Shown: positions 1 to 64,000 of the stretch, piece after piece
How positions within the stretch are numbered: position 1 is the first letter of the stretch
Layout of the letters: every line of letters begins with the position of its first letter
Assembly: GCA_024644045.1 (NCBI GenBank)
Contig: JAHELT010000005.1
Coordinates: forward strand, 8,149-72,148
DNA: 64,000 bases
Source of the DNA: Chromatiales bacterium
GTDB taxonomy: Bacteria; Pseudomonadota; Gammaproteobacteria; JAHELT01
Reading direction: 5' to 3'
Program-made: the position numbers and the translations under genes
Notes under the pieces: model-generated
Database searches by the model: none
What the model was told of the DNA's origin: nothing
The model's input: only the letters and a program-made list of their open reading frames with translations

Positions 1-555
1 GACAACATCTACCGCAAAACGGCCTCAGTGATGAAGCTGGTGGTAGAAGGCTTTGCCGGCGCGGGTACGGTCGAAGTCGGTGGATATGATTATCACACCG
101 GCAACCGCACAGTCGGTGAAGCGCGTGACCGGGAAGCCGGCCGCGCGATCGGGGCAATGCTGGAGTACGCCGCGCTGAAGAACACCCAGTTGATGGTGTA
201 CGTGTTCAGCGATGGCTCGGTGTTCAGCAACGGCAACCTGGACAACAACGCGGGAGGCAAAGGCGTCTGGACGGGTGATCGTTCCACCACCGCCGCCTCG
301 CTGATGCTCGCTTACAGTCCGGTGGCGCGCCCAAACGTCATCATCCCGCAGCTCGGGCATTTCAACCCCGACGGCTTCATCAACCGCACCGCGTTGCCGA
401 TCAGCGACAACGTGTCGCTGCTGGTCGAAGCCGTAGTGTTGAACTACCTGGCGCTGAGCGGCACCCCGGGCATGTTCGAGCAGATCTTCCCGCAGAGCGG
501 TCTGGGTGCGGGTGCTGCGCTGGACGCTCACATAGCGTTTGCGCCCCTGGCATAA
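1..555 (+). CDS. C-terminal fragment of a gene entering from upstream. Product uncertain (Gly-rich; possibly metallo-hydrolase/DUF1501-like)
   Basis: Open frame runs from base 1 (DNIYRKTASVMKLVVEG...) to TAA at 553-555 and is followed by a perfect hairpin. No confident family assignment is possible by eye. Confidence 0.35.
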   Translation, partial: DNIYRKTASVMKLVVEGFAGAGTVEVGGYDYHTGNRTVGEARDREAGRAIGAMLEYAALKNTQLMVYVFSDGSVFSNGNLDNNAGGKGVWTGDRSTTAASLMLAYSPVARPNVIIPQLGHFNPDGFINRTALPISDNVSLLVEAVVLNYLALSGTPGMFEQIFPQSGLGAGAALDAHIAFAPLA

Positions 556-563
556 CGGCAGCG

Positions 564-594
564 CCCCTCACGCGAGTGAGGGGTCAGCGGTATG
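564..594. repeat. REP-like palindromic element CCCCTCAC-GCGA-GTGAGGGG(TC) directly after a stop codon
   Basis: Perfect 8-bp inverted repeat with a 4-nt loop. The 10-mer GTGAGGGGTC recurs at 49092-49101 inside another palindromic intergenic cluster. A second hairpin CCGGAG...CTCCGG lies at 645-667. A RAYT gene is adjacent. Confidence 0.45.
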
Positions 595-743
595 CACACC
601 GCCGTCGAGACCTCACCGGTTTCGGCGGCGGTGCGATTACAAGCCCGGAGAGATTTACCTGCTCCGGATAAGAATTTGGCCCTGGCAGAGAAGCGTCGTG
701 TGCTCAACGTAACGTTGCACCCGGCGTTTCCGGAGGAAACCTG

Positions 744-1436
744 ATGGCACGGATCGCACGTGTTGTTATTCCCGGCTACCCGCATCACGTCACACAACGC
801 GGTAATCGCCGGCAGAAAGTCTTTTTCGATCCGTCGGACTACCGCACCTACCTGGATCTCGTCGCGGAAGGATTCCGGCAGGCTCGCGCCAAGTGCTGGG
901 CGTATTGCCTGATGCCCGATCACGTGCATCTGGTGCTCGTCCCCGAGTCACCCGACGGATTGCGTCGAGCGCTCGCCGAGCCGCACCGGCTCTACACGCG
1001 GGAAGTGAATGCCCGGCAAGGGTGGCGCGGCCACCTCTGGCAGGAACGCTTCCACTCTTTCCCGATGGACGAAACCTACCTGTTGTCCTGCGTACGTTAC
1101 GTGGAACGCAGCCCCGTCAGGGCCGGACTGGTATCACGTCCGCAGGAATGGCAGTGGTCGAGCGCGCGCGCGCGCCTGCTCAGCCTCGATGATCCGCTGG
1201 TCTCGCCGGCGCCAATGCTCGACCGCATAGACGACTGGTCAGCCTACCTCGCGACGGACAGCGAATCGCGCGTGCAGGACGCATTGCAGTGTCACGCGCT
1301 ATCCGGACGGCCACTCGGGTCCGAACGCTTCCTGGACACGGCCGAGCAGGTTACCGGCAGGTTGCTGCGCCCGCAGAAACCGGGCAGGAAACCGCGCACC
1401 AAAAAGACGTCGAGTGAAAGCGTACCGCGCCTGTGA
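744..1436 (+). CDS. REP-associated tyrosine transposase (RAYT; IS200/IS605-like Y1 HUH transposase)
   Basis: 230-aa ORF: MARIARVVIPGYPHHVTQRGNRRQ...MPDHVHLVLVP (HxH HUH motif)...catalytic-Tyr region YVERSPVRAGLV. The stop lies 8 nt from the 3' end of a convergent tRNA-like gene. Confidence 0.85.
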   Translation: MARIARVVIPGYPHHVTQRGNRRQKVFFDPSDYRTYLDLVAEGFRQARAKCWAYCLMPDHVHLVLVPESPDGLRRALAEPHRLYTREVNARQGWRGHLWQERFHSFPMDETYLLSCVRYVERSPVRAGLVSRPQEWQWSSARARLLSLDDPLVSPAPMLDRIDDWSAYLATDSESRVQDALQCHALSGRPLGSERFLDTAEQVTGRLLRPQKPGRKPRTKKTSSESVPRL

Positions 1437-1443
1437 GGCGAGA

Positions 1444-1551
1444 ATGGTAGGCGCGACAGGAGTCGAACCTGCGTTCCCCGTTGCGCCGTAACGGCGTTCT
1501 TTCTCAACCGCCGTCACGGGGTAACGGTGCTCTGCCACTGAGCTACGCGCC
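1444..1551 (-). tRNA. tRNA-like gene with an aberrant, ~33-nt expanded anticodon region (possible pseudo-tRNA or tRNA with insertion)
   Basis: The reverse complement reads AGGCGCG-TA-GCTC-AGTGGCA-GAGC-A-[CCGTT-ACCCCGT-GACGG-CGGTTGAGAAAGAACG-CCGTT-ACGGCGC-AACGG]-GGAAC-GCAGG-TTCGACT-CCTGT-CGCGCCT-A-CCA. It has a perfect 7-bp acceptor stem, a canonical D arm, a T arm with TTCGA loop and an encoded CCA. It carries two anticodon-arm copies (loops ACCCCGT and ACGGCGC, both lacking U33) and is 108 nt long. Confidence 0.5.
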
Positions 1552-1706
1552 TATGTCGTTCTTCGCACCCGGAATGGATTGGGACTCTAGCGTGTTTACC
1601 CTATCCTCTATGCAATGATCGTGCGGAGTTGCCACACCTGAACCGATTCAACGACTTGGCGTAGCCGGCCCGCTGCGATCCGGCGGCGAGGCGTCAAGAA
1701 TCCCGA

Positions 1707-4700
1707 CTATTCCGACAGTATTTCGTTAACCGCTGCCCAGGTCTCGTCAACCCAGCCGGCGACGCCGGCGGCTTCGCGCAGGGCGGCGACCGAAAGACCG
1801 GTCTCTCGCGGCTCGAGCGCCGGGGCCCAGAAGGCAAGCTGCGCGACATAGAAGTCGGTTCCCCCCGAACCGATGAGGACCAGGGCCTCCCCGAAACGCC
1901 CGGCGCGGGCGAGCCCTTCCGCCAGGACGTTGTAGCGCGCACGGCTGCGGCGCGACTCTTCGAGCGCTTCGGCGAACAGCGATTCGGCCCACGGCGCCCC
2001 GGCGGGGAGCAGTTCGGCGGCTAGTATCGCGAACGCATCATGGCCCTTACCTTCGGCGTGAAGTTGCCGCGCGAGCGCCTCGGCAAGGGCGACGAGGTCC
2101 GGCGTGCGCCCGTCGCCGCTCACCGCCGCCGCACCCGCCAGCTCCGAGAGCGCCTGCAGACGCCACAGCGGCACTTCGATGCGCTCGGCGATCTCACGCG
2201 CCTGGTCGTACAGGCCGGCCCGCACCGCCGCCCTGGCGGTGCTCGCCAGCAACCTGGGGCGGGATTTGGGCTCATCCAGCGCATCGGCCGCGGCGGCGGC
2301 CTGCTCAAGGACCTGTTGCGCCGCCGCCGGCGCTGTCTCCGCCTGCCACGCTGCATAGTCCCGCAGCGCCATCACCCTGAGGACGGGGCTCTTGAGGTCC
2401 TCGATCCACCGGGGAATGTCCTCGCCCCGGCCGGCAGCGAGCATTGCCTGAACACTGGTCTCCGGCCGCCCGAGGTCGTACTCGAGGCGGTAGACGATCC
2501 TGCCCGCGAGGCCGAGCGCCGCATCGAGCCGTCCCGCGCTGGCGAAAGCAAGGGCCAGCGCGTGCTGCACCTGCTGCTTCCAGTAGAAAAACAGATCGGG
2601 GTCTTCGATAGCGGCGGTGTCATCGAGCAGTCCCTCGTCGATCCTTCGCATCGCATCGCCGTAGCGCAGCATGGCTTCGCGCTCCGACACCTCGGTAATG
2701 AGTTCAGCGATGCGCTGGGCGCGTCCAGGCTGCCCGGCATCGATGACCGCCTCGATGACCCGCTTCAGTACCTGGGTTCTGCGATTGCCGGGCCGGTGGG
2801 CGCGCGCTGCTTTCAGGGTCTTGTCAAACACCGGCGCCGCGGCGGGGTCTCTCCTGCGGGCGAGGTAGGTGGCCAGGGTGCGCAGCTCACGGACCCGGTG
2901 GCCGGTGGCCGGCACCGCCTCCGCGGCCCGGATGCAACGCTGGAGCACCTCTTCGCGTTCCGGGCGCCCGTCCTCGTCCAGTGTCCTCAGCAGGTCGAAG
3001 AGCACACCCGATTGCGTGCTCTTGTTTTCAATCGTGGTTGTGGTATCCAGCGCATCCTCGAAGGTACGCGCGGCACCGGCATTGTCGCCGCCGGCGTGCA
3101 TTCCCCGGGAGACCCGGTATAGCGTCGCGATTCGATCGGTGATGGAGGCAATCTCGCCCGCGACCTCCAGAGCCTGCTCCGAATCACCCGAGGCGGCGAG
3201 CGCTTCGGCGAAGGCCGGCGCCGCACGCAGCGGGTCCGGCGTGTTGACGAATCGAAAACCGCCGCGTCCCTCCTCGCGCAGCACCGCGTTGTGCGCTTCG
3301 TTCTCTTGCATGAGCTGCTCGGCAACGGCACGGATACCTCTGGCGGCCTCGCGAAAGACCGGAACTGCCGCCGGGTCCGCGCTTTGCGCCATCGCGATCG
3401 CCAGCCCCTCCAGCGCTGCGGCGCGTCGCTCCGGATGCTCGATGTTGCGCGCAGCCGCGCGGGCACTGTCGAAAACCCGTGAGGCGTCGGGAAGACCAAG
3501 CCGGGCCAGCACGCCGGCAAGGTCCCTGAGCGCCTCGGCCTGCGCCATCGGTCTGTCACAGTCGAGGGCAGCGGCCTCGGCGTCCCTGAAACAACGGCCG
3601 CTCTCGGTGTCGCCCGCTTCGCGATGCCGTGTGGCGAGTTCGAGGAGCGCGGCCGAACGGTCCTCGGCATGGAAAAGCGACTGCGCTACCCGCCTCGCTT
3701 CCTCGAAAGCCCCGGCCGCCATGGCGGTCTTTACGAGCCCTCGTCCGGCATGGTGCCAGCTGTAGTCACGCGCGCGATCCAGTTCGGCAGCGGCATCGAG
3801 CGCCCGGTCCAGCAGTACTCTGCGGTGCTGCTTGGACGCGAGTGTGAGCGCGACGGCGACCAGCGCCTGACCGCGTACTCCGGCATCGGGTATCGCGTCG
3901 GCGATCTGTTCTGCGCGCTCGGGAGTCCCGGCCTGCGCCACGCGCGTTGCCAGATCGCACAGCGCTTCACTGCGTATGCGGGCGTGCGGGATCGCCTGGA
4001 TGTGCCGCTCGGCCGTGTCGTGATCGCCGGCTTCCGCTTGTGCTCGTGCAAACGCTGCGAGCGCTGCGGCCTGCTCCTTTGTCTGTGAGTGCTCGCGGTG
4101 GAGGCACGCAAGCTCGAGCGCTCTGTCACCGGAGCCGGCACGCACCAGCGCCTCGGCGGTGATTCCCAGAGCCTCTTCCCGGCGCGACGCATCCTGGATC
4201 GCGCGCGCGATCGATTCCGCCTGCTGCAGCCGGCCGTGGCGCACGTTGCACTGCACCAGGTTCACCTGTGCCGAGGCCCGCGAGTACTCGTTTCTTATGG
4301 CCGGCAGGCTCTCGGCCGCCCGGTCCAGGAGCCCGGCGTCCGCCTGACCCCGTTCCTCGAGGGCGGCGTACACCGCCAGCAGGCTTTCAACACGCGTGCC
4401 CGCGTCCAGGCGCAAGTGTGCATGGGCCTTGGCTTCCGCCGCTCTGTCGATCAGCACCAGGTTGACGAGGTCCTCATCCGTGTAGTCATCGAGCCGCCGC
4501 CCCACGACGACGCGGGCGGCCTGCACCCGCGTCAGGGCAACGAGGTCTTCGGGCCGTTGCTCGATAAGTGCCTGCCACACCAGCGTGACGTCCTCCAGGA
4601 ATCCGGAGTCGTTATAACCGCATTGCACGTAACGCCTGTCGAGCCACGCCTGGTCTATCTGGCCGACCGCCCGATCGAAATCACCGCACGCAAGCAGGTG

Positions 4701-5996
4701 CGCGATCAGGTGGCGAAGGCCGTACTCGTCGGGCGGTGCCTGAGTCTCCAGGGTCCGCTGCGTGTAATGATCGGCGATGCGCCGGTGCATTGCCGCCGCA
4801 TCGATGCGGTAGTCCAGGTTGGACGCGTCGTCGAAAAGAAAGCCGCGAAACGAGTCATGAAAGATCCGGAAGGGCCCGTCCGGGAAAGGACCGGAGAAGT
4901 ACTGTTTGAGCGCGCGCAGGGTGGGGCCGGAATCTCTGCCGCTGATAGCGTTCAGCTGCGCGAGGGTCAACCCGTCGTCCCGAGCAGCGGCTACGAGTCC
5001 CAGGACCGGTTTCAGCGATGCCTCCCAGCGCTCCTCGTCGTCGCCGACCTCGCGGGTCAGGAAGTCGTGGTACAGGCCGGGGAGGTCCGGCGGCAGCGCG
5101 ACCGCATCGAGCACTTCGGGCTGTTCGCTGGGGTGGCGCGCGAGCAGATCCTCAAGGACCAGACGCGCATAAAGAAAGTTACCGTCCGCCGCGTTCGCGA
5201 CGCGCGCCGCGACAGTGTCTCGAAGCGCCTCGTCCAGTTCACGCAGATACTCCCGCGCATACTGCTCCACGTCGCGCCGGTTGTCCGGGGCCTGTTCGAG
5301 GTCCAGCGGCTCGACCTCGCGAAACCAGCGCAGGATCCGCGGATCCGGGCGACTGCTCACCAGCAAGCGTACCTGCGCCGGAAGGTCGGTCAGCTTGGTC
5401 AGCAGACGAACGATAGTGGTGGCACCACTGTGGGTGGCCCCCTCGTCCAGCGAATCCACCAGGATCACCAGGTTACCGCAGCCCTGCCGCTCGCAGCACC
5501 GCTTCAGGGGCTCGACCAGAACGTCGCGGAAGGCCGCTTCGTCGTCGTTCGAGGCGACATGCAGGTGCTCGATATGCACCGCGACGGCCCGGCCGCCGGC
5601 ACCAACCTCACCCACCTTCTGCTCGACACGGATGTTGACGTGCGCCGAGACCGACTCGGCGAGCGACTCGGCAAATCCCTCTACCGAGTTGCTTAGCTGG
5701 TCTGCGACGCTTTCCAGGAAATCGCGCGGCGCAGTGCTCGAGGATTTTGCGACGCAGAAGTGCGATGCCTTGACGTAGCCGCGGATTCTGGCGAGTTGAT
5801 CGCGCGGCAGGCTGTCTGCCGGCGCCGGGCCCGCCCCCGAGAGCCACGCCATGAGCAGGCTTTTGCCCGCGCCGGGTGGACCCGTGAGCAGAAACATCCG
5901 GCGCTCGGAACGCTCGATCCAGTCGAGCAGCGGCGGAAGCAGCCACTCGCGGCCGCGGAAGTGCTGTACGTTCTCCCTGAGGGGCGAAGGGATCAT
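1707..5996 (-). CDS. NACHT/STAND P-loop NTPase with long C-terminal TPR/HEAT-like repeat region (NLR-like; bNACHT/Avs-like architecture without N-terminal effector)
   Basis: 1429 aa. Walker A LLTGPPGAGKSLL sits 37 aa from Met. Walker B is NLVILVDSLDEG (NACHT-type D-x-h-D-E) and sensor-1-like motif is RLLVSSRPD. This is followed by ~1000 aa of Ala/Leu/Arg-rich helical repeats. An in-frame stop 12 codons upstream of the ATG rules out a longer N-terminus. Confidence 0.85.
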   Translation of the reverse strand: MIPSPLRENVQHFRGREWLLPPLLDWIERSERRMFLLTGPPGAGKSLLMAWLSGAGPAPADSLPRDQLARIRGYVKASHFCVAKSSSTAPRDFLESVADQLSNSVEGFAESLAESVSAHVNIRVEQKVGEVGAGGRAVAVHIEHLHVASNDDEAAFRDVLVEPLKRCCERQGCGNLVILVDSLDEGATHSGATTIVRLLTKLTDLPAQVRLLVSSRPDPRILRWFREVEPLDLEQAPDNRRDVEQYAREYLRELDEALRDTVAARVANAADGNFLYARLVLEDLLARHPSEQPEVLDAVALPPDLPGLYHDFLTREVGDDEERWEASLKPVLGLVAAARDDGLTLAQLNAISGRDSGPTLRALKQYFSGPFPDGPFRIFHDSFRGFLFDDASNLDYRIDAAAMHRRIADHYTQRTLETQAPPDEYGLRHLIAHLLACGDFDRAVGQIDQAWLDRRYVQCGYNDSGFLEDVTLVWQALIEQRPEDLVALTRVQAARVVVGRRLDDYTDEDLVNLVLIDRAAEAKAHAHLRLDAGTRVESLLAVYAALEERGQADAGLLDRAAESLPAIRNEYSRASAQVNLVQCNVRHGRLQQAESIARAIQDASRREEALGITAEALVRAGSGDRALELACLHREHSQTKEQAAALAAFARAQAEAGDHDTAERHIQAIPHARIRSEALCDLATRVAQAGTPERAEQIADAIPDAGVRGQALVAVALTLASKQHRRVLLDRALDAAAELDRARDYSWHHAGRGLVKTAMAAGAFEEARRVAQSLFHAEDRSAALLELATRHREAGDTESGRCFRDAEAAALDCDRPMAQAEALRDLAGVLARLGLPDASRVFDSARAAARNIEHPERRAAALEGLAIAMAQSADPAAVPVFREAARGIRAVAEQLMQENEAHNAVLREEGRGGFRFVNTPDPLRAAPAFAEALAASGDSEQALEVAGEIASITDRIATLYRVSRGMHAGGDNAGAARTFEDALDTTTTIENKSTQSGVLFDLLRTLDEDGRPEREEVLQRCIRAAEAVPATGHRVRELRTLATYLARRRDPAAAPVFDKTLKAARAHRPGNRRTQVLKRVIEAVIDAGQPGRAQRIAELITEVSEREAMLRYGDAMRRIDEGLLDDTAAIEDPDLFFYWKQQVQHALALAFASAGRLDAALGLAGRIVYRLEYDLGRPETSVQAMLAAGRGEDIPRWIEDLKSPVLRVMALRDYAAWQAETAPAAAQQVLEQAAAAADALDEPKSRPRLLASTARAAVRAGLYDQAREIAERIEVPLWRLQALSELAGAAAVSGDGRTPDLVALAEALARQLHAEGKGHDAFAILAAELLPAGAPWAESLFAEALEESRRSRARYNVLAEGLARAGRFGEALVLIGSGGTDFYVAQLAFWAPALEPRETGLSVAALREAAGVAGWVDETWAAVNEILSE

Positions 5997-6075
5997 GTCA
6001 GAGCAGACTGACCACTTATGGGTGACTTTGTGTCATCGAACGACGGTATTGCCGACCGCGCCGTACGCAGCAGGA

Positions 6076-6519
6076 CTAGCCGATGGTTTTTCCGTCGAAG
6101 CCCGTGAGGTCCTTCGCCTCGTCCACTTCCTGGGTAACATCGACCTCGCCGCTCTTCAGTGATTCGACCCGGACGCCGGTGACATGCTCCGCGACTTTGA
6201 TTTTCTGGATAACCCTTATCTTCGGCCCCAGGTCGTCGAGCAGGGTTCGCACCTCCGCGGCGAATGCCGGGTCGACTTCGAGGTTCGCTCGGACAATGTC
6301 GGCGACGGCGGATGCATACCGCTTCGGGTGACGCTGAAAAAGTTCCAACCCCGCCTCGGCTTCTCTGTCACCCGTCCAGCGCTTCCTGAGCACGGCCAGG
6401 AGATCGCCTGCCTTACCGGCCGCGGCTTCCCCTGCCTGCTTTGCGAACGCCTCCGCGCCGATGCTGACGAACGGCGCTGCGACACTGACCACGCTGGCTG
6501 CGACGGCGGCAAAATCCAT
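6076..6519 (-). CDS. Hypothetical 147-aa protein, same-strand partner directly upstream of the NACHT NTPase; no recognisable domain
   Basis: The ORF track gives 168 aa. I start it at the internal ATG (MDFAAVAASVVSVAAPFVSIGAEAF...), which has a strong RBS (GAGGAG N7 ATG). N-terminal ~25 aa are hydrophobic, followed by a charged region. The gap to the NTPase start is 80 nt. Confidence 0.6.
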   Translation of the reverse strand: MDFAAVAASVVSVAAPFVSIGAEAFAKQAGEAAAGKAGDLLAVLRKRWTGDREAEAGLELFQRHPKRYASAVADIVRANLEVDPAFAAEVRTLLDDLGPKIRVIQKIKVAEHVTGVRVESLKSGEVDVTQEVDEAKDLTGFDGKTIG

Positions 6520-6681
6520 GGCCTTGCTCCTCAGGTTTCGGGATAGACGCGGGCGCCGTCCGGCCGCTCGCCGGCTGGGCAACTGACCGTCAGTCTACCT
6601 GCTCGGCGAGGCCGGAATCTATAACGCAGCGGGTGTCTGCCCGGCGCCGCCCTCAGGGATCGACTGCAGCGTGCTTCACGT

Positions 6682-7788
6682 TCAGGCGCGTACGCGTGAT
6701 TTCCGGCGGTCGTAGAACGGTATGGCTTCGACACTGGCGGTGCAGCTGAAGTCGTCGCCGACGGCCTCCAGCCTCGTGCCCGGCGTTGCTGCATCCGGGC
6801 GCACGTGGCAGAGCGCGAGCGATTTGTTCATGCGGCGCGACCAGCAGGGGCTGTTCACCACGCCGACGTCCTCGCCCTCCAGCATCAGCTTCTCGCCGCC
6901 CGCGAGCGCATCGCTGTGATCAGCGACGATACCCGCACGCAGGAAGCGCTCCTTGCCCTCGGCGGCAAATAACGCATCCTTGCCGCGGAAATCGCCTTTG
7001 TTGCGCGCGACGGTAAAGCCGAGTCCGGTTTCCCACGGTGTGTGGTCATCGGTCATGTCGTACCCGTAGAACAGGAGTGCGGCTTCGATGCGCACCTTGT
7101 CGAGCGCCGTGAATGAACAGGGCATGACGCCGTGCTGCTCACCATGGCCGAGCAGGTTGTCCCAGATGTCACCAATCACCGCGCTGCCGGCGAGAATCTC
7201 ATAGCCCCGTTCGCCGGAATACCCGGTGCGGGAAATGCGACACGCGTGGCCGAAAATCTCGCTCGCCTGGTGGTGAAAATATTGCAGCGCAGCCAGGTCC
7301 ATCGGCGTGTGCGCATCGAGCAGCGCCAGCGCCTTCGGCCCCTGCACCGCAACGTTGTGCAGGTCGTCATCAAGCTCGAGGTCGACGTTCAGGCCTTCCA
7401 CGGACTCCTGCAACCGCTCCATGCTCCCGCCCGACCCATGGCACAGCAGCCACTCGTTCCCGTCATTGTTGGCGATGATGGCGTCGTCGCTGACGGTGCC
7501 CCGTTCAGTCAGTATCGCGCCGTAGGCCGACTTACCCGGATAGATTATTGTCATGTCGCGGGTGATCACATGATCGACCGCTTTCGCCGCATCGGCCCCA
7601 CGCACGTAGACCTTCTTGAGCGGAGACATATCGAACAGCCCCGCCGCCTCGCGCACCGCATCGTGCTCGTCGTTCGGATCCGAGTTGTATGTCCACGCCG
7701 TGCCCATGCCGTTCCAGTCCTCGAGGCCGGAACCCAGTGCAGTGTGGCGGGATGCCAGTGCGGATACGCGAGATAGCTCGGCGGTCAT
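6682..7788 (-). CDS. Aminomethyltransferase-family (GcvT/DmdA-like) folate-dependent protein
   Basis: Shows GcvT-fold hallmarks (EHDAVREAAGLFDMSPL..., ...GYSGERGYEI...). Start set at MTAEL with RBS AGGAGA N6 ATG. Confidence 0.8.
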   Translation of the reverse strand: MTAELSRVSALASRHTALGSGLEDWNGMGTAWTYNSDPNDEHDAVREAAGLFDMSPLKKVYVRGADAAKAVDHVITRDMTIIYPGKSAYGAILTERGTVSDDAIIANNDGNEWLLCHGSGGSMERLQESVEGLNVDLELDDDLHNVAVQGPKALALLDAHTPMDLAALQYFHHQASEIFGHACRISRTGYSGERGYEILAGSAVIGDIWDNLLGHGEQHGVMPCSFTALDKVRIEAALLFYGYDMTDDHTPWETGLGFTVARNKGDFRGKDALFAAEGKERFLRAGIVADHSDALAGGEKLMLEGEDVGVVNSPCWSRRMNKSLALCHVRPDAATPGTRLEAVGDDFSCTASVEAIPFYDRRKSRVRA

Positions 7789-7834
7789 TTGCATTCTCCT
7801 GTACAAGCAGTGTCTCTGTGAGGGGCCGAGACGG

Positions 7835-9412
7835 CTAGTACCACTGATCTTTCGCCGCCCGCTTCTTTCTGTTCATGAAATCCAGCAGTGCCTCGTCGAC
7901 GGCGGGATCCATCGCCGGGCGTTGATACTCGGCCAGCAGCCTGGTCCAGTGCTCGTAGGCGCGCTGCTGCATGTCCTTGCTGCCATCGTCAGTCCACTGC
8001 TCGAAGGATTTCGTGTCGCTCAGGGTCGAGTGGTAGTTCGTCTTGAAGTTGCGCAGGGTGTGTGCGGTGCCAAGAAAATTCGTGCCGATGCCGGCCTCGA
8101 GGTAAGCGTCTGCGCCGAGATCGTTGTCGTCCAACGCGAGCCCCTGAACCTGGCGCGCGATGCCGGCGCAACGATCCGCGTCCATGACGAACTTCTCGTA
8201 GCCGATGCTCAGACCGCCCTCGAGCCACCCCGCGGCCTGAAACACGAAATTCGCACCCGCCATGATCGCCGGATTCATCGTGTCCGCCGACTCCATCATG
8301 GCCTGTGCGTCTGCGATCTTGGAGGCGGTCAGATGGCCGCCGCAGCGAAACGGCAGCCCCAGCCGTCGGCACAGCTGTGAAATCGCCAGACAGGCGAGCG
8401 TGGATTCAGGGGTCCCGAACGTAGGTGCGCCGGTCTTCAGATCCATGGTGGTGAGGAAGCTGCCGTACACCACGGGCGCGCCTCTACGCACCAGCTGCGT
8501 CAGCGCAATGCCCACCATCGCCTCCGCGTGGGCCTGTGCGATCAGTGCGCCCTGCGTGACCGGGCTCATCGCGCCGGCGAGTATGAACGGCGATACCACA
8601 TTACCCTGGTTCGCCCCCGCATAGGCACGCAGGGCACGCGTCATCGTGTCGTCATACACCAGCGGTGAATTGACGTTGATGTTGCCCTGTATAACCAGGT
8701 GTTCTTGCATGAACGCCTCGCCGAATACGATGCGCGCCATCGTCAGCGAATCCTCCGCGCGTTCCGGTGCGGTCACCGACCCCATGAACGGCTTGTCCGA
8801 GTAGCGCAGATGCGCATAAACCATATCCAGATGACGTTTGTTGACCGCGACATCCACAGGCTCGCACACAGTGCCGCTCTGGTGTTGCAGCGCGGGTGTC
8901 ATGTAAGTGAGCTTGACGAAGTTCTGAAAGTCTTCGACCGTGCCGTAACGGCGGCCGCGCTTCAGATCGGTCACGAAGGGCGAACCGTATGCCGGCGCCA
9001 GTACCAGATTATCGCCGCCGAAGTCGATGCTCCGCGCCGGTGTGCGCGCGTGCATGCGAAAGGTTCTGGGTGCGGTCTCGCAAAGCGAACGCACATGCCC
9101 CCGGTCGAAGCGCAGGCGCTCCCCGTCCACCGTCGCCCCTGCCTCCCTGAACAGCTGCAGCGCGTCGGGATCACCGCGCAGCTCGATACCGATCTCGGCG
9201 AGGATCCAATCGGCGTGATTCTCCAGCGTTACCAGCGCCTCTTCGTCAAGCAGCTTGTAGACGGGCGTCCTGCGTCGGATAAGGGCGGAGGCGGTTTGCG
9301 GGCCCCGCTGACACTCGGCGAGATGTGCGGCGCGGCCGCCCCGGCGCCCCCGGCGCCGCGCGGGAACACCCGCGGGCGTGCGGTCCGAGGGCGGTGTGGA
9401 AGCGTCTCGCAT
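7835..9412 (-). CDS. MttB-superfamily (trimethylamine/glycine-betaine:corrinoid methyltransferase-like, non-Pyl) protein
   Basis: 525 aa with an N-terminal RRRGRRGGRAA motif, PVYKLLDEEAL and ...NYHSTLSD...FEQW, as seen in COG5598 MttB/MtgB homologues. Adjacent to the GcvT-family gene. Confidence 0.8.
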   Translation of the reverse strand: MRDASTPPSDRTPAGVPARRRGRRGGRAAHLAECQRGPQTASALIRRRTPVYKLLDEEALVTLENHADWILAEIGIELRGDPDALQLFREAGATVDGERLRFDRGHVRSLCETAPRTFRMHARTPARSIDFGGDNLVLAPAYGSPFVTDLKRGRRYGTVEDFQNFVKLTYMTPALQHQSGTVCEPVDVAVNKRHLDMVYAHLRYSDKPFMGSVTAPERAEDSLTMARIVFGEAFMQEHLVIQGNINVNSPLVYDDTMTRALRAYAGANQGNVVSPFILAGAMSPVTQGALIAQAHAEAMVGIALTQLVRRGAPVVYGSFLTTMDLKTGAPTFGTPESTLACLAISQLCRRLGLPFRCGGHLTASKIADAQAMMESADTMNPAIMAGANFVFQAAGWLEGGLSIGYEKFVMDADRCAGIARQVQGLALDDNDLGADAYLEAGIGTNFLGTAHTLRNFKTNYHSTLSDTKSFEQWTDDGSKDMQQRAYEHWTRLLAEYQRPAMDPAVDEALLDFMNRKKRAAKDQWY

Positions 9413-9546
9413 TGTTCGATTTTCTTGCCCCGATCACGGCCGCTGGTCAGTTCAGGCCCAGCGATTTCTCGACTATATGCCGTATCCGGGACCGGGCACA
9501 AACCTAATGATTTGCACTATTCGTTCAAATAATCTAAACATTAGAG

Positions 9547-10437
9547 ATGCGCTTCCTAGCCTACGACAGCCTGCGATTGTTCACCGTGGTCGCGCGCCAT
9601 CTGAGCTATACCGCCGCGGCCGTCGAACTCAATCTGAGCAAAGGCGCGGTCAGCTATCGGATCGCGCGACTCGAGCACGGGCTCGGTTTCAAGTTGTTCC
9701 ACCGCCAAAATCGCAGGATCTCGCTCACCGCGAAAGGGAAACGGCTGCTGAGCAATGCACGCACGGCTTTCGAGGAGCTGGAGACGGAGATCGAGACCCT
9801 GCGCCGTGACGGCCGCAGCGTGGTCACGATCGGTATGTCGACCTATTTCGCTTCGCGCTGGCTTTCGCCGCGGCTGATGACTTTCACGAGCCGGTTTCCG
9901 GCTGTCGGACTTCGGCTGCAACCCACGGTCGGTCCGGTCGACTTGCGCACGCAGGATATCGACATGGTAATCCGTTGGGGTAACGGTAAGTGGACCGACC
10001 TCGAGATCGAACGACTGTTCGACTGCCCTGCCTTCCCGACAGCGGGCGCTGCGATGGCACGCGCCGTCGAGAAATCCGGTCTGACGTCTGCATTGGAGAA
10101 GGCCACGCTGCTGCACGACTACGAAGGAAGCAACGCCTGGCGGAACTGGTTTCACGTGGCCGGCATGCCGTACCCCTCACAGCGCGAGGATCTCGTGATC
10201 CCTGATCCGAACGTGCGCGTACAGGCGGTCATCGACGGGCAGGGCGTCGCGTTGAATGACGCGCTGGTAAATCCCGAGCTGGAGGCCGGCAGGCTGTTTC
10301 GGATTTCCGAAGTTCGCCTGACAGATTACGGTTACTTCCTCGCCTTTCCCCGGCAGGCGCTCGACAACCCGGCGTTGAAACAGTTTCTCGACTGGATCAC
10401 CCAGGAGGCGCGCGGCGAGAAAGACACGTCATCCTGA
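9547..10437 (+). CDS. LysR-family transcriptional regulator (divergent from mttB-like gene)
   Basis: N-terminal HTH region LRLFTVVARHLSYTAAAVELNLSKGAVSYRIARLE, 296 aa. Confidence 0.9.
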   Translation: MRFLAYDSLRLFTVVARHLSYTAAAVELNLSKGAVSYRIARLEHGLGFKLFHRQNRRISLTAKGKRLLSNARTAFEELETEIETLRRDGRSVVTIGMSTYFASRWLSPRLMTFTSRFPAVGLRLQPTVGPVDLRTQDIDMVIRWGNGKWTDLEIERLFDCPAFPTAGAAMARAVEKSGLTSALEKATLLHDYEGSNAWRNWFHVAGMPYPSQREDLVIPDPNVRVQAVIDGQGVALNDALVNPELEAGRLFRISEVRLTDYGYFLAFPRQALDNPALKQFLDWITQEARGEKDTSS

Positions 10438-10616
10438 AGCGCGCGGGAAATCGAGTGCGATAGCCTGATTGTCGACAGCGGATCGGCTGCACGCCGACGA
10501 ACCGCTGCAAGGCAGACAGACGTAACAAATGTTGACAATGGGCTGGGGGGAAACTGCTAATCTGCCCAGCCGGTTTTTTCGCTTCCGGCGACCGCCAACC
10601 AAAGGAGAGATAAACA

Positions 10617-10823
10617 ATGTCTGTTGCACGAGTCACCGAGATCATAGCGCAATCGTCCAAGGGCTTCGACGAAGCGCTGCACGATGGTATCAAGCGCGCC
10701 AACAAGACCCTGCGCAATGTCAAATCGGTGTGGATCAAAGATCAAAGCGTCGACCTGAACAAGAAAGGCGCCATCGACACGTACCGCGTGGCCTTGAAAG
10801 TAACTTTCGTTCTGGAGGGCTGA
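10617..10823 (+). CDS. Dodecin-family flavin-binding protein
   Basis: 68 aa (MSVARVTEIIAQSSKGFDEALHDG...YRVALKVTFVLEG); size and pattern are typical of dodecin. Confidence 0.75.
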   Translation: MSVARVTEIIAQSSKGFDEALHDGIKRANKTLRNVKSVWIKDQSVDLNKKGAIDTYRVALKVTFVLEG

Positions 10824-11375
10824 GTGATGGAGCTGCTGGACGCCATTCTGGGCGCGGGCGGCGGTCGGGTGCTGCAACAGCTCTCCGGCCAGCACGGGCT
10901 CAGCACCGACCAGACCCGCAGCGCGCTGGAGCAACTCGTGCCCAACCTGGCCAACGGGGTCAATCGCAACGTAAGCCAGGCGGGTGGTCTGGAAAGCCTG
11001 CTGGGCGCGCTGCAGAAAGGCCGCCACGGCGACTACCTGGAACGGCCCGAAAAGCTGACGGACGAAGCCACGCGCCAGGATGGTAACAACATCCTCGGTC
11101 ATCTGCTCGGGAGCAAAGAGGAAAGCCGGCGCGTCGCGGGCGAAGCGGCACAGAACACGGGCCTCGACGCCGGCATTCTGAAAAGCCTGCTGCCGGTTGC
11201 AGCGACCCTGGTCATGGGTGCCCTGAGCAAGCAGACCGCCGCCAACGACAACCCGCTCGGCAACCTGCTCGGCGGGCCAGGCGATCTGCTCAGCGGCCTG
11301 CTTGGCGGTGGCGGCGCGGGCAAGAGCACCGGCACCGACGTGGTCAGCATGCTGGGACGTTTTCTGAGCAAGTAA
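10824..11375 (+). CDS. DUF937 (YidB-like) family protein
   Basis: 183 aa, Gly/Leu-rich (MELLDAILGAGGG...LLGGLLGGGG); the start overlaps the dodecin stop. Confidence 0.65.
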   Translation: MMELLDAILGAGGGRVLQQLSGQHGLSTDQTRSALEQLVPNLANGVNRNVSQAGGLESLLGALQKGRHGDYLERPEKLTDEATRQDGNNILGHLLGSKEESRRVAGEAAQNTGLDAGILKSLLPVAATLVMGALSKQTAANDNPLGNLLGGPGDLLSGLLGGGGAGKSTGTDVVSMLGRFLSK

Positions 11376-11611
11376 CCGGCCGGCCGGCGTTGCGGATCAC
11401 GCGAACTGCGAATTCGCGCCCGACGACCGGACCTTAATCCTTCTCAAACCACGAGCACGAGCACGACCGGGCGCCAGGCGTCCGGTCGGCCTGTCGCCGC
11501 GTGGTCCGCCCGTAAGCTCTAACAATTGTTCACAGAATGCGTCTTTACTGCGGCGTGCCAAACCCCGATTCTCACGTCCCGACAACACGAACCGCCACCT
11601 GAGGAATCTTC

Positions 11612-11911
11612 ATGGATATCGTATCGATTGGCGTCAGTCTGCTCAGCGGCGCCGTAGGCGGCAACCTCGCCGGGAACCTGATGAAAAACCTGAGCCTCGG
11701 CACCCTGGGCAATTCGCTGGTCGGCATTCTCGGCGGCGGCATCGGCGGGCAGATACTGGGCGCGCTGGGCGTCGCTGCCGGCGGCGCCGGCGGTGAAACG
11801 GTGGATGTGGGCGCGCTGATCGGCAGTGTGGCATCCGGCGGCGTTGGCGGCGGTGTCCTGCTGGCGGTGATCGGTGCCGTCAAGCGCGTGCTGGCGCCCA
11901 GCGGAAACTGA
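11612..11911 (+). CDS. Glycine-zipper small membrane protein (GlsB/YeaQ/YmgE-like)
   Basis: 99 aa with GxxxG-rich helices and LLAVIGAVKRVL near the C-terminus. RBS GAGGAA precedes the ATG. Confidence 0.4.
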   Translation: MDIVSIGVSLLSGAVGGNLAGNLMKNLSLGTLGNSLVGILGGGIGGQILGALGVAAGGAGGETVDVGALIGSVASGGVGGGVLLAVIGAVKRVLAPSGN

Positions 11912-11999
11912 TTCAGGCCGCCGGCGCTAGTTTCTGTCATCCGCACACGGTGCCGCGCCGCGGCGACAACATCAAAGCAAAACCCGGACCTCTATTTCA

Positions 12000-12284
12000 A
12001 TGCTTTGCGCTTTAATCGTACTGGCGATGGCGCTCGGCGGATTGATGAGCTGGCTGTTGCGGCCGGTTGCGGCCGACGCCTCGAAGGCAGCCGCCGCCGA
12101 CATCGCCACCATCATGCAACTGCGCACCGAGCTCACCGATACGCGGCGCCGGTGCATGGAATGCGAGGCGCAGAATACCCGTCTGCGCTACGAGCTGAAC
12201 ACGCACTTGGCGTTCCCGGGTGGTACGACGCGGCACGCTGACAGCACCGTGCGGGAGAAAACAAGGCCGGGCACCCCGGTCTGA
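12000..12284 (+). CDS. Hypothetical small membrane protein
   Basis: 94 aa with an N-terminal TM helix and no homology recognised. Weak call. Confidence 0.2.
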   Translation: MLCALIVLAMALGGLMSWLLRPVAADASKAAAADIATIMQLRTELTDTRRRCMECEAQNTRLRYELNTHLAFPGGTTRHADSTVREKTRPGTPV

Positions 12285-12371
12285 CAACGGTTTCTGGTGC
12301 GGCGTCAGAGTGCAGACTGCGTCGCGCCCTTTTTTCACCCGTTCACCGCCGCCGGCGCGAAACCTCTTCCC

Positions 12372-13415
12372 TTAGAACAGGAACACGCCCTTCCCCGTGG
12401 TCTGCTTGTCGAACAGCGCGTAGGCTTCCTCGGCCTGCTCGAGCGAGTACCGGTGGGTGAAGATGCGCTCCAGCTGCACCCCGCGCTCGGCAATGAAGCG
12501 CGCGCACTCCGCCTGGCCGAGGCTCGAGAAGGTCCACGAGCCGATTATCGTGAGCTGCTTACGGATCATGTCGTTCGAGACATCGAGGGTTACCGTGTTG
12601 CCCTCGCCCACGAAACACACCGTGCCCCAGGTGCGGGTCGCGTGCACGGCCTGAAGGCGCGCCTCGGGTGAGCCGCTGCAGTCGATGGCGAGCTCGACAC
12701 CGCGTCCCCGGGTAGCCGCGCGAATCGCCTCGACCGGGTCTCCGTCAGCGGCGTTGATAATCGCGTCAGCGCCGAACGACGCTGCGATGGCGAGGCGCTC
12801 GCTCGAGATATCCAGTGCGATCACGCGCGCGCCCATCGCGTTCGCGAGCGTCACCATGCTCAAGCCGACCGGCCCCTGACCGAACACCGCGAGCGTGTCG
12901 CGCGCCGTCAGGCCCATCCGCTGGATCGCCCCGAATGCCGTGCCGGTGCCGCAGGAAACGGCCGAACCCTCCGCGAAGGACAGCGCCTCGGGAAGCGGCA
13001 CCAGCGTGCTCACCGGGACGGCCATGTACGGCGCATGCGCGCCGTGACCGGTCGCACCGTAGACGACGAAACCCTCAGGGCACAACTGCTGCCAGCCGGA
13101 GCGGCAGTGGGGGCACACGCCGCAACCCTTGTAATGGTGGCACATCACCCGCGCTCCATCGGGTGCAAGCGTTTCAGACACGTTCGCCCCCCGCGCCACC
13201 ACGACGCCGCAGGGCTCGTGCCCGCCGATGATCGGGCTGCCGTCACCGCCCAGCCCCAGCGACTTCGCGCCCTCCGCGGCCCGGTAGAAGTGCAGGTCGC
13301 TCCCGCACATTCCGGACGCCTTGATCTCGAGCACCACCTCGTCGGGCCCGGGCGACGGATCGGGAAACTCCATCAGCTCGAGCTGCCGGCTGCCTTTGAA
13401 AACCACGCCTTTCAC
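12372..13415 (-). CDS. Zinc-dependent alcohol dehydrogenase (MDR family)
   Basis: GHEPCGVV and CGVCPHC zinc motifs plus a GxGxxG Rossmann motif (VFGQGPVGL). GTG start with RBS AGGGGGA. Confidence 0.9.
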   Translation of the reverse strand: MKGVVFKGSRQLELMEFPDPSPGPDEVVLEIKASGMCGSDLHFYRAAEGAKSLGLGGDGSPIIGGHEPCGVVVARGANVSETLAPDGARVMCHHYKGCGVCPHCRSGWQQLCPEGFVVYGATGHGAHAPYMAVPVSTLVPLPEALSFAEGSAVSCGTGTAFGAIQRMGLTARDTLAVFGQGPVGLSMVTLANAMGARVIALDISSERLAIAASFGADAIINAADGDPVEAIRAATRGRGVELAIDCSGSPEARLQAVHATRTWGTVCFVGEGNTVTLDVSNDMIRKQLTIIGSWTFSSLGQAECARFIAERGVQLERIFTHRYSLEQAEEAYALFDKQTTGKGVFLF

Positions 13416-13448
13416 TGCGCTCCCCCTGACGTCATCGGCCGACGGCCA

Positions 13449-14954
13449 TCAGCCGACCACGAACGGGTTGGCCACCTCTTCGGCGGTGGAAATCCACACG
13501 CTCTTGGTCTGCAGGTACTCGCGGATCGCCTCCTGGCCGAGCTCGCGCCCGAGGCCGCTTCGTTTGTAACCGCCGAAGGGCGTGGTGTAGCTCAGCGCGC
13601 GGTAGGTGTTCACCCACACCGTGCCCGCCTGCAGCCGCCGGGCCATGGTGAAGGCGCGGCGGATGTTCTCCGTCCACACGCCGGCCGCCAGGCCGAACAC
13701 CACATCGTTGCCGATCGCTACCGCCTCGTCGTCGTCGGTGAAAGGGATCACGGAGAGCACCGGGCCGAACACCTCCTCCTGGGCGATGCGCATGTCGTTG
13801 CGCACCCCGGTAAAAATCGTCGGCTCGACGAACCAGCCGTCGCCGCACTCCGGGCGTTGGGCTTTACCGCCGCCGAGCACGGTTTGCGCGCCCTCACCCT
13901 TGGCGACATCGATGTAACCGAGCACCTTCTTGTACTGGGGCAGGTTGGTCACCGGACCGACCTGGGTGTCGAGCTCCATCGGGTTGCCCATCCTGGCAGT
14001 GCGGGCGAAGTCGACCAGCCGCTCGACGAACTCGTCATGCACGCTGCGCTGCACCAGCAGCCGCGAGCCGGCCACGCAGGTCTGCCCGGTCGCGGCGAAG
14101 ATACCGGAAACAGCGCCCTTCACCGCGTTGTCCATGTTGGCGTCCGCGAACACGATGTTGGGCGACTTGCCGCCGAGTTCCAGGCTCACGCGCTTGATGT
14201 CCCTGGCAGCCTCGGAGTAGATGTGCGCGCCGGTGCGGTCGGAACCGGTGAAGGCCACCTTGCGCACCAGGGGATGCTCGATGAGGGGCTGACCGGCTTC
14301 CGGGCCGAAGCCGGTGACGACGTTCACGACGCCTTTGGGGAAACCCGCCTGCTCGATCAGCTTGACGAACTCGAGCGTCGACGCCGAGGTGTACTCCGAG
14401 GGCTTCACCACCACGGTGTTACCGGCTGCCAGCGCGGGCGCGAGCTTCCAGGCCGTCAGCAGCAGCGGCGAGTTCCACGGGATGATCGCCGCGCAGACCC
14501 CCAGGGGCTCATGCAGCGTGTAGGTGAAAGCGGCCTTGTCGTTGGGAATAACCGCGCCTTCGATCTTGTCGGCGAGACCGGCGAAGTAGTGGTAGAAGCT
14601 GGGCGCGTACCGGAGCTGCGCCGCCATTTCGCTCAGCAGCTTGCCGTTGTCCTTCACCTCGAGCTCGCCCAGGCGCTCGGCGTTCTCGGCCACCAGGTCG
14701 CCGAGTCTGCGCAACAGCGCGCCGCGCTGGCTGGCGTTCAGCGCGGGCCACGGGCCGCTCGTGAAAGCGCGATCAGCCGCCTTTACCGCACGGTCCGCGT
14801 CCTCGGCGTTGCCGCGCGCGATGAGGCACCAGGGCTTCGCGGTATAGGGGTCGAAACTCTCGAACCAGTCGCCCGACGCCGAGTCTACGAACTCGCCGTC
14901 GATGTACATTTTAAGCTTGGGAAACGTGTCCCGCGCTTTCATCGGCGTTGCCAT
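13449..14954 (-). CDS. NAD(P)-dependent aldehyde dehydrogenase
   Basis: ALDH motifs ELGGKSP and FTGS...CVAG are present. Start set at MATPMK with RBS GGAGA; the ORF track's longer start was rejected. Confidence 0.9.
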   Translation of the reverse strand: MATPMKARDTFPKLKMYIDGEFVDSASGDWFESFDPYTAKPWCLIARGNAEDADRAVKAADRAFTSGPWPALNASQRGALLRRLGDLVAENAERLGELEVKDNGKLLSEMAAQLRYAPSFYHYFAGLADKIEGAVIPNDKAAFTYTLHEPLGVCAAIIPWNSPLLLTAWKLAPALAAGNTVVVKPSEYTSASTLEFVKLIEQAGFPKGVVNVVTGFGPEAGQPLIEHPLVRKVAFTGSDRTGAHIYSEAARDIKRVSLELGGKSPNIVFADANMDNAVKGAVSGIFAATGQTCVAGSRLLVQRSVHDEFVERLVDFARTARMGNPMELDTQVGPVTNLPQYKKVLGYIDVAKGEGAQTVLGGGKAQRPECGDGWFVEPTIFTGVRNDMRIAQEEVFGPVLSVIPFTDDDEAVAIGNDVVFGLAAGVWTENIRRAFTMARRLQAGTVWVNTYRALSYTTPFGGYKRSGLGRELGQEAIREYLQTKSVWISTAEEVANPFVVG

Positions 14955-15208
14955 GGGGGGTATCTCCTGTCGCATCCTCAGCGTCGCGGCAACGAGGGAT
15001 CCACGTGATCCCACGGCTGCTTGAACTGCGAATATACAACCATCTGGGGTTGGTAGGCACTCGGATCGTCGAGCGTCGCGGCATGCAAGACGAGATACTC
15101 GGGTACGCGGAAGAGGTCTTCAGAACCGGGCTGCCGCAGTCGGCGCAGAAGCCGCTGTTGACCGTGTTCCTGACGGGTGCCGGAACGAATCCGCTCAGGG
15201 GCCACCAA

Positions 15209-15409
15209 TCACGCTATTCGCCTTCCGGACTGCAGCCCGCTGCGCCCCAGCCCGCCGGTCAGCAGGTCGTCGCTCACACCGTCATAGACGTTGTGGACAA
15301 CCGGCCCATACACGAAGTGCGGCGGGCGCGGTGCCGAAAGCGCAGCGGGTGAGGTGAGCGTAGCCAACAGGCCACCGGTCGAAAGGATGCTGATGAGCGT
15401 TGTTTTCAT
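15209..15409 (-). CDS. Small secreted protein (66 aa); possibly an N-terminal remnant of a 3-hydroxybutyrate-oligomer-hydrolase-like gene
   Basis: Start MKTTLISILSTGGLLATLTSPAALSA (signal peptide) with a strong RBS (GGAGGAG). YDGVSDDLLTGGLG resembles the N-terminus of 3HB-oligomer hydrolases, whose remaining ~600 aa are absent here. Confidence 0.4.
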   Translation of the reverse strand: MKTTLISILSTGGLLATLTSPAALSAPRPPHFVYGPVVHNVYDGVSDDLLTGGLGRSGLQSGRRIA

Positions 15410-15515
15410 AATCTCCTCCTGAGGTTGGGACCGGCCCGGTGGTAGCACGGATCGTAGAAGCACCGGTGCCTTCACAGATGGACATAGTTTGAGTTCACAG
15501 CCGAAATTATCGAGT

Positions 15516-16307
15516 TCAATTGTTTCTGTTGTCCTGCAGCAACAGCATGCTTCCCTGGTCGACCTGAATGAGTCCGCGTTTCGGCCGGTCGAGGTCGATG
15601 ATGATGAACACGATCATCGCGATCAGGAAAGCCACCATGATCGTCGGCGCCACCACCCGTCGACCGCTCAATCCGCTCGAGTAACCCAGCATACTGCCGG
15701 AGGCGATAAACACGATAAACAGCAGCACAAGCACGACTTCCGGCACGTGCATCTGAAGCAACGCATTTCTTTTCCCCTGGCTGTCGATAAGCTCATTGAG
15801 CGATGTGATGAACGCCCCGGTCGTCACCGGGCGTGGATCATCCTGCGCCGCCATTACCGCCAGTGACCAGAGCGCGTTCTGGAGCCGTGAAATCTGACCG
15901 TCGTATTGCTTTCGTTCTTCACGCCTCGTCAGGTCCAGTTTACCGATAGCAATACGCAGAGCGATGTACTCTTCAAGCAGACGTACGGCTTTTTCCCGGT
16001 ATTGTTCGGGCAGCAATTGAACGCGCAGTTCGACGGTGCCGATTGCATTTGCTTCGGCAATCAAGGCCTGGCTGCGTCCGTCAAATCGCTGCATCGACAT
16101 GCTGAACGTGAAGCCGAGCAGCAGTGCCAGCAGGCCCAGTATGCTCGCCTGAATGGCGCCGGTCAGTGTCTTGATTTCGGTATCGGTGCTGCCCTGGACG
16201 AAACGGCCGATCCGGAACCCGATCTCATTAGATACAACGAGTAGTCCAAATAGCGTCGCGGTGATCGCGATGCTGGAGAAGTCATACAGAAGCTGCTGCT
16301 GATCCAT
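15516..16307 (-). CDS. Membrane protein with two TM segments flanking a coiled-coil (DUF4239-like)
   Basis: 263 aa. Hydrophobic segments sit at the N-terminus and at ~aa 195-245, with a central charged helical region. Confidence 0.55.
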   Translation of the reverse strand: MDQQQLLYDFSSIAITATLFGLLVVSNEIGFRIGRFVQGSTDTEIKTLTGAIQASILGLLALLLGFTFSMSMQRFDGRSQALIAEANAIGTVELRVQLLPEQYREKAVRLLEEYIALRIAIGKLDLTRREERKQYDGQISRLQNALWSLAVMAAQDDPRPVTTGAFITSLNELIDSQGKRNALLQMHVPEVVLVLLFIVFIASGSMLGYSSGLSGRRVVAPTIMVAFLIAMIVFIIIDLDRPKRGLIQVDQGSMLLLQDNRNN

Positions 16308-16391
16308 AGTCCGTAAAATTCCTTGTGCGGCCCCAGGCGTCGGTCACGACGTACCGTTGGACAACCGTCCGGTCATCAACACAGGCTGATC

Positions 16392-16990
16392 TCATCGCAT
16401 CGGCTCGATGCGCTTGTCAGCCGCCAGCCTGTTCCTCGTCAACACATGGACAGACCATACAACGACGCCGGCACCCGCGAGGATCGCAATAACCAGCACT
16501 TCATAACGTTTCACATCACCAATGATGAGTTCGAGCGTGTGTCCGAAAAGATAGCCCAACGTGCCAATGACGGTCGCCCATGCAGCGGCACCGAGCGTGT
16601 TCAATACCAGGAAGCGGGACGGTGAAATACTCGAGGCGCCTATCAGGAACGGTGTTACCGTGCGCAGCCCATAGAGAAACCGGAAGCCCAGAACGAGCCA
16701 CAGCTGGTGGCGCTCCAGCAACCGGAACACTTTCTCCGATTCCGCTTTCCAGCCCCGCCGTTTTTCAAGCAATCCCTTACCCTTCACTCGACCGATATGG
16801 AAATACAGCTGGTCGCCGGCCAGCGTGCCCGGAAACGCGCACACTATGACCCAGGGCAATTCCAGGTAGCCTGGGCCGCGAAACCGGCAAGCACAAGGAT
16901 TGTTTCGCCCTCGAGGAAGGTACCGATGGCTATCGCCGCGTACCCGTACGTTGCTATCAGTTCTTCCAGCGGCCTGTCTCGATCCGGTTC
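16392..16990 (-). pseudogene. DedA/VTT-domain membrane protein gene disrupted by a 1-nt frameshift (and lacking a canonical start)
   Basis: The N-terminal DedA signature (PLEELIATYGYAAIAIGTFLEGETILVLAGFAAQA) sits in one frame and runs into a stop. It continues as GYLELPWVIVCAFPGTLAGDQLYFHIGRVKG... in the +1 frame, with the junction near 16863-16875. No ATG/GTG is found upstream. Confidence 0.5.
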
Positions 16991-17116
16991 GGGCGTGGGC
17001 CCGGTCGGCGATGATACCGGATATGGCGCGCAGTATGGGGGCGGAGGTCGCCGCAGCGGACCGGATGCGGCCGTCGACCGGCTGACTGCTATCGGGTACG
17101 GCGCCTTCGGCGCCGC

Positions 17117-17587
17117 TCAGGTGTGGTGGCTGAACCGGGCGCGCCGCGACCCCGTCATGAGTCGCGCGAACTGCTGGGCGCTGACGCGGATCAGCTCTTC
17201 ATGATCGCCGGCCTCGAAGTAGATCTCCGGCTGCTCGGCGAGACTGTCGTCAAGCACCGTTTCGATGCCGTAGACCGCGCCCAGCGGCGGAATCGCGCCA
17301 GTGACGCAGTCGTCGAACAGCGTCTCGACCTCTTCCTCGGTGGCCAGACCGAGCCGGCGGTCGAGCGCGCGCCCCAACCGTCCGATGTCCACCCGGTGGG
17401 TCGAGGGAACCACCGCCACCAGGTACCCCCGGTCGTCCTCGAGCAGGACCGACTTGGCAAGCCGGTCGCCCGGCAGGTGCGCCGCCGCGGCGGTCCGTGC
17501 GCTGGAAGGCGCGTAGTCGTGCTGGATCACGTCGAAGGCAACGCCATGGTCGTGCAGGTAGTCTTGCACAGAGCGGGCAATGGTCAT
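17117..17587 (-). CDS. YbaK/ProX-family aminoacyl-tRNA deacylase
   Basis: 156 aa (MTIARSVQDYLHDHGVAFDVIQHDYAPS...) with RBS AGGAGG N7 ATG. The listed 639-aa ORF upstream of this start is an antisense shadow. Confidence 0.8.
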   Translation of the reverse strand: MTIARSVQDYLHDHGVAFDVIQHDYAPSSARTAAAAHLPGDRLAKSVLLEDDRGYLVAVVPSTHRVDIGRLGRALDRRLGLATEEEVETLFDDCVTGAIPPLGAVYGIETVLDDSLAEQPEIYFEAGDHEELIRVSAQQFARLMTGSRRARFSHHT

Positions 17588-17710
17588 GGTGACTCCTCCT
17601 GTTCCCGCTGGCACGTCGTCCCTCGACGCGCTTTGGAAACGTGTGAACAGGTTACTCTGATCGAAGTATAGTTCCCGGGTCAGGGATCCGCGAGGCAGAG
17701 ACACGCCACC

Positions 17711-17956
17711 ATGACCGAGAAGTTGGACATCAGGGAATCTCACCTGCGCAGCGTGCTGAAGGCGGTCTCTTACCGCCTCATCGGTACTGTCACCACCTGG
17801 CTGCTGGCCTGGTCCGTCACCGGGGATATGGCAACGGCGCTGACCATCGGTGCGCTCGAGCCGGTGGCCAAGATGGTGATCTACTACTTCCACGAACGTG
17901 CCTGGCAACAGGTGCCGCGCGGAACGGTGCGCCGGCTGATTCACCGCCACGGTTGA
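17711..17956 (+). CDS. DUF2061 family membrane protein
   Basis: 81 aa (KAVSYRLIGTVTTWLLAWSVTGD...VIYYFHERAWQ); this pattern matches DUF2061. Confidence 0.6.
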   Translation: MTEKLDIRESHLRSVLKAVSYRLIGTVTTWLLAWSVTGDMATALTIGALEPVAKMVIYYFHERAWQQVPRGTVRRLIHRHG

Positions 17957-17962
17957 ACGCGC

Positions 17963-19612
17963 ATGCCAGCCAGCCCATACGATTACATCGTGGTCGGCGC
18001 CGGATCGGCGGGTTGCGTGCTGGCACACCGGCTGAGCGAGGATCCCGGCGTCCGCGTGCTTCTGATAGAGGCCGGCGGCGAGGACACCAACCTGCTCATC
18101 AGGATGCCGGCTGCCTGCGCCATCGCGGCGCGCGACGCCCGTTTCAGCTGGGGCTACGTCGGCGAACCCGAGCCCCGGCTCGACGGCCGCCGGATACTCG
18201 AGGCCCGCGGACGGGTGCTGGGCGGCTCGTCCTCGATCAACGGCATGGTGGCCAACCGCGGTAACCCGCGTGACTACGACGGCTGGGCCGCGGGCGGCCT
18301 CGAGCGCTGGTCCTACGCGCATTGCCTGCCCTACTTCAAAAAGATGGAAACGTTCGATCGAGGGGCCGACGACTGGCGCGGCGGCGACGGCCCGCAGCAC
18401 ATCGAAACCTGCCCGGCCGGGCATGCGCTCGACCGGGCGTTTCTCGCCGCCGGGCGCGAAGCCGGCTACGCGTTCACCGAAGACCAGAACGGCGAGCATC
18501 ACGAGGGGTTTCACGTCGCGCAGAGCTTTACCCATCGCGGACGGCGCTGGAGCACGGCCGACGGCTACCTCAGGCCCGCTCTGACACGCGCCAACCTGAC
18601 CCTGATGACGCGCACGCTGGTGCACCGTGTGGTCATGGACGGCCGGCGTGCGGTCGGCGTCGAGGTCGAACGCGAAGGCCGCATCGAACGGCTCGAAGCG
18701 GAGCGTGAAGTGCTGCTCGCCGGCGGCGCGATAAACTCGCCCCAGCTGTTGCTGCTGTCGGGCATCGGCGACCCGTCTCATCTCGCCGAGCACGGAATTG
18801 CCCTGGTTTCCAGCGTGCCCGCGGTCGGGCGCCACCTCGAAGATCACCTTATCGCGTCGATCAGGTACGCCACGCCCCGGGGCGTTTCGCCCGCACGACG
18901 CTTCAAGGGACTCGGACGCTGGCGTATCGGCCTCGAATGGTGGCTGTTCAAATCCGGGCTGGGTGCTTCCACCTTCTGCGAGACCGGTTGCTTTTTCAAG
19001 AGTTCGGACGCCGCACCCTATGCGGATCTGCAGCACGAGTTCTATCCAGTGGCCGCGCAGATGGGTGCGCCGCGAAGCAACGTCGCCGAGGGTTTCATGT
19101 TCTCGATGGGCATCATGCGTCCCGAGAGCCAGGGTCGCGTGGCGCTCAAATCAGCGGACCCGCGCGCCCATCCCTCGATCCTGTTCAACTATCTGGAAAC
19201 GCCCGGCGACCGCCGGGTAATGATCGATGGCCTGCGCCGGACGCGTGAGATGGCTGCGCAGCCGGCTTTCGACGCGCTGCGCAGGGTCGAGCTCTCGCCG
19301 GGTGCCGACGTGCGCAGCGACGCCGAGATCCTGGCATGGCTGGCCGCCGACGGCACGACCGAGTACCACCCCTGCTCTACCTGCCGCATGGGCACCGGCG
19401 ACGACGCCGTCACCGACGATGAAGGTCGCGTGCACGGTGTCGATGCGCTGCGCGTCGTTGACGCCTCGATCATGCCGCACAACGTCACGGCCAACCTGAA
19501 CGCGCCGGTGATCATGATGGCCGAGAAGCTGGCCGATGCCATTGCGGGAGAACCGGCGCTGCCGGTTGCAGTGCCGCAGTTACGAACCGTAGATGCTCAG
19601 CGGGAACCTTGA
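17963..19612 (+). CDS. GMC-family FAD oxidoreductase (choline dehydrogenase-like)
   Basis: N-terminal YDYIVVGAGSAGCVLAHRLSED FAD-binding motif and C-terminal GMC signature ...HPCSTCRMG; 549 aa. Confidence 0.9.
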   Translation: MPASPYDYIVVGAGSAGCVLAHRLSEDPGVRVLLIEAGGEDTNLLIRMPAACAIAARDARFSWGYVGEPEPRLDGRRILEARGRVLGGSSSINGMVANRGNPRDYDGWAAGGLERWSYAHCLPYFKKMETFDRGADDWRGGDGPQHIETCPAGHALDRAFLAAGREAGYAFTEDQNGEHHEGFHVAQSFTHRGRRWSTADGYLRPALTRANLTLMTRTLVHRVVMDGRRAVGVEVEREGRIERLEAEREVLLAGGAINSPQLLLLSGIGDPSHLAEHGIALVSSVPAVGRHLEDHLIASIRYATPRGVSPARRFKGLGRWRIGLEWWLFKSGLGASTFCETGCFFKSSDAAPYADLQHEFYPVAAQMGAPRSNVAEGFMFSMGIMRPESQGRVALKSADPRAHPSILFNYLETPGDRRVMIDGLRRTREMAAQPAFDALRRVELSPGADVRSDAEILAWLAADGTTEYHPCSTCRMGTGDDAVTDDEGRVHGVDALRVVDASIMPHNVTANLNAPVIMMAEKLADAIAGEPALPVAVPQLRTVDAQREP

Positions 19613-19619
19613 CGGCTCG

Positions 19620-20432
19620 CTAGACCAGCTTGTGCATGTCCTGCAACCGGGTGGTCCCGATCTCGCCGACGATTTTTGCACGCAGGCGGCGCATGCCGCC
19701 GATCCAGCGGTCGTAGTCGGCCTTGTGCAGGCGATACTCGTCGACTTCCGGGTGCGGAAGAATCAGAAAGCGCTCCTCCGCCAGACCGGCAACCACCTTG
19801 TCCGCGACCTCGCGCGGGCTGAGCAGCCCGGGCTGCCCACCGCCATCGTCACCGTCGGCGTACCCCAGCATCGGCGTTGCGACATACTGCGGGCAGATCA
19901 CCGAAACCCTGATGCCGTCATCGCCGTGCGCGATTGCGAGAGACTCGGCAAAGCCGACTGCCGCGTGCTTGGTCGCCGAGTAGGCCGCGTCGCCGATCTG
20001 ACTGAGCAACCCCGCCGCCGAGGCCATCTGCAGCAGATAGCCGCTGCCGCGTTCGAGCATTCCCGGTAACACTGCCCTGGCCGCGTAGACGTGGGCCATT
20101 ACGTTCACGTCCCAGCAGGTTTGCCACTGTGCGTTCGTCGCTGACGCGGCGCCGTCCGGCTCGCCGAAACACACGCCGGCGTTGGAGCAGAACACGTCAA
20201 TCGGCCCGAAATGCTGCTCGGTGCGCGCGACCAGGTTCTGAATGTCCGCTTCGCGGGTCACGTCGCACGCGAGCGCGAGCCCCTGAACCTGATCGGCGAC
20301 GCGTTGTGCACCCTCTTCGTTCAAGTCGGCGACGGCGACGCGGGCGCCTTCGTCGGCGAAACGCCTGGCCAGCGCCGCGCCGATACCGCTGGCGCCACCG
20401 GTTACCACGGCGGTTTTATCGTTCAGTTTCAT
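19620..20432 (-). CDS. SDR-family oxidoreductase
   Basis: TGGASGIGAALA Rossmann motif and the YSATKHA catalytic motif. Confidence 0.9.
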   Translation of the reverse strand: MKLNDKTAVVTGGASGIGAALARRFADEGARVAVADLNEEGAQRVADQVQGLALACDVTREADIQNLVARTEQHFGPIDVFCSNAGVCFGEPDGAASATNAQWQTCWDVNVMAHVYAARAVLPGMLERGSGYLLQMASAAGLLSQIGDAAYSATKHAAVGFAESLAIAHGDDGIRVSVICPQYVATPMLGYADGDDGGGQPGLLSPREVADKVVAGLAEERFLILPHPEVDEYRLHKADYDRWIGGMRRLRAKIVGEIGTTRLQDMHKLV

Positions 20433-20486
20433 GGTGCGGGTTTCTCACAGTGAAAAAGAGCGCAGTCGATTCGCCGCCAGTGTGCG

Positions 20487-21071
20487 TCAAACCGACGTGT
20501 ACTCGCCCGCCAGATACGCCTCGCGCAGCGCGAACTTCTTTATCTTGCGCGAGCCCGTCAGCGGAGCTCGTCGACCCGGCACCACACGACCGGGGTCTTC
20601 TGCGGCGACAGGCGTTCGCGGCGGTGGCGGTGCAGGGCGTGCGGATCGGCGTGCCCCGACTCCGGGCGAATGAAACACGCCCACGACGATACCCGCCAGC
20701 GCACAGGCGTACTCCAGCAGTAACCACTCCGGCGTGTTGGGTGCCCACACGGTAATCCGCTCACCGGGCTCGAACCGACTCGCCAGCGCAAGGGCCAGTT
20801 TCTCGCTGTCGGCCAACAGTTCCGCATAGCTCCAGCGGCGGGCCGTCCTGCCGTCGATGCCGACTTCGACGAGCGCAGGCGCCGCAGGGTACAGGTTGGC
20901 GATCTCGCGCAACAGACCGCCAACGGTGATCTCGCGGACGACGTCGTCCGTCTGCGCTTCGATCAGGGACTCGGCGAGATCGAGTTCGTACATGGTCTGG
21001 AGCGGACGGTGATGCTGAAAAAGGCTACTTCTTGCTGCCGGGGATCGGCTCGCCCGAATCACGCTCGGCAA
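20487..21071 (-). pseudogene. Remnant of an AMP-dependent synthetase/ligase (acyl-CoA synthetase): N- and C-terminal ends retained, ~1 kb internal deletion
   Basis: An N-terminal ~110 aa match AMP-binding enzymes (YPAAPALVEVG...RWSYAELL...ITVWAPNTPEWLLLEYACALAGIVV). The C-terminus ends ...TGSRKIKKFALRE, the typical family terminus. The gene is only 585 nt against the ~1.6 kb expected. Confidence 0.55.
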
Positions 21072-21870
21072 CGGCCCGTTTGAAGCCGACCTCCTCGGCG
21101 CGCTGCTTGAACCAGACGCCCTCGGGGCTGTGCCGGGCCATGCCGTCGAACAGCGTGGCGATGGTCTGTGTCCCGGCGAGGCCCATATTCTCGTACGCCT
21201 GATTGACCAGCAGCTTCATCATCATGAGCTGGTTCTTCGGCACCCCCTTGATCCGCGCAGTCAGCGCATCCACCGCCTGATCGAGCGCTGCCGGCGCTAC
21301 CGCCTCGAGCACCAGGCCGATTTCCGCGGCGCGCCTGCCGGTGATCAGATCTCCCGTGAACAGCATGTGCTTGGCTTTCTCCGCCCCCAGGCGGTACACC
21401 CACATGGCGGTGGTCGGGCAGCCCCACACACGCGCGGGCGGGTAACCGATTCGCGCATCTTGATTCATCACGATCAGATCGGCGCACAGCGCGATATCGC
21501 TGCCACCGGCAACGGCGTCGCCGTTGACCCGGGCAATGACCGGCTTGTGGCAGCGCCAGATCGCCATGAACTTTTCCGTGCAGCGGCTCATGAACCGGTA
21601 GTCCAGCATGGGGTCCCAGGGCATGTCCTGGATCGCCGGGTTGGTGCCCGACTGTTCCGCATAGGTGTTGAGATCGTAACCGCCGCAGAAACCCTTGCCG
21701 GCACCCGTCAGGACCACCACATGCACGGAATCGTCGGCGTTGGCCTGCGCGAAGGCGGCGGCAATGTCGTCCGGCATGCTTTCGCTGATCGCGTTGTAGC
21801 GTTCGGGGCGATTCAGGGTAATGGTCGCAACCCGCGCCCGCGCCTCATACAGTACGTCCCCGAACTTCAT
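21025..21870 (-). CDS. Enoyl-CoA hydratase/isomerase (crotonase) family protein
   Basis: Start at MKFGDVLYEARARVATITLNRPE with RBS GGGAGA. The oxyanion-hole region is GAGKGFCGGYDL. Confidence 0.85.
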   Translation of the reverse strand: MKFGDVLYEARARVATITLNRPERYNAISESMPDDIAAAFAQANADDSVHVVVLTGAGKGFCGGYDLNTYAEQSGTNPAIQDMPWDPMLDYRFMSRCTEKFMAIWRCHKPVIARVNGDAVAGGSDIALCADLIVMNQDARIGYPPARVWGCPTTAMWVYRLGAEKAKHMLFTGDLITGRRAAEIGLVLEAVAPAALDQAVDALTARIKGVPKNQLMMMKLLVNQAYENMGLAGTQTIATLFDGMARHSPEGVWFKQRAEEVGFKRAVAERDSGEPIPGSKK

Positions 21871-22092
21871 GATTCTCTCCCGCGACCAGGCGGCGGCAGC
21901 AATGTAAACATCAACACGGCGATGGTGACAAGTGTCCCCGCCGCTGCCGGCCCTTACGAGCGCAGCCTCGAGACCAGGGACGAGGGCAGCAACGAGTACC
22001 GGCGCGTCGAGCGTCGGCACGGGGCCTCTACCGGCGCTTCGGCCTGGCCGACACGGTCAGGTCGATGCCGGGAAGATTACACGTTGCGCCGC

Positions 22093-22500
22093 TCAGGCCG
22101 CTCGGTCGCAGGCGTCCGATGCTTCGCGGTCATTGCGGCTGCGGATATCGACGAGGCCGTGCTCGCCGGCGGGCACCCGCGATGCCGCTCGCTCGCTCGC
22201 GCTCTTCACGAACGCAGCGATCTGCGCGCGGCAGGTGATACCGATGTCGCGCAGAGCGCGGTCATCGAGCGCCTCGAGCTCTGCGATCGCCTGCGCATCT
22301 CTGCGCGCGCGCCGCCACCGGAGCAGCAGCCGGAAGACGGCGGTCCGTGCCCGGAAGAACGCCGCGCGCGGCGCAGCGCGAAGGTGTTGAACCCCTGCAT
22401 AAACGGGACCGCGGACGGAACGGTTGACCTCGTCGTTGGCGGCCGTCTGACTATGCGGGAAGTCTTTGCCCACAAACGCTTTTGAGTCGCCAGATGCCAT
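22093..22500 (-). CDS. DUF1127-domain protein (extended, 135 aa)
   Basis: Carries LEALDDRALRDIGITCRAQIAAFV, which is the DUF1127 core. RBS GGAGG N8 ATG. Confidence 0.55.
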   Translation of the reverse strand: MASGDSKAFVGKDFPHSQTAANDEVNRSVRGPVYAGVQHLRAAPRAAFFRARTAVFRLLLRWRRARRDAQAIAELEALDDRALRDIGITCRAQIAAFVKSASERAASRVPAGEHGLVDIRSRNDREASDACDRAA

Positions 22501-22633
22501 GACCAGAACCTCCTTGCTACGCTATGACTCGACGCAGTTCCTCGTGCAATGAGACGAACTCGGTAAGGGCGGATCGCGAAAGTTCAAGACCTGATCAAAG
22601 CACACGCGCAACGCTCGAGCTGGACGGAAGCTT

Positions 22634-24058
22634 TCACGCATTCACCGCTGCGGTCTGCTGCGCCACAGCCCCGCTGCTCTGCTCGGGCAATACGGTCTCC
22701 TGCAGAAAAACCCACTCGATGCGCTCGCCATCCGGAACCTGTCTCAGTAGGGCGGTGCTGATCCGGGCGCGTCCGGGCTCACCCCGGTGCGACTCGCGGT
22801 AGCTGGCAAGGTACATACGACTGCCCAACGGACGCAGCGAAAGATCGCTGATCTGGAGTGCGTAACCGTCGGGCCTGGTGGCGTACGCCGCGGCGAAGTT
22901 CTGCACAACACCAGGCTTGTCTTCACGTACACCGCTGGGGTGCACGACCGTGAAGTCCTCCGCGAGCGCCTCTCGCAGCCGCCAGGGCCCCGCCCCGTTG
23001 TCCTTCACGCTTCCTTTCAACCAGCCCTCCAGAAAAGCGTGCAGGTCCAGGACTTCCCGTCGGAACGCCTCGCTTGGGGCCCCCGCAGCGCCTGCTGCGA
23101 CGATTCGGTCAGTCCTGTAGTCCACCGCAGGTCCCGACGCCACGATGGTGGGGTCGATCTCGCCGAGCGCGTCGTAGTAGTGCGCCTTGATGTGCTTGAA
23201 GCGAACCGTCTCCGCAACGCCCGGGATTTCGTGCAGACGCCGCGCGTAGGCGCTGAGCGCAGGATAGTCGATCAGTCGCCGCAGGTTGCATTTCAGCGCA
23301 CCGACATAGACTGCATCGAACCGGCAAAGCGTCGGAAACAGATGCCAGTCGCTCTCCGTCACCCTGTTCCCCAGCAGGTACGGCTGGCGCGCGAGACGCG
23401 CCTCCAGCTCGTCGAGGGATTCGAACAGCGTACGCACCGCGCGCTCGTGCGCCGCCTGGCTGTCCGCAAAGCCGGCCCGGTACACGCCCTGGCAGACAGC
23501 CGGGATCAGCCACGCGTTCAGCCCGTCGATTGCCGGGCGCATCGCGCGCGGATAGAAGTCGACCGACGCATCGCCCCACGCGTCGAAGGCCGAGTTGAGC
23601 ATGCGCATGATCTCGCGCGACTCGTTGTTGACGATGGTTTCGCGCTGGCGATCCCACAGCACCGGCACAGTGACCCTGCCCGTGTAGTCGGGGAGAGCAG
23701 CGCGGTACACGTCGTAGAGGAACCGGCGCCCCCCGGCGTGATCGACGGTGCTCAGGTCGCTGTCGGCGAAGCGCCAGCCGCCGGGACCGGCCCAGCGCGG
23801 GTGCAACACCGACAGCGACATGGCGTTCTCCAGGCGCTTCAAGCGGCGGTAGAGAATCGTGCGGTGCGCCCACGGGCAGGCATAGCTGACATACAGATGA
23901 TAGCGCCCCCGCTTCGCCGCGAAGCCCGAGGAACCGTCGGCCGTCACGCGATCGTGGAATCCGTTGGTTGAGCTGTTCGCGAGCGCGCTGCGGACAGCCG
24001 GCGTATAGGCCAGGCTGTCATGCCAGACACCCTCGATAAGCGCTTTGATCTTAAGCAC
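22634..24058 (-). CDS. Xi-class glutathione transferase / glutathionyl-hydroquinone reductase (YqjG-like) with ~150-aa C-terminal NTF2/SnoaL-like extension
   Basis: LIEGVWHD...RYHLYVSYACPWAHRTILYRRLKRLE is the YqjG signature. Start is GTG (VLKIK...) with RBS GGAG. The C-terminal extension has no counterpart in canonical ~330-aa YqjG. Confidence 0.75.
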   Translation of the reverse strand: MLKIKALIEGVWHDSLAYTPAVRSALANSSTNGFHDRVTADGSSGFAAKRGRYHLYVSYACPWAHRTILYRRLKRLENAMSLSVLHPRWAGPGGWRFADSDLSTVDHAGGRRFLYDVYRAALPDYTGRVTVPVLWDRQRETIVNNESREIMRMLNSAFDAWGDASVDFYPRAMRPAIDGLNAWLIPAVCQGVYRAGFADSQAAHERAVRTLFESLDELEARLARQPYLLGNRVTESDWHLFPTLCRFDAVYVGALKCNLRRLIDYPALSAYARRLHEIPGVAETVRFKHIKAHYYDALGEIDPTIVASGPAVDYRTDRIVAAGAAGAPSEAFRREVLDLHAFLEGWLKGSVKDNGAGPWRLREALAEDFTVVHPSGVREDKPGVVQNFAAAYATRPDGYALQISDLSLRPLGSRMYLASYRESHRGEPGRARISTALLRQVPDGERIEWVFLQETVLPEQSSGAVAQQTAAVNA

Positions 24059-24728
24059 GCTGCACTCCGGGGTCACCCGTGGCACCGGTATACTCGGCTT
24101 CGTTGGCGGCACCGGTCCCGGCGACCGCCAGACCCTCGGCGCGCATCGCCTCACGCACCGCGGGGCGCGCCGCGATCCGTTCCATGTAGCGCTGCACGTT
24201 CCGCCACGGCGCCAGATCAATGTCGAACAGATGCGTCCAGTTGATGATCGCGAACGCGTAGCTGTCGGCCACGCTGAAGCGGTTGTCGAGCAGATAGTCC
24301 TGCTCGGCCAGATGGCGCTCCAGGTAGTCGAGCTTCGTCGCGACGGTCTGCTTGACGATCGCTTCCCAGCCTGCCGGCAGGTCCGGGCGGAACAGCGTGC
24401 CCAGGCTCTTGTGCAGCTCCGCGGTGACGAAGTTCAGCCACTCCTGCAGTCGGTAACGTGCGAGCGTGCCGGGCGCCGGCGCCAGGTCCGCTTCCGGATG
24501 ACGATCGGCGAGGTACTGGACGATCGCCGGAACCTCGGTCAGTACACTGCCGTCGTCGAGCACGAGGGCCGGTACCTGACCTTTCAGATTGACGGCGGTG
24601 AAATCGGCACCGTCCGTGGTTTTCCTGGTGGCGAGATCCACCTGGTTCAATTCGAAGCTCAGCTGCGCCTCGCGCAGCACGATATGCGGTGCCAGCGAGC
24701 ATGCGCCTGGAGTGAAGTAGAGTTCCAT
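24051..24728 (-). CDS. Glutathione S-transferase (beta-class-like)
   Basis: MELYFTPGACSLAPHIVLREA... with RBS AAGGAG. The longer ORF-track start was rejected. Confidence 0.85.
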   Translation of the reverse strand: MELYFTPGACSLAPHIVLREAQLSFELNQVDLATRKTTDGADFTAVNLKGQVPALVLDDGSVLTEVPAIVQYLADRHPEADLAPAPGTLARYRLQEWLNFVTAELHKSLGTLFRPDLPAGWEAIVKQTVATKLDYLERHLAEQDYLLDNRFSVADSYAFAIINWTHLFDIDLAPWRNVQRYMERIAARPAVREAMRAEGLAVAGTGAANEAEYTGATGDPGVQRA

Positions 24729-24878
24729 GTAGGGCTCCTTTCGATGTTGCCTGATGAGAGCATGATCGGGACCGTCTGCGAGGGTGCCCGCGTCGGCGTC
24801 CCGGGCTGCTGGAGTGGCAAGATAGTCTATGCGTACATGCAATGGAATTAGCTGAATCTGCAAACTAAACTTGCATAT

Positions 24879-25793
24879 ATGCAAGACTGGAACGATCTGC
24901 GGTACTTTCTCGCCATCGCCCGCGCCGGCAGCCTCGCCGGCGCGGCGCGTGCCCTGCGGGTCAACCATTCGACAGTGTTCCGGCGCCTCAATGCACTCGA
25001 GTCGGCCGCCGGCGTTCGTCTGTTCGAACGGCTACCGCAGGGGTACGAGCTGACCGAGGCGGGCGAGGAGATGTTCTCGAGCGCGGCCCAGGTACATGAG
25101 CTGATGGACGCGCTGGAGCGACGCCTCGTCGGCCGCGATTACCGCCTGGGTGGCACCATCCGGCTCACCACGACTGACACGCTCGCGGCGCACTTCCTCC
25201 ACCCTCACCTCCAGCGGTTTCGCGCACGCTACCCCGGTATCGTCCTGGAGCTGGTGACCGACAATGTGTTGTTCGATCTTTCGAAGCGCGAGGCGGACGT
25301 GGCGCTGCGCCCAGCCGACAACCCGCCCCCGCATCTGGTGGGGCGCGATCTTGCGCGCGTCGCCTGGGCGGTCTACGGGTCACCGGATTACCTCGGTGGA
25401 CGGCAAACGCTGCGCGGCTCGGCGGACCTGGCCGGGCATTCGATCATCGCCGGCGACGACGGCCTGGCATCGGTGCCCGCCGTGCGCTGGCTGCGCGCCC
25501 AGGTGCCGGATCAGGCGATCGTCTACCGTGCCAGCAGCTTTTCCGCGCAGCTGGCCGCGGCAAGGTTCGGGATTGGACTGGCGCTGTTACCCTGCGTGCT
25601 GGGTGACCCGACGCCCGATGTCGAGCGGGTGCTCGGGCCGATCGAAGCGCTCACTACGGGCTTGTGGCTGTTGACGCACGCAGACCTGCGTGACACCGCG
25701 CGCATCCGCGCGTTCATGACCTTCATGACCGATGCAATTCGCAGCGACGAGGCATTGCTTGCGGGGCGTGCGGGGCGCGCACTGCGGCAGTAG
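24879..25793 (+). CDS. LysR-family transcriptional regulator
   Basis: MQDWNDLRYFLAIARAGSLAGAARALRVNHSTVFRRL HTH region. Divergent from the GST gene. Confidence 0.9.
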   Translation: MQDWNDLRYFLAIARAGSLAGAARALRVNHSTVFRRLNALESAAGVRLFERLPQGYELTEAGEEMFSSAAQVHELMDALERRLVGRDYRLGGTIRLTTTDTLAAHFLHPHLQRFRARYPGIVLELVTDNVLFDLSKREADVALRPADNPPPHLVGRDLARVAWAVYGSPDYLGGRQTLRGSADLAGHSIIAGDDGLASVPAVRWLRAQVPDQAIVYRASSFSAQLAAARFGIGLALLPCVLGDPTPDVERVLGPIEALTTGLWLLTHADLRDTARIRAFMTFMTDAIRSDEALLAGRAGRALRQ

Positions 25794-25846
25794 CCGGAAA
25801 TTAGCTAAGCTACGCTCAAGCGCAGTTTGTCCGGCGGGGAAAGAGC

Positions 25847-26611
25847 ATGAAACGTGCAGTGGTAACTGCAGGCGCATCGGGCATCGGCAGGGCGATGGCC
25901 GAGGCATTCGCCGCCAGCGGTTACGCGGTCGCGGTATGCGACATAGACGAACCGGCGCTCGACGCCTTCAAGAAAGCGCACCCCGACATGCTGGCGCTGA
26001 ACGCCGATGTATCCCGGGAGAACGAGGTGGAGGGGTTCTTCGATGCGCTGGAGGCAAAGTGGGGAGACGGGCCTGACGTGCTCTGTGCGAACGCCGGCAC
26101 TGCCGGGCAGCATGGCGCCATCGACGAGCTGGACGCCACCGCCTGGCGAACGTGTTTCGCTGTCAACGTCGAGGGCGCCTTCCTGTGCGCCCGCCGTGCG
26201 GCGCGCACTATGAAACCCAAAGGCCGGGGCCTGATCGTCTTCACCTCCTCCTCCGCCGGGCTGATGGGCTATGCGCGGCGTACGCCCTACGCCGCGGCAA
26301 AGTGGGCGGTAATCGGAATGATGAAAAGCCTGACCATCGAGCTCGGCCCACTCGGCATCCGGGTCAATGCGCTGTGTCCCGGCACGGTCGTCGGCGAGCG
26401 CATGGAGCGGGTGATCCGCGACGAAGCGAAAACCTACGGCATCCCGGAGACGGAGGCGCGCAAGCTCTACTCGGAGGGGATTTCACTGCGCACCTGGATC
26501 GAGCCGGAGGAAATCGCCGCCATGGCAGTGTATCTGGACAGCCCCATGGGCAGAAAGATCACCGGCCAGGCGCTGTCGATCGACGGCCATACCGAAGCCC
26601 TGTCGCGTTGA
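25847..26611 (+). CDS. SDR-family oxidoreductase
   Basis: TAGASGIGRAMA motif and YAAAKWA catalytic motif. Confidence 0.9.
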   Translation: MKRAVVTAGASGIGRAMAEAFAASGYAVAVCDIDEPALDAFKKAHPDMLALNADVSRENEVEGFFDALEAKWGDGPDVLCANAGTAGQHGAIDELDATAWRTCFAVNVEGAFLCARRAARTMKPKGRGLIVFTSSSAGLMGYARRTPYAAAKWAVIGMMKSLTIELGPLGIRVNALCPGTVVGERMERVIRDEAKTYGIPETEARKLYSEGISLRTWIEPEEIAAMAVYLDSPMGRKITGQALSIDGHTEALSR

Positions 26612-26688
26612 GGAAACCCGCTGCTGCGGGTGCGGCGTACGCGGCCATCCGCTGGACTCCTTCGGGGCCGGACGCCCGCACTCGCGTC

Positions 26689-27624
26689 TCAATACCCGAG
26701 CGTGCGATCGACCTCATGCAGCAGGGCTTGCCCGGCCGTCAGGCGGCGGTAGTTCTCAGCGACATCGTCGAACCCGCCGTCCAGATGCCAGCCCGCCACG
26801 TGCGGCGTTATCGTGACGCGGGGGTGGCGCCATAGTGGATGACCCGCCGGCAGGGGCTCCTGTGCAACCACGTCGAGCACCGCGCCGCCGAGTGCGCCGC
26901 TGTCGAGTGCCTCGATCAACGCCTCTTCGACAATCAGATCGCCCCGTCCGACGTTGATCAGAACCGCACCCGGTTTGATGCTTGCGATCAGCTCTGTATC
27001 GAACAGGTGTCGCGTGTGCGGCGTCGCCGGAAGAATGGCGACCACATAGTTGCACGCGGCCAGCAGATCAGGCAGCGCATCCGCGCCGGCCCGGCAGTCG
27101 ACACCGTCGATCACGTGCGGCGAGCGACTCCAGCCGAGGACCTCGAAGCCCAGCTTCGCGAAAAGCCGCGCCGTCCACCCGCCGATATGGCCGAGGCCGA
27201 GCACGCCGACGGTGGACCGGTCGGTCCGCCGTGGCGCAACCGGGTTCCACGTGCCGGCGGCGGCAGCCGCTTCGTGCAGTCCCATGTTGCGCTGATGGCG
27301 CAGCACGTAGGCCAGGCAGTACTCGGCAATCTCGCGCGCCTGGATGTCGGGGGCGAGTCGCGCGAGGCGCAGGTGCGGGGGCAGGTCCGGGGCGCGCACG
27401 ATTTTCTCCACCCCGGCGCCGAGCTTCTGCACCAGCGCCAGGCTCGGCAGGAGAGACAGCACGTCCGCGCGAAATTCCGCGGTTGCCAGCATGATTACAT
27501 CGGGTCTGGGCTTGTCGGGGCGACCGCAATAGATCGTGGTATCCGGCAACAGCGGCGCGAGCACCTCGCGTAACGCTTCGTCGGTCATCCAATGCGGCAG
27601 ACCGGTGTCGATGAGTAAGGCCAT
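26689..27624 (-). CDS. D-isomer-specific 2-hydroxyacid dehydrogenase (glyoxylate/hydroxypyruvate reductase-like)
   Basis: GVLGLGHIGGWTA NAD-binding motif and the ...RGDLIVEEAL...HVAG catalytic His region. Confidence 0.85.
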   Translation of the reverse strand: MALLIDTGLPHWMTDEALREVLAPLLPDTTIYCGRPDKPRPDVIMLATAEFRADVLSLLPSLALVQKLGAGVEKIVRAPDLPPHLRLARLAPDIQAREIAEYCLAYVLRHQRNMGLHEAAAAAGTWNPVAPRRTDRSTVGVLGLGHIGGWTARLFAKLGFEVLGWSRSPHVIDGVDCRAGADALPDLLAACNYVVAILPATPHTRHLFDTELIASIKPGAVLINVGRGDLIVEEALIEALDSGALGGAVLDVVAQEPLPAGHPLWRHPRVTITPHVAGWHLDGGFDDVAENYRRLTAGQALLHEVDRTLGY

Positions 27625-27737
27625 GCTTCACCTGGAGGCGGCGCACCTGCGCCGATTATATCGGACAAGAAATGGGGACAGTCCCCGCTGGCAGCAAACG
27701 GGTAGTCGCCTTGCTGAGGACTCCCACCACATCGATC

Positions 27738-28304
27738 TCACTTACCCGCGGAGGGGGACAGTGCCCGGTGGTGCAGTTTTTCCAGGCGCCGCCGGGCCGA
27801 GTGCAGCAGCACCTTCGAATAGACTTTGTGAAACCCGAGCAGCATTGCGTAGCCGCGGCCGAGCGACTGCTCGCCCGTCTCACCGCTGCGCACGGGCAGG
27901 ACCGCCGAACCGAACAGCAGCCGCGTGGCCGGCGAAGCGCCGGCGGTTGTCGGTACGAGCATGAACCAGGATCGGGTGCGTGCGTGCAAATCGCACATCA
28001 GGAGCTGATCGTGCGTTCGATCCTCCACGGTCCAGGCCGCAAAAGCGTCGATCGAACCGTCCGCGAGCTGCCTCGCCTGCGTATCCGTCGAAGGCCGGCT
28101 CACCAGGTGTTTCAAGATCACACGTTCGAGCTTGAACACGGGCGTGGTGTAGAAAGCGAACACGAACTCCGGCAGCGCGACCCGCGTATGGACCGTCACC
28201 GAATAGCAGTCAGTGTACGTGCCGGCCGCTTCCGGTTGTGTGCGCTCACAGTACCGGTTCAACAGGGCGCGTTCCGGAAGGGGACAGGGATCTATCCATG
28301 CCAT
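27738..28304 (-). CDS. Hypothetical protein (188 aa), no family recognised
   Basis: Intact ORF between two annotated genes with plausible composition. No motif was assigned. Confidence 0.35.
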   Translation of the reverse strand: MAWIDPCPLPERALLNRYCERTQPEAAGTYTDCYSVTVHTRVALPEFVFAFYTTPVFKLERVILKHLVSRPSTDTQARQLADGSIDAFAAWTVEDRTHDQLLMCDLHARTRSWFMLVPTTAGASPATRLLFGSAVLPVRSGETGEQSLGRGYAMLLGFHKVYSKVLLHSARRRLEKLHHRALSPSAGK

Positions 28305-28473
28305 GTGTGGGATTCCGGATTCATTTCCTCGGTAGCGCGCGTCGATGCGGTACTTCAGGGGTGCGACCGCCGTGGCGCTACCTCGGCGGGCACGCAGCGC
28401 GGATACTCCTCGACCGAACCGCCGAGCTGCACATGAGCGCCTTCAAACCCACAGCGCCCTGAATGCGCCTGGG

Positions 28474-29694
28474 TCAGTTAATGCCGCGCAGCGCGGTTTC
28501 CAGGTGAGCGACCGTGCGTTCGATGTTGTGCAGCTTGTCCAGCCCGAAGAGGCCGAGCCGGAAGGTGCGGAAGTCCGCCGGTTCGTCGCATTGCAGCGGA
28601 ACGCCGGCGGCGATCTGCAGGCCCTGTGAGGCGAACTTGCTGCCATTGTGCAGGTCGGCCTGATCGGTGTAGCTGACCACCACGCCCGGCGCCTGGTAGC
28701 CTTCGGCCGCTACGCTTTTGAAGCCGCGTGCGCTCAGCAGCGCGCGTACCCTGTCGCCCAGTGCCTGTTGTTCCTCGCGAACCTTGTCGAAACCGTAGGC
28801 TTCGGTCTCCTGCATGGTGTCACGGAACGCCGCAAGCGCATCGGTCGGCAGGGTCGCGTGATAGGCGTGCCCGCCATTTTCGTAAGCCCGCATGATGTCG
28901 AGCCACTTGCGCAGATCGCAGGCGAAGCTCGTGCTGCGCGTCTCGGCGATTCGCTCACTGGCAAGGGGGCTGAGCATCACCAGTCCGGCGCAGGGCGAGG
29001 CGCTCCAGCCTTTCTGCGGCGCGCTGATCAGCACGTCCACGCCGGTGGCCTGCATATCGACCCAGATCGCACCGGAGGCAATGCAATCGAGCACCAGCAT
29101 ACCGCCTACACCGTGGGCGGCTTCGGCAACCCGACGAATATAATCGTCAGGCAGCAGCATGCCCGACGAGGTCTCGACGTGCGGCGCGAACACCAGATCC
29201 GGACGCACGCGATCAATGGTCGCCACCACTTCGTCCACGGGAACGGGCGCGAACGCGGGCTGCGGTCCCGCGTCGAGCGGCCGCGCCTTCAGCACGGTCT
29301 CGGCTTCCGGAATGGCGCCGGCCTCGAATATCTGCGACCAGCGGAAGCTGAACCAGCCGTTGCGAATCACCAGGCAACGCCGGCCGGTGGCGAACTGGCG
29401 GGCCACCGCCTCCATGGCGTAGGTCCCTCCGCCGGGCACCACCGCGACCGCGTGGGCGTTGTAGACCCGCTTCAGGGCGCCGGATACATCCCGCATCACC
29501 TGCTGGAACGATTGCGACATGTGGTTCAGCGAGCGATCAGTGAACACCACCGAGTACTCGAGCAGACCTTCGGGATCGACGTCGGGCAGCAGACCGGGCA
29601 CGGTGGCTCCTCGCGAGTTACTGAAGTGTCCTATTGTGCTACGTTCCGCCGGGTGCGGCAAAGCGGCCGCTTCCTCAGAGCGCGGCCACCGCAA
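28474..29694 (-). CDS. Class-V (fold type I) PLP-dependent aminotransferase (serine--glyoxylate / AGXT family-like)
   Basis: The SAPQKGW PLP-lysine region and overall AGXT-like layout support the call. The start is uncertain and may be internal; the 5' end overlaps the upstream DUF2182 gene by 20 nt. Confidence 0.7.
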   Translation of the reverse strand: MRWPRSEEAAALPHPAERSTIGHFSNSRGATVPGLLPDVDPEGLLEYSVVFTDRSLNHMSQSFQQVMRDVSGALKRVYNAHAVAVVPGGGTYAMEAVARQFATGRRCLVIRNGWFSFRWSQIFEAGAIPEAETVLKARPLDAGPQPAFAPVPVDEVVATIDRVRPDLVFAPHVETSSGMLLPDDYIRRVAEAAHGVGGMLVLDCIASGAIWVDMQATGVDVLISAPQKGWSASPCAGLVMLSPLASERIAETRSTSFACDLRKWLDIMRAYENGGHAYHATLPTDALAAFRDTMQETEAYGFDKVREEQQALGDRVRALLSARGFKSVAAEGYQAPGVVVSYTDQADLHNGSKFASQGLQIAAGVPLQCDEPADFRTFRLGLFGLDKLHNIERTVAHLETALRGIN

Positions 29695-30508
29695 CGCCCG
29701 CGGCGATCAGCCCCGTTCCGGCGACACGGCCGAACCAGACGCCGCGCGCCAGCGTCTTCTCGACCAGCACGAACAGCGCAAGGCCCACGATCCAGTACAG
29801 GTTCATCACGCCGCCCGCGAACAGCAGTGCCATCAGAAACCAGCAGCAGCCGAGGCAGAAGCTGCCGTGTCCCGCGCCCATCACCAGGGCACCGAAGTTA
29901 CCCGGGCGTCTGTGGCGCACCAGGTAGTGAACCGGAGAGCGGCAGTGCTTGAGGCACGCCTGCTTGATCGGGGTCAGCTGCCATAGCCCGGCGGCGATCA
30001 GCAGCGCGGCCGTCAGCCGGTAACTGGTGCTCTCCAGCATCGGGGAGAGCAGGCCGGCAAGCGTTAGTGTCCACTGCAAGGCCACTGCTGTCGCGCTGAA
30101 CACCAGCCAGACGACCAGGTAGCCGGCGGTAAAAAACCCCGCGCTGCCATACGGTGGGCTTCGCGTACCGCTGCGCCGATTGATCGCCGCGGCGAGAAGA
30201 ATGGTGGGTGCAGCGCTCGGCAACATCATCGCGACCATCATGACCCACCACATGGCAAGCATGACTGCGGCGTAGCCGGCGTCCCACGCGTGCCCGCCGG
30301 TCGGCGTGCCGCCGTTCGTCGCCATAGCCGTCGCCGTCTGCTGGCCCGGCATGACGGCACGCGTCATCCCAAAGGCGCTCATTTCCATGCCCACGCCGGC
30401 AAGGGTGTAGATCCAGGCAAGCGCGGCAACCAGCACGAGCGCGGCAACCACCAGCCGGCGGTCGCGCCGCAGCAGTTGCTCGAGCGGCGGTGTCGATACG
30501 GCGGACAC
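29675..30508 (-). CDS. DUF2182 family integral membrane protein (predicted metal-binding)
   Basis: 277 aa, multi-TM. Pairs with the adjacent DUF1326 gene, as is typical. Confidence 0.7.
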   Translation of the reverse strand: MSAVSTPPLEQLLRRDRRLVVAALVLVAALAWIYTLAGVGMEMSAFGMTRAVMPGQQTATAMATNGGTPTGGHAWDAGYAAVMLAMWWVMMVAMMLPSAAPTILLAAAINRRSGTRSPPYGSAGFFTAGYLVVWLVFSATAVALQWTLTLAGLLSPMLESTSYRLTAALLIAAGLWQLTPIKQACLKHCRSPVHYLVRHRRPGNFGALVMGAGHGSFCLGCCWFLMALLFAGGVMNLYWIVGLALFVLVEKTLARGVWFGRVAGTGLIAAGVAVAAL

Positions 30509-30511
30509 GGC

Positions 30512-31150
30512 TCAGCCGTGAACCACCCCGGCGTTCGAGTGGCGCAGAACGTTGAACTGACCGAAGCTGTCTTTCAGGTCAAGCTGCACCGCTGCGTCCT
30601 TGCCGGTGCGGGACGTTGCGCTGCCGATCTCCGCAAACTCGAACTCGATGCCGTTCGGTATATCGATGCGTACCCGGTGCTCACCGTCCCCGTGCGGCGG
30701 ACGTATCGGGCTCCCGGTCGAGTCCAGAACGCCGGGTATGACGGCGCGCGCGGTGCGGGCCTCGATGTCGACCTCGAAGTCGATGGGTTTGAAGAGCGTC
30801 TCGTGAACCGTATCCGACATCGCCCGGAACACCCACCAGTGGGTGGCGGCCTCGTCGGTCTCCTTGCCGTGCAGCACGGTCTCCAGGGCGCGGCGCTGCT
30901 GCGCATCGGCGCGCTCGTCGATGATCGCCTGCAGCTCGCCCTTACCCTCGAAAACCGGGCCCGGCCAGGCGTACAGCATCGCGAATTTCAGGCCGCTCAA
31001 GTCCACTTTCCCGAACCGGCCGGTATCGATCCGGACCACCTCGAACCCACGGCAGTTGCCGTTGGTCGGCAATGCCTCGAACTGGCAGGGGCAACCGTAG
31101 CTGCAGTTGCAGTTGCCGAACTCCACACCTTCGACGTACCAATCGATCAT
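30512..31150 (-). CDS. DUF1326 family protein
   Basis: MIDWYVEGVEFGNCNCSYGCPCQF is the N-terminal Cys-rich DUF1326 signature. Start at M13 of the track ORF. Confidence 0.75.
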   Translation of the reverse strand: MIDWYVEGVEFGNCNCSYGCPCQFEALPTNGNCRGFEVVRIDTGRFGKVDLSGLKFAMLYAWPGPVFEGKGELQAIIDERADAQQRRALETVLHGKETDEAATHWWVFRAMSDTVHETLFKPIDFEVDIEARTARAVIPGVLDSTGSPIRPPHGDGEHRVRIDIPNGIEFEFAEIGSATSRTGKDAAVQLDLKDSFGQFNVLRHSNAGVVHG

Positions 31151-31232
31151 GGCGATCACCGTAAGTCTGCGGCGTTTATCGTGCACTGAGCATAGTCCAT
31201 TCGATATGAAGTTGCTCAGCCTTACCAGATAT

Positions 31233-32225
31233 TCATGTTAGCGCCGTGCGCGCTGCCAGCAGTCGGTCGACCGCGTCGCAGGCAGCGCGCAGACGCTGCT
31301 CATAGCCGCCGCGTATCAGTACGAACGACCGATCGCGGCCTTCCAGCGCGGCACGGTAACGCGTGAATATGGCGTGCCGTTCCCGTTCGAGGAAGCGCTG
31401 TCGGTCATCGATCCATGGCACGTCGACGTCGAGCAGAAGATACAGATCGTACGTGCGCTGCTCGGCGAGTGCCGCAACGTCGTGCGGGCATTCGCCGAAC
31501 AGGATCTGGCTCCAGAGCATGGTGGTCAGGACGTCAGTATCACAGAACAACAGTCGGTTCGCCCGACGGGCCAGGGCGTCTTCGCTGGCAGCCTGACCGT
31601 AGGCGATCCGGGGAATGTCGGCGGGGTCGCAGCGACCGCCCTCGGGGTTCAGCAGCTCCCTCGCGTACTCGGGCACCCACACCGTGTGGTAGCGGCGTGC
31701 CAGGCGCCTTGCGAGCTCGCTTTTTCCGGTGGACTCGGGTCCGAACAGGCAAACGCGCAACACGTAGTAAGGCCGCACCGGAACGGGCAGATACCGCCAG
31801 TGCGCGAGGGGATCGCCGCGAATTGCGCTTGCGGAGATCGGAACGGCAGTCCGCGAAGGATCGACAGGGACGAACTCAGCGCCCACCAGTGTCGCGACCC
31901 GGGCGCCGTAACTCTCGGATGCAAACACCCGGTCGACGCCACGCGGAAACAGGCCGCACAGATGCGCTTTCCAAAGGGCCCAGAAATCCGGGTGCTCTTC
32001 GGGGTAGTGCGGCAAGCGCTCGTCGTTAGTGTGGATCAATCTCACATCGGTAAACAGCTCGCGCAACCAGCCGGCCCTCAGTCGGGGGTCGAGCACATCG
32101 CTCGCCCGCGAGTAGAAAAGCAAGTAGAGTTTCTCGACCCGCGCCCTTGCGAAATCGACCAGGTAAACGTGACCGGCATGCGGAGGCATGAACTTACCGA
32201 TGATGATTCCCGTGGCAGCACGCAT
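31233..32225 (-). CDS. NadR-like bifunctional NMN adenylyltransferase / ribosylnicotinamide kinase (no HTH domain)
   Basis: IIIGKFMPPHAGHVYLV is the HxGH nucleotidyltransferase motif. The second half carries P-loop LFGPESTGKSELARRLA. Start chosen at MRAATGIII. Confidence 0.75.
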   Translation of the reverse strand: MRAATGIIIGKFMPPHAGHVYLVDFARARVEKLYLLFYSRASDVLDPRLRAGWLRELFTDVRLIHTNDERLPHYPEEHPDFWALWKAHLCGLFPRGVDRVFASESYGARVATLVGAEFVPVDPSRTAVPISASAIRGDPLAHWRYLPVPVRPYYVLRVCLFGPESTGKSELARRLARRYHTVWVPEYARELLNPEGGRCDPADIPRIAYGQAASEDALARRANRLLFCDTDVLTTMLWSQILFGECPHDVAALAEQRTYDLYLLLDVDVPWIDDRQRFLERERHAIFTRYRAALEGRDRSFVLIRGGYEQRLRAACDAVDRLLAARTALT

Positions 32226-33156
32226 GCGCAGCGATCCGTCGTCCCCAGTCCGTCTTACGCTCGTCATTGTATGCATTGCCTTGAGCAGTGTCGGCCTGAC
32301 GCTGCGGGCCGCGGCTGACGTCAAGGTTGCCGAGAACGCCCAGCCGATCCTGCTGGCGCTGCATGAATGGACCGGCCAGCAGGTCACGACGCGGCTCGCC
32401 GGGAGCATGCTCGAGGTGCTGGGCTACCGGGTCGAGTATCTCACCGCCGGGGCGTACACCGCCGCGCTGGCGCTGGCGAACGGCGAGCTGGCGGCCTCAC
32501 TGGAGGTGTGGAGCAACAACCTCGGCGAGCACTATCCGCGGCTGCTGGCGAGCGGGCAGATCGAACGCCTCGGCGAGCTGGGCCTGGTTGCGCAGGAGGG
32601 CTGGTTGTACCCCCAGCACATGGCGAAGGCGTGCCCGGGGCTTCCGGCCTGGCAAGCGTTCCTTGGATGCAGCAGAACGTTCGCCACACCGGAGACCTGG
32701 CCGCTGGGACGCTTCGTGGACTACCCTGCCGAGTGGGGCGCACGGGCATCCAGGTTGATCGAGGAAGAGGCGCTGCCGTTCGCGGCGATTCCCGGCGGCA
32801 GCGAAGGCGCGATGCTGGCCGAGATGCGCAGTGCCACGGTTCGGCGTACGCCGCTGGTCATGATGTTCTGGGCACCGCACTGGGTGCTGTCAAGGATCGA
32901 GCACGGCTGGGTGGAGATACCCGAACCGTTGCGCGCGCGTTACGGACTCGAACGGCCGAGCGTCTTCAAAGCCGCCTGGCCCGGGTTGAGGGCCCGGTGG
33001 CCGACCGCCCACCGGCTGCTGTCCGGCTTTACGCTCGACAACGACACGCAGCAGCGACTTGTCAATCGGATCGACAACCACGGCGAGCCCCTGCAGGCGG
33101 TCGCCCGGCAATGGGTCACCGAGCACCGGGCGACCTGGATGCTGTGGGTGCAGTAA
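32224..33156 (+). CDS. ABC-transporter substrate-binding protein, glycine-betaine/choline (OpuAC/ProX-like) type
   Basis: Signal peptide MRSDPSSPVRLTLVIVCIALSSVGLTLRAAAD. The start is uncertain; its ATG overlaps the nadR-like ATG on the opposite strand (GCATGC). Confidence 0.65.
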   Translation: MRSDPSSPVRLTLVIVCIALSSVGLTLRAAADVKVAENAQPILLALHEWTGQQVTTRLAGSMLEVLGYRVEYLTAGAYTAALALANGELAASLEVWSNNLGEHYPRLLASGQIERLGELGLVAQEGWLYPQHMAKACPGLPAWQAFLGCSRTFATPETWPLGRFVDYPAEWGARASRLIEEEALPFAAIPGGSEGAMLAEMRSATVRRTPLVMMFWAPHWVLSRIEHGWVEIPEPLRARYGLERPSVFKAAWPGLRARWPTAHRLLSGFTLDNDTQQRLVNRIDNHGEPLQAVARQWVTEHRATWMLWVQ

Positions 33157-33240
33157 GTGCGGTGATCCCGTGGCGGGACAACCTTGCGGTCCCCTTCTCG
33201 ACACTTCCCATTTACCACTTGCGCCAGGCCGCAGTGCGCT

Positions 33241-34785
33241 CTAAAGCACCGCCTCGATCAGGTAAGGCCCTTCGGCAGCGATCCCGCGTGCCAGCGCGCG
33301 GCAGAACTCGTCCGCCGTTGCGGCGCGCTCGGCCTCGACCCCCATGCCGCGGGCGATCGCCACCCAGTCGAGATCCGGCCGGCCGATTTCGAGCATGTCG
33401 AGCGCCTTGCGCCCCGGCTGCGCAGCGCCCATGTTGCGCAGCTCACCTTTGAGAATGGCGTAATCCCGGTTGGCGAAGATGACGGTGGTGACGTCCAGTC
33501 CCTCGCGCGCCTGGGTCCAGAGAGACTGCACGGTATACATGGCACTGCCGTCGCCGGAGAGACAGAGCACTTTACGGTCCGGGCAGGCGACGGCGGCACC
33601 CGTGGCCAGTGGTAAACCGAGCCCGATCGACCCGCCCGTGTTGTTGAGCCAGTCGTGCGGCGGTGCGCCGGCAGTGTACGGGAAAAAGCCCCGTCCTGTG
33701 GTTATCGCCTCGTCGGCGACGATCGCCTGCTCCGGAATCAATGCACCCAGCGCCTGCGCGAGGCTGTCCTTGTCGAGCGCGCCCTGCGGCAGCGCCGGGC
33801 GCCGCGACGACTGCACGAGCGCAGCCCCCGCTTCCGCACCCAGTTCCTGCGCCAGCCACGCCAGGGCATGCGCCGAATCCTCCGCGGCGCTCGTCAGACG
33901 GTGAATCTCGCAGCCGGGCGGCGCCAGCAGGCTCGGTTTGTCCGGGTAGGCGAAGAACGCCACCGGCGCCTGCGCACCGACGAGCACGATGTGCCGGTAG
34001 TGGGCGAGCGCCGCAAGCGCCTGATCGACGGGGAACGGTATGCGTTCGACTGCCACACGGCCCGCGCCGCGCTGCAGACGGGCGTTCGCGAGCTGCGTCA
34101 TCAGGCCGGCGCCGGTCGCCGCCGCGATGCCGCCGGCCGTACGCAGCGCAGCTTCGCGCAACGCAGGCCCGGCGAGCAGCAGCAGCGTCGGCTCGCCGGA
34201 GCGCAACACGTGCACCGCATCGTCGATCGCCTGCTGGGTAGCCTGTCGCCGTTCACCCGGCGCCTGCGCCGGGGCCGGGCCGTCGCATTCCTGCCACGCC
34301 GAATCGGCCGGCAGGATGAGCGTGGCAATCTGACCGGGCGGCTCGGTGGCGGCGCATACCGCCGCCGCCGCATCGCCGGTGGCGGCGGCGGCAGAGCGAG
34401 CCGTGCGCACCCAGTGCGAGACCGGCCTTGCAATCGCCTCGATGTCGGCAGTGAGCGGCGCGTCGTGGGCAATGTGGTAGGTCGCGTGTTCGCCCACCAC
34501 GTTGACCATCGGCGAATGCGCTTTCTTCGCGTTGTGCAGATTGGCGAGACCGTTGCCGAGGCCCGGCCCCAGATGCAGCAACGTTGATGCGGGCCTGTCG
34601 GTCATCCGCGCATAGCCATCGGCCGCCCCGGTTACCACACCTTCGAACAGTCCCAGCACACAGCGCATGCCGTCGACGCGATCCAGCGCAGCAACGAAGT
34701 GCATCTCGGAGGTTCCGGGATTCGTGAAGCACACGTCGACACCGGCGCTCACGAGGGTCCGGACCAGGCCTTCCGCTCCGTTCAT
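33241..34785 (-). CDS. Thiamine-pyrophosphate-dependent enzyme (acetolactate synthase large subunit / benzoylformate decarboxylase family)
   Basis: N-terminal TPP-Pyr domain (GVDVCFTNPGTSEMHF) and C-terminal GDGS...N TPP-binding motif (LSGDGSAMYTVQSLWT). Confidence 0.85.
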   Translation of the reverse strand: MNGAEGLVRTLVSAGVDVCFTNPGTSEMHFVAALDRVDGMRCVLGLFEGVVTGAADGYARMTDRPASTLLHLGPGLGNGLANLHNAKKAHSPMVNVVGEHATYHIAHDAPLTADIEAIARPVSHWVRTARSAAAATGDAAAAVCAATEPPGQIATLILPADSAWQECDGPAPAQAPGERRQATQQAIDDAVHVLRSGEPTLLLLAGPALREAALRTAGGIAAATGAGLMTQLANARLQRGAGRVAVERIPFPVDQALAALAHYRHIVLVGAQAPVAFFAYPDKPSLLAPPGCEIHRLTSAAEDSAHALAWLAQELGAEAGAALVQSSRRPALPQGALDKDSLAQALGALIPEQAIVADEAITTGRGFFPYTAGAPPHDWLNNTGGSIGLGLPLATGAAVACPDRKVLCLSGDGSAMYTVQSLWTQAREGLDVTTVIFANRDYAILKGELRNMGAAQPGRKALDMLEIGRPDLDWVAIARGMGVEAERAATADEFCRALARGIAAEGPYLIEAVL

Positions 34786-34981
34786 GCTGCCGTCGCTCTC
34801 CCACTGTCAACCGCCATTCCGGGATACTACTTTAATACGAATGAGCAGCGGCCGGCAGCCACTGCCCGGCAAAGCAGGATTACGGTTGACCCGCTGCAGG
34901 TCGTTGGTCCCGCGCGGCCGCTTGCGGGCACGATTATTCGTGTACCATTGACTCGACCGGTTGACAGGAGGAGCAGCGTAC

Positions 34982-35230
34982 ATGGCTGATTTCGACCAAA
35001 CGGTGACATTTCCGCAGGAAGTCATCGAATACCAGACGCGCGACGGGCTCAGCATTGCCGCGGCCTGGCGCAGCTACCGGGGATTGACGCTCACCCAGCT
35101 TGCCGAAAAATCGGGTGTGCCGGAGCCGGACATCGAACAGCTGGAAGATTCGGGCGCCGCGGCGCAATCCGATACGATAGAGAAGCTCGCCGCCGCGCTC
35201 AACTGCAGCGTGGATCAACTCAAGGGATAA
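34982..35230 (+). CDS. XRE-family HTH transcriptional regulator
   Basis: LTLTQLAEKSGVPEPDIEQLE...IEKLAAALNCSVDQL is a Cro/C1-type HTH. Start at MADFDQ. Confidence 0.6.
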   Translation: MADFDQTVTFPQEVIEYQTRDGLSIAAAWRSYRGLTLTQLAEKSGVPEPDIEQLEDSGAAAQSDTIEKLAAALNCSVDQLKG

Positions 35231-35232
35231 CG

Positions 35233-36654
35233 ATGAACGAACGGGAGCCGGCGTTCGGCGTACCCGCGGATTTCGTGGCAGATCCGCATAAGGTCGCTGC
35301 GGTAAAGCAACAGTTGATCGACGCCGGAACACGCTTCTGCTACGCCGCCTTCGTCGACGTGCACGGTATCCCGAAAAGCAAGGTAAGCCCGATCCACAGC
35401 TTCGAGAAAATGTGCAACGGGCACGAGTTGTACACGGTCGGCGCGAACGAAGGCATGGGCCTCGCTGGACCACACGAGGACGAGTGCGCGGCGGTGCCCG
35501 ACCTCGACAGCCTGATCGTGTTTCCCTGGGACGCTACGCAGGCGTGGTTCAGCGCAGACCTCTGGCACAACGGCACACTCTACGCGAACAACCCACGCCA
35601 GCTGCTGCGTAAAGTCCTGGCCGAGGCGAGCGACATGGGTTACCGCTTCGACCTGGGCATGGAGCCGGAGTTCTACGTTTACAAGCAGGACGCTGATGGC
35701 CTGCAGCCCATCACCCGCACACAGTTCAAGGGTCCGAACGCCTGTTACGACGTTACCCTGGCCGCGGAATCACAGAGCCTGCTGGCGGTGATTGCCGACT
35801 ACCTGGATACGCTGGGCTGGGGGTTGTACTCCTTCGACCAGGAATGCGGACGCGGCCAGCACGAGTTCGACTTCGGCTACGCCGATGCCCTGACCATGGC
35901 CGACCGCTTCGTGTTCTTCCGTTTCATGGTGAAACACGTGGCCCAGGCGGCGGGCGGCGTTGCCAGCTTCATGCCGAAGCCGTTTGCGGACGATTTTCGC
36001 AGCGGCGCACATTTCAACATGTCGCTGGCGGACGAAAAAACCGGCGCGAACCTGTTTGCACCCGGCGCCGGCCAGGGCACTGCATTGAGCCGGAAATACG
36101 GGATACCGCATTCCGATCTGGCGCTGCACTTCGCCGCCGGCGTACTGAAGCATGCCGGCGCGATCACGGCGCTGACCTGCCCTACCTACAACTCCTATCA
36201 GGGACTGACGGCGCAGGGCGAGCTGGCCGACTTCTCCTGGGCGCCGATCCTGGTGGTCTGGGGCAGGAACAACCGCTCGGCGATGCTGCGCTTCCCGATG
36301 AACCGACACTGCTTAGAGAATCGCGCCGCCGACAGCTCCTGTAATCCCTACCTCGGCGCGGCTTTGACGCTCGCTGCCGGCCTCGAAGGCATCCGTGAAC
36401 GGATGGACCCCGGGGAGCCGATCAACACGGACGTGTACCTGATGGGCCGCACGGCGCTGAAACAGGCCGGCATCGGAACGCTGCCGCCGACCCTGCTGCA
36501 CGCGCTGGAGGCCTTCGAGCAGGACCCCCTGGTGGACAGCGCGCTGGGCACGGAGTTCAAGAACATTTTTCTGGCACAGAAGCGCAAAGAATGGGAGCGC
36601 GCCTTTCTTTACGTGTCGGCGGAACAGCGTGAAGCAATGCTGACTTTCATCTGA
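35233..36654 (+). CDS. Glutamine-synthetase-family ligase (type III GS / gamma-glutamyl-amine synthetase, PuuA-like)
   Basis: GlnA catalytic-domain pattern (FDLGMEPEFYVY..., ...NRSAMLRFP...NPYL); 473 aa. Confidence 0.85.
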   Translation: MNEREPAFGVPADFVADPHKVAAVKQQLIDAGTRFCYAAFVDVHGIPKSKVSPIHSFEKMCNGHELYTVGANEGMGLAGPHEDECAAVPDLDSLIVFPWDATQAWFSADLWHNGTLYANNPRQLLRKVLAEASDMGYRFDLGMEPEFYVYKQDADGLQPITRTQFKGPNACYDVTLAAESQSLLAVIADYLDTLGWGLYSFDQECGRGQHEFDFGYADALTMADRFVFFRFMVKHVAQAAGGVASFMPKPFADDFRSGAHFNMSLADEKTGANLFAPGAGQGTALSRKYGIPHSDLALHFAAGVLKHAGAITALTCPTYNSYQGLTAQGELADFSWAPILVVWGRNNRSAMLRFPMNRHCLENRAADSSCNPYLGAALTLAAGLEGIRERMDPGEPINTDVYLMGRTALKQAGIGTLPPTLLHALEAFEQDPLVDSALGTEFKNIFLAQKRKEWERAFLYVSAEQREAMLTFI

Positions 36655-36931
36655 CCGGGTTGTGCTGGCCTTTCTGCTCGGATGGTCGTGGTACTCGCCG
36701 AAGCGGTTCGGAAGCCAATGGGCCGAAGGTGTGAGTGTGAAGTTCGAAGGCTTCCGGCGCCGGTCGCCACGGTGACTGAGGCGAGGCCCGTTCCTGCTGT
36801 CCCGCGCGGCGCTTCGCTGACGATCATCCTGATCAGGATCACGATCGTGTTCCTGATCGTGGCAGGCGGGAACTTCTTTCAGAAGAGCAGCCACGCCATC
36901 TGAACGGACGCGGCGCGGCGACGGGGCGCGA

Positions 36932-37621
36932 TCAGAGGTACGGGCTGGATTCGCGCAACGCCTCGAGCTTCGTGCGCTTGCGGATCAGACCGGTCTCCAG
37001 GCCGGTTACTTCGCTCTCCAGGGCGCCGATCTCCTTCGCCAGTTCGCGGGTCTGCTGCAGCAGCTGCGCGCGCCGGTCGCTGGTCACGCCGTCGCTGATC
37101 AGCTCCGCTTCTGCGCGGGCGAGCTCGTCGTTCAGAGTCTGCAGCGTTGTTGTCCTGGCATCGACTTCGCGTTCGTCATTGCGAACCTGCGCGTTCAGCT
37201 CGTAGAGCTCGCGCCCGTCGCTGTAGCCGAGCTTGAAGGCATACTCCAGATCGCCGGGACACACACCCTGGTAGAGCTTGCCCCGGTAGCCCACGCGGAA
37301 GCCGTTGGCTTCGCGGCAATATTCGACCAGCCCCTGGTCACGGCCGGCGGTATAGGCATCCAGATCCGGCGCCACGCCGTACCGGGCGCAATCCTCACGG
37401 TGTTTTCCCACCACGTCCGCGACCTTGCCCCGGGCGCCGTCCTGATAACCGATCGTGCGCCAGTCGGCGTTCAGGCATTCATCCTTGTCCAGCGTTGCGC
37501 AAGCGGTTGCGCCGAAACCGAGCAATGCCAACACACAGCCGCGAATACCACCACAAGCCGTCACGATACATCTCCATCCGATTCGCGCGGTATTATTGCG
37601 CGATATCGGCTTGCGATCCAT
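36932..37621 (-). CDS. DUF2799-domain lipoprotein
   Basis: CATLDKDECLNADWRTIGYQDGARGK and CREANGFRVGYRG are DUF2799 motifs. Signal/lipobox GFGATAC. Confidence 0.6.
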   Translation of the reverse strand: MDRKPISRNNTARIGWRCIVTACGGIRGCVLALLGFGATACATLDKDECLNADWRTIGYQDGARGKVADVVGKHREDCARYGVAPDLDAYTAGRDQGLVEYCREANGFRVGYRGKLYQGVCPGDLEYAFKLGYSDGRELYELNAQVRNDEREVDARTTTLQTLNDELARAEAELISDGVTSDRRAQLLQQTRELAKEIGALESEVTGLETGLIRKRTKLEALRESSPYL

Positions 37622-37680
37622 CGAGCCATCTGCTTGACTCGGGCCCCTGACCGCCGCCGACGGGTCCGCAGTCGACGTCC

Positions 37681-38325
37681 GTGAGCCGCAAGAACAAGAC
37701 CATCGCCCAGCGCAGCGCGTCGCGCAGCCGAAAAGAGCTGTCGAGCATTGCCGCGCGTATCCGCTACGCGCGAGAGTTCAGGAACATGGAACCGCAGGCG
37801 CTGCGCGCGCGGCTGCAGGACATCGGCCTGTCGGTTTCCAAGCAGCTGCTGCACCGCTACGAAACGGTGGAGTCGCGCAATCCCAGCCTCAGCATCATCG
37901 ACGGCATCGCCGACGTCACGGGGTTCTCGCCCGGCTGGCTGCTGTTCGGCAAAGGCCAGGTGTTCACCGAGGACCCGTTCACCCAGATCGTGCGCGCGGT
38001 CAACCTCGAGTATCTGTACCGGCAGCCGAGGCAGGAACGCCCGGCGCCCGCCGCACTGAAGGCGGCCGGCGTCAGCGCAGAGACACTCGCCCAGGCCCGC
38101 GCGCGGCCGTTTATCGTCAGCATCGACGATCACTTTGCGCGCGCGGTGGAGCATGCCGCAGGCAAACCCGTGGGGTGGCTGGACGCGCCACCCGACACCC
38201 GCGGCAGACGCGGCCGGGCCAAACGCATGGTCGACACCCTGGAACTGATCGGCGAAGCACTGAAGCTCACCGAGCCTCAGCGCCGGGCGCTGACCGGCAT
38301 GCTGAAAACGCTGAATCCCGACTGA
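37681..38325 (+). CDS. HTH-domain DNA-binding protein (XRE-like)
   Basis: 214 aa with a central HTH (LQDIGLSVSKQLLHRYE). Weak family assignment. Confidence 0.5.
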   Translation: MSRKNKTIAQRSASRSRKELSSIAARIRYAREFRNMEPQALRARLQDIGLSVSKQLLHRYETVESRNPSLSIIDGIADVTGFSPGWLLFGKGQVFTEDPFTQIVRAVNLEYLYRQPRQERPAPAALKAAGVSAETLAQARARPFIVSIDDHFARAVEHAAGKPVGWLDAPPDTRGRRGRAKRMVDTLELIGEALKLTEPQRRALTGMLKTLNPD

Positions 38326-38360
38326 TTGGTCAACGTGGAATGGACAACGTACATTCCTGG

Positions 38361-38388
38361 TTGACTAATTCCCGATCGCTGCTAAACT
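38361..38388 (+). promoter_or_regulatory. Sigma70-like promoter (TTGACT - 16 nt - TAAACT)
   Basis: Consensus-like -35 TTGACT at 38361-38366 and -10 TAAACT at 38383-38388, in a non-coding stretch. Confidence 0.4.
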
Positions 38389-38395
38389 CGCCCGC

Positions 38396-38642
38396 ATGAT
38401 CAGTATGCCAACAGCCTTGCGCATTTCGCACGCACCTTCGGCGCGGCCCAGTCCGCTTGCGCTGCCTGCGTGGGCGACGATGTCGGTGCGTTTGGCGAAC
38501 GGCGATTGCTTTTCAGTCGCAGTGACCGAAGAGGATCCAGTGACCTAGGCACTTCCGCATACAACCGGAAGGCGCCAACGCGAACCTTCCGGAACATCAG
38601 GCTGAAAGCCCCGGCTGGTTCGTCCAACCGGGGCTTTTTTTT
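38396..38642 (+). ncRNA. Candidate small RNA (~245 nt) bounded by promoter and intrinsic terminator, upstream of a DUF1127 gene
   Basis: Predicted TSS ~7 nt after the -10. Internal stem-loops (GGAAGG...CCTTCC). Ends at a GC-rich hairpin plus T8. The only internal ORF is 50 aa with no RBS. Confidence 0.3.
38606..38642 (+). terminator. Rho-independent terminator
   Basis: AAGCCCCGG-ctggttcgtccaa-CCGGGGCTT followed by TTTTTTTT. Confidence 0.65.
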
Positions 38643-38905
38643 GGACCTTCCGGTTGCAAGACGCGCTTTCAGATTTGAATCGCGTTTTCGGCGTGTGCGC
38701 CACCACGCACACGCCCACTTGCGGGGCAGTTCGCATCATCGGGATGGGATGCGCGGGCTACACGTCGGCGTGCGTCACCGGGACGTGACGCCTGCCCCGA
38801 TTGTTTTCCGCGGGTGAGATGCGGCCCTGCGCGCCGTCACCGGCGTTGTAAGCGCATGAAACCGTTGCAAACGGACCTGTTCAACTACAGCAAGGAGCCG
38901 GGCTT

Positions 38906-39154
38906 ATGATCTATTCAATCATCGGGAGGCGGACGGTCGCTGCGCGGGATGCACCGAGGTTGATTGGCAACCTCGGGCGCGCACTCACCAACGTGTTCAA
39001 CGAGCGCCGAACAATACGCTCACAGCGAAGCATTGCGCGTGCGCTGAGCGCGCTGAGCGACCGCACGCTGAACGACATCGGTATACCGCGCGGCATGATA
39101 CAGGCGGCTGCGTGTGCCATTGCGCGCGCCCACAACGAAGATCGGCAAGCCTAG
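38906..39154 (+). CDS. DUF1127-domain small protein
   Basis: 82 aa with LSALSDRTLNDIGIPRGMI, the DUF1127 core. Confidence 0.6.
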   Translation: MIYSIIGRRTVAARDAPRLIGNLGRALTNVFNERRTIRSQRSIARALSALSDRTLNDIGIPRGMIQAAACAIARAHNEDRQA

Positions 39155-39275
39155 CAGTTTGACGGCGGGGCGACCCGCCGTTGCTTTTTCGCGCGGCGTT
39201 CGCACGCGCCGGCCACCGAGTCAATTGCCGAAGGCAACGACCGCGCCTCTGAACCGCATCGCTGCGGTTTCGATT

Positions 39276-40067
39276 TCAGGCCGCCTGCTCGGCGGCGAGT
39301 ACACGCAGGCAGTCGTCGTCCAGCGGCTCGATCGGTGTAAAATCACGGTGCGCAATCCATTCCGCACGCTTGAAGCGGCGAATATGATTACTCACCTCAC
39401 ACAGGCTCAGGTACACGATAGTACGCGGCCAGGGGCTGATGTTGGGTGGGCTGGCGTGCACCAGATTGCTGTGAAACAGCAGCACACCGCCGGGTTCGCC
39501 GACCGGCGCGACGATGCCGCCGCGCTCGGCGAGTGCAGTGATCGTCGCACGGTCGAGCGTCCACAAAGGATAGCTGGTCGTTTCGAGGTCGTGACCGGCA
39601 GGCAGCACGCCGGACACGTGACTGCCGGGGATGAACAGCAGCGGCCCGTTGTAGGCGGCCACCTCATCGACGAACACGGCGATGTTCATCGCGCGCGGCT
39701 CCGGCATGTCGTCATCGCGGTTCCAGGTGCCGAAATCCTGGTGCCATTGCCACACGGCGCCGTCGAAAGCGGCCTTCGCGTTGACCTTGTACTGGTGGAT
39801 GTACACCTGCCCGTCCAGCAGCTGCATGACGGGTTCGATCAGCCGCGGATGTGCGCCCAGGCGACGGAACGCCTCGTCGTAGGTGTGGGCCGCGAAAGCG
39901 GTGCGCGGCGCCCCGTTCTCTTCGCGCCACACCTCTTCACGATCGAGCGCGTAAACCCGCTCGGCGGCGCTGTGCAGCAACGCCACTTCCGCGGCGTCGA
40001 AAACACCGGGCAGAAACAGGTACCCGCTCTGTTCGAACTTTCGAATCTGCGAGGCATCGAGTCGCAT
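39276..40067 (-). CDS. Phytanoyl-CoA dioxygenase (PhyH) family Fe(II)/2-oxoglutarate dioxygenase, ectoine-hydroxylase-like
   Basis: WQWHQDFGTWNRDDDMPEP resembles the EctD signature F-x-WHSDFETWH-x-EDG-MP. 263 aa. Confidence 0.75.
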   Translation of the reverse strand: MRLDASQIRKFEQSGYLFLPGVFDAAEVALLHSAAERVYALDREEVWREENGAPRTAFAAHTYDEAFRRLGAHPRLIEPVMQLLDGQVYIHQYKVNAKAAFDGAVWQWHQDFGTWNRDDDMPEPRAMNIAVFVDEVAAYNGPLLFIPGSHVSGVLPAGHDLETTSYPLWTLDRATITALAERGGIVAPVGEPGGVLLFHSNLVHASPPNISPWPRTIVYLSLCEVSNHIRRFKRAEWIAHRDFTPIEPLDDDCLRVLAAEQAA

Positions 40068-40182
40068 GACCGTCCCCCTGGCTGAGTTCCCGCTGTCTTG
40101 CTCCAGGCCCGGAGATTAGCATGCTGCGCCGCTCAGCGGCCATCGCCCCACCCTGCTATCCCCAGCACGGTGTCGACAGAAT

Positions 40183-40491
40183 TCAGACGACGGACAATAC
40201 GTTTTCGGCGAACTCGAGCGTGCGGCCGTCGAGATTTCTTACTTGCTCCGGCTGCGGAAAGAGCACGGTGTATTGCTCGAGCCGCGCTGTCACAACCTTA
40301 CTGGGTGTGCCCGGAAACTTACGCGGCAGGACACCGGCGATCCATCCTTTCTCGGACAGCACCAGCACCAGCACGTCGTCTTCCGGGTTCATCTCCGCCT
40401 TCAGATAGCGCCAGGCGCTGCTGCGTACGGTAACCGCCACGCGCGGTGATTCGACGATTGCATGAACACCCGTACTCTCGCTCGCTGACAT
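40183..40491 (-). CDS. Hypothetical protein (102 aa)
   Basis: Intact ORF with no motif recognised. Weak call. Confidence 0.3.
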   Translation of the reverse strand: MSASESTGVHAIVESPRVAVTVRSSAWRYLKAEMNPEDDVLVLVLSEKGWIAGVLPRKFPGTPSKVVTARLEQYTVLFPQPEQVRNLDGRTLEFAENVLSVV

Positions 40492-40810
40492 AACCGCTAT
40501 CCGGACCTGACGCTGTAGGGGCCATGATTAAGCAAGAAACAGCCCATTAACGCCTGGGCGCTCACAATTCTCGAGGAAAGTCCCACTCGGTAGATCGCCG
40601 GTAGTCGCGGCGCGGCGCAGCCCCGTTGTAGAAGGATATCGGACCACAGCGCATTGACCCGCTCACGCGCCTGCACGTCACGGAAGTGCATATCGGATTG
40701 CGGCCGCGGCACGTGTGCGAAGTTACGGGGCAGTCCTTACCGCGCGCCAACTGCACAAAGCTCGTGCCCCGTGTCTGGCGGACGTGAGGTTGCCGCCGGC
40801 GAAAGCGTCA

Positions 40811-41305
40811 TCATCGCCGGACGTCGGAATCCACCTCCACCGCTTCCGCAACTTTGACCGGTTCGGGCTTCACGGGCGCCTCGCGCGTCTCGGTGACAGG
40901 CGGGGTGTCCGACTGCGCCAGGCGCTCGTCCAGGTTGATATCGACCTCGGCGCCCGGCGTGCGCGGCGGCACCGTAATGGCTTCGGCATCGTCCAGCGTT
41001 TCGGGCAGCATCTGGTCGGGCAGCTCGATGGGCGGCAGCCGCTTGGCGCCACGGGCAAGACCGGTCGCCCCCTGCGCCAGGTGGTCGTGCAGGTTGCGAT
41101 ACTTCTCGGTCACTTCCTGAAACAGGTCGGCCGTCCGTTCGAAGTGCTGGTCAACCTGCTCGCGGTAGTTCTCGGCCTCGGTTTCGAGCTCGGCCAGCTT
41201 GCTCTGCAGCCCCTGCCCACCGAGAAGCCGGTGCCGCAGCAGATACATCACCAGGGCGCCCACTGCGGCGCCCGCAACGAAAACAGCGGCCATGTTCCAG
41301 TCCAT
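40811..41305 (-). CDS. YhcB/ZapG (DUF1043) family inner-membrane protein
   Basis: N-terminal TM (AAVFVAGAAVGALVMYLL) then coiled-coil LQSKLAELETEAENYREQVDQHFERTADLF, as in YhcB. Confidence 0.7.
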   Translation of the reverse strand: MDWNMAAVFVAGAAVGALVMYLLRHRLLGGQGLQSKLAELETEAENYREQVDQHFERTADLFQEVTEKYRNLHDHLAQGATGLARGAKRLPPIELPDQMLPETLDDAEAITVPPRTPGAEVDINLDERLAQSDTPPVTETREAPVKPEPVKVAEAVEVDSDVRR

Positions 41306-41337
41306 CCTTCCGTACCCTCCTCTCGCCGGGGCGTGAC

Positions 41338-41946
41338 TCAGTTGATCGTAACGACGAAGTTCGGTTGCGCGTACTCGATACCGGCGCGGGGTTTGAGCGC
41401 GTTGATGACGTTCAACGTCGTCGCCTGCAGATCGATCCGCAGCTCTATCTCCGGCGGTGCCGGGCGCGCGGCAACGACATAGTGGCGGTGCGACAGCCGA
41501 GTCGCAAGCAGGTTCTGCACGTAGGTCCCTTCGGCATCCGCCTGCGCGCCCTGCGCCAGATCGCTGCCGGGGACCGGCTCGATCACCAGGCGGTCGCGCC
41601 AGTACCGCTGCGCGCCGCCGACGCGATCGACGGCGACGCGCTTCACCCCCGGGGCCTCGCGCAGGCGGCCCGCCGCCTGCTCCAGCACCGCGCTGCGCTC
41701 GATCTCCAGGATCGCCTCGCGTCCGGCTGTTATCCCGCGCACGAACAGCGGCACATCGAGCGCCGCTGCCAGGGTCTGCACGTACGCGTCCAGTGCGGCG
41801 GATCCCGTTTCACCGCTGGCATGCAGCCGCGTGATTTCACTGTCGGCCGCGCCGCCGGCGGCGAACTTCACCAGCATCTGCCCGGCCGCCAGCGGTTCCT
41901 GGTCGGCCGGCGCGGCGGCGCCTGCCCAAAGCGGGGCACAAACCAT
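41338..41946 (-). CDS. Secreted protein resembling the N-terminal propeptide (I9-like) region of the adjacent S8 protease
   Basis: Ends ...AGIEYAQPNFVVTIN, mirroring the protease's ...ADVEYAQPNFLVNIV boundary, and also shares the VKF/VKY segment. Start is uncertain; the track ORF begins at 42105 and overlaps the protease 3' end. Confidence 0.45.
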   Translation of the reverse strand: MVCAPLWAGAAAPADQEPLAAGQMLVKFAAGGAADSEITRLHASGETGSAALDAYVQTLAAALDVPLFVRGITAGREAILEIERSAVLEQAAGRLREAPGVKRVAVDRVGGAQRYWRDRLVIEPVPGSDLAQGAQADAEGTYVQNLLATRLSHRHYVVAARPAPPEIELRIDLQATTLNVINALKPRAGIEYAQPNFVVTIN

Positions 41947-42026
41947 CCACACGCACAGCAGCCCGGCCGCCCGGGTGGGCGAACCCGCGGTGCCCGCGAC
42001 CGGGCGCGGCCTGAGAACCCAGCCTT

Positions 42027-43895
42027 TCAGCGAGCGCCCCACGACCGGGCCAACCGGTTGCGCCGGTAGAGCGCCAGCGCGAACAGCGCCACCAACGCGT
42101 ACCACCCGAACGCCGAAGCCACCTCCACCTGCACCCGCGCCGGTGCCGTCTGCGACTGTCCGGGAATCCGCACCACGATCTCGGTATTGCCTTCCTGCAG
42201 GCCGTTGACCGTGGTCTGCGAACGGCCCGCCGAGTCGGTCACGCCGCTGCCCGGATTGACGGTCGCCACGTTCGTGGCGGCGCTTGTATAACTGACCGCC
42301 TCATCCGCGAGACCCGCGCCGCCCTGGGTCACAGTCACCGTGATCACCGCGCTGTCGCCCTCGTCGAGCTCGAGCGAACCCGGCTCGACGCTCAGCAGCA
42401 CAGGCTGCGGTTGCGGCGGCTCGGGCGGCTCCGGTGGTTCGGGCACGACCCGGATGTCGGCATTCAGCAGCCCTGCACCGCAGTCTCTGGAGCACTGCTG
42501 TGACGAACGGGGGATGGCGTTGTCTACAATCAGCTGGCTCACCTGCTGCGGCGTCAGGCTGGCGTCCTGGGCGAGCAGCAGGGCGGCGACGCCGGCCACG
42601 TGCGGGCTGGCCATGGAGGTGCCGTTGAAAAAGGCAAAGCCGCCCTGCACCATGCTCAGCACGCCGTCGGGATTACCGTCGTTGTTGTCGTCGCGCTGGG
42701 TGTCGCCGCCGGGCGCCATGATTTCGACCGTGCTGCCGAAGTTGGAGTAGCGGCGCACGAGATGACCGCGGAAATCGCTGGCCGCAACGGTGATCACACC
42801 GTCGCAGCTCGCCGGCAACGAGTTGGCCGCGTCGGATGCATCGTTGCCGGCCGCAACCACCACCGTGACGCCGGCCGCGACCGCATCGTTGATTGCGGCC
42901 TGGGTCGATGGCGACGCACTGCACGGGGCGCCGGCACCCAGGCTCATGTTGATGACCCGCGCCGGATTGGGGTTGGCCGGCACACCCGGGACGGACAGAC
43001 CGGCCGCCCAGCGGATACCGTCGTTGATATCGCTGATACTGCCGCCGCACTTTCCGAGCACGCGCACCGCCTGCACACGACCGTTCCAGCTCACGCCGGC
43101 GACCCCGCTGGCGTTGTCGGTGCGGCCCACGCCGACCGTACCCGCGACGTGCGTCCCGTGCCAGCTGGAGTCCTGCGGCCGGCTGCCGGGGAAGCATTCG
43201 CCCGCCGCGATCGCGTCGCCCGGATCGGTCGGATCGCCGTCCCGGCCGTCGCCGTCGTTGGCGGTGAACGCGCTCGATATCATGTCGAACCCGCTCGCGA
43301 GATTCGGCGTGCCCACGATATCAGGATGATTCGGCAGAATACCGGTGTCCAGCACGGCGACGACGATCGCCGGATCGCCTGTCGTGATGTCCCAGGCCGC
43401 TGGCAGGTTGATCCCGCCGGGGGACTGCAGGTTGCCGCTGCCGTTGGTCTGGTAGTGCCACTGCACCGGGTAACCTGGATCGTTCGGCTCGCGCACGATG
43501 TTCACCAGGAAGTTGGGCTGCGCATACTCGACGTCTGCGCGCGCGCTCATTTCGCTCACCGCGTCGAGCACCGCGCTGTTCGCCTGCTGCGCGGTCATGG
43601 CGCTGATTGTGGCCGGCGGCAGGCGATAGATGTACTCGCCGCCCGAGGTCTGGGTGACGTGGCCCTCGAGTCCCTGGGCGCGTATCCGCGCCTCCGCCTC
43701 CGCGGTCTGCTGCCGGTACTTGACGATGACCTGGCCGGGCACGAAGCGCAGCGTCCCACCGCTGTTGAGCAGGGCCTGGCGCTCGGTGTCGGTCATCGGG
43801 ACGATGTCCAGGCCGGGCTGCTGCGCGAGTGCACAGGGCGCCCCGGCGATACTCAGCGCGACGGCAACGCGGCGCAGTAGCTTCGAATTCTGCAT
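42027..43895 (-). CDS. Secreted S8-family (subtilisin-like) serine peptidase with C-terminal Ig-like region and hydrophobic + basic C-terminal tail
   Basis: Signal peptide MQNSKLLRRVAVALSIAGAPCALA and RBS GGAGA. Catalytic triad regions are VAVLDTGI (Asp), HGTHVAGTV (His) and GTSMASPHVAG (Ser). C-terminus is ...SAFGWYALVALFALALYRRNRLARS, resembling a GlyGly-CTERM/PEP-CTERM-type sorting tail. Confidence 0.9.
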   Translation of the reverse strand: MQNSKLLRRVAVALSIAGAPCALAQQPGLDIVPMTDTERQALLNSGGTLRFVPGQVIVKYRQQTAEAEARIRAQGLEGHVTQTSGGEYIYRLPPATISAMTAQQANSAVLDAVSEMSARADVEYAQPNFLVNIVREPNDPGYPVQWHYQTNGSGNLQSPGGINLPAAWDITTGDPAIVVAVLDTGILPNHPDIVGTPNLASGFDMISSAFTANDGDGRDGDPTDPGDAIAAGECFPGSRPQDSSWHGTHVAGTVGVGRTDNASGVAGVSWNGRVQAVRVLGKCGGSISDINDGIRWAAGLSVPGVPANPNPARVINMSLGAGAPCSASPSTQAAINDAVAAGVTVVVAAGNDASDAANSLPASCDGVITVAASDFRGHLVRRYSNFGSTVEIMAPGGDTQRDDNNDGNPDGVLSMVQGGFAFFNGTSMASPHVAGVAALLLAQDASLTPQQVSQLIVDNAIPRSSQQCSRDCGAGLLNADIRVVPEPPEPPEPPQPQPVLLSVEPGSLELDEGDSAVITVTVTQGGAGLADEAVSYTSAATNVATVNPGSGVTDSAGRSQTTVNGLQEGNTEIVVRIPGQSQTAPARVQVEVASAFGWYALVALFALALYRRNRLARSWGAR

Positions 43896-44109
43896 AGTGA
43901 CTCTCCGTGTTCGATTCGGGGCAGGCGCACGCCGCCACGCGCGGCGGTTGCCGGGCACGCGGGTGCGCCATTGCGGGTTGTGGACTTTCGGTTACAGTAG
44001 CTCTGGTGGTACGCCGATACTAATACCGGAACCCGGAAAAGCAAACCCGGACACAGTGTGACAGGTGTTAATTCCCACATACTTGTCCCGCTCATCGGGT
44101 CAATTGATC

Positions 44110-45588
44110 ATGTATGACAGCAAAGACCTAGTACTGCTCATCAAATCCCGTGTGCCGCTGATCGTGATCGAGACGCGCGACGAGCGGCGTGCGCTCAACC
44201 TCCTGATCGAGAACACCGTGCAGCTGCGGGACTACCACGCGGTGCACAAATGGTCGATCACCGAGGGCCTGCAGCGCATCGACATCGCGCTCGAGCCGCA
44301 ACGGTTCAACGCCGACCCGGCCGAGGCGCTGCGTCATATTCTGTCCGTGGAGCGCCCCGGCATCTACGTGCTGCTGGACTTTCATCCGTACCTGAAAGAT
44401 CCCATGCACGTGCGCCTGATCAAGGACCTGTGCCTGCGCCAGGACCCGCCCCGCACGCTCATTCTGCTCAGTCACAGCATCGAGGTGCCGGCCGAGCTCG
44501 AGCACTTCAGCGCACGCTTCGAGTTGTCCCTGCCGGACGAAACCGAGCGCGAGCGGATCGTGCGCGAAGTGGCCGCGGAATGGGTCAAGGACGGCGGCAA
44601 GACGGTGAAAACCGATGCCTCGGCCTTCGAACGCCTGATCAGCAACCTTGCGGGCCTGACCGCACCCGATACGCGGCGCCTCGCACGCAACGCCATCTAC
44701 AACGACGGTGCGATTTCGCACAACGACGTGGAGCGCGTGATGCGCGCCAAGCATGAGCTGCTGAACCGCAACGGCCTGCTCGCCTACGAGTACGAAACCG
44801 CGCAGTTCAGCGAAGTCGGGGGCCTGCGCCGGTTGAAACACTGGCTGGAGACGCGCCGTCAGGCGTTTCTGGACGACAGCCGGACGACCCGGCTGGACCC
44901 GCCCGACGGTCTGCTGCTGATCGGCGTTCAGGGATGCGGCAAGAGTCTGTCCGCCAAGGCGACGGCCGGCATTCTCGGCATACCGCTGGTGCGCCTGGAC
45001 TTCGGCTCGCTGTACGACAAGTATCACGGTGAATCGGAGCGCCGCCTGCGCAACGCGCTGGAGACCGCCGAGGTGGTTGCGCCCTGTGTGCTGTGGATCG
45101 ACGAGATCGAGAAGGGCATCGCCAGCAGCGACACGGACGGCGGCACCTCACGGCGGTTGCTCGGCTACTTTCTGACCTGGCTGGCGGAGAAGCAGGCGCG
45201 GGTGTTCGTCGTGGCAACCGCCAACGACATTTCGTCGCTGCCGCCGGAGCTGATCCGCAAGGGTCGGTTCGACGAGATATTCTTCGTCGATCTGCCCGGA
45301 CACGCGGTACGCCAGGATATCTTCGCGGTGCACCTGCGCAAACGCGGCATCGACCCTCAGCGCTTCGACCTCGGCCAGCTCGCGGAGGCCAGCCGGGGGT
45401 TCTCGGGCGCCGAGATCGAGCAGGCGGTGGTCGCCGCCCTGTACCGCGCCCATGCCGAGGGGGGCGAGATGACCGGCGCGCACGTGCTGGAGGAACTCCG
45501 GAACACCAGCCCGTTGTCGGTGGTTATGGCGGAACAGCTTCAGGCGCTGCGCGACTGGGCGAGCGAGCGCGCGGTGAGCGCCGATTGA
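44110..45588 (+). CDS. AAA+ ATPase (classic FtsH/Cdc48-type AAA module) with ~230-aa uncharacterised N-terminal domain
   Basis: Walker A GVQGCGKS and Walker [10 protein letters not shown]. Second region of homology (SRH) is [26 protein letters not shown]. Start taken at MYDSKDL; an alternative GTG lies at 44065. Confidence 0.8.
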
Positions 45589-45589
45589 G

Positions 45590-45994
45590 TCAGGCGTCGC
45601 GGCGCCGCGGCTGCCTCAGGCACAGGGCCAGGGGTATCAGCGCCAACGCCAGCACCGCGGTTGCCAGGTACGCGTTCACGTAACCGATCATGAGCGCCTG
45701 GCGACCGATCTCGGCGTCGATCGCCGCGAGGCCTTTCAGACTGGACAGATCCCAAAGCTGCGCGTACTCACGATAACGCAGCAGCTCGAGTGCCGGCAGC
45801 ACGCGGGTGGCGAGTTCCTCATGGCTGATCTGCGTCGTGTGAGTCAACAGCGCCACCCCAGCCAGTGCTTCGCCGAGGCCGCCCGGCAGCGCAGTCCGAT
45901 CGACGCCGCTCACGCACGTACGATCCGTGTGCGCAGCGCCATCGGTCTCCCAGACGAGCGCACACTCCAGATTTTCGGCGTGCGCGGTGAGCAT
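45590..45994 (-). CDS. Hypothetical protein with C-terminal TM helix
   Basis: 134-aa ORF. Weak call. Confidence 0.3.
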   Translation of the reverse strand: MLTAHAENLECALVWETDGAAHTDRTCVSGVDRTALPGGLGEALAGVALLTHTTQISHEELATRVLPALELLRYREYAQLWDLSSLKGLAAIDAEIGRQALMIGYVNAYLATAVLALALIPLALCLRQPRRRDA

Positions 45995-46081
45995 TCGGCA
46001 CCTCGGGGCCGGCGCGGCGAACGGCGCGACGCGCGCAAATACCCCTGATGACCTCCCGCCCTCCCGCCGCGCGGCCCGGGC

Positions 46082-47008
46082 TTACGATTGCCCGTGCAGC
46101 AGGTGCAGCAGAATGGCTTTCTGCGCGTCCAGGCGGTTCTCCGCCTGATCGTAGATAATCGAGTTGGGGCTCTCGACCAGATCCTCGGCGATCTCGTAAC
46201 CGTGATGGATAGGCATGTCGTGCATGATCATCGCGCGGCTGTCGCCGAGCAACTCCCGGTTGAGCTGATAGGGCAGCATGATCGCGCAGCGCTTTTCCTT
46301 TTCCTCCCGCTGTGCGGGGTCGTTGAAGAACTCCATGTCCAGCCAGGTGTCCGTGTACACGTAGTCCGCATCGGCCACCGCCGCCCTGGCATCCAGCGTT
46401 TCGGTGAGCAGGCCCTCCGCCAGCAATCGTTCACGGCTCTCGGCATCGATCACCGACGCGTCACGTATCGGGCACACCAGCGTGAGATGCACACCAAGCG
46501 GTGCGCAGATCGACACCAGCGAGTTGACGACGTTGTTGTAGACGCCGATGTAGGTCAGGCGTGCGCCGTGCGTGCCCTGCGCCCGGTGCTCGGCAATAGT
46601 CAGCATGTCGGCCAGTGCCTGGCACGGGTGATACAGGTTGCAGCACCCGTTGATCACCGGTACGGAGGCAGCCTTCTCCATTTCCAGCAGGTCCGCGTTG
46701 TCCTTGAGGCGCGCCATGATCATCGCGGCGTTGCGGCACAGGTAGCGGGTCTCGAAGGCGATCTTGCTGAGGGTGAAGTTTGTGGCCCGCCAGTCGAGGT
46801 TGATGGCATGGCCGCCGAGTTCGACCATGCCGGCCTCGAACGAGACCCGCGTGCGCGTCGAGGTCTTCTGAAACAGCATGACCAGAGTGCGCCCCTGCAT
46901 GTGCCCCTGATACTCCCAGCGATGGTGCTTGACGAAGCGGGCGAGCGCCAGAATCGCCTCGATATCGCCGTCCTGCCAGTATTTCCAGTCGATAAGGTGT
47001 TTGGCCAT
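46082..47008 (-). CDS. Ornithine/aspartate carbamoyltransferase-family enzyme (OTCase-like; possibly putrescine or other carbamoyltransferase)
   Basis: STRTR carbamoyl-phosphate motif (FQKTSTRTRVSFE) and HPCQALAD motif; 308 aa. Confidence 0.8.
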   Translation of the reverse strand: MAKHLIDWKYWQDGDIEAILALARFVKHHRWEYQGHMQGRTLVMLFQKTSTRTRVSFEAGMVELGGHAINLDWRATNFTLSKIAFETRYLCRNAAMIMARLKDNADLLEMEKAASVPVINGCCNLYHPCQALADMLTIAEHRAQGTHGARLTYIGVYNNVVNSLVSICAPLGVHLTLVCPIRDASVIDAESRERLLAEGLLTETLDARAAVADADYVYTDTWLDMEFFNDPAQREEKEKRCAIMLPYQLNRELLGDSRAMIMHDMPIHHGYEIAEDLVESPNSIIYDQAENRLDAQKAILLHLLHGQS

Positions 47009-47060
47009 GGCGCTCAGTATACTTGCCGCCGACGGTGAGGTGCGGCCGCCACGGGGGCTG

Positions 47061-47888
47061 TTACCCGGGCTTGCTCGCGATCAGGCGGATACCGCCCAGG
47101 TTGCCCGCGGTGAAGAGTTTCACGATCGCCCCGTAGAAGTCATCCAGCCCGTCGACGATCTCCGCCCCGTGCAGCGCCAGGTTGCGCGCGCGCTGTGCGC
47201 GAAACCCCGACCAGCGTTCCTGCACGAAAGCGGTCCAGGCCTCGGACATGTCGATCAGCTCGAGCGCTTCGAATCCGGCCGCCGACAGCTCCTCGCGGTA
47301 CTCGTCCATACTCGGGACGCGTTCGCAGAACACGTCGCGCGCCAGACTTTCCTGCTCACCCGGGGTGAACTCACCGCGCGCGAAATAATCCTCAACGTAC
47401 ATGCCGCCACCCGGTTTGAGCGCTTCGAAGCAGCGTGCATAAAGTTCCCTGCGCTGCGGTATGTGCAAAAACGTCAACCAGCTGACCACGGCGTCGTACT
47501 CGTCCGGGCTCACGCCATCCAGCACGTTCCCGCACAGGTGATCGACCCTGTCGCTCAACCCGCAGCGCTCGGTAAGCTGCACGGCGGTTGCGTGCAGGTC
47601 GGGCTGCAGTTCCAGCGCCGCCATCCTGCAACCGCAGCGGTGAGCCAGGTGCCGGGACGGCCCGCCGATGCCCGAGCCGACCTCCAGGACGTTCAGCTCG
47701 GGCGTCAGGCCGAGTCGGCGCACCGCCTCGTCGACGGCCTCGGTTCCGAGGTAGTGATACTGATCGAAGGCGACGAGCTGCTGCACGTCTATCGGCGCAT
47801 CGCCGGCCACGCCGAGCGCCCGCAGCTCGTTGAACACGCGCTCCACCTGGTGGTAGAGCTTCATGGTCTTGATGTCGGCGCCGCTCAC
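47061..47888 (-). CDS. Class I SAM-dependent methyltransferase
   Basis: VLEVGSGIGGPSRHLA is the SAM-binding motif I. Confidence 0.8.
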   Translation of the reverse strand: MSGADIKTMKLYHQVERVFNELRALGVAGDAPIDVQQLVAFDQYHYLGTEAVDEAVRRLGLTPELNVLEVGSGIGGPSRHLAHRCGCRMAALELQPDLHATAVQLTERCGLSDRVDHLCGNVLDGVSPDEYDAVVSWLTFLHIPQRRELYARCFEALKPGGGMYVEDYFARGEFTPGEQESLARDVFCERVPSMDEYREELSAAGFEALELIDMSEAWTAFVQERWSGFRAQRARNLALHGAEIVDGLDDFYGAIVKLFTAGNLGGIRLIASKPG

Positions 47889-47916
47889 CGGGGCGCTCCC
47901 GAAACGGCTTGCCGCC

Positions 47917-48285
47917 TCACTGCATTCGCTCCAGCGCGAACATGCCGAAGCCCAGCACCGAGAGCAGCACGCCGAGCCCTCTGCCGAGGTAGAGCAGCTG
48001 CGTGCGTCGCGCCGTATCGCCTCCCCGCTCGCTGCCCGTCAGCGCCGAATCCTCCGCGGATTGTCGAGCCAGCAGATCGACGGCGGATTTGTCGATGTGC
48101 CCGCCGGGCGCCGCCTTGCCGCCGTGCAGGTCGAGCCGCACACTGATGTAAAGCACGATCAGGCCGACCAGGCCGACCCCGAACCAGCCCAGCCGCGTGC
48201 CGACGCCCATCGCGTAGACGATCACCAGGCCGACACCGATGGCGGCGGCGAGCAGCAGCCCGCGGGTTTGTGCGCGCGAAGCCAT
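47917..48285 (-). CDS. Small membrane protein (2-3 TM)
   Basis: 122 aa with hydrophobic helices; no family recognised. Confidence 0.35.
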   Translation of the reverse strand: MASRAQTRGLLLAAAIGVGLVIVYAMGVGTRLGWFGVGLVGLIVLYISVRLDLHGGKAAPGGHIDKSAVDLLARQSAEDSALTGSERGGDTARRTQLLYLGRGLGVLLSVLGFGMFALERMQ

Positions 48286-48363
48286 AGCCCGGTAACTCTA
48301 TCGGACGTGCGGCGGCGGTACAAATGCGGCTACACTGTCGCCTACCGCAACGGACACCGGCAA

Positions 48364-48996
48364 ATGCTCAGCATCCAGGACGCCACCGATTGCCTGGTGA
48401 TCATCGACGTGCAGAACGATTTCTGCCCGGGCGGCGCGCTGGCGGTGCCCGACGGCGACGCGGTCGTGCCCGCCATCAACTCGCTGAGCAGCCGGTTCGG
48501 CCACCGCGTGCTGACGCAGGACTGGCATCCTGCCGGTCATCTTTCCTTCGCCAGCAGCCATCCCGGCAAAGCGCCCTACGCGACCGCGACGCTGGACTAC
48601 GGCGAGCAGGTGCTGTGGCCGGACCACTGTGTGCAGGGCACGCCCGGGGCCGCGTTCCACGAGGCGCTGAGCACCCTGGGCTGTGAGCTCGTGCTGCGCA
48701 AGGGGTTCCGGCGCGAAATCGATTCCTACTCGGCGTTCTACGAGAACGACCGCAAGACCCCGACCGGCCTGAGCGGCTACCTCGGCACCCGCGGTTTCAA
48801 GCGGCTGTTCATGTGCGGGCTGGCGACCGACTTCTGCGTCGCCTACTCGGCGCTGGACGCGCGGCGCGAAGGATTCGAGGTTTACGTGCTGGACGACGCA
48901 TGCCGGGCGATCGACCTCGAAGGCTCGCTGGCCAATGCCTGGCAGCAGATGCAGGACGCCGGCGCTGAACGCATGAATACCGCGCTGCTGAAGTAG
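48364..48996 (+). CDS. pncA: Nicotinamidase/pyrazinamidase (isochorismatase-family cysteine hydrolase)
   Basis: CLVIIDVQNDFCPGGALAV and FMCGLATDFCVAYSALDA (catalytic Cys). The N-terminal part of the 377-aa track ORF is an antisense shadow. Confidence 0.75.
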   Translation: MLSIQDATDCLVIIDVQNDFCPGGALAVPDGDAVVPAINSLSSRFGHRVLTQDWHPAGHLSFASSHPGKAPYATATLDYGEQVLWPDHCVQGTPGAAFHEALSTLGCELVLRKGFRREIDSYSAFYENDRKTPTGLSGYLGTRGFKRLFMCGLATDFCVAYSALDARREGFEVYVLDDACRAIDLEGSLANAWQQMQDAGAERMNTALLK

Positions 48997-49034
48997 GCGT
49001 ATTCGTCCTTCTTTGCTGCACCTCTCAATCTCCA

Positions 49035-49105
49035 CCCCCGCGGGGGCGAAGGCTATTTTTTGTTCCCCTCTCCTGAAGGAGGGGGTCAGGGGTGAGGGGT
49101 CTCAG
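49035..49105. repeat. Cluster of GC-rich palindromes (REP-like), includes GTGAGGGGTC shared with the element at 576-585
   Basis: CCCCCGCGGGGG followed by a T-run, then CCCCTCTCC...GGAGGGGG and GGTCAGGGGTGAGGGGTC. Lies between the convergent pncA and DUF1223 genes. Confidence 0.4.
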
Positions 49106-49845
49106 GATTCACGCGGGCATCGCCCGGCGCCGAGAATTCTGCCCAGGTCCTGCTTCTGCACGAATACCGCGCAGCCCTGGTTGTCACCCAGCGCCACGCC
49201 CGGCACCGTGAGCTTTACACCCCCGCTCTGCCAGGTGCCGATCTGGCTGAGGTCGGTCACCACGTTGTAATTTTCAAGCTTCTTGCCGTGATTCTCGCCC
49301 CCGGTCACCTCGGTGGTGTGGTGCAGGTCGTAGCGCGCGAGCCACACGGCCGCGCCATCCGGGGCCTCGCCGGCGATCTCGACGAGCAGATTCCGCGCGT
49401 CCAGACGCGCGTTCACGGTCAAGGGCGCCGGTTCGCGCTGCACCTGGCCGATGCGTTTCTCGATGGTGGACCCCGCGGAGCCCACCGCCGCGTAGCGGCC
49501 GCCGATGACCATCTGCGGCGTATAGACGCCGCGGCGTCCCTGCAGACGGGCCGAGGCATAGCGACGCTGGCGCAGCGTGTACTCCGGCTTTGAATGCACG
49601 TCCTCCCAGTTGCCCGCGGAACCCCAGATCAGGTCGTTCCAGTAGTCGACGTGGAACTCCAGGGCAATGACCTCCTCGCCGCGCACGCGCTTGAGCTGAC
49701 CGAGATACTTTTCGGCAGCCGGGCAGGAGTAACATCCCTGCGAGGTAAACAGCTCCACGATCACGGGCTGCGGCTGCCCGGCGTGCGCGCTGCCCAGCGC
49801 CGCCAGGGCGAGTGAAATACTCAGGATCAGCTTACCGCTCGACAT
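49102..49845 (-). CDS. DUF1223 family secreted thioredoxin-like protein
   Basis: Signal peptide MSSGKLILSISLALAALGSAHA with RBS GAGGAG. PVIVELFTSQGCYSCPAAE is the DUF1223 CxxC motif. Confidence 0.75.
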   Translation of the reverse strand: MSSGKLILSISLALAALGSAHAGQPQPVIVELFTSQGCYSCPAAEKYLGQLKRVRGEEVIALEFHVDYWNDLIWGSAGNWEDVHSKPEYTLRQRRYASARLQGRRGVYTPQMVIGGRYAAVGSAGSTIEKRIGQVQREPAPLTVNARLDARNLLVEIAGEAPDGAAVWLARYDLHHTTEVTGGENHGKKLENYNVVTDLSQIGTWQSGGVKLTVPGVALGDNQGCAVFVQKQDLGRILGAGRCPRES

Positions 49846-50100
49846 AGTGACTCCTCGCTCGAAACGCCTGAAAACGTAGACCGTTTTACCCGCCGGGCGT
49901 TGCATCAATCATCACACAGAGATCACGGACCAGCCAGATCACGACGCTCGTTCGTCAAAACCGTGTCACCGGATCGCCAAGCATGTGTGATGTAAGTCAT
50001 TGTTTTACAGAGGTAATGTGCGGCACGTCACGTAAAACCCGCAGATCGCATTCTGGCACGCTGCCTGCTACAACTGCGGCAACGAATCAGCTAGAGGTGT

Positions 50101-50283
50101 GTGATGAACAACAGGACGCGCAAACTGCAGCTTTTCATGCGTGCGCTCAGCGTATCGGAGCTGGAAGGCAACCTGGTGCGCAACGTCGAGACCGAGCTCG
50201 CGCGCATGGACCCCGAGCGCTCCATCGGCTCCCAGAGCGGTCTGCACAACGCCGTCTCATTGCCGGAGCTGGCCGAGGACTAA
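50101..50283 (+). CDS. Hypothetical small protein (60 aa)
   Basis: RBS AGAGGT N5 ATG. Sits in an AT-richer intergenic region. No homology recognised. Confidence 0.3.
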   Translation: MMNNRTRKLQLFMRALSVSELEGNLVRNVETELARMDPERSIGSQSGLHNAVSLPELAED

Positions 50284-50359
50284 CCTGCATAGTGCATGAA
50301 GGCGGGCGCGTTTGTTCGTCGAATCCGACTGTTGAACTTCTATCCGAGCAACATTGCCC

Positions 50360-50387
50360 ACTGGTGAAAAGGCCGGCCTCAGGCCGG
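50360..50387 (-). terminator. Intrinsic terminator of the exbB-exbD-exbD-tonB operon (hairpin encloses the tonB stop codon)
   Basis: The minus strand reads CCGGCC-TGA-GGCCGG followed by CCTTTTC. Confidence 0.45.
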
Positions 50388-51368
50388 GAAGAAATCGATG
50401 GGCAGCGTGGTCTTGATGGTGCCGACTTGCTTGGGCCCGAAATTGATCAGCTTGATCCGCGCCAGCAGCTTTCGCTCCAGCGCGGGCGCAGCGAGCTCGC
50501 TGGACAGCAGCTTCACCGAAGTCACCTGGCCCGATGGCGCGATGGTGATCTCCAGCACCAGCTTGCCCTTGAGCGTGGGATCTTTGCGCAGTTCGCGATT
50601 GTAAATACGGAACAGTGCGCTCTTGTTCTTGTCGATGACATCGCTGATCTCTTCCTCGGTGCGCGCGGCAACGCGTTGCTTGGTGCTGGCTTTGGCAACG
50701 GTAGCGCCCTGCGTGGTGGCAGGCGCCTCCACCCGGCTCGTGGTGCGCGCCGCCAGCTGGGTGCCGCCGGTGCTGGTGCTCAGCGCGCTGGTGTTGATGC
50801 CGCCGCTGCCCTGGCTGGCGCCGGCGCCCGAGGTCACGATGCTGCGGGTCGGCGCCGTGACCTGCTTCGCCGCGCGGGTTTGCTCGCCGGCGACCTTCAG
50901 CTTTTTCGTGTTCCGGGTCAGATTGGCGACCGATGACAGGTCGCGCAGACCGGCCAGCTGATCGGAGAATGCCAGTATCCCGGAGCTCGCGGCTTTCTTG
51001 CGCGCCTGCTGGGTGGTCTGCTTTTTCGGCGCCGGCTTCGGCTTGGGCTTCTCCACCTTGGGCTCGGGTTTCTTCTCCGGCTCCGGTTTCTTCTCCGGCT
51101 TCTTCTCGGGTTTCTTCGGCTCCACCTTCGCCACCTTGGGCGGCGGTGGCGGCTGCTGTTTGCGTTGCAGGATCAGCTGCGCGACACGCGGCGGCAGCTC
51201 CGTTACCTCGCGCTCGGCCCGCTCGGGCAAGGGTAGAAACGGCATCACCAGGGAAAGAAACAGGAACGTCAGACCGACGATGAGCAACAGGCGCCGGAAA
51301 CGGCGCTCGTCCTCGGGGATCGCGACCCACGGCAGCTCCGGCGAGATCCTGGCGGTGGCCGCGTTCAT
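50379..51368 (-). CDS. tonB: TonB-family energy transducer with long Pro/Lys/Glu-rich periplasmic spacer
   Basis: Start MNAATARISPELPWVAIPEDERRFRRLLLIVGLTFLFL (TM anchor), ATGA-overlapping the exbD stop. Spacer is PPPPPKVAKVEPKKPEKKPEKKPEPEKKPE. The C-terminal domain resembles a TonB CTD. Confidence 0.8.
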   Translation of the reverse strand: MNAATARISPELPWVAIPEDERRFRRLLLIVGLTFLFLSLVMPFLPLPERAEREVTELPPRVAQLILQRKQQPPPPPKVAKVEPKKPEKKPEKKPEPEKKPEPKVEKPKPKPAPKKQTTQQARKKAASSGILAFSDQLAGLRDLSSVANLTRNTKKLKVAGEQTRAAKQVTAPTRSIVTSGAGASQGSGGINTSALSTSTGGTQLAARTTSRVEAPATTQGATVAKASTKQRVAARTEEEISDVIDKNKSALFRIYNRELRKDPTLKGKLVLEITIAPSGQVTSVKLLSSELAAPALERKLLARIKLINFGPKQVGTIKTTLPIDFFPA

Positions 51369-51862
51369 GTGGCCTTCTGCACCACGGACAGCGAGATGCG
51401 CCCGAAGCCCGCTTTGGTGCAGGTGAGCATCACTCGCTTCAACAGGCTGAACGGAATCTCCTTGTCGCCCATGATGGTGATTTCGCGCCCGGCCGGACCC
51501 GCGTCGACCACCGTCACCCGGCGCCGTTGCGCCTGCTCGCGCAGCGCCGCATCCAGGGATCCGATCTGCGTTTGCGCACCGCTCATCGCCTGGGCGATCG
51601 ACGTAACGCGCCGCCCCTGCAGCAGGATCTCCTCCTCGGTGACCATCACCACCAGCGTCTCGCGCGGCTTCTCGGCCGCCAGCGACTCGGGCAGCTGAAT
51701 AGCTTTCGCGCTCGGCAGCACCTCGACGTCGCTCGAGTTCACCAGCAGGAAGAACACCAGGATGGTGAAGATGTCCATCAGCGAGATGATGTTGAAGCCG
51801 GGCGTCCTCGATTGACGCTCGTGGCGACGTTCCATGCGTTGTGCGCGGCGCGACATCTTCAT
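51365..51862 (-). CDS. exbD: ExbD/TolR-family biopolymer transport protein
   Basis: FNIISLMDIFTILVFFLLVNSS is the TM region, and the periplasmic domain follows. Confidence 0.85.
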   Translation of the reverse strand: MKMSRRAQRMERRHERQSRTPGFNIISLMDIFTILVFFLLVNSSDVEVLPSAKAIQLPESLAAEKPRETLVVMVTEEEILLQGRRVTSIAQAMSGAQTQIGSLDAALREQAQRRRVTVVDAGPAGREITIMGDKEIPFSLLKRVMLTCTKAGFGRISLSVVQKAT

Positions 51863-51911
51863 ACCGGCGCGCTCCGCATGCGGCCCGTGCGCCTACCGCC
51901 CGCAGCAACCA

Positions 51912-52397
51912 TCAGCCAGCCCTGCGCGGCGCATCGCCGATCGAGATCTGGGGAAACAGCGCCGCACGCGACGCCTGGTTGTTGTCCAGACGCACCGCGT
52001 CCATGATCTGCACCAGCACATCGTAAGACACGTTCGGCTCCAGCAGCAGCGTGATGTCCTGCTTGTTCGGGAAGCGTTCCTTGACCTTCTCCAGGTAGCG
52101 CGTGAGCTCGGCGAGGGGATAAACGCCGTCACGCGCGCGCAGGCGCTTCAAGGGTCCGCTGCTGCGGTCGCCGATCACCAGCTCGGCGTCCCGCACGATC
52201 ACCTCCAGCTGCAGCGTCCGCTTCTGCGACTGTCCGGCCTGCTCGCTGGTCGGCAGGTTCAGCTCGAGGATCGTGATGCGGGAAAACACCGCCGTGATGA
52301 GCAGAAACGGCACCAGCACGACCATCAGGTTCATGAAGGCCGTGATGTTGAGCTCGGGCTGCCGGGCGCGGCGTGTACGCCGCCAACGCGCTCTCAT
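51912..52397 (-). CDS. exbD: ExbD/TolR-family biopolymer transport protein (second copy)
   Basis: LNITAFMNLMVVLVPFLLITAVF TM region and the ExbD fold pattern. Confidence 0.85.
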   Translation of the reverse strand: MRARWRRTRRARQPELNITAFMNLMVVLVPFLLITAVFSRITILELNLPTSEQAGQSQKRTLQLEVIVRDAELVIGDRSSGPLKRLRARDGVYPLAELTRYLEKVKERFPNKQDITLLLEPNVSYDVLVQIMDAVRLDNNQASRAALFPQISIGDAPRRAG

Positions 52398-53053
52398 TGC
52401 GCGGGCGCCTCGCGCCGCTGGACGTTACCGATCAGGTTCAGCAGCTTCACCGATGCCATCTCGATGCTGTCCACCAGCTCGGTAGTCTTGGTCTGCAACA
52501 GCGCGTGCACCAGCAGCAGCGGAATTCCCACCATCAGGCCGAACGCGGTGGTGTTCATCGCCACCGAGATACTCGCCGAGAGCAGATCGGCTTTTTCCGC
52601 CGGACTGGCGCTCGAGACGGCGGTGAATGCTTCGATCAGGCCGATGATGGTGCCGAGCAGCCCGAGCAGCGTGGCGATGTTGGCGAAGGTCGCCAAATAA
52701 TGCGTGCGCCGTTCCAGCCGCGGGATCACCTCCATCAGCCCCTCCTCCATCGCCATCTCCAGGTCTTCCCGGCGGCGCGCCGTCTTCGAGCGCGTCAGCG
52801 CATAGCTCAGGATCTTGCTGATCGCGGTTTTCGACCTGGCCGCGGCGGACAGGGCCTGCTGGAACTTGCCGCCTTCCAGCATCGGCTGAAACTGGTTCCA
52901 TTCGCGCCGGTTCTTGGCGCTGGACAATCCCAGGTACACGTAACGCTCGATGGCAATCACCATCCCCAGCGCCAGCACCACCACGATGGGATACATGAAC
53001 ACACCGCCGGACTGAAAGAAACCGACGATCGCGGTATAAGCTTCCATAACCAA
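52394..53053 (-). CDS. exbB: MotA/TolQ/ExbB proton-channel family protein
   Basis: 219 aa, three TM segments, with conserved region ...IATLLGLLGTIIGLIEAF...AMNTTAFGLMVGIPLL. Confidence 0.9.
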   Translation of the reverse strand: MVMEAYTAIVGFFQSGGVFMYPIVVVLALGMVIAIERYVYLGLSSAKNRREWNQFQPMLEGGKFQQALSAAARSKTAISKILSYALTRSKTARRREDLEMAMEEGLMEVIPRLERRTHYLATFANIATLLGLLGTIIGLIEAFTAVSSASPAEKADLLSASISVAMNTTAFGLMVGIPLLLVHALLQTKTTELVDSIEMASVKLLNLIGNVQRREAPAQ

Positions 53054-53217
53054 TCCCCTTCAAACTCTCGACAAACCGGTGCGAACCGCCCCGCTTCCTC
53101 CGGGCGCCCGCAGCGCGAATCCCGCGCACGCGCGGACTCCGCTGTACCGCAAGGTCCCTGCGCGGCAGCGTATCTTTCGCACAACGGTTAACGGCCGTTG
53201 CGCGTCTGAGTGAACGA

Positions 53218-53502
53218 TCACTCGATCGCGAAGCCCGCCTCGTAATAGCGCAGCTCGCGGCGGAACACCGGCGGATCTATTGGATTGAGCTGCTCGCGCA
53301 GCAGGCTGCCCTCCGGCTCACCCGCCAGATCGCCCGGCAGAGCGCGTTTCCAGGGCACCAGCGTGATGGTTTTCGGCAGCTCCGGATTGCCGACGATCGA
53401 AATGCCGTCCAGCTCGATGACATCGTCCTGGGCCGCGGCGGGGGTGACCGCGAGCAGCAGCGTAAGGGCCAGCAGCGCACGCGCAAGCGCCCGTCCCGGC
53501 AC
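53218..53502 (-). CDS. Small secreted protein in TonB cluster (start uncertain)
   Basis: Signal-like ALARALLALTLLLAVTPAAAQDD. The track ORF overlaps the upstream TPR gene; a GTG at 53502 was chosen. Confidence 0.35.
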   Translation of the reverse strand: MPGRALARALLALTLLLAVTPAAAQDDVIELDGISIVGNPELPKTITLVPWKRALPGDLAGEPEGSLLREQLNPIDPPVFRRELRYYEAGFAIE

Positions 53503-53534
53503 CCCGGCACGACCCGCGCGACTGCGCCCGGCAC

Positions 53535-54191
53535 TCACTGGCCCCGACCCGTGCGCCGCTTTAAATCGACGATCCACAATCCGACGCGCTCCGCCTGTGC
53601 GCCCCCCAGCTCCACATAGCGCGCATAGTGTGACAAAGCGCAATCCGCCTGGCGTAGAAACAAGTCACACAAAATGCCCATATTGAGGTGCAGCGGCGCG
53701 TAATCCGGGCTGGCGTCGAGCGCCTCGCGGTACAGGCCCCGGGCGGCCTCGAAGCGCCCGGCGCGGCGCTCGGCGATGGCCAGCTGATTGAGGACCACCG
53801 GGTGTCCGGGCCGCAGCACCAGCGCATCGTCGAACGCCTGACGCGCGCCCGGCAGGTCATCGAGCCGCAACCGCGCGATACCCAGATTCACGTGCGCCCC
53901 CACCAGGTCGGGGTTCATCTGCAGGATCTGCTCGAGCAGCTTGCTGGCTCCCTCGTAGTCCTCCTCGCGCATGCCCGCGAGCGCCTCATCGAAGGTTTCC
54001 AGGGTTTCGAGGTTCGGCGGCATGGGACCGATCAGCTGCGGCACCGGCTGCGCCGCTCCGCCCGCCGGCGCCGCGTCCGGGGCGGACTCCGCCTCCGGTT
54101 CCGCGACGGGTGGCAGAGAGCCGCAGCCCGACAGCATCAGCGCGGCGCCGGCGGCCAGCGGCAGCCATGAACTACTGCAGCGTTTCGACAT
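53535..54191 (-). CDS. Tetratricopeptide-repeat lipoprotein
   Basis: Lipobox LMLSGC. TPR motifs (AHVNLGIARLRLDDLPGARQAFDDAL...). Confidence 0.7.
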   Translation of the reverse strand: MSKRCSSSWLPLAAGAALMLSGCGSLPPVAEPEAESAPDAAPAGGAAQPVPQLIGPMPPNLETLETFDEALAGMREEDYEGASKLLEQILQMNPDLVGAHVNLGIARLRLDDLPGARQAFDDALVLRPGHPVVLNQLAIAERRAGRFEAARGLYREALDASPDYAPLHLNMGILCDLFLRQADCALSHYARYVELGGAQAERVGLWIVDLKRRTGRGQ

Positions 54192-56967
54192 AGGGCTCGA
54201 CGAACTCCTGCTTGGCGTAGCGAACCGGAAGCAGGGTAGCCAGACTCTCGAAACTGCGCTTGATCCAGTCGTCGTAGAGGTCCTCGGCCGCCCGCTGCGC
54301 GTTGACCTCGTGCACTTCGATGGCCTGCTCCTCGAAAGGGAACGCCTGCTCCTCGAGCAGGATCTCGTACTGCTCGAGCTCTTCCGCGTTCAGGTTACCC
54401 GGCCGCTGCGACTGAAACAGCGCCTTACTGAACCCGTGGTAGATATCGGCGATATGAAAGGTCGCTTCAGTGGCGACCTCGGCGATTCCGTAGTCGGCTG
54501 CACGGCCGTACGCCTGCAGGGCGTTTTCCATGTTGGCTTTCTTGCGCGGCAGGCTCTCGTTCAATGGAATGGTCAACGTGTCTCTCTCGTAGGCGCGCCG
54601 GTAGGGTTCGGCCAGCGCCAGCGACGCGTGCGCCGCCAGGAAGCGCGTGCGCTCAGACCGCTCGCTGCCGGCATTCGCGTCCGCGATCACGATCTGCTGC
54701 AACCAGTAGCGGCGCGCTTTCTGATCGTCGAGCGCTTCGCTGAGCGTCAGCAGACGCTGGCGTATCTCGATGCTCTCCGCCACCGGCTTCGGGAACGCCT
54801 TGACGAACCGCTGCAGGGTGCGCGCGGTCTCCCGCGGCGCGTCGGCCTTTGCATAGAGTTCGGCGGCCTGCAGCAGCACCGCGCGCCGTTCCTGTGGATC
54901 CTGACTGGTCGCTTCGATCCGTTCGAGCTCGCCCGCAGCGTTGATCGGCTGGTCGCTCTCGAGGTACGCGAAGGCAAGCTTGCGCGTCACCTCGGGCTGC
55001 AACGGATGCTCCGCGTAACGCCGGCGGAAGGCCTGCAGCACGTTGACGCTCTGCCCCCAGTCCTGCAAGCCGATGAGCGCGGCCGCGGCATCGAACTCCG
55101 ACGTGGCGCGGATTTCGGCATCGGGCACCACCTGACCGACACGCAGGAAGTGCCCGGCCGCGACGCGCAGATCACCGCCTTCGCGTGCGCTCTCCCCCTG
55201 CTTATAGATCGAGGCGGCGAGGCGTTGCGAAAGCTCGCCGTGCAGCGGTTCCGTCTCGGGGGTGACCCGGCGCGCCTCGGTATAAGCCGTCTCCGACTCG
55301 GCGAACCGCTGCCTGTCGAAATCGGTGTGCGCGGCCACGATCCAGGCGCTGCGGCGCAGCCTGTCCGGCAGCGCAACCGGCCACGCCAGCACGTCCTGCG
55401 CCGCCGCGTGGGCCCGCTCGAGATCGCCGGCGGCGTAAAGCGCCTCGCTGGCGCGCGTCAACACCACCGGTGCCTGCCCGTGCTGCGGGTACGCCGCGGC
55501 AAACCGCAGGGCGGAGTCCGTCGCCTGAGCGCGCACCGGCTTTGCCTGCTCGGGCTGCAGCGTCTTGGCGTGCTCTTCATAGGCCAGCAGCGCCGCGTAC
55601 CCGGCCTCCGCGTTCTGTGAATGGTCGGGTTGGTCGTAAGCGGTGCGCTCGTACTCAGCGGCGGCCTCACCGAAGCGCCGGTTCTCGAACAGCGCCTCGG
55701 CGAGCAGGAAATTCATCTCGGGCGCCTCCTGCGAAGTGCCGAAGTCGCGCAGGAAAACACGGTACCAGTGGGCCGCCTTGTCATAGTCCGGACTGCTTTT
55801 CTCGCGCTGAGCCGTGGCGTGATAGTGGCGTGCCAGGCCGTCCAGGTTGGCCTTGAGGTGGGCAAGCACTTCCGGCGACGAGCCGGGGCTGCGCTGGCGC
55901 CAGTAATCGGTCGTCAGATCGTAGCGTTCGACGAACGCGACCTTGGCATCCAGCACGCGGCTGGCAAAGCCCGCCTGCTCGTAGACGTCGATGACCCGCA
56001 CCAGAAACAGCGGCGCCTTGTCACTCATCGCGTAATCCTGCGAGTAGTCTTCCAGGGTTTCCGCGGCGTCGTTGTAGCGCTCGCCCTCCAGGTAGAACTC
56101 CGCGAGGCGCTCATAGAGCAGATCCAGGTACGGACGCTCGCTGCGCTTGTTGAAGTATTCTCGGATGCTGTTCGCGCCGTCCTGGTATGAGAAGGTCAGG
56201 CTGACGGCGCGCAGCGCATCCTCGATTCGCTCCCGCTCCCCGCGCGGCATCGCATCGAGCACCGGCCGTGGATCGCCGGCGCCGGCAAAACGGCGGTCCA
56301 GCAAGGTGAGAAACGAGTCCAGCCCGGCGTCGTACTGAAACTGCTTGAACAGTCCCCAGCCGTGCTTGTACAGCGACTGCTCGTAGTACGGTGAGCGGTC
56401 CCCGTAGTCGATGACTTGCGCATACGCATCAACCGCATCGGGAAATTCCTTGGCGCTGAACAGCAGCTCGCCGCGCCGGAAATGCACCTCGTCGATGCGC
56501 TGCGATTGCGGGTAGCGCGCGGCATAGGTGGTCAACGCGGCGAGCACCCTGTCGGCATCGCGCTGCGATTCGTACACGCGCGCCAGCTGGTAGTAGACTT
56601 TTTCGGCCTGCTCGCTGTCGGGATGGTCGCGCAGCACCTGCTGATAGAGGATGGTCGCCTCGCGGTAGGCCTGGTCGATGCGCTTCTCGTCACGGCCCTC
56701 GCCGCGCGAATCCTCGACTTCGCCGAGCTCGAGCTGCAGATCGGCGAGCCGGCGCATGATCTCCGGCGCGAGCTGCGTATCGCTCACCTGCGGCAGCAGC
56801 CTGCGATAGCTGGAGATGGCCTGATCGAGACTCGCCTCCACCGGCACTTCCTCGATCTCGGTGGCGACACGGTTGCGCAGGCTGGCGATGGTCTGAGAGC
56901 CCTCGTCCGGGCCGGGCGGCGCGGTGGCGCATCCGGCGAGCAGCAGCAGGCAAAGCCAGCGCTTCAT
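54172..56967 (-). CDS. Large (931-aa) TPR-repeat lipoprotein
   Basis: Lipobox LLLLAGC. Many TPR-like repeats. Start ATGA-overlaps the upstream gene stop. Confidence 0.75.
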   Translation of the reverse strand: MKRWLCLLLLAGCATAPPGPDEGSQTIASLRNRVATEIEEVPVEASLDQAISSYRRLLPQVSDTQLAPEIMRRLADLQLELGEVEDSRGEGRDEKRIDQAYREATILYQQVLRDHPDSEQAEKVYYQLARVYESQRDADRVLAALTTYAARYPQSQRIDEVHFRRGELLFSAKEFPDAVDAYAQVIDYGDRSPYYEQSLYKHGWGLFKQFQYDAGLDSFLTLLDRRFAGAGDPRPVLDAMPRGERERIEDALRAVSLTFSYQDGANSIREYFNKRSERPYLDLLYERLAEFYLEGERYNDAAETLEDYSQDYAMSDKAPLFLVRVIDVYEQAGFASRVLDAKVAFVERYDLTTDYWRQRSPGSSPEVLAHLKANLDGLARHYHATAQREKSSPDYDKAAHWYRVFLRDFGTSQEAPEMNFLLAEALFENRRFGEAAAEYERTAYDQPDHSQNAEAGYAALLAYEEHAKTLQPEQAKPVRAQATDSALRFAAAYPQHGQAPVVLTRASEALYAAGDLERAHAAAQDVLAWPVALPDRLRRSAWIVAAHTDFDRQRFAESETAYTEARRVTPETEPLHGELSQRLAASIYKQGESAREGGDLRVAAGHFLRVGQVVPDAEIRATSEFDAAAALIGLQDWGQSVNVLQAFRRRYAEHPLQPEVTRKLAFAYLESDQPINAAGELERIEATSQDPQERRAVLLQAAELYAKADAPRETARTLQRFVKAFPKPVAESIEIRQRLLTLSEALDDQKARRYWLQQIVIADANAGSERSERTRFLAAHASLALAEPYRRAYERDTLTIPLNESLPRKKANMENALQAYGRAADYGIAEVATEATFHIADIYHGFSKALFQSQRPGNLNAEELEQYEILLEEQAFPFEEQAIEVHEVNAQRAAEDLYDDWIKRSFESLATLLPVRYAKQEFVEPYVETLQ

Positions 56968-58865
56968 CGCTCGCTGCCCTCGCCGCGGGTCTCGTACAGC
57001 AGGTCCAGATTCTGTGCCTGCCCGAACTTGGCGTGCAGCACGTAGCGCCCCAGCCGCTCGCGGTACTGCTGCAACCGTTCGCGCGCCAGCGTTCTCAGCA
57101 CCTGGTTCTGGGCGGCCAGCAGTTGGTCGCTGCGCGCCGTCAGCTCCACGATGCGCGCGCGCAGCCCGGTGACCCGCCCTTCGAACCCGGAGAAGGTCGC
57201 CGGCACGGTGCGGCGTGCTTCGCGCACGCGGTTCGCGAGCCGCTCGGCGCGATCGATCGCCGCATCGACCGCGTTCAGCTCGTTGCGGGAGCGCCAGCTG
57301 TTCGCGGCATAGTCGAAAGCAAGATCCCAGATGAGCAGACCCTTGAGCCGGCTTTGCGTGACGGTGGCTTCCTCTACTTCCGGTGTGAAGGGCAGTTCGT
57401 CCAGCCGCTCCTCGAGCGACGTGACCCTCGCGTACTGGTCCTGTTGCGCGCTCGGCGCAACCGCGACGATGTCCTCGGACTCCAGGAAACTGCGCAAGCG
57501 CTCGCTCAGCTGGGCATGCTGCTCGCGCAATGCGGGAAGGTCGAGGCTTGCCAGCCGCGCGTTCACGGCAGGCAGCACTTTCTCGTAGCGCAAACGCCGC
57601 GTCTCCAGCATGTCGTCGAAGGCGTCCATGCTGTGCAGCGAAGTGGACAGGTTCTCGCGCATCTCGCGCAGGTCCCGGAAATTCTGCAGGGCGCGACGGA
57701 AGCGGTTGCTGGCGAGCAGGGTCACGAAAAACCGCGTCTCGGGAACCGGCTCGGCGCTGGCTCGCCGGTGCGGTCCGGGTTGCAGCGTCTCGGTCTGGGC
57801 AACCAGCGCCTTGATCAGCTCGCCGCTTTCGACGGCAGCCAGCGCGTTGTCGACGCGCCGCTCCTCCTTCACGTAGGTGTTCTCCGCCTCGCGGTACCCC
57901 TCCGCGGCGCGGCCGTGCAGCGCCAGACTGGCGTAGGCGTAGGGAATCGCAAGACCGGCTTCGAGCACCGCGGACTCCGCGGTGTCGCGATCGCGCAGTT
58001 CCTGCCAGGGCACCAGCGCCACGCGGTACTGACCCAGAGCGCTCGCGGCCCAGCCGGCTCCGAGCAGGGCGCGGTTGGAGTACGGTCCCTGCAGGCGAGC
58101 GCTCTCGAGGACCTGCTGCGCCCGCTGCGGGTCGCTCCGCTGCAGGAACTCGTAGCCGAGCGCGAGCCGTGCGCGATCGGCCAGCGCGTCCCGTTCGGCG
58201 GCGCCGGTCACCGGCGCGATCACCTGTGTGAGCGCCTCAACGCCGGCCTGCTGCTGGCCTGAGCGAATCAGGGCAACGCCGCGGTTGTACGCCACGTAGG
58301 GCGCGAACTCAGCGCGGCCCTGCCAGTCTGCGAGCTCTGCGACGGCTTCGTCGAAGCGCTCCTGCTGCATGAGCACCTGGGCAAGCAGCAGCTTGCGCGG
58401 CGCGGCCTCCTCGGGCGAGGCTTCCCGCAACGCGCGGCGCAGCGATTGCTCGGCCTCCTCCAGCCGATTCTGCCGGTACGCGAGCCGCCCCAGCAGGTGC
58501 CAGGCCCGGCGCTGCAGCAGTGGGTCGGCGCGGCGCGCGAGCAGTTCGTCGAACGCTCGCTGCGCGGCCCCGGGCATCCCGTACGCCAGGCTCAACCCCC
58601 CGAGCAGCAGTTGCGCGTCGTCGCGATGATTGGGAAGACGCCCGCCGAAGCGATCGGGCGGCTGCGCCTCGCGGCGCAGCTCGACCAGTGTTCCGACCAG
58701 CGCATGAAAATAATCCTGGGTGTAGAAGTCAAACAGCAGCTCGCCGTACACGGGGTCGCGCACCTCCGCGACGGGCTGCTGCGCACTCGCCGGCGACGCG
58801 ATCATCAGGGCGATCAGAACGCCGCAGCAGATGCCGTGCGCAATACCGGCCGGCCTGGTCACCAT
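56964..58865 (-). CDS. Secreted 633-aa TPR/coiled-coil protein
   Basis: Signal peptide ...GVLIALMIASPASAQQP. N-terminal half is TPR-like and the C-terminal half is coiled-coil. Confidence 0.7.
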   Translation of the reverse strand: MVTRPAGIAHGICCGVLIALMIASPASAQQPVAEVRDPVYGELLFDFYTQDYFHALVGTLVELRREAQPPDRFGGRLPNHRDDAQLLLGGLSLAYGMPGAAQRAFDELLARRADPLLQRRAWHLLGRLAYRQNRLEEAEQSLRRALREASPEEAAPRKLLLAQVLMQQERFDEAVAELADWQGRAEFAPYVAYNRGVALIRSGQQQAGVEALTQVIAPVTGAAERDALADRARLALGYEFLQRSDPQRAQQVLESARLQGPYSNRALLGAGWAASALGQYRVALVPWQELRDRDTAESAVLEAGLAIPYAYASLALHGRAAEGYREAENTYVKEERRVDNALAAVESGELIKALVAQTETLQPGPHRRASAEPVPETRFFVTLLASNRFRRALQNFRDLREMRENLSTSLHSMDAFDDMLETRRLRYEKVLPAVNARLASLDLPALREQHAQLSERLRSFLESEDIVAVAPSAQQDQYARVTSLEERLDELPFTPEVEEATVTQSRLKGLLIWDLAFDYAANSWRSRNELNAVDAAIDRAERLANRVREARRTVPATFSGFEGRVTGLRARIVELTARSDQLLAAQNQVLRTLARERLQQYRERLGRYVLHAKFGQAQNLDLLYETRGEGSER

Positions 58866-59377
58866 TCGCGAATAGAAAACTCTGGCTGCAGTTTACTGGT
58901 ACGGTCCTCGATACGCAGCTCGACGAACTGCGGTCCGACGTCCTTGACGATCAGCTTGGTGGCGCCGCGCCTGTAGTCGCGCCCGTTGGGACCCTTGCCG
59001 GTGAACAGCGCAACGATTTCATGCTCACCGACACGGACGTTACCGGTATAGAGGCGGTGCACGCCGCCGCGGTGCAGGGCGTCCACCTGCCGATTGGTGT
59101 ACAGGTAATTGGCCACTTCCTTGTCGTCGATCTTCAGCTGAATCGAATCGAGCTCGAAAAACGCGCCGACGTCCATGGACACGAACACGGCCAGCTGGGT
59201 GCTGGACGGGTACAGCAGCTCCTCTTCGAGCAGGAAGAGATCACGATTGAGCTCGAGTATCTCCTGCTTGAGCGTCTCGATGTTCTGGTCGAGACGTTCC
59301 ACAGGTGCAGCTTTCTGTGCGACCGCCGGCGCGGCGAACGCGGCCAGCAATAACACCAGACCATACGGCCAACGCAT
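58859..59377 (-). CDS. Secreted 172-aa protein (coiled-coil N-terminus, beta-rich C-terminus), TonB-cluster associated
   Basis: Signal peptide MRWPYGLVLLLAAFAAPAVAQ. Confidence 0.6.
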   Translation of the reverse strand: MRWPYGLVLLLAAFAAPAVAQKAAPVERLDQNIETLKQEILELNRDLFLLEEELLYPSSTQLAVFVSMDVGAFFELDSIQLKIDDKEVANYLYTNRQVDALHRGGVHRLYTGNVRVGEHEIVALFTGKGPNGRDYRRGATKLIVKDVGPQFVELRIEDRTSKLQPEFSIREW

Positions 59378-59468
59378 CGAAACCCCTTAATTCTTGAGAA
59401 ACCCCTGATTCGCCGTTACGCCGGCAACGCCTTTCAGCAGGCGTCTCGAGTATCGAATCCGGGGTTCG

Positions 59469-60596
59469 TTAATACCAAATGGAAAAATACAGATGCAGGC
59501 TGTCGGCATTGAACGAGTAAGGATTACTGCTGCCGCTGCTCGCGTCTGAATAGTCGTCGTAGTCGTAAGCAATGATCTCATAGGAGAGATTCAACGTGCC
59601 GCGCTTGATGCCGCCGTAGCGCCGAAACACCGGGTAGCTGATGCTCGCACCCAGGGTGTTCGACACGAACGTGCTGAGCTCCTTGTCGCGCGCCATGAAG
59701 TTCAGCTCTTCCTGAAAATCATCGCTGTAGAACGACGCCCGCTCCTGGGTGTAGTGGCGGTAGTACAGATCGACCAGCCAGCCGTTGTGCAGCTGGTTGG
59801 TGTAACCCGCTTCCCAGGTATGCGCCTGGATGTCCCACGAGTCCCAGAAGTAGCGGTAACCGAACAACGTGCTTGCATTCGGTGTCCAGGCCTTCATCGC
59901 GCGCAGCGATACCGCGTTGCTGGTACGCGTTTCCGGGTAGATCTCCGGCCCGGCGAAAACCCCCAGCACCCGCTTCGAGCGGTACGGGCTGCCCAGGAAC
60001 CCTTCGTCGGTGATCGCCTCGTAGTCGAGGTTCATCAGCAACGACCGGCTCAGCACCTGGGAGATGCCCAGAGTGTAGTTGAACCGGTCGATGCTTTCCT
60101 CGAACGTGGTATCCACGCTGCTGCCGACGTTGTCGTCGCCGCGGCCCACGCCCATCTTCAACGTGGTCATACCGCCGAACACCTCGTGGGCGACGCCCAG
60201 CGAGAACATCCGCGCCTCGTAGTCCGTTTCACTGCTCCGCGTGTAGTTCAGGTTCATGATCGAGTTGCCGTACAGGTAGTCGGCACCGAACCCGTACTCG
60301 TCGCGCTCCTCGGCATAGGGGCTCGCGGTCGCCATCACGTCGGGCGAGGCGCCGCTGATCTGGTCGTTGTAAGCGTTCAGCGCGAGCGATACGTCGTTGC
60401 GCACGCCTTTGCGCACCAGAAAGGCAGGCCCGGTGACCTGAACCCCGCCGCCCTCGTAGGCGTGGTACTGCAGGTCCGTGCGCTCCTCCGGCAGGCCGAT
60501 CGCGACCGCGTCCAGCCACACCCCGCTCGCGACGATCAGCGAGACCGTCACGATGCCGCCGCGCAGGCGTGCTACCGTCCTTGATTGCTCTGACAT
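59469..60596 (-). CDS. DUF3570-family predicted outer-membrane beta-barrel protein
   Basis: Start MSEQSRTVARLRGGIVTVSLIVASG (signal). Alternating beta-strand pattern throughout, ending ...HLYFSIWY with aromatic terminal residues. Co-localises with DUF4266 and TlpA, as is typical for DUF3570. Confidence 0.65.
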   Translation of the reverse strand: MSEQSRTVARLRGGIVTVSLIVASGVWLDAVAIGLPEERTDLQYHAYEGGGVQVTGPAFLVRKGVRNDVSLALNAYNDQISGASPDVMATASPYAEERDEYGFGADYLYGNSIMNLNYTRSSETDYEARMFSLGVAHEVFGGMTTLKMGVGRGDDNVGSSVDTTFEESIDRFNYTLGISQVLSRSLLMNLDYEAITDEGFLGSPYRSKRVLGVFAGPEIYPETRTSNAVSLRAMKAWTPNASTLFGYRYFWDSWDIQAHTWEAGYTNQLHNGWLVDLYYRHYTQERASFYSDDFQEELNFMARDKELSTFVSNTLGASISYPVFRRYGGIKRGTLNLSYEIIAYDYDDYSDASSGSSNPYSFNADSLHLYFSIWY

Positions 60597-60826
60597 GTCA
60601 GGTCCCCACAGGCGTATCGCGCTAAAAATCCGACGCCGGGCGCGCAGCCGTGCGGCGCCCGGTGAACATCCGGACGCCGGGTAAATACCCTGTTTTGCTT
60701 GGCCATTCAATACTCTATGCGTGCCATTAACGACGCGGGCGGCCTTGGACGCAGGAATTCAACCGAGAGTTTAGCGTCTTGCAAGCAATTATCAGGCTAA
60801 ATTACTAGACACCGTCCACAAATTTC

Positions 60827-61048
60827 CTAATTGCACCCGCAACCACCCCCGGTCGCGATGCCGCCGCCGCGCGCCGCCTCGCGCGTGGCGTTGACGTGCT
60901 GACGGTAGCGGGCCGACAGCGGATCACGGTCGAAGCGCATGAGGGGCTGTGCGAGCAGCCCGCGCTCGTAGGCCGGGACCCAGGGCCGAATGCCACACCC
61001 CGACAGCGCCGCCAGCAGGATCAAGGCGAGGCTCGAGGTACGTGTCAT
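60827..61048 (-). CDS. DUF4266-family small lipoprotein
   Basis: 73 aa. Lipobox LAALSGC. The C-terminus ...GGGIATGGGCGCN is the DUF4266 hallmark. ATGA overlap with the tlpA stop. Confidence 0.75.
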   Translation of the reverse strand: MTRTSSLALILLAALSGCGIRPWVPAYERGLLAQPLMRFDRDPLSARYRQHVNATREAARGGGIATGGGCGCN

Positions 61049-61518
61049 CTGTCCAGCAGCGCCGCAGTGACGGCGCGGTAGTCCGCTTTCAGCGCAGCGG
61101 GGCCCAGGTTCTTTGCCGTGATGCTGCCGTCGCGGTCTACGACCACCACGCCCGGCATTTTCTCGATCTGGTAGCTTTTTACCACGTCGCGCTTCACATC
61201 CAGCAGAATCGGGTAGGAAATCGAGGCGCCTGCGGCGGCCCGCGCGGAGCGGGCATCGAGGTAGTCGACGCTGATGGCGAGGATCTCCAGCCCCTTGCCG
61301 CCGGTCTCGGCGTACAGGTCCTGCAGGTCGTCGAGCAGCTGCGGGCACTCGGGGCACCAGGAGGCCCAGAAGACGACCAGCACGACCTGACCCCGGTACT
61401 CGGACAGGCGCAGGTTCTCACCGCTCACGCTTTTCAGGGCGAAGTCCGGCGCCGGCTCGGGCTGCGCCCGCAGCGACCCCATGCACAACGCGGCCAGTAT
61501 GATCAGCAGCGCGCGCAT
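61045..61518 (-). CDS. TlpA-family periplasmic thiol:disulfide oxidoreductase (thioredoxin fold)
   Basis: Signal peptide plus VVLVVFWASWCPECPQ, which carries the CxxC motif. Confidence 0.85.
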   Translation of the reverse strand: MRALLIILAALCMGSLRAQPEPAPDFALKSVSGENLRLSEYRGQVVLVVFWASWCPECPQLLDDLQDLYAETGGKGLEILAISVDYLDARSARAAAGASISYPILLDVKRDVVKSYQIEKMPGVVVVDRDGSITAKNLGPAALKADYRAVTAALLDR

Positions 61519-62168
61519 CAGAAGAGGTAGCTCAACGCGCCGGCCAATTCGAGATTGTGGGTCAATTCGTTTCTCCCCAGCAGGTCGGACTCAAACAGAT
61601 AGTTGCGCAGCTCCACGCGCACGATGAAATCTTCGGCGGGCAGCACGCGCACACCCAGACCGACATTGAACGTGAACTGCTCCTCATCGGCGAACTCGGT
61701 CACCCCGATCCCGCCGATGGCGAAAAAGCTGCTGCGCAGCGCCCGGTTTTCGCTCACGAACACCTCACCCGGCAAGAACGCATAGGCCACCGACACGTCG
61801 TAGCGCAGCAAGGCTTCTTCCTGGTCGGCGAAAATCGGCAGACCGAAGCGCCGGTAACGCTCATCGCTCACCGTCGAGGCGGCAACGCCAAGCTCGATGA
61901 AGGCATCGGCGGTGACGTGGTAGGAGAAACGCAACCCGGCAATCAGATTGCTGTCGAACTGCTCGATGCTGAGCAGCCCGAAGGCGATACCCACCTCGAA
62001 ATCGTCGACGTTGATGGCCGGCACGGTTACCTCAGGCCGCTCCACCCGGGGTCGTATCACCTGCTCCTGGTCCGGCTCGGGCTCGAGCACCTGCGCCGCG
62101 GCCAGTCCCCAGCAAAGGCTGGCGGCCGCTACTATACCCCTGCACAGCCTGCGCATGACGCTCCGCAT
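61518..62168 (-). CDS. Outer-membrane beta-barrel protein (OmpA-like barrel / porin family-36-like)
   Basis: Signal peptide; alternating amphipathic strands; ends ...LAGALSYLF with a C-terminal Phe. Confidence 0.6.
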   Translation of the reverse strand: MRSVMRRLCRGIVAAASLCWGLAAAQVLEPEPDQEQVIRPRVERPEVTVPAINVDDFEVGIAFGLLSIEQFDSNLIAGLRFSYHVTADAFIELGVAASTVSDERYRRFGLPIFADQEEALLRYDVSVAYAFLPGEVFVSENRALRSSFFAIGGIGVTEFADEEQFTFNVGLGVRVLPAEDFIVRVELRNYLFESDLLGRNELTHNLELAGALSYLF

Positions 62169-62911
62169 CAGAAGAAAAACGCCAACCCGATCACGTATTC
62201 CTGAACTTCACTGCTGCGGTCATCGCTCAGCAGCACCACATAGTCGCGGAAATCCGCCCGCACCAGAAAGCGCCGCGTGAGGTAGCTGCGCAGCCCCAGG
62301 CCGGCGTTGATTGCGGTCGCGTTGCTGGTTTCGGCGTTCACCAGCGTGCCCCGCGGCTGGTTCTCGAAGCGCCCCACACCGAGCGTGAAATACGGCACGA
62401 AGGTGCCGCCGGGTATCGGCTGCGACAACAGGTTCAGACGCCACAGCGTGGTGCTCGAAAACGTGCCCGAGATGCGCGACACGCCCAGCTCGACGGTGAA
62501 GTTCTCATGCAGCAGGTAGCCGACGTGAACGGCCATCGCCGGATCGTCCTCGGCCACCCCGGCGGCCATGCCGAACTCCAGCCGGCGGGCCAGAAAGTCA
62601 TCGAGCAGTACGTCGCGAAAACTGGTGCCGACGCCCGCTTCGGTGAGCGTGCGTTCGAGCTGCAGGCGATGCGCCCAGCCTTCGACGCCCCGTTCGGTGC
62701 GGATCTTGAACCAGTCCGTATGCCGCTTGACGATGCGTACCCAGGCGCCCCGTTCGACCACGTGGAACACCGGGTAGGCGTCGCCGAACCCGGTGCGCAT
62801 CTCGATGAACGGATCGGTTATCTGCACGCGCGGCAGGGCGTCCTCGGCGAGCACCGGGACCGGCGCCGCCACCACGATTGCAATCACCAGCCACGGCGTC
62901 AATTCCCGCAA
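62168..62911 (-). CDS. SH3b-like domain fused to outer-membrane beta-barrel
   Basis: Signal peptide. YPVFHVVERGAWVRIVKRHTDWFKIRTERGVEGWAHRLQL is SH3b-like. The barrel ends ...GLAFFF. Confidence 0.55.
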   Translation of the reverse strand: MRELTPWLVIAIVVAAPVPVLAEDALPRVQITDPFIEMRTGFGDAYPVFHVVERGAWVRIVKRHTDWFKIRTERGVEGWAHRLQLERTLTEAGVGTSFRDVLLDDFLARRLEFGMAAGVAEDDPAMAVHVGYLLHENFTVELGVSRISGTFSSTTLWRLNLLSQPIPGGTFVPYFTLGVGRFENQPRGTLVNAETSNATAINAGLGLRSYLTRRFLVRADFRDYVVLLSDDRSSEVQEYVIGLAFFF

Positions 62912-63441
62912 GTCGAAACATCCGGTGGCGTGCAGCCGCCGCAGCTCGGTGCGTCGCGTGCGGTCACACGCCGGCTTATCCAGTCACGGATCGCGACGTA
63001 ACACGCGTCGGCAGTGTCCGGGAAGATGTCGCCCCCGGTGTGCGTGCCGGAGATCGCAAACACGCCCCGCAACGGCTCCAGCAACAGCTTGCTGTCGGGC
63101 GGCGAGTTGAAATTCGCGAACGCCTTGGCGGAGATGAAGTTGGCGAGGATCTGCTGGTCGAACGTCGGATCCGCGGGGTCCGGATCGGCGAACAGCTTGA
63201 AACCGCCCCCGGAGCCTGTGGTGGAATTATGGCAACCGCTCGCCGAGCAGGTCAGCGGACCGAGGCTGCCGTTAATCGAGGCGTGCAGGATGGGGTCGAT
63301 GCACTGCTGATAGTCCGTCAGGCACAGCGTCTGCGTGTTTGCACCGGTGTTCCCGACGCTGACGGTGTCGCAGGCCGCCAGGCAAACCGTGCCCGCCAGC
63401 GCGGCAATCCGCACAGCAGTTGTGACTTCGTGCAACACCAC
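62899..63441 (-). CDS. Cys-rich lipoprotein with PSCyt-like (Planctomycete-cytochrome-c-like) region bearing non-canonical CX4CH
   Basis: Lipobox CLAAC. CIDPILHASINGSLGPLTCSASGCHN is the CX4CH segment. The C-terminus SCGGCTPPDVSTCGN echoes the DUF4266 GGCGCN tail. Confidence 0.5.
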   Translation of the reverse strand: MVLHEVTTAVRIAALAGTVCLAACDTVSVGNTGANTQTLCLTDYQQCIDPILHASINGSLGPLTCSASGCHNSTTGSGGGFKLFADPDPADPTFDQQILANFISAKAFANFNSPPDSKLLLEPLRGVFAISGTHTGGDIFPDTADACYVAIRDWISRRVTARDAPSCGGCTPPDVSTCGN

Positions 63442-63465
63442 CCGCTCGATTGTAGCCGACGCGGG

Positions 63466-64000
63466 TCACGGACAGCCATTCGCCGCGGCCGCGGCATCGA
63501 TCCAGGCGAGCAGCGTTGCGTAGCCGGCGCCGCCCATGGCCAGCACCGGAGCGCCCATGACGCTGGGATGCGGCGGGTTATCGGCTTCCATCGACGCCGG
63601 CCGGCTCACCAGGGCGCTGGCTGCGGCATCGCAGACGTCGTTGACCTGTGCCGACGTCACATTGAAATCGCCGTCCGGGTTGCCCGTCAACACGAACCGG
63701 TTGGCACTGAATCCCGGATTCTGCGCGTTCAGATCGGGCACGCCGTCGATGCTGCCGAAGGCCTGATGGCAACCGGCACAGTCGCTCATCAGAAGCGGGT
63801 GCACGCTCGCGGTGAAGGCCGCCTGACTCAGGCCGGCCACGCTGCCGCGGATCTCGCTCAGCTCGTCGACACCGTTGGCGTTGGCGTCGTCGAACGGATC
63901 GTTGTAGTACTGCGCGCCGATGTCGATCCACTCGGTTACCACGCGCCGCTCGGAGGCGTTCAGCGTATCGGCCCCGAGCGCGGTGTGATCAGTGGCGCCG
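63466..64000 (-). CDS. c-type cytochrome-like (PSCyt-like) protein with canonical CXXCH; 5' end beyond window
   Basis: SVHPLLMSDCAGCHQAFGSI carries the CXXCH motif. The frame stays open upstream of the listed start through to base 64000, so the N-terminus is not in the window. Confidence 0.5.
   Translation of the reverse strand, partial: GATDHTALGADTLNASERRVVTEWIDIGAQYYNDPFDDANANGVDELSEIRGSVAGLSQAAFTASVHPLLMSDCAGCHQAFGSIDGVPDLNAQNPGFSANRFVLTGNPDGDFNVTSAQVNDVCDAAASALVSRPASMEADNPPHPSVMGAPVLAMGGAGYATLLAWIDAAAAANGCP

Follow-up and report, generated by a model that had tools for sequence, protein, structure and literature searches.

A Bell-Domain Protein Encoded Beside a NACHT-Type NTPase: A Conserved Gene Pair With a Putative Coupling Motif Inside the NACHT Domain

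Introduction

In bacteria, Bell/NLR gene pairs correspond to the HET-S/NWD2 signaling of fungi and the RHIM signaling of animals. The 64,000-nucleotide stretch of DNA analyzed here (the window) was found to possess a large gene for a NACHT-type NTPase, which resembles NLR sensors and has no effector domain in front of its P-loop, together with a small gene located upstream of it on the same strand. This locus raises the question of whether the small gene supplies the effector which the NTPase lacks and, if so, by which route the two proteins may be coupled.

The Putative Sensor NTPase

The features of the larger gene are as follows.

1707..5996 (-): NACHT-type STAND NTPase gene (NLR-like sensor), 1429 aa, stop codon included
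5859..5882 (-): Walker A/P-loop GPPGAGKS, aa 39–46
5442..5471 (-): Walker B LVILVDSLDE, aa 176–185
1710..4646 (-): NTPase C-terminal repeat region, ~980 aa of ~35-residue helical-hairpin repeats, a PPR/TPR-like alpha-solenoid

An earlier note, made from the sequence alone, had identified the 1429-aa product as a NACHT-type NTPase, and this identification is upheld. Its P-loop, GPPGAGKS from residue 39, fits the Walker A pattern GxxxxGK[ST], and the DSLDE of its Walker B motif fits the NACHT signature D[GAS]hDE (10.1101/2022.07.19.500537), with D[AGS]LDE being kept across the clade. The protein was matched by Pfam NPHP3_N (PF24883) at 47.6 bits, above the cutoff of 24.8, and by Pfam NACHT (PF05729) at 20.5 bits, under the cutoff of 26.7. 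The Pfam search revealed neither an HTH nor any other output domain, and PADLOC-DB v2 gave no system match, the hits being noise at the level of the P-loop (mad8, E 0.008). Look-ups of the exact sequences of the NTPase and of GcvT returned no record, and the best match for the NTPase in the species-representative genome collection was 48% identical.

The absence of a hidden N-terminal domain, also proposed earlier, was confirmed. The ATG of the NTPase is the first start codon past an in-frame TGA located 13 codons upstream, the start position is identical in the orthologues from two related loci (L001 and L003), and only 12 residues precede FRGREW, leaving ~12 before the NLR core. The P-loop lies at residues 39–71 in all homologues examined, which indicates a clade without an N-terminal effector.

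The C-terminal part had been described as ~1000 aa of TPR/HEAT-like repeats. A helical-repeat solenoid is indeed indicated, as phmmer with the C-terminal 979 aa retrieved designed PPR/alpha-solenoid proteins at E-values down to 3.5e-14, but no Pfam TPR model matched the NTPase at E ≤ 0.01. Only the N-terminal ~30% is common to the homologues, in which WD40 or other repeats are found in place of the solenoid, and these C-terminal repeats, varying among homologues, are presumed to be the ligand sensor.

The Small Protein Carries a Bell Domain

The small gene has the following features.

6076..6519 (-): gene for the 147-aa Bell-domain protein, proposed membrane-targeting cell-death effector, stop codon included
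6527..6532 (-): Shine-Dalgarno GAGGAG, 7 nt upstream of the ATG at 6519, read from the sequence
6229..6519 (-): Bell domain, aa 1–97, with hydrophobic N-terminal helix MDFAAVAASVVSVAAPFVSIGA, Asp at position 2; helical bundle

The reading frame of the small gene opens at a TTG (168 aa), while the ATG at 6519 gives 147 aa. The latter, with GAGGAG 7 nt upstream, is almost certainly the true start, so that the earlier description of a 147-aa protein with its own ribosome binding site, ~80 nt upstream on the same strand (a gap of 79 nt), is correct. All four orthologues (4/4) are exactly 147 aa long, with dN/dS of 0.25–0.49, and the family comprises 604 cluster representatives (50% identity) at E ≤ 1e-3.

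The protein had been regarded as domain-less, and searches of it against Pfam, NCBIfam and PADLOC gave no matches; the Bell domain is without a Pfam model. Residues 9–97 were nevertheless found to be 40–46% identical to small proteins from canonical Bell/BASS pairs, in which one motif plainly recurs at the C-terminus of the small protein and at the N-terminus of its NB-ARC neighbor, and BLASTP against one canonical Bell protein (L061) gave an E-value of 6e-19. On the strength of this homology, by both BLASTP and identity, the small protein is assigned a Bell domain.

Bell domains are described as bundles of roughly five helices in which the N-terminal helix is hydrophobic and position 2 or 3 is acidic, with a fold related to the pore-forming HeLo/MLKL/CC bundles (Dyrka et al., 2020; 10.1101/2020.01.06.895854). 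The small protein begins MDFAAV... (family consensus MDP...), and the mean KD hydropathy of aa 1–22 is 1.71. In an AF2 model built with 100 sequences, which replaced a run with four sequences (pLDDT 53), residues 1–97 have pLDDT >90 and form six helices spanning residues 3–97. Fold searches with the small protein did not retrieve the Bab crystal structure. The Pfam family HetE-N was matched weakly by 11 of 100 family members (best E 3.3e-5), and a literature search on that name returned nothing relevant. The small protein is likely the effector of the pair.

Conservation of the Pair

Full-length members of the small-protein family were identified at 21 metagenomic loci, of which one was untestable, and a homologous NTPase was found downstream in 17. 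The small gene and the NTPase gene thus occur together in at least 17 of 20 testable loci, in several contexts. In 16 of those 17 the NTPase lies within ~100 nt of the small gene, and gaps in relatives range from 6 to 100 nt. The pair is adjacent at L001 (63 and 70% identity for small protein and NTPase, respectively) and L003 (76 and 84%), and is also present in three further genomes (L004, L008, and L009) with an NTPase at ~45% identity. The two genes are therefore supported as a conserved module of a sensor and a separate partner. No relatives were found in IMG/VR, which was searched for phage carriage. At one further locus (L043) a Bell gene lies beside an nSTAND1 NTPase with an N-terminus that appeared motif-like by eye; the similarity was not significant (z 1.2, ~1 bit) and this candidate was set aside.

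The Bell-Protein Tail and the Internal NACHT Insert

The regions proposed to couple the two proteins are listed below.

6079..6228 (-): C-terminal tail of the Bell protein, aa 98–147, two pseudo-repeats, proposed NLR-coupling module
6151–6222 (-): tail pseudo-repeat R1, aa 100–123
6079–6147 (-): tail pseudo-repeat R2, aa 125–147
5562..5636 (-): internal NTPase motif NIRVEQKVGEVGAGGRAVAVHIEHL, inserted between Walker A and Walker B, aa 121–145, proposed counterpart of the effector tail

The tail consists of two repeats of ~23 aa with the consensus V.Q.i..a..VTG..i..(l/i)G, which align with each other by hhalign (R1 vs. R2, P 5.6e-6), and AF2 predicts a beta-hairpin of two 19-residue strands for it (pLDDT 67–76). 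Under the BASS criterion of Dyrka et al. (2020), a local alignment of at least 15 aa between effector C-terminus and NLR N-terminus is required to score at least 40. Among 23 family pairs no such shared motif was found, all of them scoring 14–25 (z at most 1.4), while ten canonical control pairs scored 43–79 (z 5.2–15.3) in the same alignment.

A related motif was instead identified within the NACHT domain. The spacing between Walker A and Walker B is 137 aa in the NTPase, compared with 87 aa in a related NLR which has an N-terminal motif, and ~45–50 extra residues are found here in the NTPase clade. Alignment of the Bell-tail profile with the NLR profile by hhalign (insert aa 121–145) gave a score of 28.0 (P 1.9e-4), 7.5 sd above the null of 200 column-shuffled profiles (mean 11.4, sd 2.2, max 18.4). 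An HMM built from the NLR inserts alone matched effector tails at 24–33 bits, with decoys reaching at most 12.2 bits, and alignments of cognate tails and inserts were obtained at several loci (z 6.7 at L011, 8.7 at L004, 4.0 at L010, and 3.5 at L015). The alignment between tail and insert of the window pair itself is weak (score 29, z 1.5, p ~0.1).

The tail was also detected on other kinds of protein. Four CHAT protease C-termini matched at 12.8–24.7 bits when the tail and insert HMMs are taken together; with the tail HMM alone, three of the four scored 19–25 bits. The tail HMM further matched the C-termini of a TM protein (35.7 bits) and of a 207-aa protein (17.3 bits); reversed and shuffled decoys gave at most 8.7 bits. 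All of these tail-matching proteins adjoin NLRs of the NTPase clade. The tail of the Bell protein thus appears to be portable between effector types, and the putative link between tail and insert in the window is drawn from profiles and from transitivity through the CHAT and TM tails.

The reading favored here is that the tail is coupled to the NTPase through this insert. With the same parts and the same outcome, the tail might bind elsewhere on the NLR (the helical repeats or the winged-helix) or the NLR might restrain the Bell protein as a guard or antitoxin, the insert being a clade-specific structural hairpin and its likeness to the tail convergent. The lack of significant pairwise similarity between tail and insert across the Bell-family pairs (z -1.0 to 3.0) is in keeping with this alternative, as are the folding of the Bell tail alone into a hairpin by AF2 and the occurrence of the insert in NLRs without a detectable partner: at L005, L014, and L016 no motif-bearing neighbor was found within 10 kb of the insert-carrying NLR, so that the insert may be structural. 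It is harder to reconcile with the excess of the profile score over shuffled nulls, with the retrieval of effector tails by an HMM made only from inserts, with the cognate pairs at z 3.5–8.7, and with the presence of the same tail on effectors of unrelated type, a behavior typical of adaptor or signaling motifs. We consider such other coupling rather unlikely, though it is the strongest of the alternatives.

Comparison With Known Systems

The earlier note proposed an undescribed system of sensor and separate partner. The conserved module is real, but the pair belongs to the Bell/NLR class of Dyrka et al. (2020) and is not entirely undescribed; what looks undescribed is the coupling, in which an N-terminal NLR motif is lacking and a related motif is found inside the NACHT domain.

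As in the BASS1–10 pairs (Dyrka et al., 2020), a small collinear Bell gene is located upstream of a gene for a NACHT/NB-ARC protein with TPR/WD repeats. The Bell domain of those pairs is homologous in sequence; their small proteins likewise have an N-terminus that is both hydrophobic and acidic and a C-terminal tail prone to beta structure, and some of them are also known to carry double repeats. The present pair differs in that no motif is common with the NLR N-terminus (14–25 against the ≥40 required by the authors), the related motif lying inside the NACHT domain of an NLR with ~12 residues before its core. The gap is 79 nt, compared with typically 10 bp or less, or an overlap, and the host is probably a proteobacterium. 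Since a Bell family of 604 representatives goes with NACHT NTPases of a clade in which the terminal motif expected of such pairs is missing, screens for motif pairs would miss a substantial share of such systems.

The arrangement of repeats is like that of HET-S/NWD2 of Podospora anserina, in which the effector has two pseudo-repeats (R1 and R2, ~21–23 residues) and the NACHT receptor has one, and the HET-S effector is a helical membrane-targeting domain, as is proposed for the Bell effector. However, NWD2 carries its single repeat (R0) as a tail at the N-terminus, whereas the present one is inserted within NACHT, past Walker A and ahead of Walker B; moreover, the HeLo (HET-S) and Bell domains are only distantly related, and HET-S/NWD2 is eukaryotic. 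The NTPase resembles the bNACHT and Avs proteins in its NACHT module, in its Walker B of the D[GAS]hDE type and in its C-terminal repeat sensors, which diversify. Those proteins mostly fuse the effector N-terminally, while here it is a separate gene, and no PADLOC model matches this NTPase.

To our knowledge, Bab/Agp is the only one among the related systems so far shown to defend against phage. This pair of E. coli ECOR25 is an experimentally tested analogue of the present one (Ibarlosa et al., 2024; 10.1101/2024.11.07.622273). Its effector is small (109 aa), is related to Bell and bears an amyloid motif at its C-terminus; the adjacent large sensor activates it, leading to membrane damage and abortive infection, an outcome also proposed for the present pair. 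The BASS11 motif of Bab/Agp is N-terminal, unlike the motif here, which is internal to NACHT.

Proposed Mechanism

It appears reasonably probable that the pair is a two-component NLR/Bell cell-death module, most likely for abortive-infection defense, which is coupled via the internal NACHT repeat. Speaking against this reading, no PADLOC model matches, and neither defense genes nor an integrase lie beside the pair in the window. By analogy with NLR/Avs proteins, the C-terminal solenoid of the NTPase would recognize a trigger, presumably a protein of a phage or other invader. Recognition would lead to nucleotide-dependent oligomerization of NACHT, for which activity is suggested by the intact Walker A and Walker B motifs. 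The 147-aa Bell protein would act as the effector and, once released, its hydrophobic N-terminal helix would enter and damage the membrane. The Bell homology of this protein is observed directly, and its membrane-damaging activity is suggested by Bab and HET-S.

As the canonical N-terminal NLR motif is absent, coupling would have to proceed without it. The double repeat of the effector (aa 100–147) would pair beta-strand to beta-strand with the single repeat of NACHT (aa 121–145), possibly by amyloid-like templating, and oligomerization would gather the single repeats of the NACHT inserts. The relationship of tail and insert lies at the profile level, and the pairing is our interpretation of it. 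More tentatively, and with a little less than even confidence, the beta-motif between Walker A and Walker B could represent an unrecognized route from NLR to effector, namely an oligomerization-dependent template or docking site for double-repeat tails, and a new motif family. On that reading, the motif may link one NLR clade to interchangeable Bell, CHAT protease, TM and Zn-ribbon effectors in Bacteria and Archaea. If the internal insert is the signaling surface, exposure of the template would be coupled directly to the conformational change that nucleotide drives, and the annotation of "effector-less" bacterial NLRs would change.

A role other than that of executioner is improbable for the small protein. 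It might anchor the NTPase at the membrane, regulate it or act as its chaperone, with an output such as stress signaling or kin recognition, and the host is apparently a unicellular proteobacterium, a group in which Bell/NLR pairs are reported as rare (Dyrka et al., 2020). Its homology to Bell domains argues otherwise, however, as do the execution of abortive infection by the distantly related Bell-like domain of Bab (Ibarlosa et al., 2024) and the presence of typical effectors, namely CHAT proteases and TM proteins, at the equivalent position in related loci.

Genomic Context

The NTPase gene is co-oriented with and directly downstream of mttB-gcvT, a junction also found in L002, but the idea that it is a housekeeping signaling STAND tied to these methylamine genes, with an incidental small ORF, is largely refuted and very improbable, as the NTPase has no HTH or other output domain, the pair lies beside unrelated genes elsewhere (mnmG in L001; a resolvase, integrase or group II intron at other loci), the LysR-mttB-gcvT cassette occurs without the pair in L104 and L106, and the small gene is not only conserved but also linked to the NTPase. 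Two features outside the module adjoin its downstream end.

1445..1552 (-): tRNA-like gene, called by ARAGORN in intron mode as tRNA-Gly(CCC) with a 33-nt anticodon-loop insertion
744..1436 (+): REP-associated tyrosine transposase (RAYT)-like gene, Pfam Y1_Tnp above cutoff

The locus had been viewed as an integration hotspot. This view is not borne out, as the tRNA-like gene is aberrant and neither an integrase nor att-like direct repeats were found. An insertion at this locus cannot be shown because, among genomes with the mttB-gcvT cassette, even the nearest have no more than 78% identity in GcvT; all that can be said is that what follows gcvT is variable. In the search for integration and expression signals no promoter consensus was found, and seven terminator-like hairpins were predicted (~3 expected by chance), none of them in the intergenic regions flanking the pair.

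The tRNA-like gene matches Rfam at 49.6 bits (1448..1552, minus strand), and default ARAGORN called nothing. The neighboring gene is supported as a RAYT by its Y1_Tnp match, but falls just under the cutoff for NCBIfam REP_Tyr_transpos (75.3 bits, cutoff 80). The 33-nt insertion was considered as a REP element tied to this gene and was rejected, there being no second copy in the window. The junction at 1552–1706, described as AT-richer, does have a lower G+C content (0.59–0.61) than the DNA nearby (~0.65–0.70), although the enrichment is slight.

Small protein

6076..6519, minus strand: small gene, Bell-domain product of 147 aa
1707..5996, minus strand: NTPase ORF, 1429 aa, immediately preceded by the small ORF in the same orientation

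The small gene most likely starts at the ATG at 6519, with GAGGAG 7 nt upstream, giving a product of 147 aa, and is separated from the NTPase gene by 79 nt. A word-indexed search returned only three relatives of the product, each of 147 aa. When 1.84 billion representatives were searched with a profile, the family came to 604 proteins at E≤1e-3 (223 at E≤1e-10), nearly all of 145–150 aa, and dN/dS was 0.25–0.49 across the four close orthologues. The AlphaFold model (100-sequence alignment, mean pLDDT 84.8) predicts helices over residues 3–97 (pLDDT above 90), followed by two 19-residue strands at 100–118 and 125–143 (pLDDT about 67–76). Residues 1–22 form a hydrophobic stretch (mean KD 1.71) in which residue 2 is Asp.

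The metagenome scan with the family alignment yielded 76 loci. In about 50 of these the match was confined to residues 9–97 (40–46% identity); the small proteins end AFDQRGQTVHG.QTNIAG and the adjoining NB-ARC protein starts FDQHGQKVIGQQINVAG, which by sequence is the canonical Bell/BASS arrangement (Dyrka et al., 2020, 10.1101/2020.01.06.895854). Direct BLASTP of the window's small protein against one canonical Bell protein gave E 6e-19. By homology it is thus a real, widespread Bell-domain protein; it had looked domain-less to the earlier note because Pfam holds no Bell model, canonical Bell proteins likewise matching nothing there.

NTPase

Residues 39–46: Walker A, GPPGAGKS, read from the protein
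Residues 176–185: Walker B, LVILVDSLDE, read from the protein

No start codon lies between the ATG of the NTPase and the in-frame stop upstream of it, and the start position is identical in orthologues from two metagenomic contigs; a hidden N-terminal domain is therefore excluded, as the earlier note had claimed. The P-loop lies at residues 39–71 in all homologues, so the absence of an N-terminal effector is a trait of the whole clade. The N-terminal part was identified as NPHP3_N (Pfam, 47.6 bits, above cutoff), with Pfam NACHT scoring slightly under its cutoff, and the Walker B DSLDE conforms to D[GAS]hDE, which Kibby et al. (10.1101/2022.07.19.500537) quote as the signature of NACHT proteins. 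The C-terminal 979 residues resemble designed PPR/alpha-solenoid proteins (E down to 3.5e-14), and this part is therefore a solenoid of helical hairpins of roughly 35 residues. The proposed TPR/HEAT-like repeats stand as a helical-repeat solenoid, though no Pfam TPR model matched this region at E≤0.01.

Conservation of the gene pair

Whether the small gene accompanies this NTPase clade had been raised earlier, and it was found to do so. Among 21 metagenomic loci with a full-length small-family member, a homologous NTPase follows downstream in 17 (four being near-identical copies) and starts within about 100 nt in 16 of them; one further locus had no room for the test and three lacked the NTPase. 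The pair also occurs in three genome loci (L004, L008 and L009), where the NTPases are only about 45% identical to that of the window. As judged from this gene order, the two genes are one unit. Closer pairs were found in the metagenomic loci L001 (63 and 70% identical, adjoining mnmG) and L003 (76 and 84%), and the mttB-gcvT junction of the window is also seen in locus L002. Elsewhere the neighbours include a serine recombinase, a tyrosine integrase, a group II intron RT, a TPR-CHAT protein and a Bro-N protein.

In one metagenomic locus (L043:3009-5732, minus strand) a Bell-family gene is divergent from an nSTAND1 NTPase, in place of the NACHT clade; the apparent N-terminal similarity of the two products was not significant.

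Terminal and internal motifs

The published criterion was reproduced as a local alignment of the last 55 effector residues with the first 70 of the NLR. Ten canonical pairs scored 43–79 (z 5–15); all 23 pairs of the small-protein family scored 14–25 (z at most 1.4) and had no terminal motif. By this alignment the canonical coupling motif is absent from the window's family. A classical amyloid-motif pair was observed in Actinoplanes (L027, 9484–9831 and 9818–13837, overlapping by 14 nt), where a small TM protein carries at its C-terminus GGQVVQAGRDVILPGR, a match to GSVIMQAGRDVITGN at the N-terminus of the NLR.

The tail of the small protein (aa 98–147) is a pseudo-repeat, R1 (aa 100–123) aligning with R2 (aa 125–147) at hhalign P 5.6e-6, with the consensus V.Q.i..a..VTG..i..lG. 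Tail HMMs match clade NLRs at one consistent site, around residues 120–150. In profile–profile comparison R2 aligns to NTPase residues 121–145, NIRVEQKVGEVGAGGRAVAVHIEHL (score 28.0, P 1.9e-4; 200 column-shuffled tail profiles gave a mean of 11.4, sd 2.2 and maximum 18.4). This segment sits between Walker A and Walker B, which are 133–162 residues apart across the clade vs 87 in the related Actinoplanes NLR, where a classical N-terminal motif matches the upstream partner. A metagenomic sub-clade of partner NLRs (L035, L040 and L046; 151 aa from Walker A to B) has the internal motif duplicated, e.g. IEVEQRIEQAGPGASVVGVKIDDL ... IRVQQKVTTLEGGMAGIEIARA.

An HMM built from the NLR inserts alone was searched against 4504 six-frame ORFs of the genome loci. 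In L012 it scored 33.0 bits at the C-terminal end of a TM protein encoded upstream of the NLR, and in L007 24.2 bits on a CHAT protease. The tail HMM gave 35.7 bits for the same TM protein, 19–25 bits for three CHAT proteases and 17.3 bits for a 207-aa protein. Across these searches, reversed and locally shuffled decoys reached at most 12.2 bits. Pfam confirmed the CHAT domains of the motif-bearing proteases, and also that of a fourth protein (L010), which the insert HMM scored at only 12.8 bits. A motif-bearing neighbour was found beside the NLR in 14 of about 17 testable loci, the scan with both HMMs finding none in L005, L014 and L016. As judged from these matches, the Bell tail is a portable module that also occurs on CHAT and TM effectors belonging to this NLR clade.

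Two further arrangements were observed. A Methanotrichaceae MAG (L004:3650-4273, minus strand) encodes, between the NLR and Bell-family genes, a Zn-ribbon protein with an NLR-insert-like motif near its N-terminus, LIQIEVTQNIGKANGRIVGVYIENVDG (30.5 bits with the insert HMM; z 8.7 vs the neighbouring NLR's insert). A Methylococcales MAG (L007/L013, JAQTPT010000009.1) has three tandem clade NLR paralogues and a single CHAT protease with the tail motif.

Proposed mechanism

The predicted parts comprise a sensor based on repeats, a NACHT switch that is intact and a separate Bell effector; given these and the portable tail, we read the locus as a putative cell-death module of Bell/NLR type, made up of sensor and effector. 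Bab/Agp (10.1101/2024.11.07.622273) and HET-S/NWD2 are the analogues with experimental support; in the latter the receptor has a single repeat and the effector has two, and the window's pair is laid out alike. In the step held most likely, the NACHT-internal repeat would be the receptor-side counterpart of the Bell tail; oligomerisation would make this repeat available to the tail, for beta pairing of the homotypic kind or for templating. This hypothesis of an internal motif can be tested, and we give it somewhat less than an even chance. Several loci gave significant cognate tail-vs-insert alignments (z 8.7, 6.7, 4.0, 3.5 and 3.1), and similarity was weak in Bell-family pairs (score 29, z 1.5 for the window's own). 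The main rival explanation has the same parts but places the contact elsewhere, the insert being structural.

A Bell effector with an NLR is already known as a general system. The papers searched contained no description of the window's Bell subfamily, of the Bell tail as a module common to CHAT and TM partners, or of a NACHT domain with an internal motif of signalling type.

Genomic surroundings

1445–1552, minus strand: tRNA-like gene (Rfam 49.6 bits; missed by default ARAGORN)

The RAYT-like and tRNA-like genes beside the pair are both real, but neither an integrase nor att-like repeats were present near it, and the integration hotspot of the earlier note is not established; the AT-richer junction exists as a GC dip, albeit a small one. 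ARAGORN in intron mode gave a tRNA-Gly(CCC) whose anticodon loop holds a 33-nt insertion, placed after position 37. The gene is callable only with this insertion, which lengthens the anticodon stem to an 11-bp hairpin; the 7-nt loop is ACCCCGC, with no U33, and the gene itself encodes the CCA end. It is an aberrant gene. To our knowledge, bacterial tRNAs are not expected to carry short insertions unless these are group I introns, and it is therefore either a pseudogene or an unusual RNA.

The closest homologues of GcvT (78% identical) are from Pseudomonadota MAGs. Two such genomes retain the LysR-mttB-gcvT cassette with different downstream genes and no Bell/NLR pair, which is consistent with an accessory module, insertion not being proven. 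In the closest of the cassette-bearing genomes (L104:14725-16464, minus strand) a Roc-COR GTPase gene adjoins IS3-type transposase genes downstream of mttB-gcvT. Within the window, a subtilisin-like S8 protease gene (42027–43958, minus strand) and a CDC48/FtsH-like AAA ATPase gene (44065–45588, plus strand) are arranged divergently; the latter weakly matches the anti-phage ATPase IteA, and the two may constitute a second conflict module.

Follow-up and report, generated by a model that had tools for sequence, protein, structure and literature searches.

A candidate NLR and effector gene pair from a Chromatiales bacterium with a tandemly repeated beta motif on the effector and a related copy within the NTPase

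A gene for a protein of 147 amino acids and a gene for an NLR-like STAND NTPase lie next to each other in the window, by which we mean the whole stretch of 64,000 nucleotides analysed here (Chromatiales bacterium, contig JAHELT010000005.1, positions 8,149 to 72,148). Together, they probably constitute a cell-death cassette in which an NLR signals to its effector by templated beta-stacking of the amyloid type. Fungi and animals are known to relay signals from NLRs to death effectors in this way, and bacterial examples have been added since 2020-2024. Established at the level of sequence are the gene pair, the motif common to both proteins, the repeat structure of the small protein, the in-register contact between its repeats 1 and 2 (from covariation) and the modularity of its N-terminal domain; we infer that amyloid or fibrils form, how the steps follow one another, that the membrane is attacked and what biological role this serves. 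Coordinates are listed in Table 1.

Table 1. Features of the gene pair, with positions in the window and residue numbers (aa) of the encoded proteins
Feature	Position	Strand	Basis or remark
Small effector gene (candidate)	6076..6519	minus	147 codons and TAG stop; translation, family conservation
N-terminal helical bundle, aa 1-97	6229..6519	minus	AF2, pLDDT 90-96; candidate Bell-like membrane-targeting death domain
Hydrophobic helix 1, aa 3-20	6460..6513	minus	hydropathy and column statistics
Repeat 1, stacking motif, aa 100-122, KIRVIQKIKVAEHVTGVRVESLK	6154..6222	minus	column statistics, repeat 1-repeat 2 profile match, covariation
Repeat 2, stacking motif, aa 125-147, EVDVTQEVDEAKDLTGFDGKTIG	6079..6147	minus	column statistics, repeat 1-repeat 2 profile match, covariation
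Shine-Dalgarno-like GAGGAG	6527..6532	minus	7 nt 5' of the ATG; read from the upstream sequence
Intergenic spacer, small gene to NTPase gene	5997..6075	minus	79 nt
NLR-like STAND NTPase (receptor), 1429 aa	1707..5996	minus	translation, Pfam NPHP3_N
Walker A, GPPGAGKS, aa 39-46	5859..5882	minus	sequence
Receptor-side motif copy, aa 119-149, HVNIRVEQKVGEVGAGGRAVAVHIEHLHVAS	5550..5642	minus	inserted between Walker A and Walker B
Walker B, LVILVDSLDE, aa 176-185	5442..5471	minus	sequence
C-terminal region, about 1000 aa, presumed sensor	1710..4709	minus	helical, alanine-rich, repeat-like

Translation of the minus strand between 6076 and 6519 yields exactly the protein quoted in the initial annotation, followed by a stop codon, while the plus strand of the same interval is interrupted by a stop. 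The gene starts with the ATG at 6519, and the homologues of the small protein begin at 'MD'. The mechanical list of open reading frames prolongs the frame to a TTG at 6582. An exhaustive search found at least 604 cluster representatives of the family at E ≤ 1e-3, 223 of them reaching E ≤ 1e-10, whereas a word-indexed search returned only 4-11 relatives. Family members are nearly all about 147 residues long and match from end to end; the frame is therefore a real gene, not a chance one. Close homologues are 63-85% identical. The public names met in the family are all 'hypothetical protein', except for two JGI entries with an evidently unrelated name. The small protein was originally said to have no recognisable domain, and scans of Pfam, NCBIfam and PADLOC indeed gave no match. 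When PDB sequences were searched with a profile, nothing fell below E = 0.005, a level reached by designed proteins and lysozyme alone. The remote-homology check on the predicted structure ended likewise: Foldseek comparison of the AF2 model with the PDB and with BFVD (viral structures) gave nothing with E < 2. No housekeeping homology, a caveat raised at the outset, emerged from the Pfam, NCBIfam, PADLOC and PDB profile searches.

The C-terminal stretch, described as beta-like in the initial annotation, turns out to be composed of two tandem 25-residue repeats that had been overlooked, the second of which closes the protein at its C-terminus. Both follow the pattern phi-x-V-x-Q-x-phi-x-x-A-x-x-V-T-G, and comparison of their profiles gives a probability of 97% and a score of 31.8, against 7.2 ± 2.0 for 100 column shuffles. 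In 87 members whose median pairwise identity is 31%, positions that correspond between the two repeats hold 414 opposite-charge and only 11 same-charge pairs; when repeats are paired across different proteins, a control that ignores phylogeny, the numbers are 189.5 ± 10.9 opposite and 179.4 ± 10.6 same. At ten positions, the combinations +/- and -/+ are both common and +/+ and -/- are nearly absent, position 18 having 26, 36, 0 and 0 of these, respectively (Fisher p = 5e-18). No signal is present at other shifts or in any antiparallel register. Since the covariation is confined to shift 0 in the parallel orientation, it implies a parallel contact of repeats 1 and 2 in the same register, like that of the stacked layers of the HET-s beta-solenoid. 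As a feature of the sequences, it would fit a fibril, a small soluble two-turn beta-helix or a heterocomplex alike. The AF2 model of the tail, a single antiparallel hairpin with pLDDT 60-78, is at odds with parallel stacking.

The description of the neighbour as a NACHT NTPase is sound in that it is a NACHT-like STAND NTPase, with a match to Pfam NPHP3_N (47.6 bits against a cutoff of 24.8) and both Walker motifs; its matches to the Pfam families NACHT and AAA_16 fall below their cutoffs. The homologues P0157-P0162 bear the source name 'nSTAND1 domain-containing NTPase'. The protein lacks an N-terminal extension, and no effector domain was found within it by inspection of the sequence or with Pfam. 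Its C-terminal region gives weak PPR/TPR-type matches, and the homologue in locus L003 has TPR matches; by analogy with NLR architecture, these repeats would be the sensor.

The segment inserted in the NTPase between its two Walker motifs is a copy of the effector motif, also missed by the earlier reading, and therefore hints at how the two proteins communicate. It is kept in 16/16 related NTPases examined. The arc of the receptor motif is three residues longer than that of the effector repeats; gapped profile-profile alignment combined with shuffles was therefore used instead of HMMER motif models, which, at 23-26 residues, gave only non-significant matches to the partner proteins. With hhalign, the effector repeat matches the NACHT insert with a probability of 90% and a score of 19.9 (200 shuffles, 6.35 ± 1.34, maximum 13.7) and the receptor motif of the zinc-ribbon type with a score of 13.3 (shuffles 6.1 ± 1.5), and the two receptor types match each other with a score of 20.5 (shuffles 7.4 ± 1.7). 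None of the 200 column shuffles equalled the observed score in any of the three comparisons. Several NTPase homologues retain the 'VTG' signature of the effector, for example as GASVTGV; the motif of the window NTPase has diverged, with AVA in its place. Residues 119-149 are the top match of the effector PSSM in the entire NTPase, with a score of 0.8 that is non-significant alone, as is the match of a single-sequence HMM (E = 3.2). In the AF2 model of the NTPase, built with 7 homologous sequences and of low confidence overall, the insert forms two strands (residues 120-127 and 139-147) outside the core sheet, also with low confidence. Inside a folded NTPase module, the motif may perhaps be unable to stack freely.

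The two genes are adjacent, collinear and on the same strand, with the small gene upstream. Within the spacer, no terminator-like or promoter-like site was found, which suggests co-transcription; the spacer of the homologous locus L001 is 28 nt long. That the small protein is a co-expressed partner of the NTPase, as initially suggested from its position, agrees with the relatives, in which the pairing with NLR-like NTPases is kept despite differing flanking genes (the window and L002 have GcvT, L001 has MnmG). Regarding co-occurrence, 35 related loci extend far enough downstream, and in 29 of them the directly adjacent receptor gene bears one related motif, a count made by hand on loci that come from a 13-sequence subset of the family and are biased towards members with 'FE[EAK]KPERY'. 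Four loci (L006, L031, L032 and L039) have no motif-bearing partner immediately downstream, and in L047 the order of small gene and receptor gene is reversed. The receptors are of two types: NB-ARC or NACHT proteins in which the motif follows an N-terminal zinc ribbon, and proteins that, like the window NTPase, have it inserted in the NACHT module. In class A relatives the order is zinc ribbon, motif and then NB-ARC or NACHT, and in the majority of relatives the receptor motif is located on a free N-terminal tail behind the zinc ribbon. In the cognate pairs examined, same and opposite charges number 39 and 17 between the receptor motif and repeat 1, and 16 and 40 between the receptor motif and repeat 2. 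These counts weakly suggest that receptor motifs resemble repeat 1 in charge and are complementary to repeat 2, weakly because the sequences are related.

In the small protein, the bundle preceding the repeats is modelled by AF2 with helices at residues 3-29 (kinked), 31-47, 52-63, 69-82 and 84-97, and Pro16, Gly30 and Pro65 are conserved in the family. The N-terminal hydrophobic segment reported in the initial annotation is real, with a mean Kyte-Doolittle hydropathy of 1.9 over residues 4-22. The family consensus at the N-terminus is M-[DE]-P-x-[TS]-[LIV]-A; position 2 is acidic (Asp or Glu) in 102 of the 118 members having a residue there, and position 3 is proline in 71 of 114. A hydrophobic first helix with such a start has been described for Bell/HeLo domains and as the 'MEPIS' motif. 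The window protein begins with M-D-F and its first basic residue is Lys27. Weak, sub-threshold but colinear matches to the 102-position model of Pfam PF20701 (HetE-N) occur in 11 of 89 family members; the Bell seed sequence is ONI86675.1, residues 1-102. Judged by sequence and model, the domain is a candidate Bell-like death domain, a likeness drawn from described features, the HetE-N matches being weak.

The same N-terminal domain also occurs with other tails. In L044, the tail following it matches the N-terminus of the adjacent NACHT protein. P0098 combines it with a RHIM-like tail, 'YQIQIG', the core 'IQIG' of which was noted by eye and in which Pfam detects no RHIM, and in P0130 it is fused to a SLATT 2TM domain, an arrangement compatible with an adaptor no less than with an effector. 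The swapping of tails behind the domain corresponds to the modularity described for Bell domains. The initial suggestion that the small protein might be the missing, membrane-disrupting effector gains weight, in that its N-terminal domain shows features described for Bell/HeLo death domains and the adjoining NTPase is without an effector domain of its own.

In a cell-death cassette, the 147-residue protein would be the executioner, with the bundle concealing hydrophobic helix 1 and the repeats able to stack as two beta-solenoid layers that opposite-charge and glutamine ladders hold together. Signalling would start with recognition of a trigger by the C-terminal helical repeats of the NTPase, followed by NTPase oligomerisation, upon which the inserted motifs would be exposed or ordered into a template resembling repeat 1. 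Repeat 2 of an effector could dock on this template and repeat 1 fold onto repeat 2, and more effectors would follow. Folding of the tail would destabilise the bundle, freeing helix 1 to enter the membrane and leading to cell death, be it abortive infection or another regulated death. More specifically, the stacking motif may be built into the NACHT nucleotide-binding module in such a way that oligomerisation of the receptor itself assembles the template for a two-repeat, HET-s-like effector; we put this forward tentatively, as possible but short of probable.

The hairpins modelled by AF2 for both the tail and the NTPase insert invite a different interpretation, in which the small protein acts, without amyloid, as a stable adaptor or regulator, its tail strands docking permanently on the NTPase hairpin by sheet augmentation; a regulator or decoy was also considered in the initial annotation. 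Such a protein could tune or inhibit ATPase activity or oligomerisation, as a guard, brake or co-sensor, with the helical domain serving as a regulatory or recruiting module. The motif lies beside the catalytic motifs, where a bound partner could control the enzyme, and in P0130 the N-terminal domain is fused, in the manner of adaptor domains, to SLATT, a distinct membrane effector. We nevertheless regard this as unlikely: the covariation demands a parallel, in-register contact between repeats 1 and 2 and rules out antiparallel registers, the receptor motif of most relatives sits on its free tail, outside the enzyme core, and the window system would be left without any effector. Hydrophobic helix 1 and the M-D/E-P start are, moreover, a hallmark of executioner domains.

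Still less probable is that the small protein polymerises by itself, independently of the NTPase, into a beta-helical scaffold or membrane-associated filament, the likeness of the motifs being due to descent or composition. Homopolymers could be built on two beta-solenoid-like repeats and their charge ladder, and the four loci without a motif-bearing partner immediately downstream would be accounted for, but the frequency with which a motif-bearing receptor adjoins (29/35 loci), a motif similarity above all shuffles and the different, receptor-matching tail carried by the same N-terminal domain in L044 all speak against it. No Pfam match to bactofilin or another polymer family was found, and a bactofilin-like filament was rejected on this ground together with the receptor adjacency. 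The least credible interpretation, to which we give almost no weight, sees an unrelated protein, secreted or housekeeping, whose hydrophobic N-terminus is a membrane anchor or a signal peptide that is cleaved off; the latter possibility was already raised in the initial annotation. The hydropathy of residues 4-22 does exceed the usual transmembrane threshold; the segment is, however, helix 1 of a confidently modelled soluble bundle, into which it packs, a basic n-region is missing and the acidic position 2 is conserved. Furthermore, no housekeeping family is matched and the gene is linked to NLR-like genes. A Sec/Tat signal peptide was rejected on the M-D-F start and the lack of a basic residue before Lys27.

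Among known systems, the cassette most resembles the pairs of Bell-domain/BASS and NLR genes from filamentous bacteria and archaea (Dyrka et al. 2020, bioRxiv 10.1101/2020.01.06.895854). In common are a protein of about 140 residues with a helical domain of about 100 residues, a hydrophobic first helix and an acidic position 2 or 3; a motif of about 25 residues at the effector C-terminus that recurs in the adjacent, collinear NLR-like NTPase; and an N-terminal domain that is modular and found with several different tails. BASS1 and BASS6 are likewise reported to have two repeats in the effector but one copy in the receptor (10.1101/2020.01.06.895854), and the taxa agree (Cyanobacteria, Chloroflexota and Methanotrichales). 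However, the window motif is missing from the table of BASS1-10 pairs: the strings VTGA, ITGA, VIGA and VVGA are absent from Table S2, and single matches to VTGL and VTGV are both in unrelated motifs. Aligned with hhalign, the window motif matches BASS4 weakly (score 11.7, probability 18%) and gives no signal with BASS1 and BASS5. Published amyloid-signalling motifs are located at free NLR N-termini, whereas the window has its receptor copy between the two Walker motifs; another difference is the zinc ribbon found ahead of the receptor motif in many relatives. The window pair is thus best read as an amyloid-type pair of the Bell/BASS kind, with a motif outside BASS1-10 and a receptor copy embedded in the NTPase module.

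In the HET-s fibril structure, the repeats are stacked in register with salt bridges between layers. The HET-S/NWD2 system of Podospora anserina (HRAM, HET-s(218-289) beta-solenoid) likewise combines an effector that has two pseudo-repeats with an NLR that has a single one, and in-register stacking is a further likeness, taken here from covariation rather than from a structure. HET-S also has an N-terminal helical domain, the first helix of which has been proposed to be released into the membrane. The window system differs in being bacterial, in the internal position of its receptor motif and in having contiguous 25-residue repeats with a 2-3-residue connector instead of a flexible loop of 6-15 residues. 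The window protein has no Pfam match to HRAM/HET-s_218-289 or HeLo at E ≤ 1, and HRAM/HET-s_218-289 is absent among the Pfam families most often matched by 89 members.

Bab/Agp of E. coli ECOR25 (BASS11) is an antiphage system, and in no other bacterial case has abortive infection through amyloid signalling been proved by experiment (bioRxiv 10.1101/2024.11.07.622273). It shares with the window pair a small helical effector ('Babybell') with a hydrophobic helix 1 and a C-terminal amyloid motif common with the adjacent sensor. The Bab/Agp effector is shorter, with 109 residues, BASS11 is present in single copy, and PDB searches gave no match to the window family, in sequence or in fold. The all-in-one bacterial NLRs Avast2 and bNACHT02/11/23, cited as having an N-terminal 'MEPIS' helical domain, also tie this kind of start to a NACHT/STAND NTPase and cell death; in these, NTPase and death domain are one protein, whereas in the window a separate protein would be coupled to it via the common beta motif.

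The locus defines a large unannotated family, and the clean charge-swap covariation is evidence, obtained from alignments and without a structure, for an in-register beta-solenoid. Motifs catalogued to date were sought at NLR N-termini and effector C-termini; a receptor motif inside the NOD module widens the places to look and, if functional, would tie nucleotide-driven oligomerisation directly to templating. If true, this would be an undescribed coupling of an NLR to a prion-like switch, and searches limited to NLR N-termini would have missed a whole class across Chloroflexota, cyanobacteria and archaea, some of it zinc-ribbon-tethered. The cassette also strengthens the case that executioners of the HeLo/Bell type and prion-like switches are an old and widespread immune device.

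No recognisable defence island was found around the locus, and tblastn against phage records gave no match. Related loci are spread over Chloroflexota, Nostocales and Methanotrichaceae, and among plasmid records searched by tblastn a single one, from Calothrix, was matched, the genes of which are all named 'hypothetical protein'.

The small gene is on the minus strand, which the initial annotation had left unstated, and its translation is identical to the 147-residue sequence quoted there; the plus strand over 6076-6519 contains an internal stop. Translation starts at the ATG at 6519, with GAGGAG 7 nt upstream. A TTG start at 6582, giving the longest mechanical ORF, was rejected because every homologue starts at 'MD'. 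The protein had been described as lacking a recognisable domain, and it has no match in Pfam, NCBIfam or PADLOC. The proposed NACHT-type NTPase neighbour is borne out by a Pfam NPHP3_N match above cutoff, weaker matches to NACHT and AAA_16, a Walker A motif (GPPGAGKS, aa 39-46) and a Walker B motif (LVILVDSLDE, aa 176-185). A search of the 79-nt gap between the two genes found no terminator-like site. Antisense to the NTPase gene (window 2040-5696, plus strand) run several ORFs as long as 535 aa; they were not taken as genes, being a usual by-product of the G+C content of about 68%.

Coordinates of the gene pair, its neighbours in the window and the class C loci
Feature	Position	Strand	Remark
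Small effector gene	6519..6076	-	encodes exactly the 147-aa sequence of the initial annotation
Both C-terminal repeats	6079-6222	-	AF2 model m037997318af2
Partner NTPase gene	5996..1707	-	1429 aa; 79 nt downstream of small gene, same strand
IS200-like Y1 transposase ORF	744-1436	+	Pfam Y1_Tnp E = 7e-10; about 270 nt beyond NTPase gene 3' end
GcvT	6682-7806	-	upstream of cassette
MttB-family methyltransferase	7835-9412	-	upstream of cassette
LysR regulator	9547-10437	+	upstream of cassette
Zn-dependent alcohol dehydrogenase	12372-13415	-	upstream of cassette
Aldehyde dehydrogenase	13449-15014	-	upstream of cassette
Bestrophin-like protein	15516-16307	-	in surrounding genes (6682-16307)
Class C locus L004	8463-10313
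Class C locus L005	8458-10317
Class C locus L007	8446-10329		zinc ribbon absent
Class C locus L042	6458-7060

Conservation outside this genome, on which the initial annotation had made its proposal depend, is extensive. A word-indexed search retrieved only four close relatives (63-100% identity); HMMER, run exhaustively from the alignment of these four, gave 604 cluster representatives at E<=1e-3, 223 of them at E<=1e-10. Nearly all are about 147 aa long and match end to end, and their public name is almost always 'hypothetical protein'; only two JGI entries differ, under a name that is evidently unrelated. One-genome-per-species data place members in Chloroflexia, Dehalococcoidia, Anaerolineae, Fischerella, Nostoc, a Calothrix plasmid and a Methanotrichaceae archaeon, the same kinds of taxa from which Bell-domain/NLR pairs were reported (Dyrka et al. 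2020, bioRxiv 10.1101/2020.01.06.895854).

The stretch previously described as beta-like consists of two contiguous 25-residue repeats (aa 100-122 and 125-147), which follow a conserved G-P at aa 98-99 and extend to the protein end. Both copies have the pattern phi-x-[VI]-x-Q-x-phi-x-x-[AG]-x-x-[VI]-[TVI]-G-phi-x-phi-x-x-phi, and their profiles match each other with a probability of 97% and a score of 31.8 (column shuffles 7.2 ± 2.0, maximum 14.4). Equivalent positions of the two repeats were compared for charge in 87 members with a median pairwise identity of 31%. Repeats of the same protein form 414 opposite-charge versus 11 same-charge pairs, while repeat 1 combined with another protein's repeat 2 gives 189.5 ± 10.9 opposite and 179.4 ± 10.6 same; none of 1000 re-pairings, a control that ignores phylogeny, came near the observed counts. 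Shifting by 1-4 residues in either direction abolishes the effect, and none of the antiparallel registers tried shows it. At ten positions +/- and -/+ are both frequent and +/+ and -/- almost never occur, so the covariation is genuine; at position 18 (R117/D142 in the window protein) +/-, -/+, +/+ and -/- number 26, 36, 0 and 0 (Fisher p = 5e-18). The window protein has the complementary pairs K100/E125, R102/D127, K106/E131, K108/D133, E111/K136, R117/D142 and E119/K144, with H112/D137 as an extra one if counted.

At the level of sequence, this covariation establishes an in-register contact between repeat 1 and repeat 2. The charge pattern is that predicted by a two-layer, parallel, in-register beta-solenoid, and a fibril and a small soluble two-turn helix would be equally compatible with it. 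Such a parallel, in-register solenoid of two layers, with salt bridges between them, makes up the HET-s(218-289) fibril. AF2 models the tail as one long antiparallel hairpin (pLDDT 60-78); since the covariation supports the parallel in-register arrangement only, the hairpin is probably wrong or a pre-conversion state.

Residues 1-97 are modelled as a helical bundle with pLDDT 90-96 (mean 85 for the whole protein, from an 89-sequence alignment), with helices at 3-29 (kinked), 31-47, 52-63, 69-82 and 84-97. The hydrophobic N-terminal helix noted earlier is part of this bundle; its strong hydrophobicity shows in a Kyte-Doolittle value of 1.9 over residues 4-22. The family consensus begins with M-[D/E]-P-x-[T/S]-[L/I/V]-A, followed by the hydrophobic helix, and P16, G30 and P65 are near-invariant. 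Bell, HeLo and related death domains have been described as five-helix bundles in which helix 1 is hydrophobic and position 2 or 3 acidic, with a 'MEPIS' motif and 'four helices cupping helix 1'; by description, these features fit the N-terminal domain. Sub-threshold, colinear matches to the 102-position Pfam model HetE-N were found in 11 of the 89 members. The domain is modular and found with several tails. The small protein of locus L044 (166-555) combines it with a different tail, ARGTGIAQATDSSTASVFIGSVNQ, which matches the extreme N-terminus, AEGAGIAQAVDGAIATVVTNVFQG, of the NACHT protein directly downstream (567-1799), as also seen in L045; this is the canonical Bell/BASS layout, with the motif at the effector C-terminus and NLR N-terminus. 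In the homologue P0098 (136 aa) the domain is followed by 'KYQIQIGEG', RHIM-like by eye, and a Pfam scan of the protein reported no RHIM. P0130 (285 aa) joins the domain and a repeat 1 remnant to a DUF4231/SLATT 2TM effector domain (Pfam E = 5e-24); the helical domain could be an adaptor in some contexts.

The two genes of the pair share a motif, carried as tandem repeats by the effector and as a related copy on the receptor side. Of 35 loci that extend at least 250 nt downstream, 29 by hand count have a motif-bearing partner as the next gene; of the other six, L044 and L045 have a different motif in common with the partner, and no such partner is seen in the remaining four. Class A partners (14 soil-metagenome loci) have an N-terminal zinc ribbon, one motif copy (e.g. 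AQIEVSQQVGTVEGGRVVGVDLGEV) and an NB-ARC-like NTPase; the L009 downstream protein combines zinc ribbon and motif with a NACHT domain and an FGE-sulfatase domain. Class B (the window, L001, L003 three times, L010, L011, L014, L037, L038 and L040) comprises NACHT-like NTPases without N-terminal extension, in which the motif is inserted between Walker A and Walker B. In the Nostocales loci of class C, a 200-aa zinc ribbon and motif protein precedes one of about 415 aa; a Pfam scan of the two L004 proteins gave no match, and the arrangement resembles a three-gene form of the system that lacks a recognisable NTPase.

In profile-profile comparison, the effector repeat matches the class B insert with a score of 19.9 (probability 90%, 22 columns, one 3-residue gap; shuffled 6.35 ± 1.34, maximum 13.7) and the class A motif with 13.3 (shuffled 6.1 ± 1.5, maximum 11.9), and the class A motif matches the class B insert with 20.5 (shuffled 7.4 ± 1.7, maximum 13.5); in each case 0/200 column shuffles attained the observed score. 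An ungapped effector-repeat PSSM has its best match inside the insert in eight of ten class B NTPases, the window's included, with low scores and mutually related proteins; simple HMM searches of the partner proteins with motif models were not significant. The window insert, HVNIRVEQKVGEVGAGGRAVAVHIEHLHVAS (aa 119-149), is diverged, reading AVA in place of its relatives' VTG. It is kept in 6/6 further homologues of the NTPase N-terminal region, several of which read GASVTGV, containing the effector 'VTG' signature. In an AF2 model of NTPase residues 1-420 (7-sequence alignment, pLDDT only 66), the insert forms two strands (120-127 and 139-147) plus a low-confidence loop; the strands are flanked by helices 108-114 and 152-171 and lie outside the core strands (34-38, 75-80, 176-183 and 209-215). 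Same and opposite charges number 39 and 17 between receptor motif and repeat 1, and 16 and 40 with repeat 2 (both receptor classes; the pairs are few and mutually related). In charge, the receptor motif is thus repeat-1-like and complementary to repeat 2, fitting directional growth away from the receptor.

In a Chloroflexia MAG (L003, 3398-14516) one small effector gene lies amid three paralogous insert-bearing NTPases, and the insert of two NTPases (L003 3398-6733 and L051 1-1314) carries the motif twice. In JGI metagenome loci L048/L049 (1-8932), the insert-bearing NTPase P0161 is flanked by a 1356-aa protein that weakly matches Peptidase_M10 and by a CHAT protease gene, with no small family member nearby; NTPases of this clade may have other effector partners as well.

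The suggestion that the small protein is the missing effector is supported and sharpened by its Bell-like N-terminal features, the motif common to both partners and the adjacency kept in relatives. By analogy, we consider it rather probable that the pair operates in the manner of HET-S/NWD2 and of Bell/BASS and Bab/Agp in bacteria, and infer fibril formation, seeding, membrane attack and a biological role along these lines. A trigger would be sensed by the roughly 1000-aa helical-repeat region of the NTPase, which would oligomerise, its motif copy turning into an ordered layer. Repeat 2 of an effector would dock on this layer, repeat 1 would fold onto repeat 2 and more effectors would join the stack; tail folding would free hydrophobic helix 1 to attack the membrane. 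With Bell/BASS the pair shares helical-domain features, a motif common to effector and receptor, and collinear adjacency, but it does not belong to BASS1-10 and its receptor motif is not at the NLR N-terminus. The BASS1-10 pair table (Table S2) contains no matching motif, resemblance to BASS4 is weak (score 11.7, probability 18%) and comparison with BASS1 and BASS5 gave no signal. The accessible literature consistently locates such motifs at the N-terminus of the NLR and the C-terminus of the effector. The 2020 screen was confined to stretches of 10-150 aa preceding the NOD (Dyrka et al. 2020, bioRxiv 10.1101/2020.01.06.895854) and would have overlooked an embedded copy. The HET-s-like stack covariation signature, the size of the unannotated family and the receptor motif inside the NOD stand out against the known kind, and all three are directly testable.

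The small protein might instead regulate the NTPase in a permanent, non-amyloid sheet-augmentation complex, as the motif's position inside the enzyme, the hairpins in the AF2 models and the single fusion to a SLATT 2TM domain (P0130) would allow. We regard this as unlikely, since the covariation is parallel and in register, the motif is at a free N-terminal position in most relatives and the system has no other effector. That the small protein is a filament or scaffold acting on its own seems more doubtful still, given the conserved adjacency to a receptor gene. A signal peptide or a housekeeping protein, either of which would have counted against the initial annotation, is barely conceivable and was rejected: position 2 is acidic and conserved, a basic n-region is absent and the segment belongs to a confident soluble bundle.

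No obvious defence island was seen around the cassette in the window neighbourhood, where the surrounding genes are metabolic. The flanks differ between loci (GcvT adjoins the pair in the window and its close homologue L002, MnmG in L001), indicating that the two genes move as a unit; the IS200-like transposase may be relevant to this mobility. The order is reversed in L047, with the small gene downstream of the NTPase. A metagenomic protein of 126 aa (P0142) is a chimera of the first 53 residues of a small-protein homologue and the last 70 or so of the NTPase (compare window 6361-6519 and 1710-1920); it looks like the product of a deletion that took out almost the entire cassette in some population.
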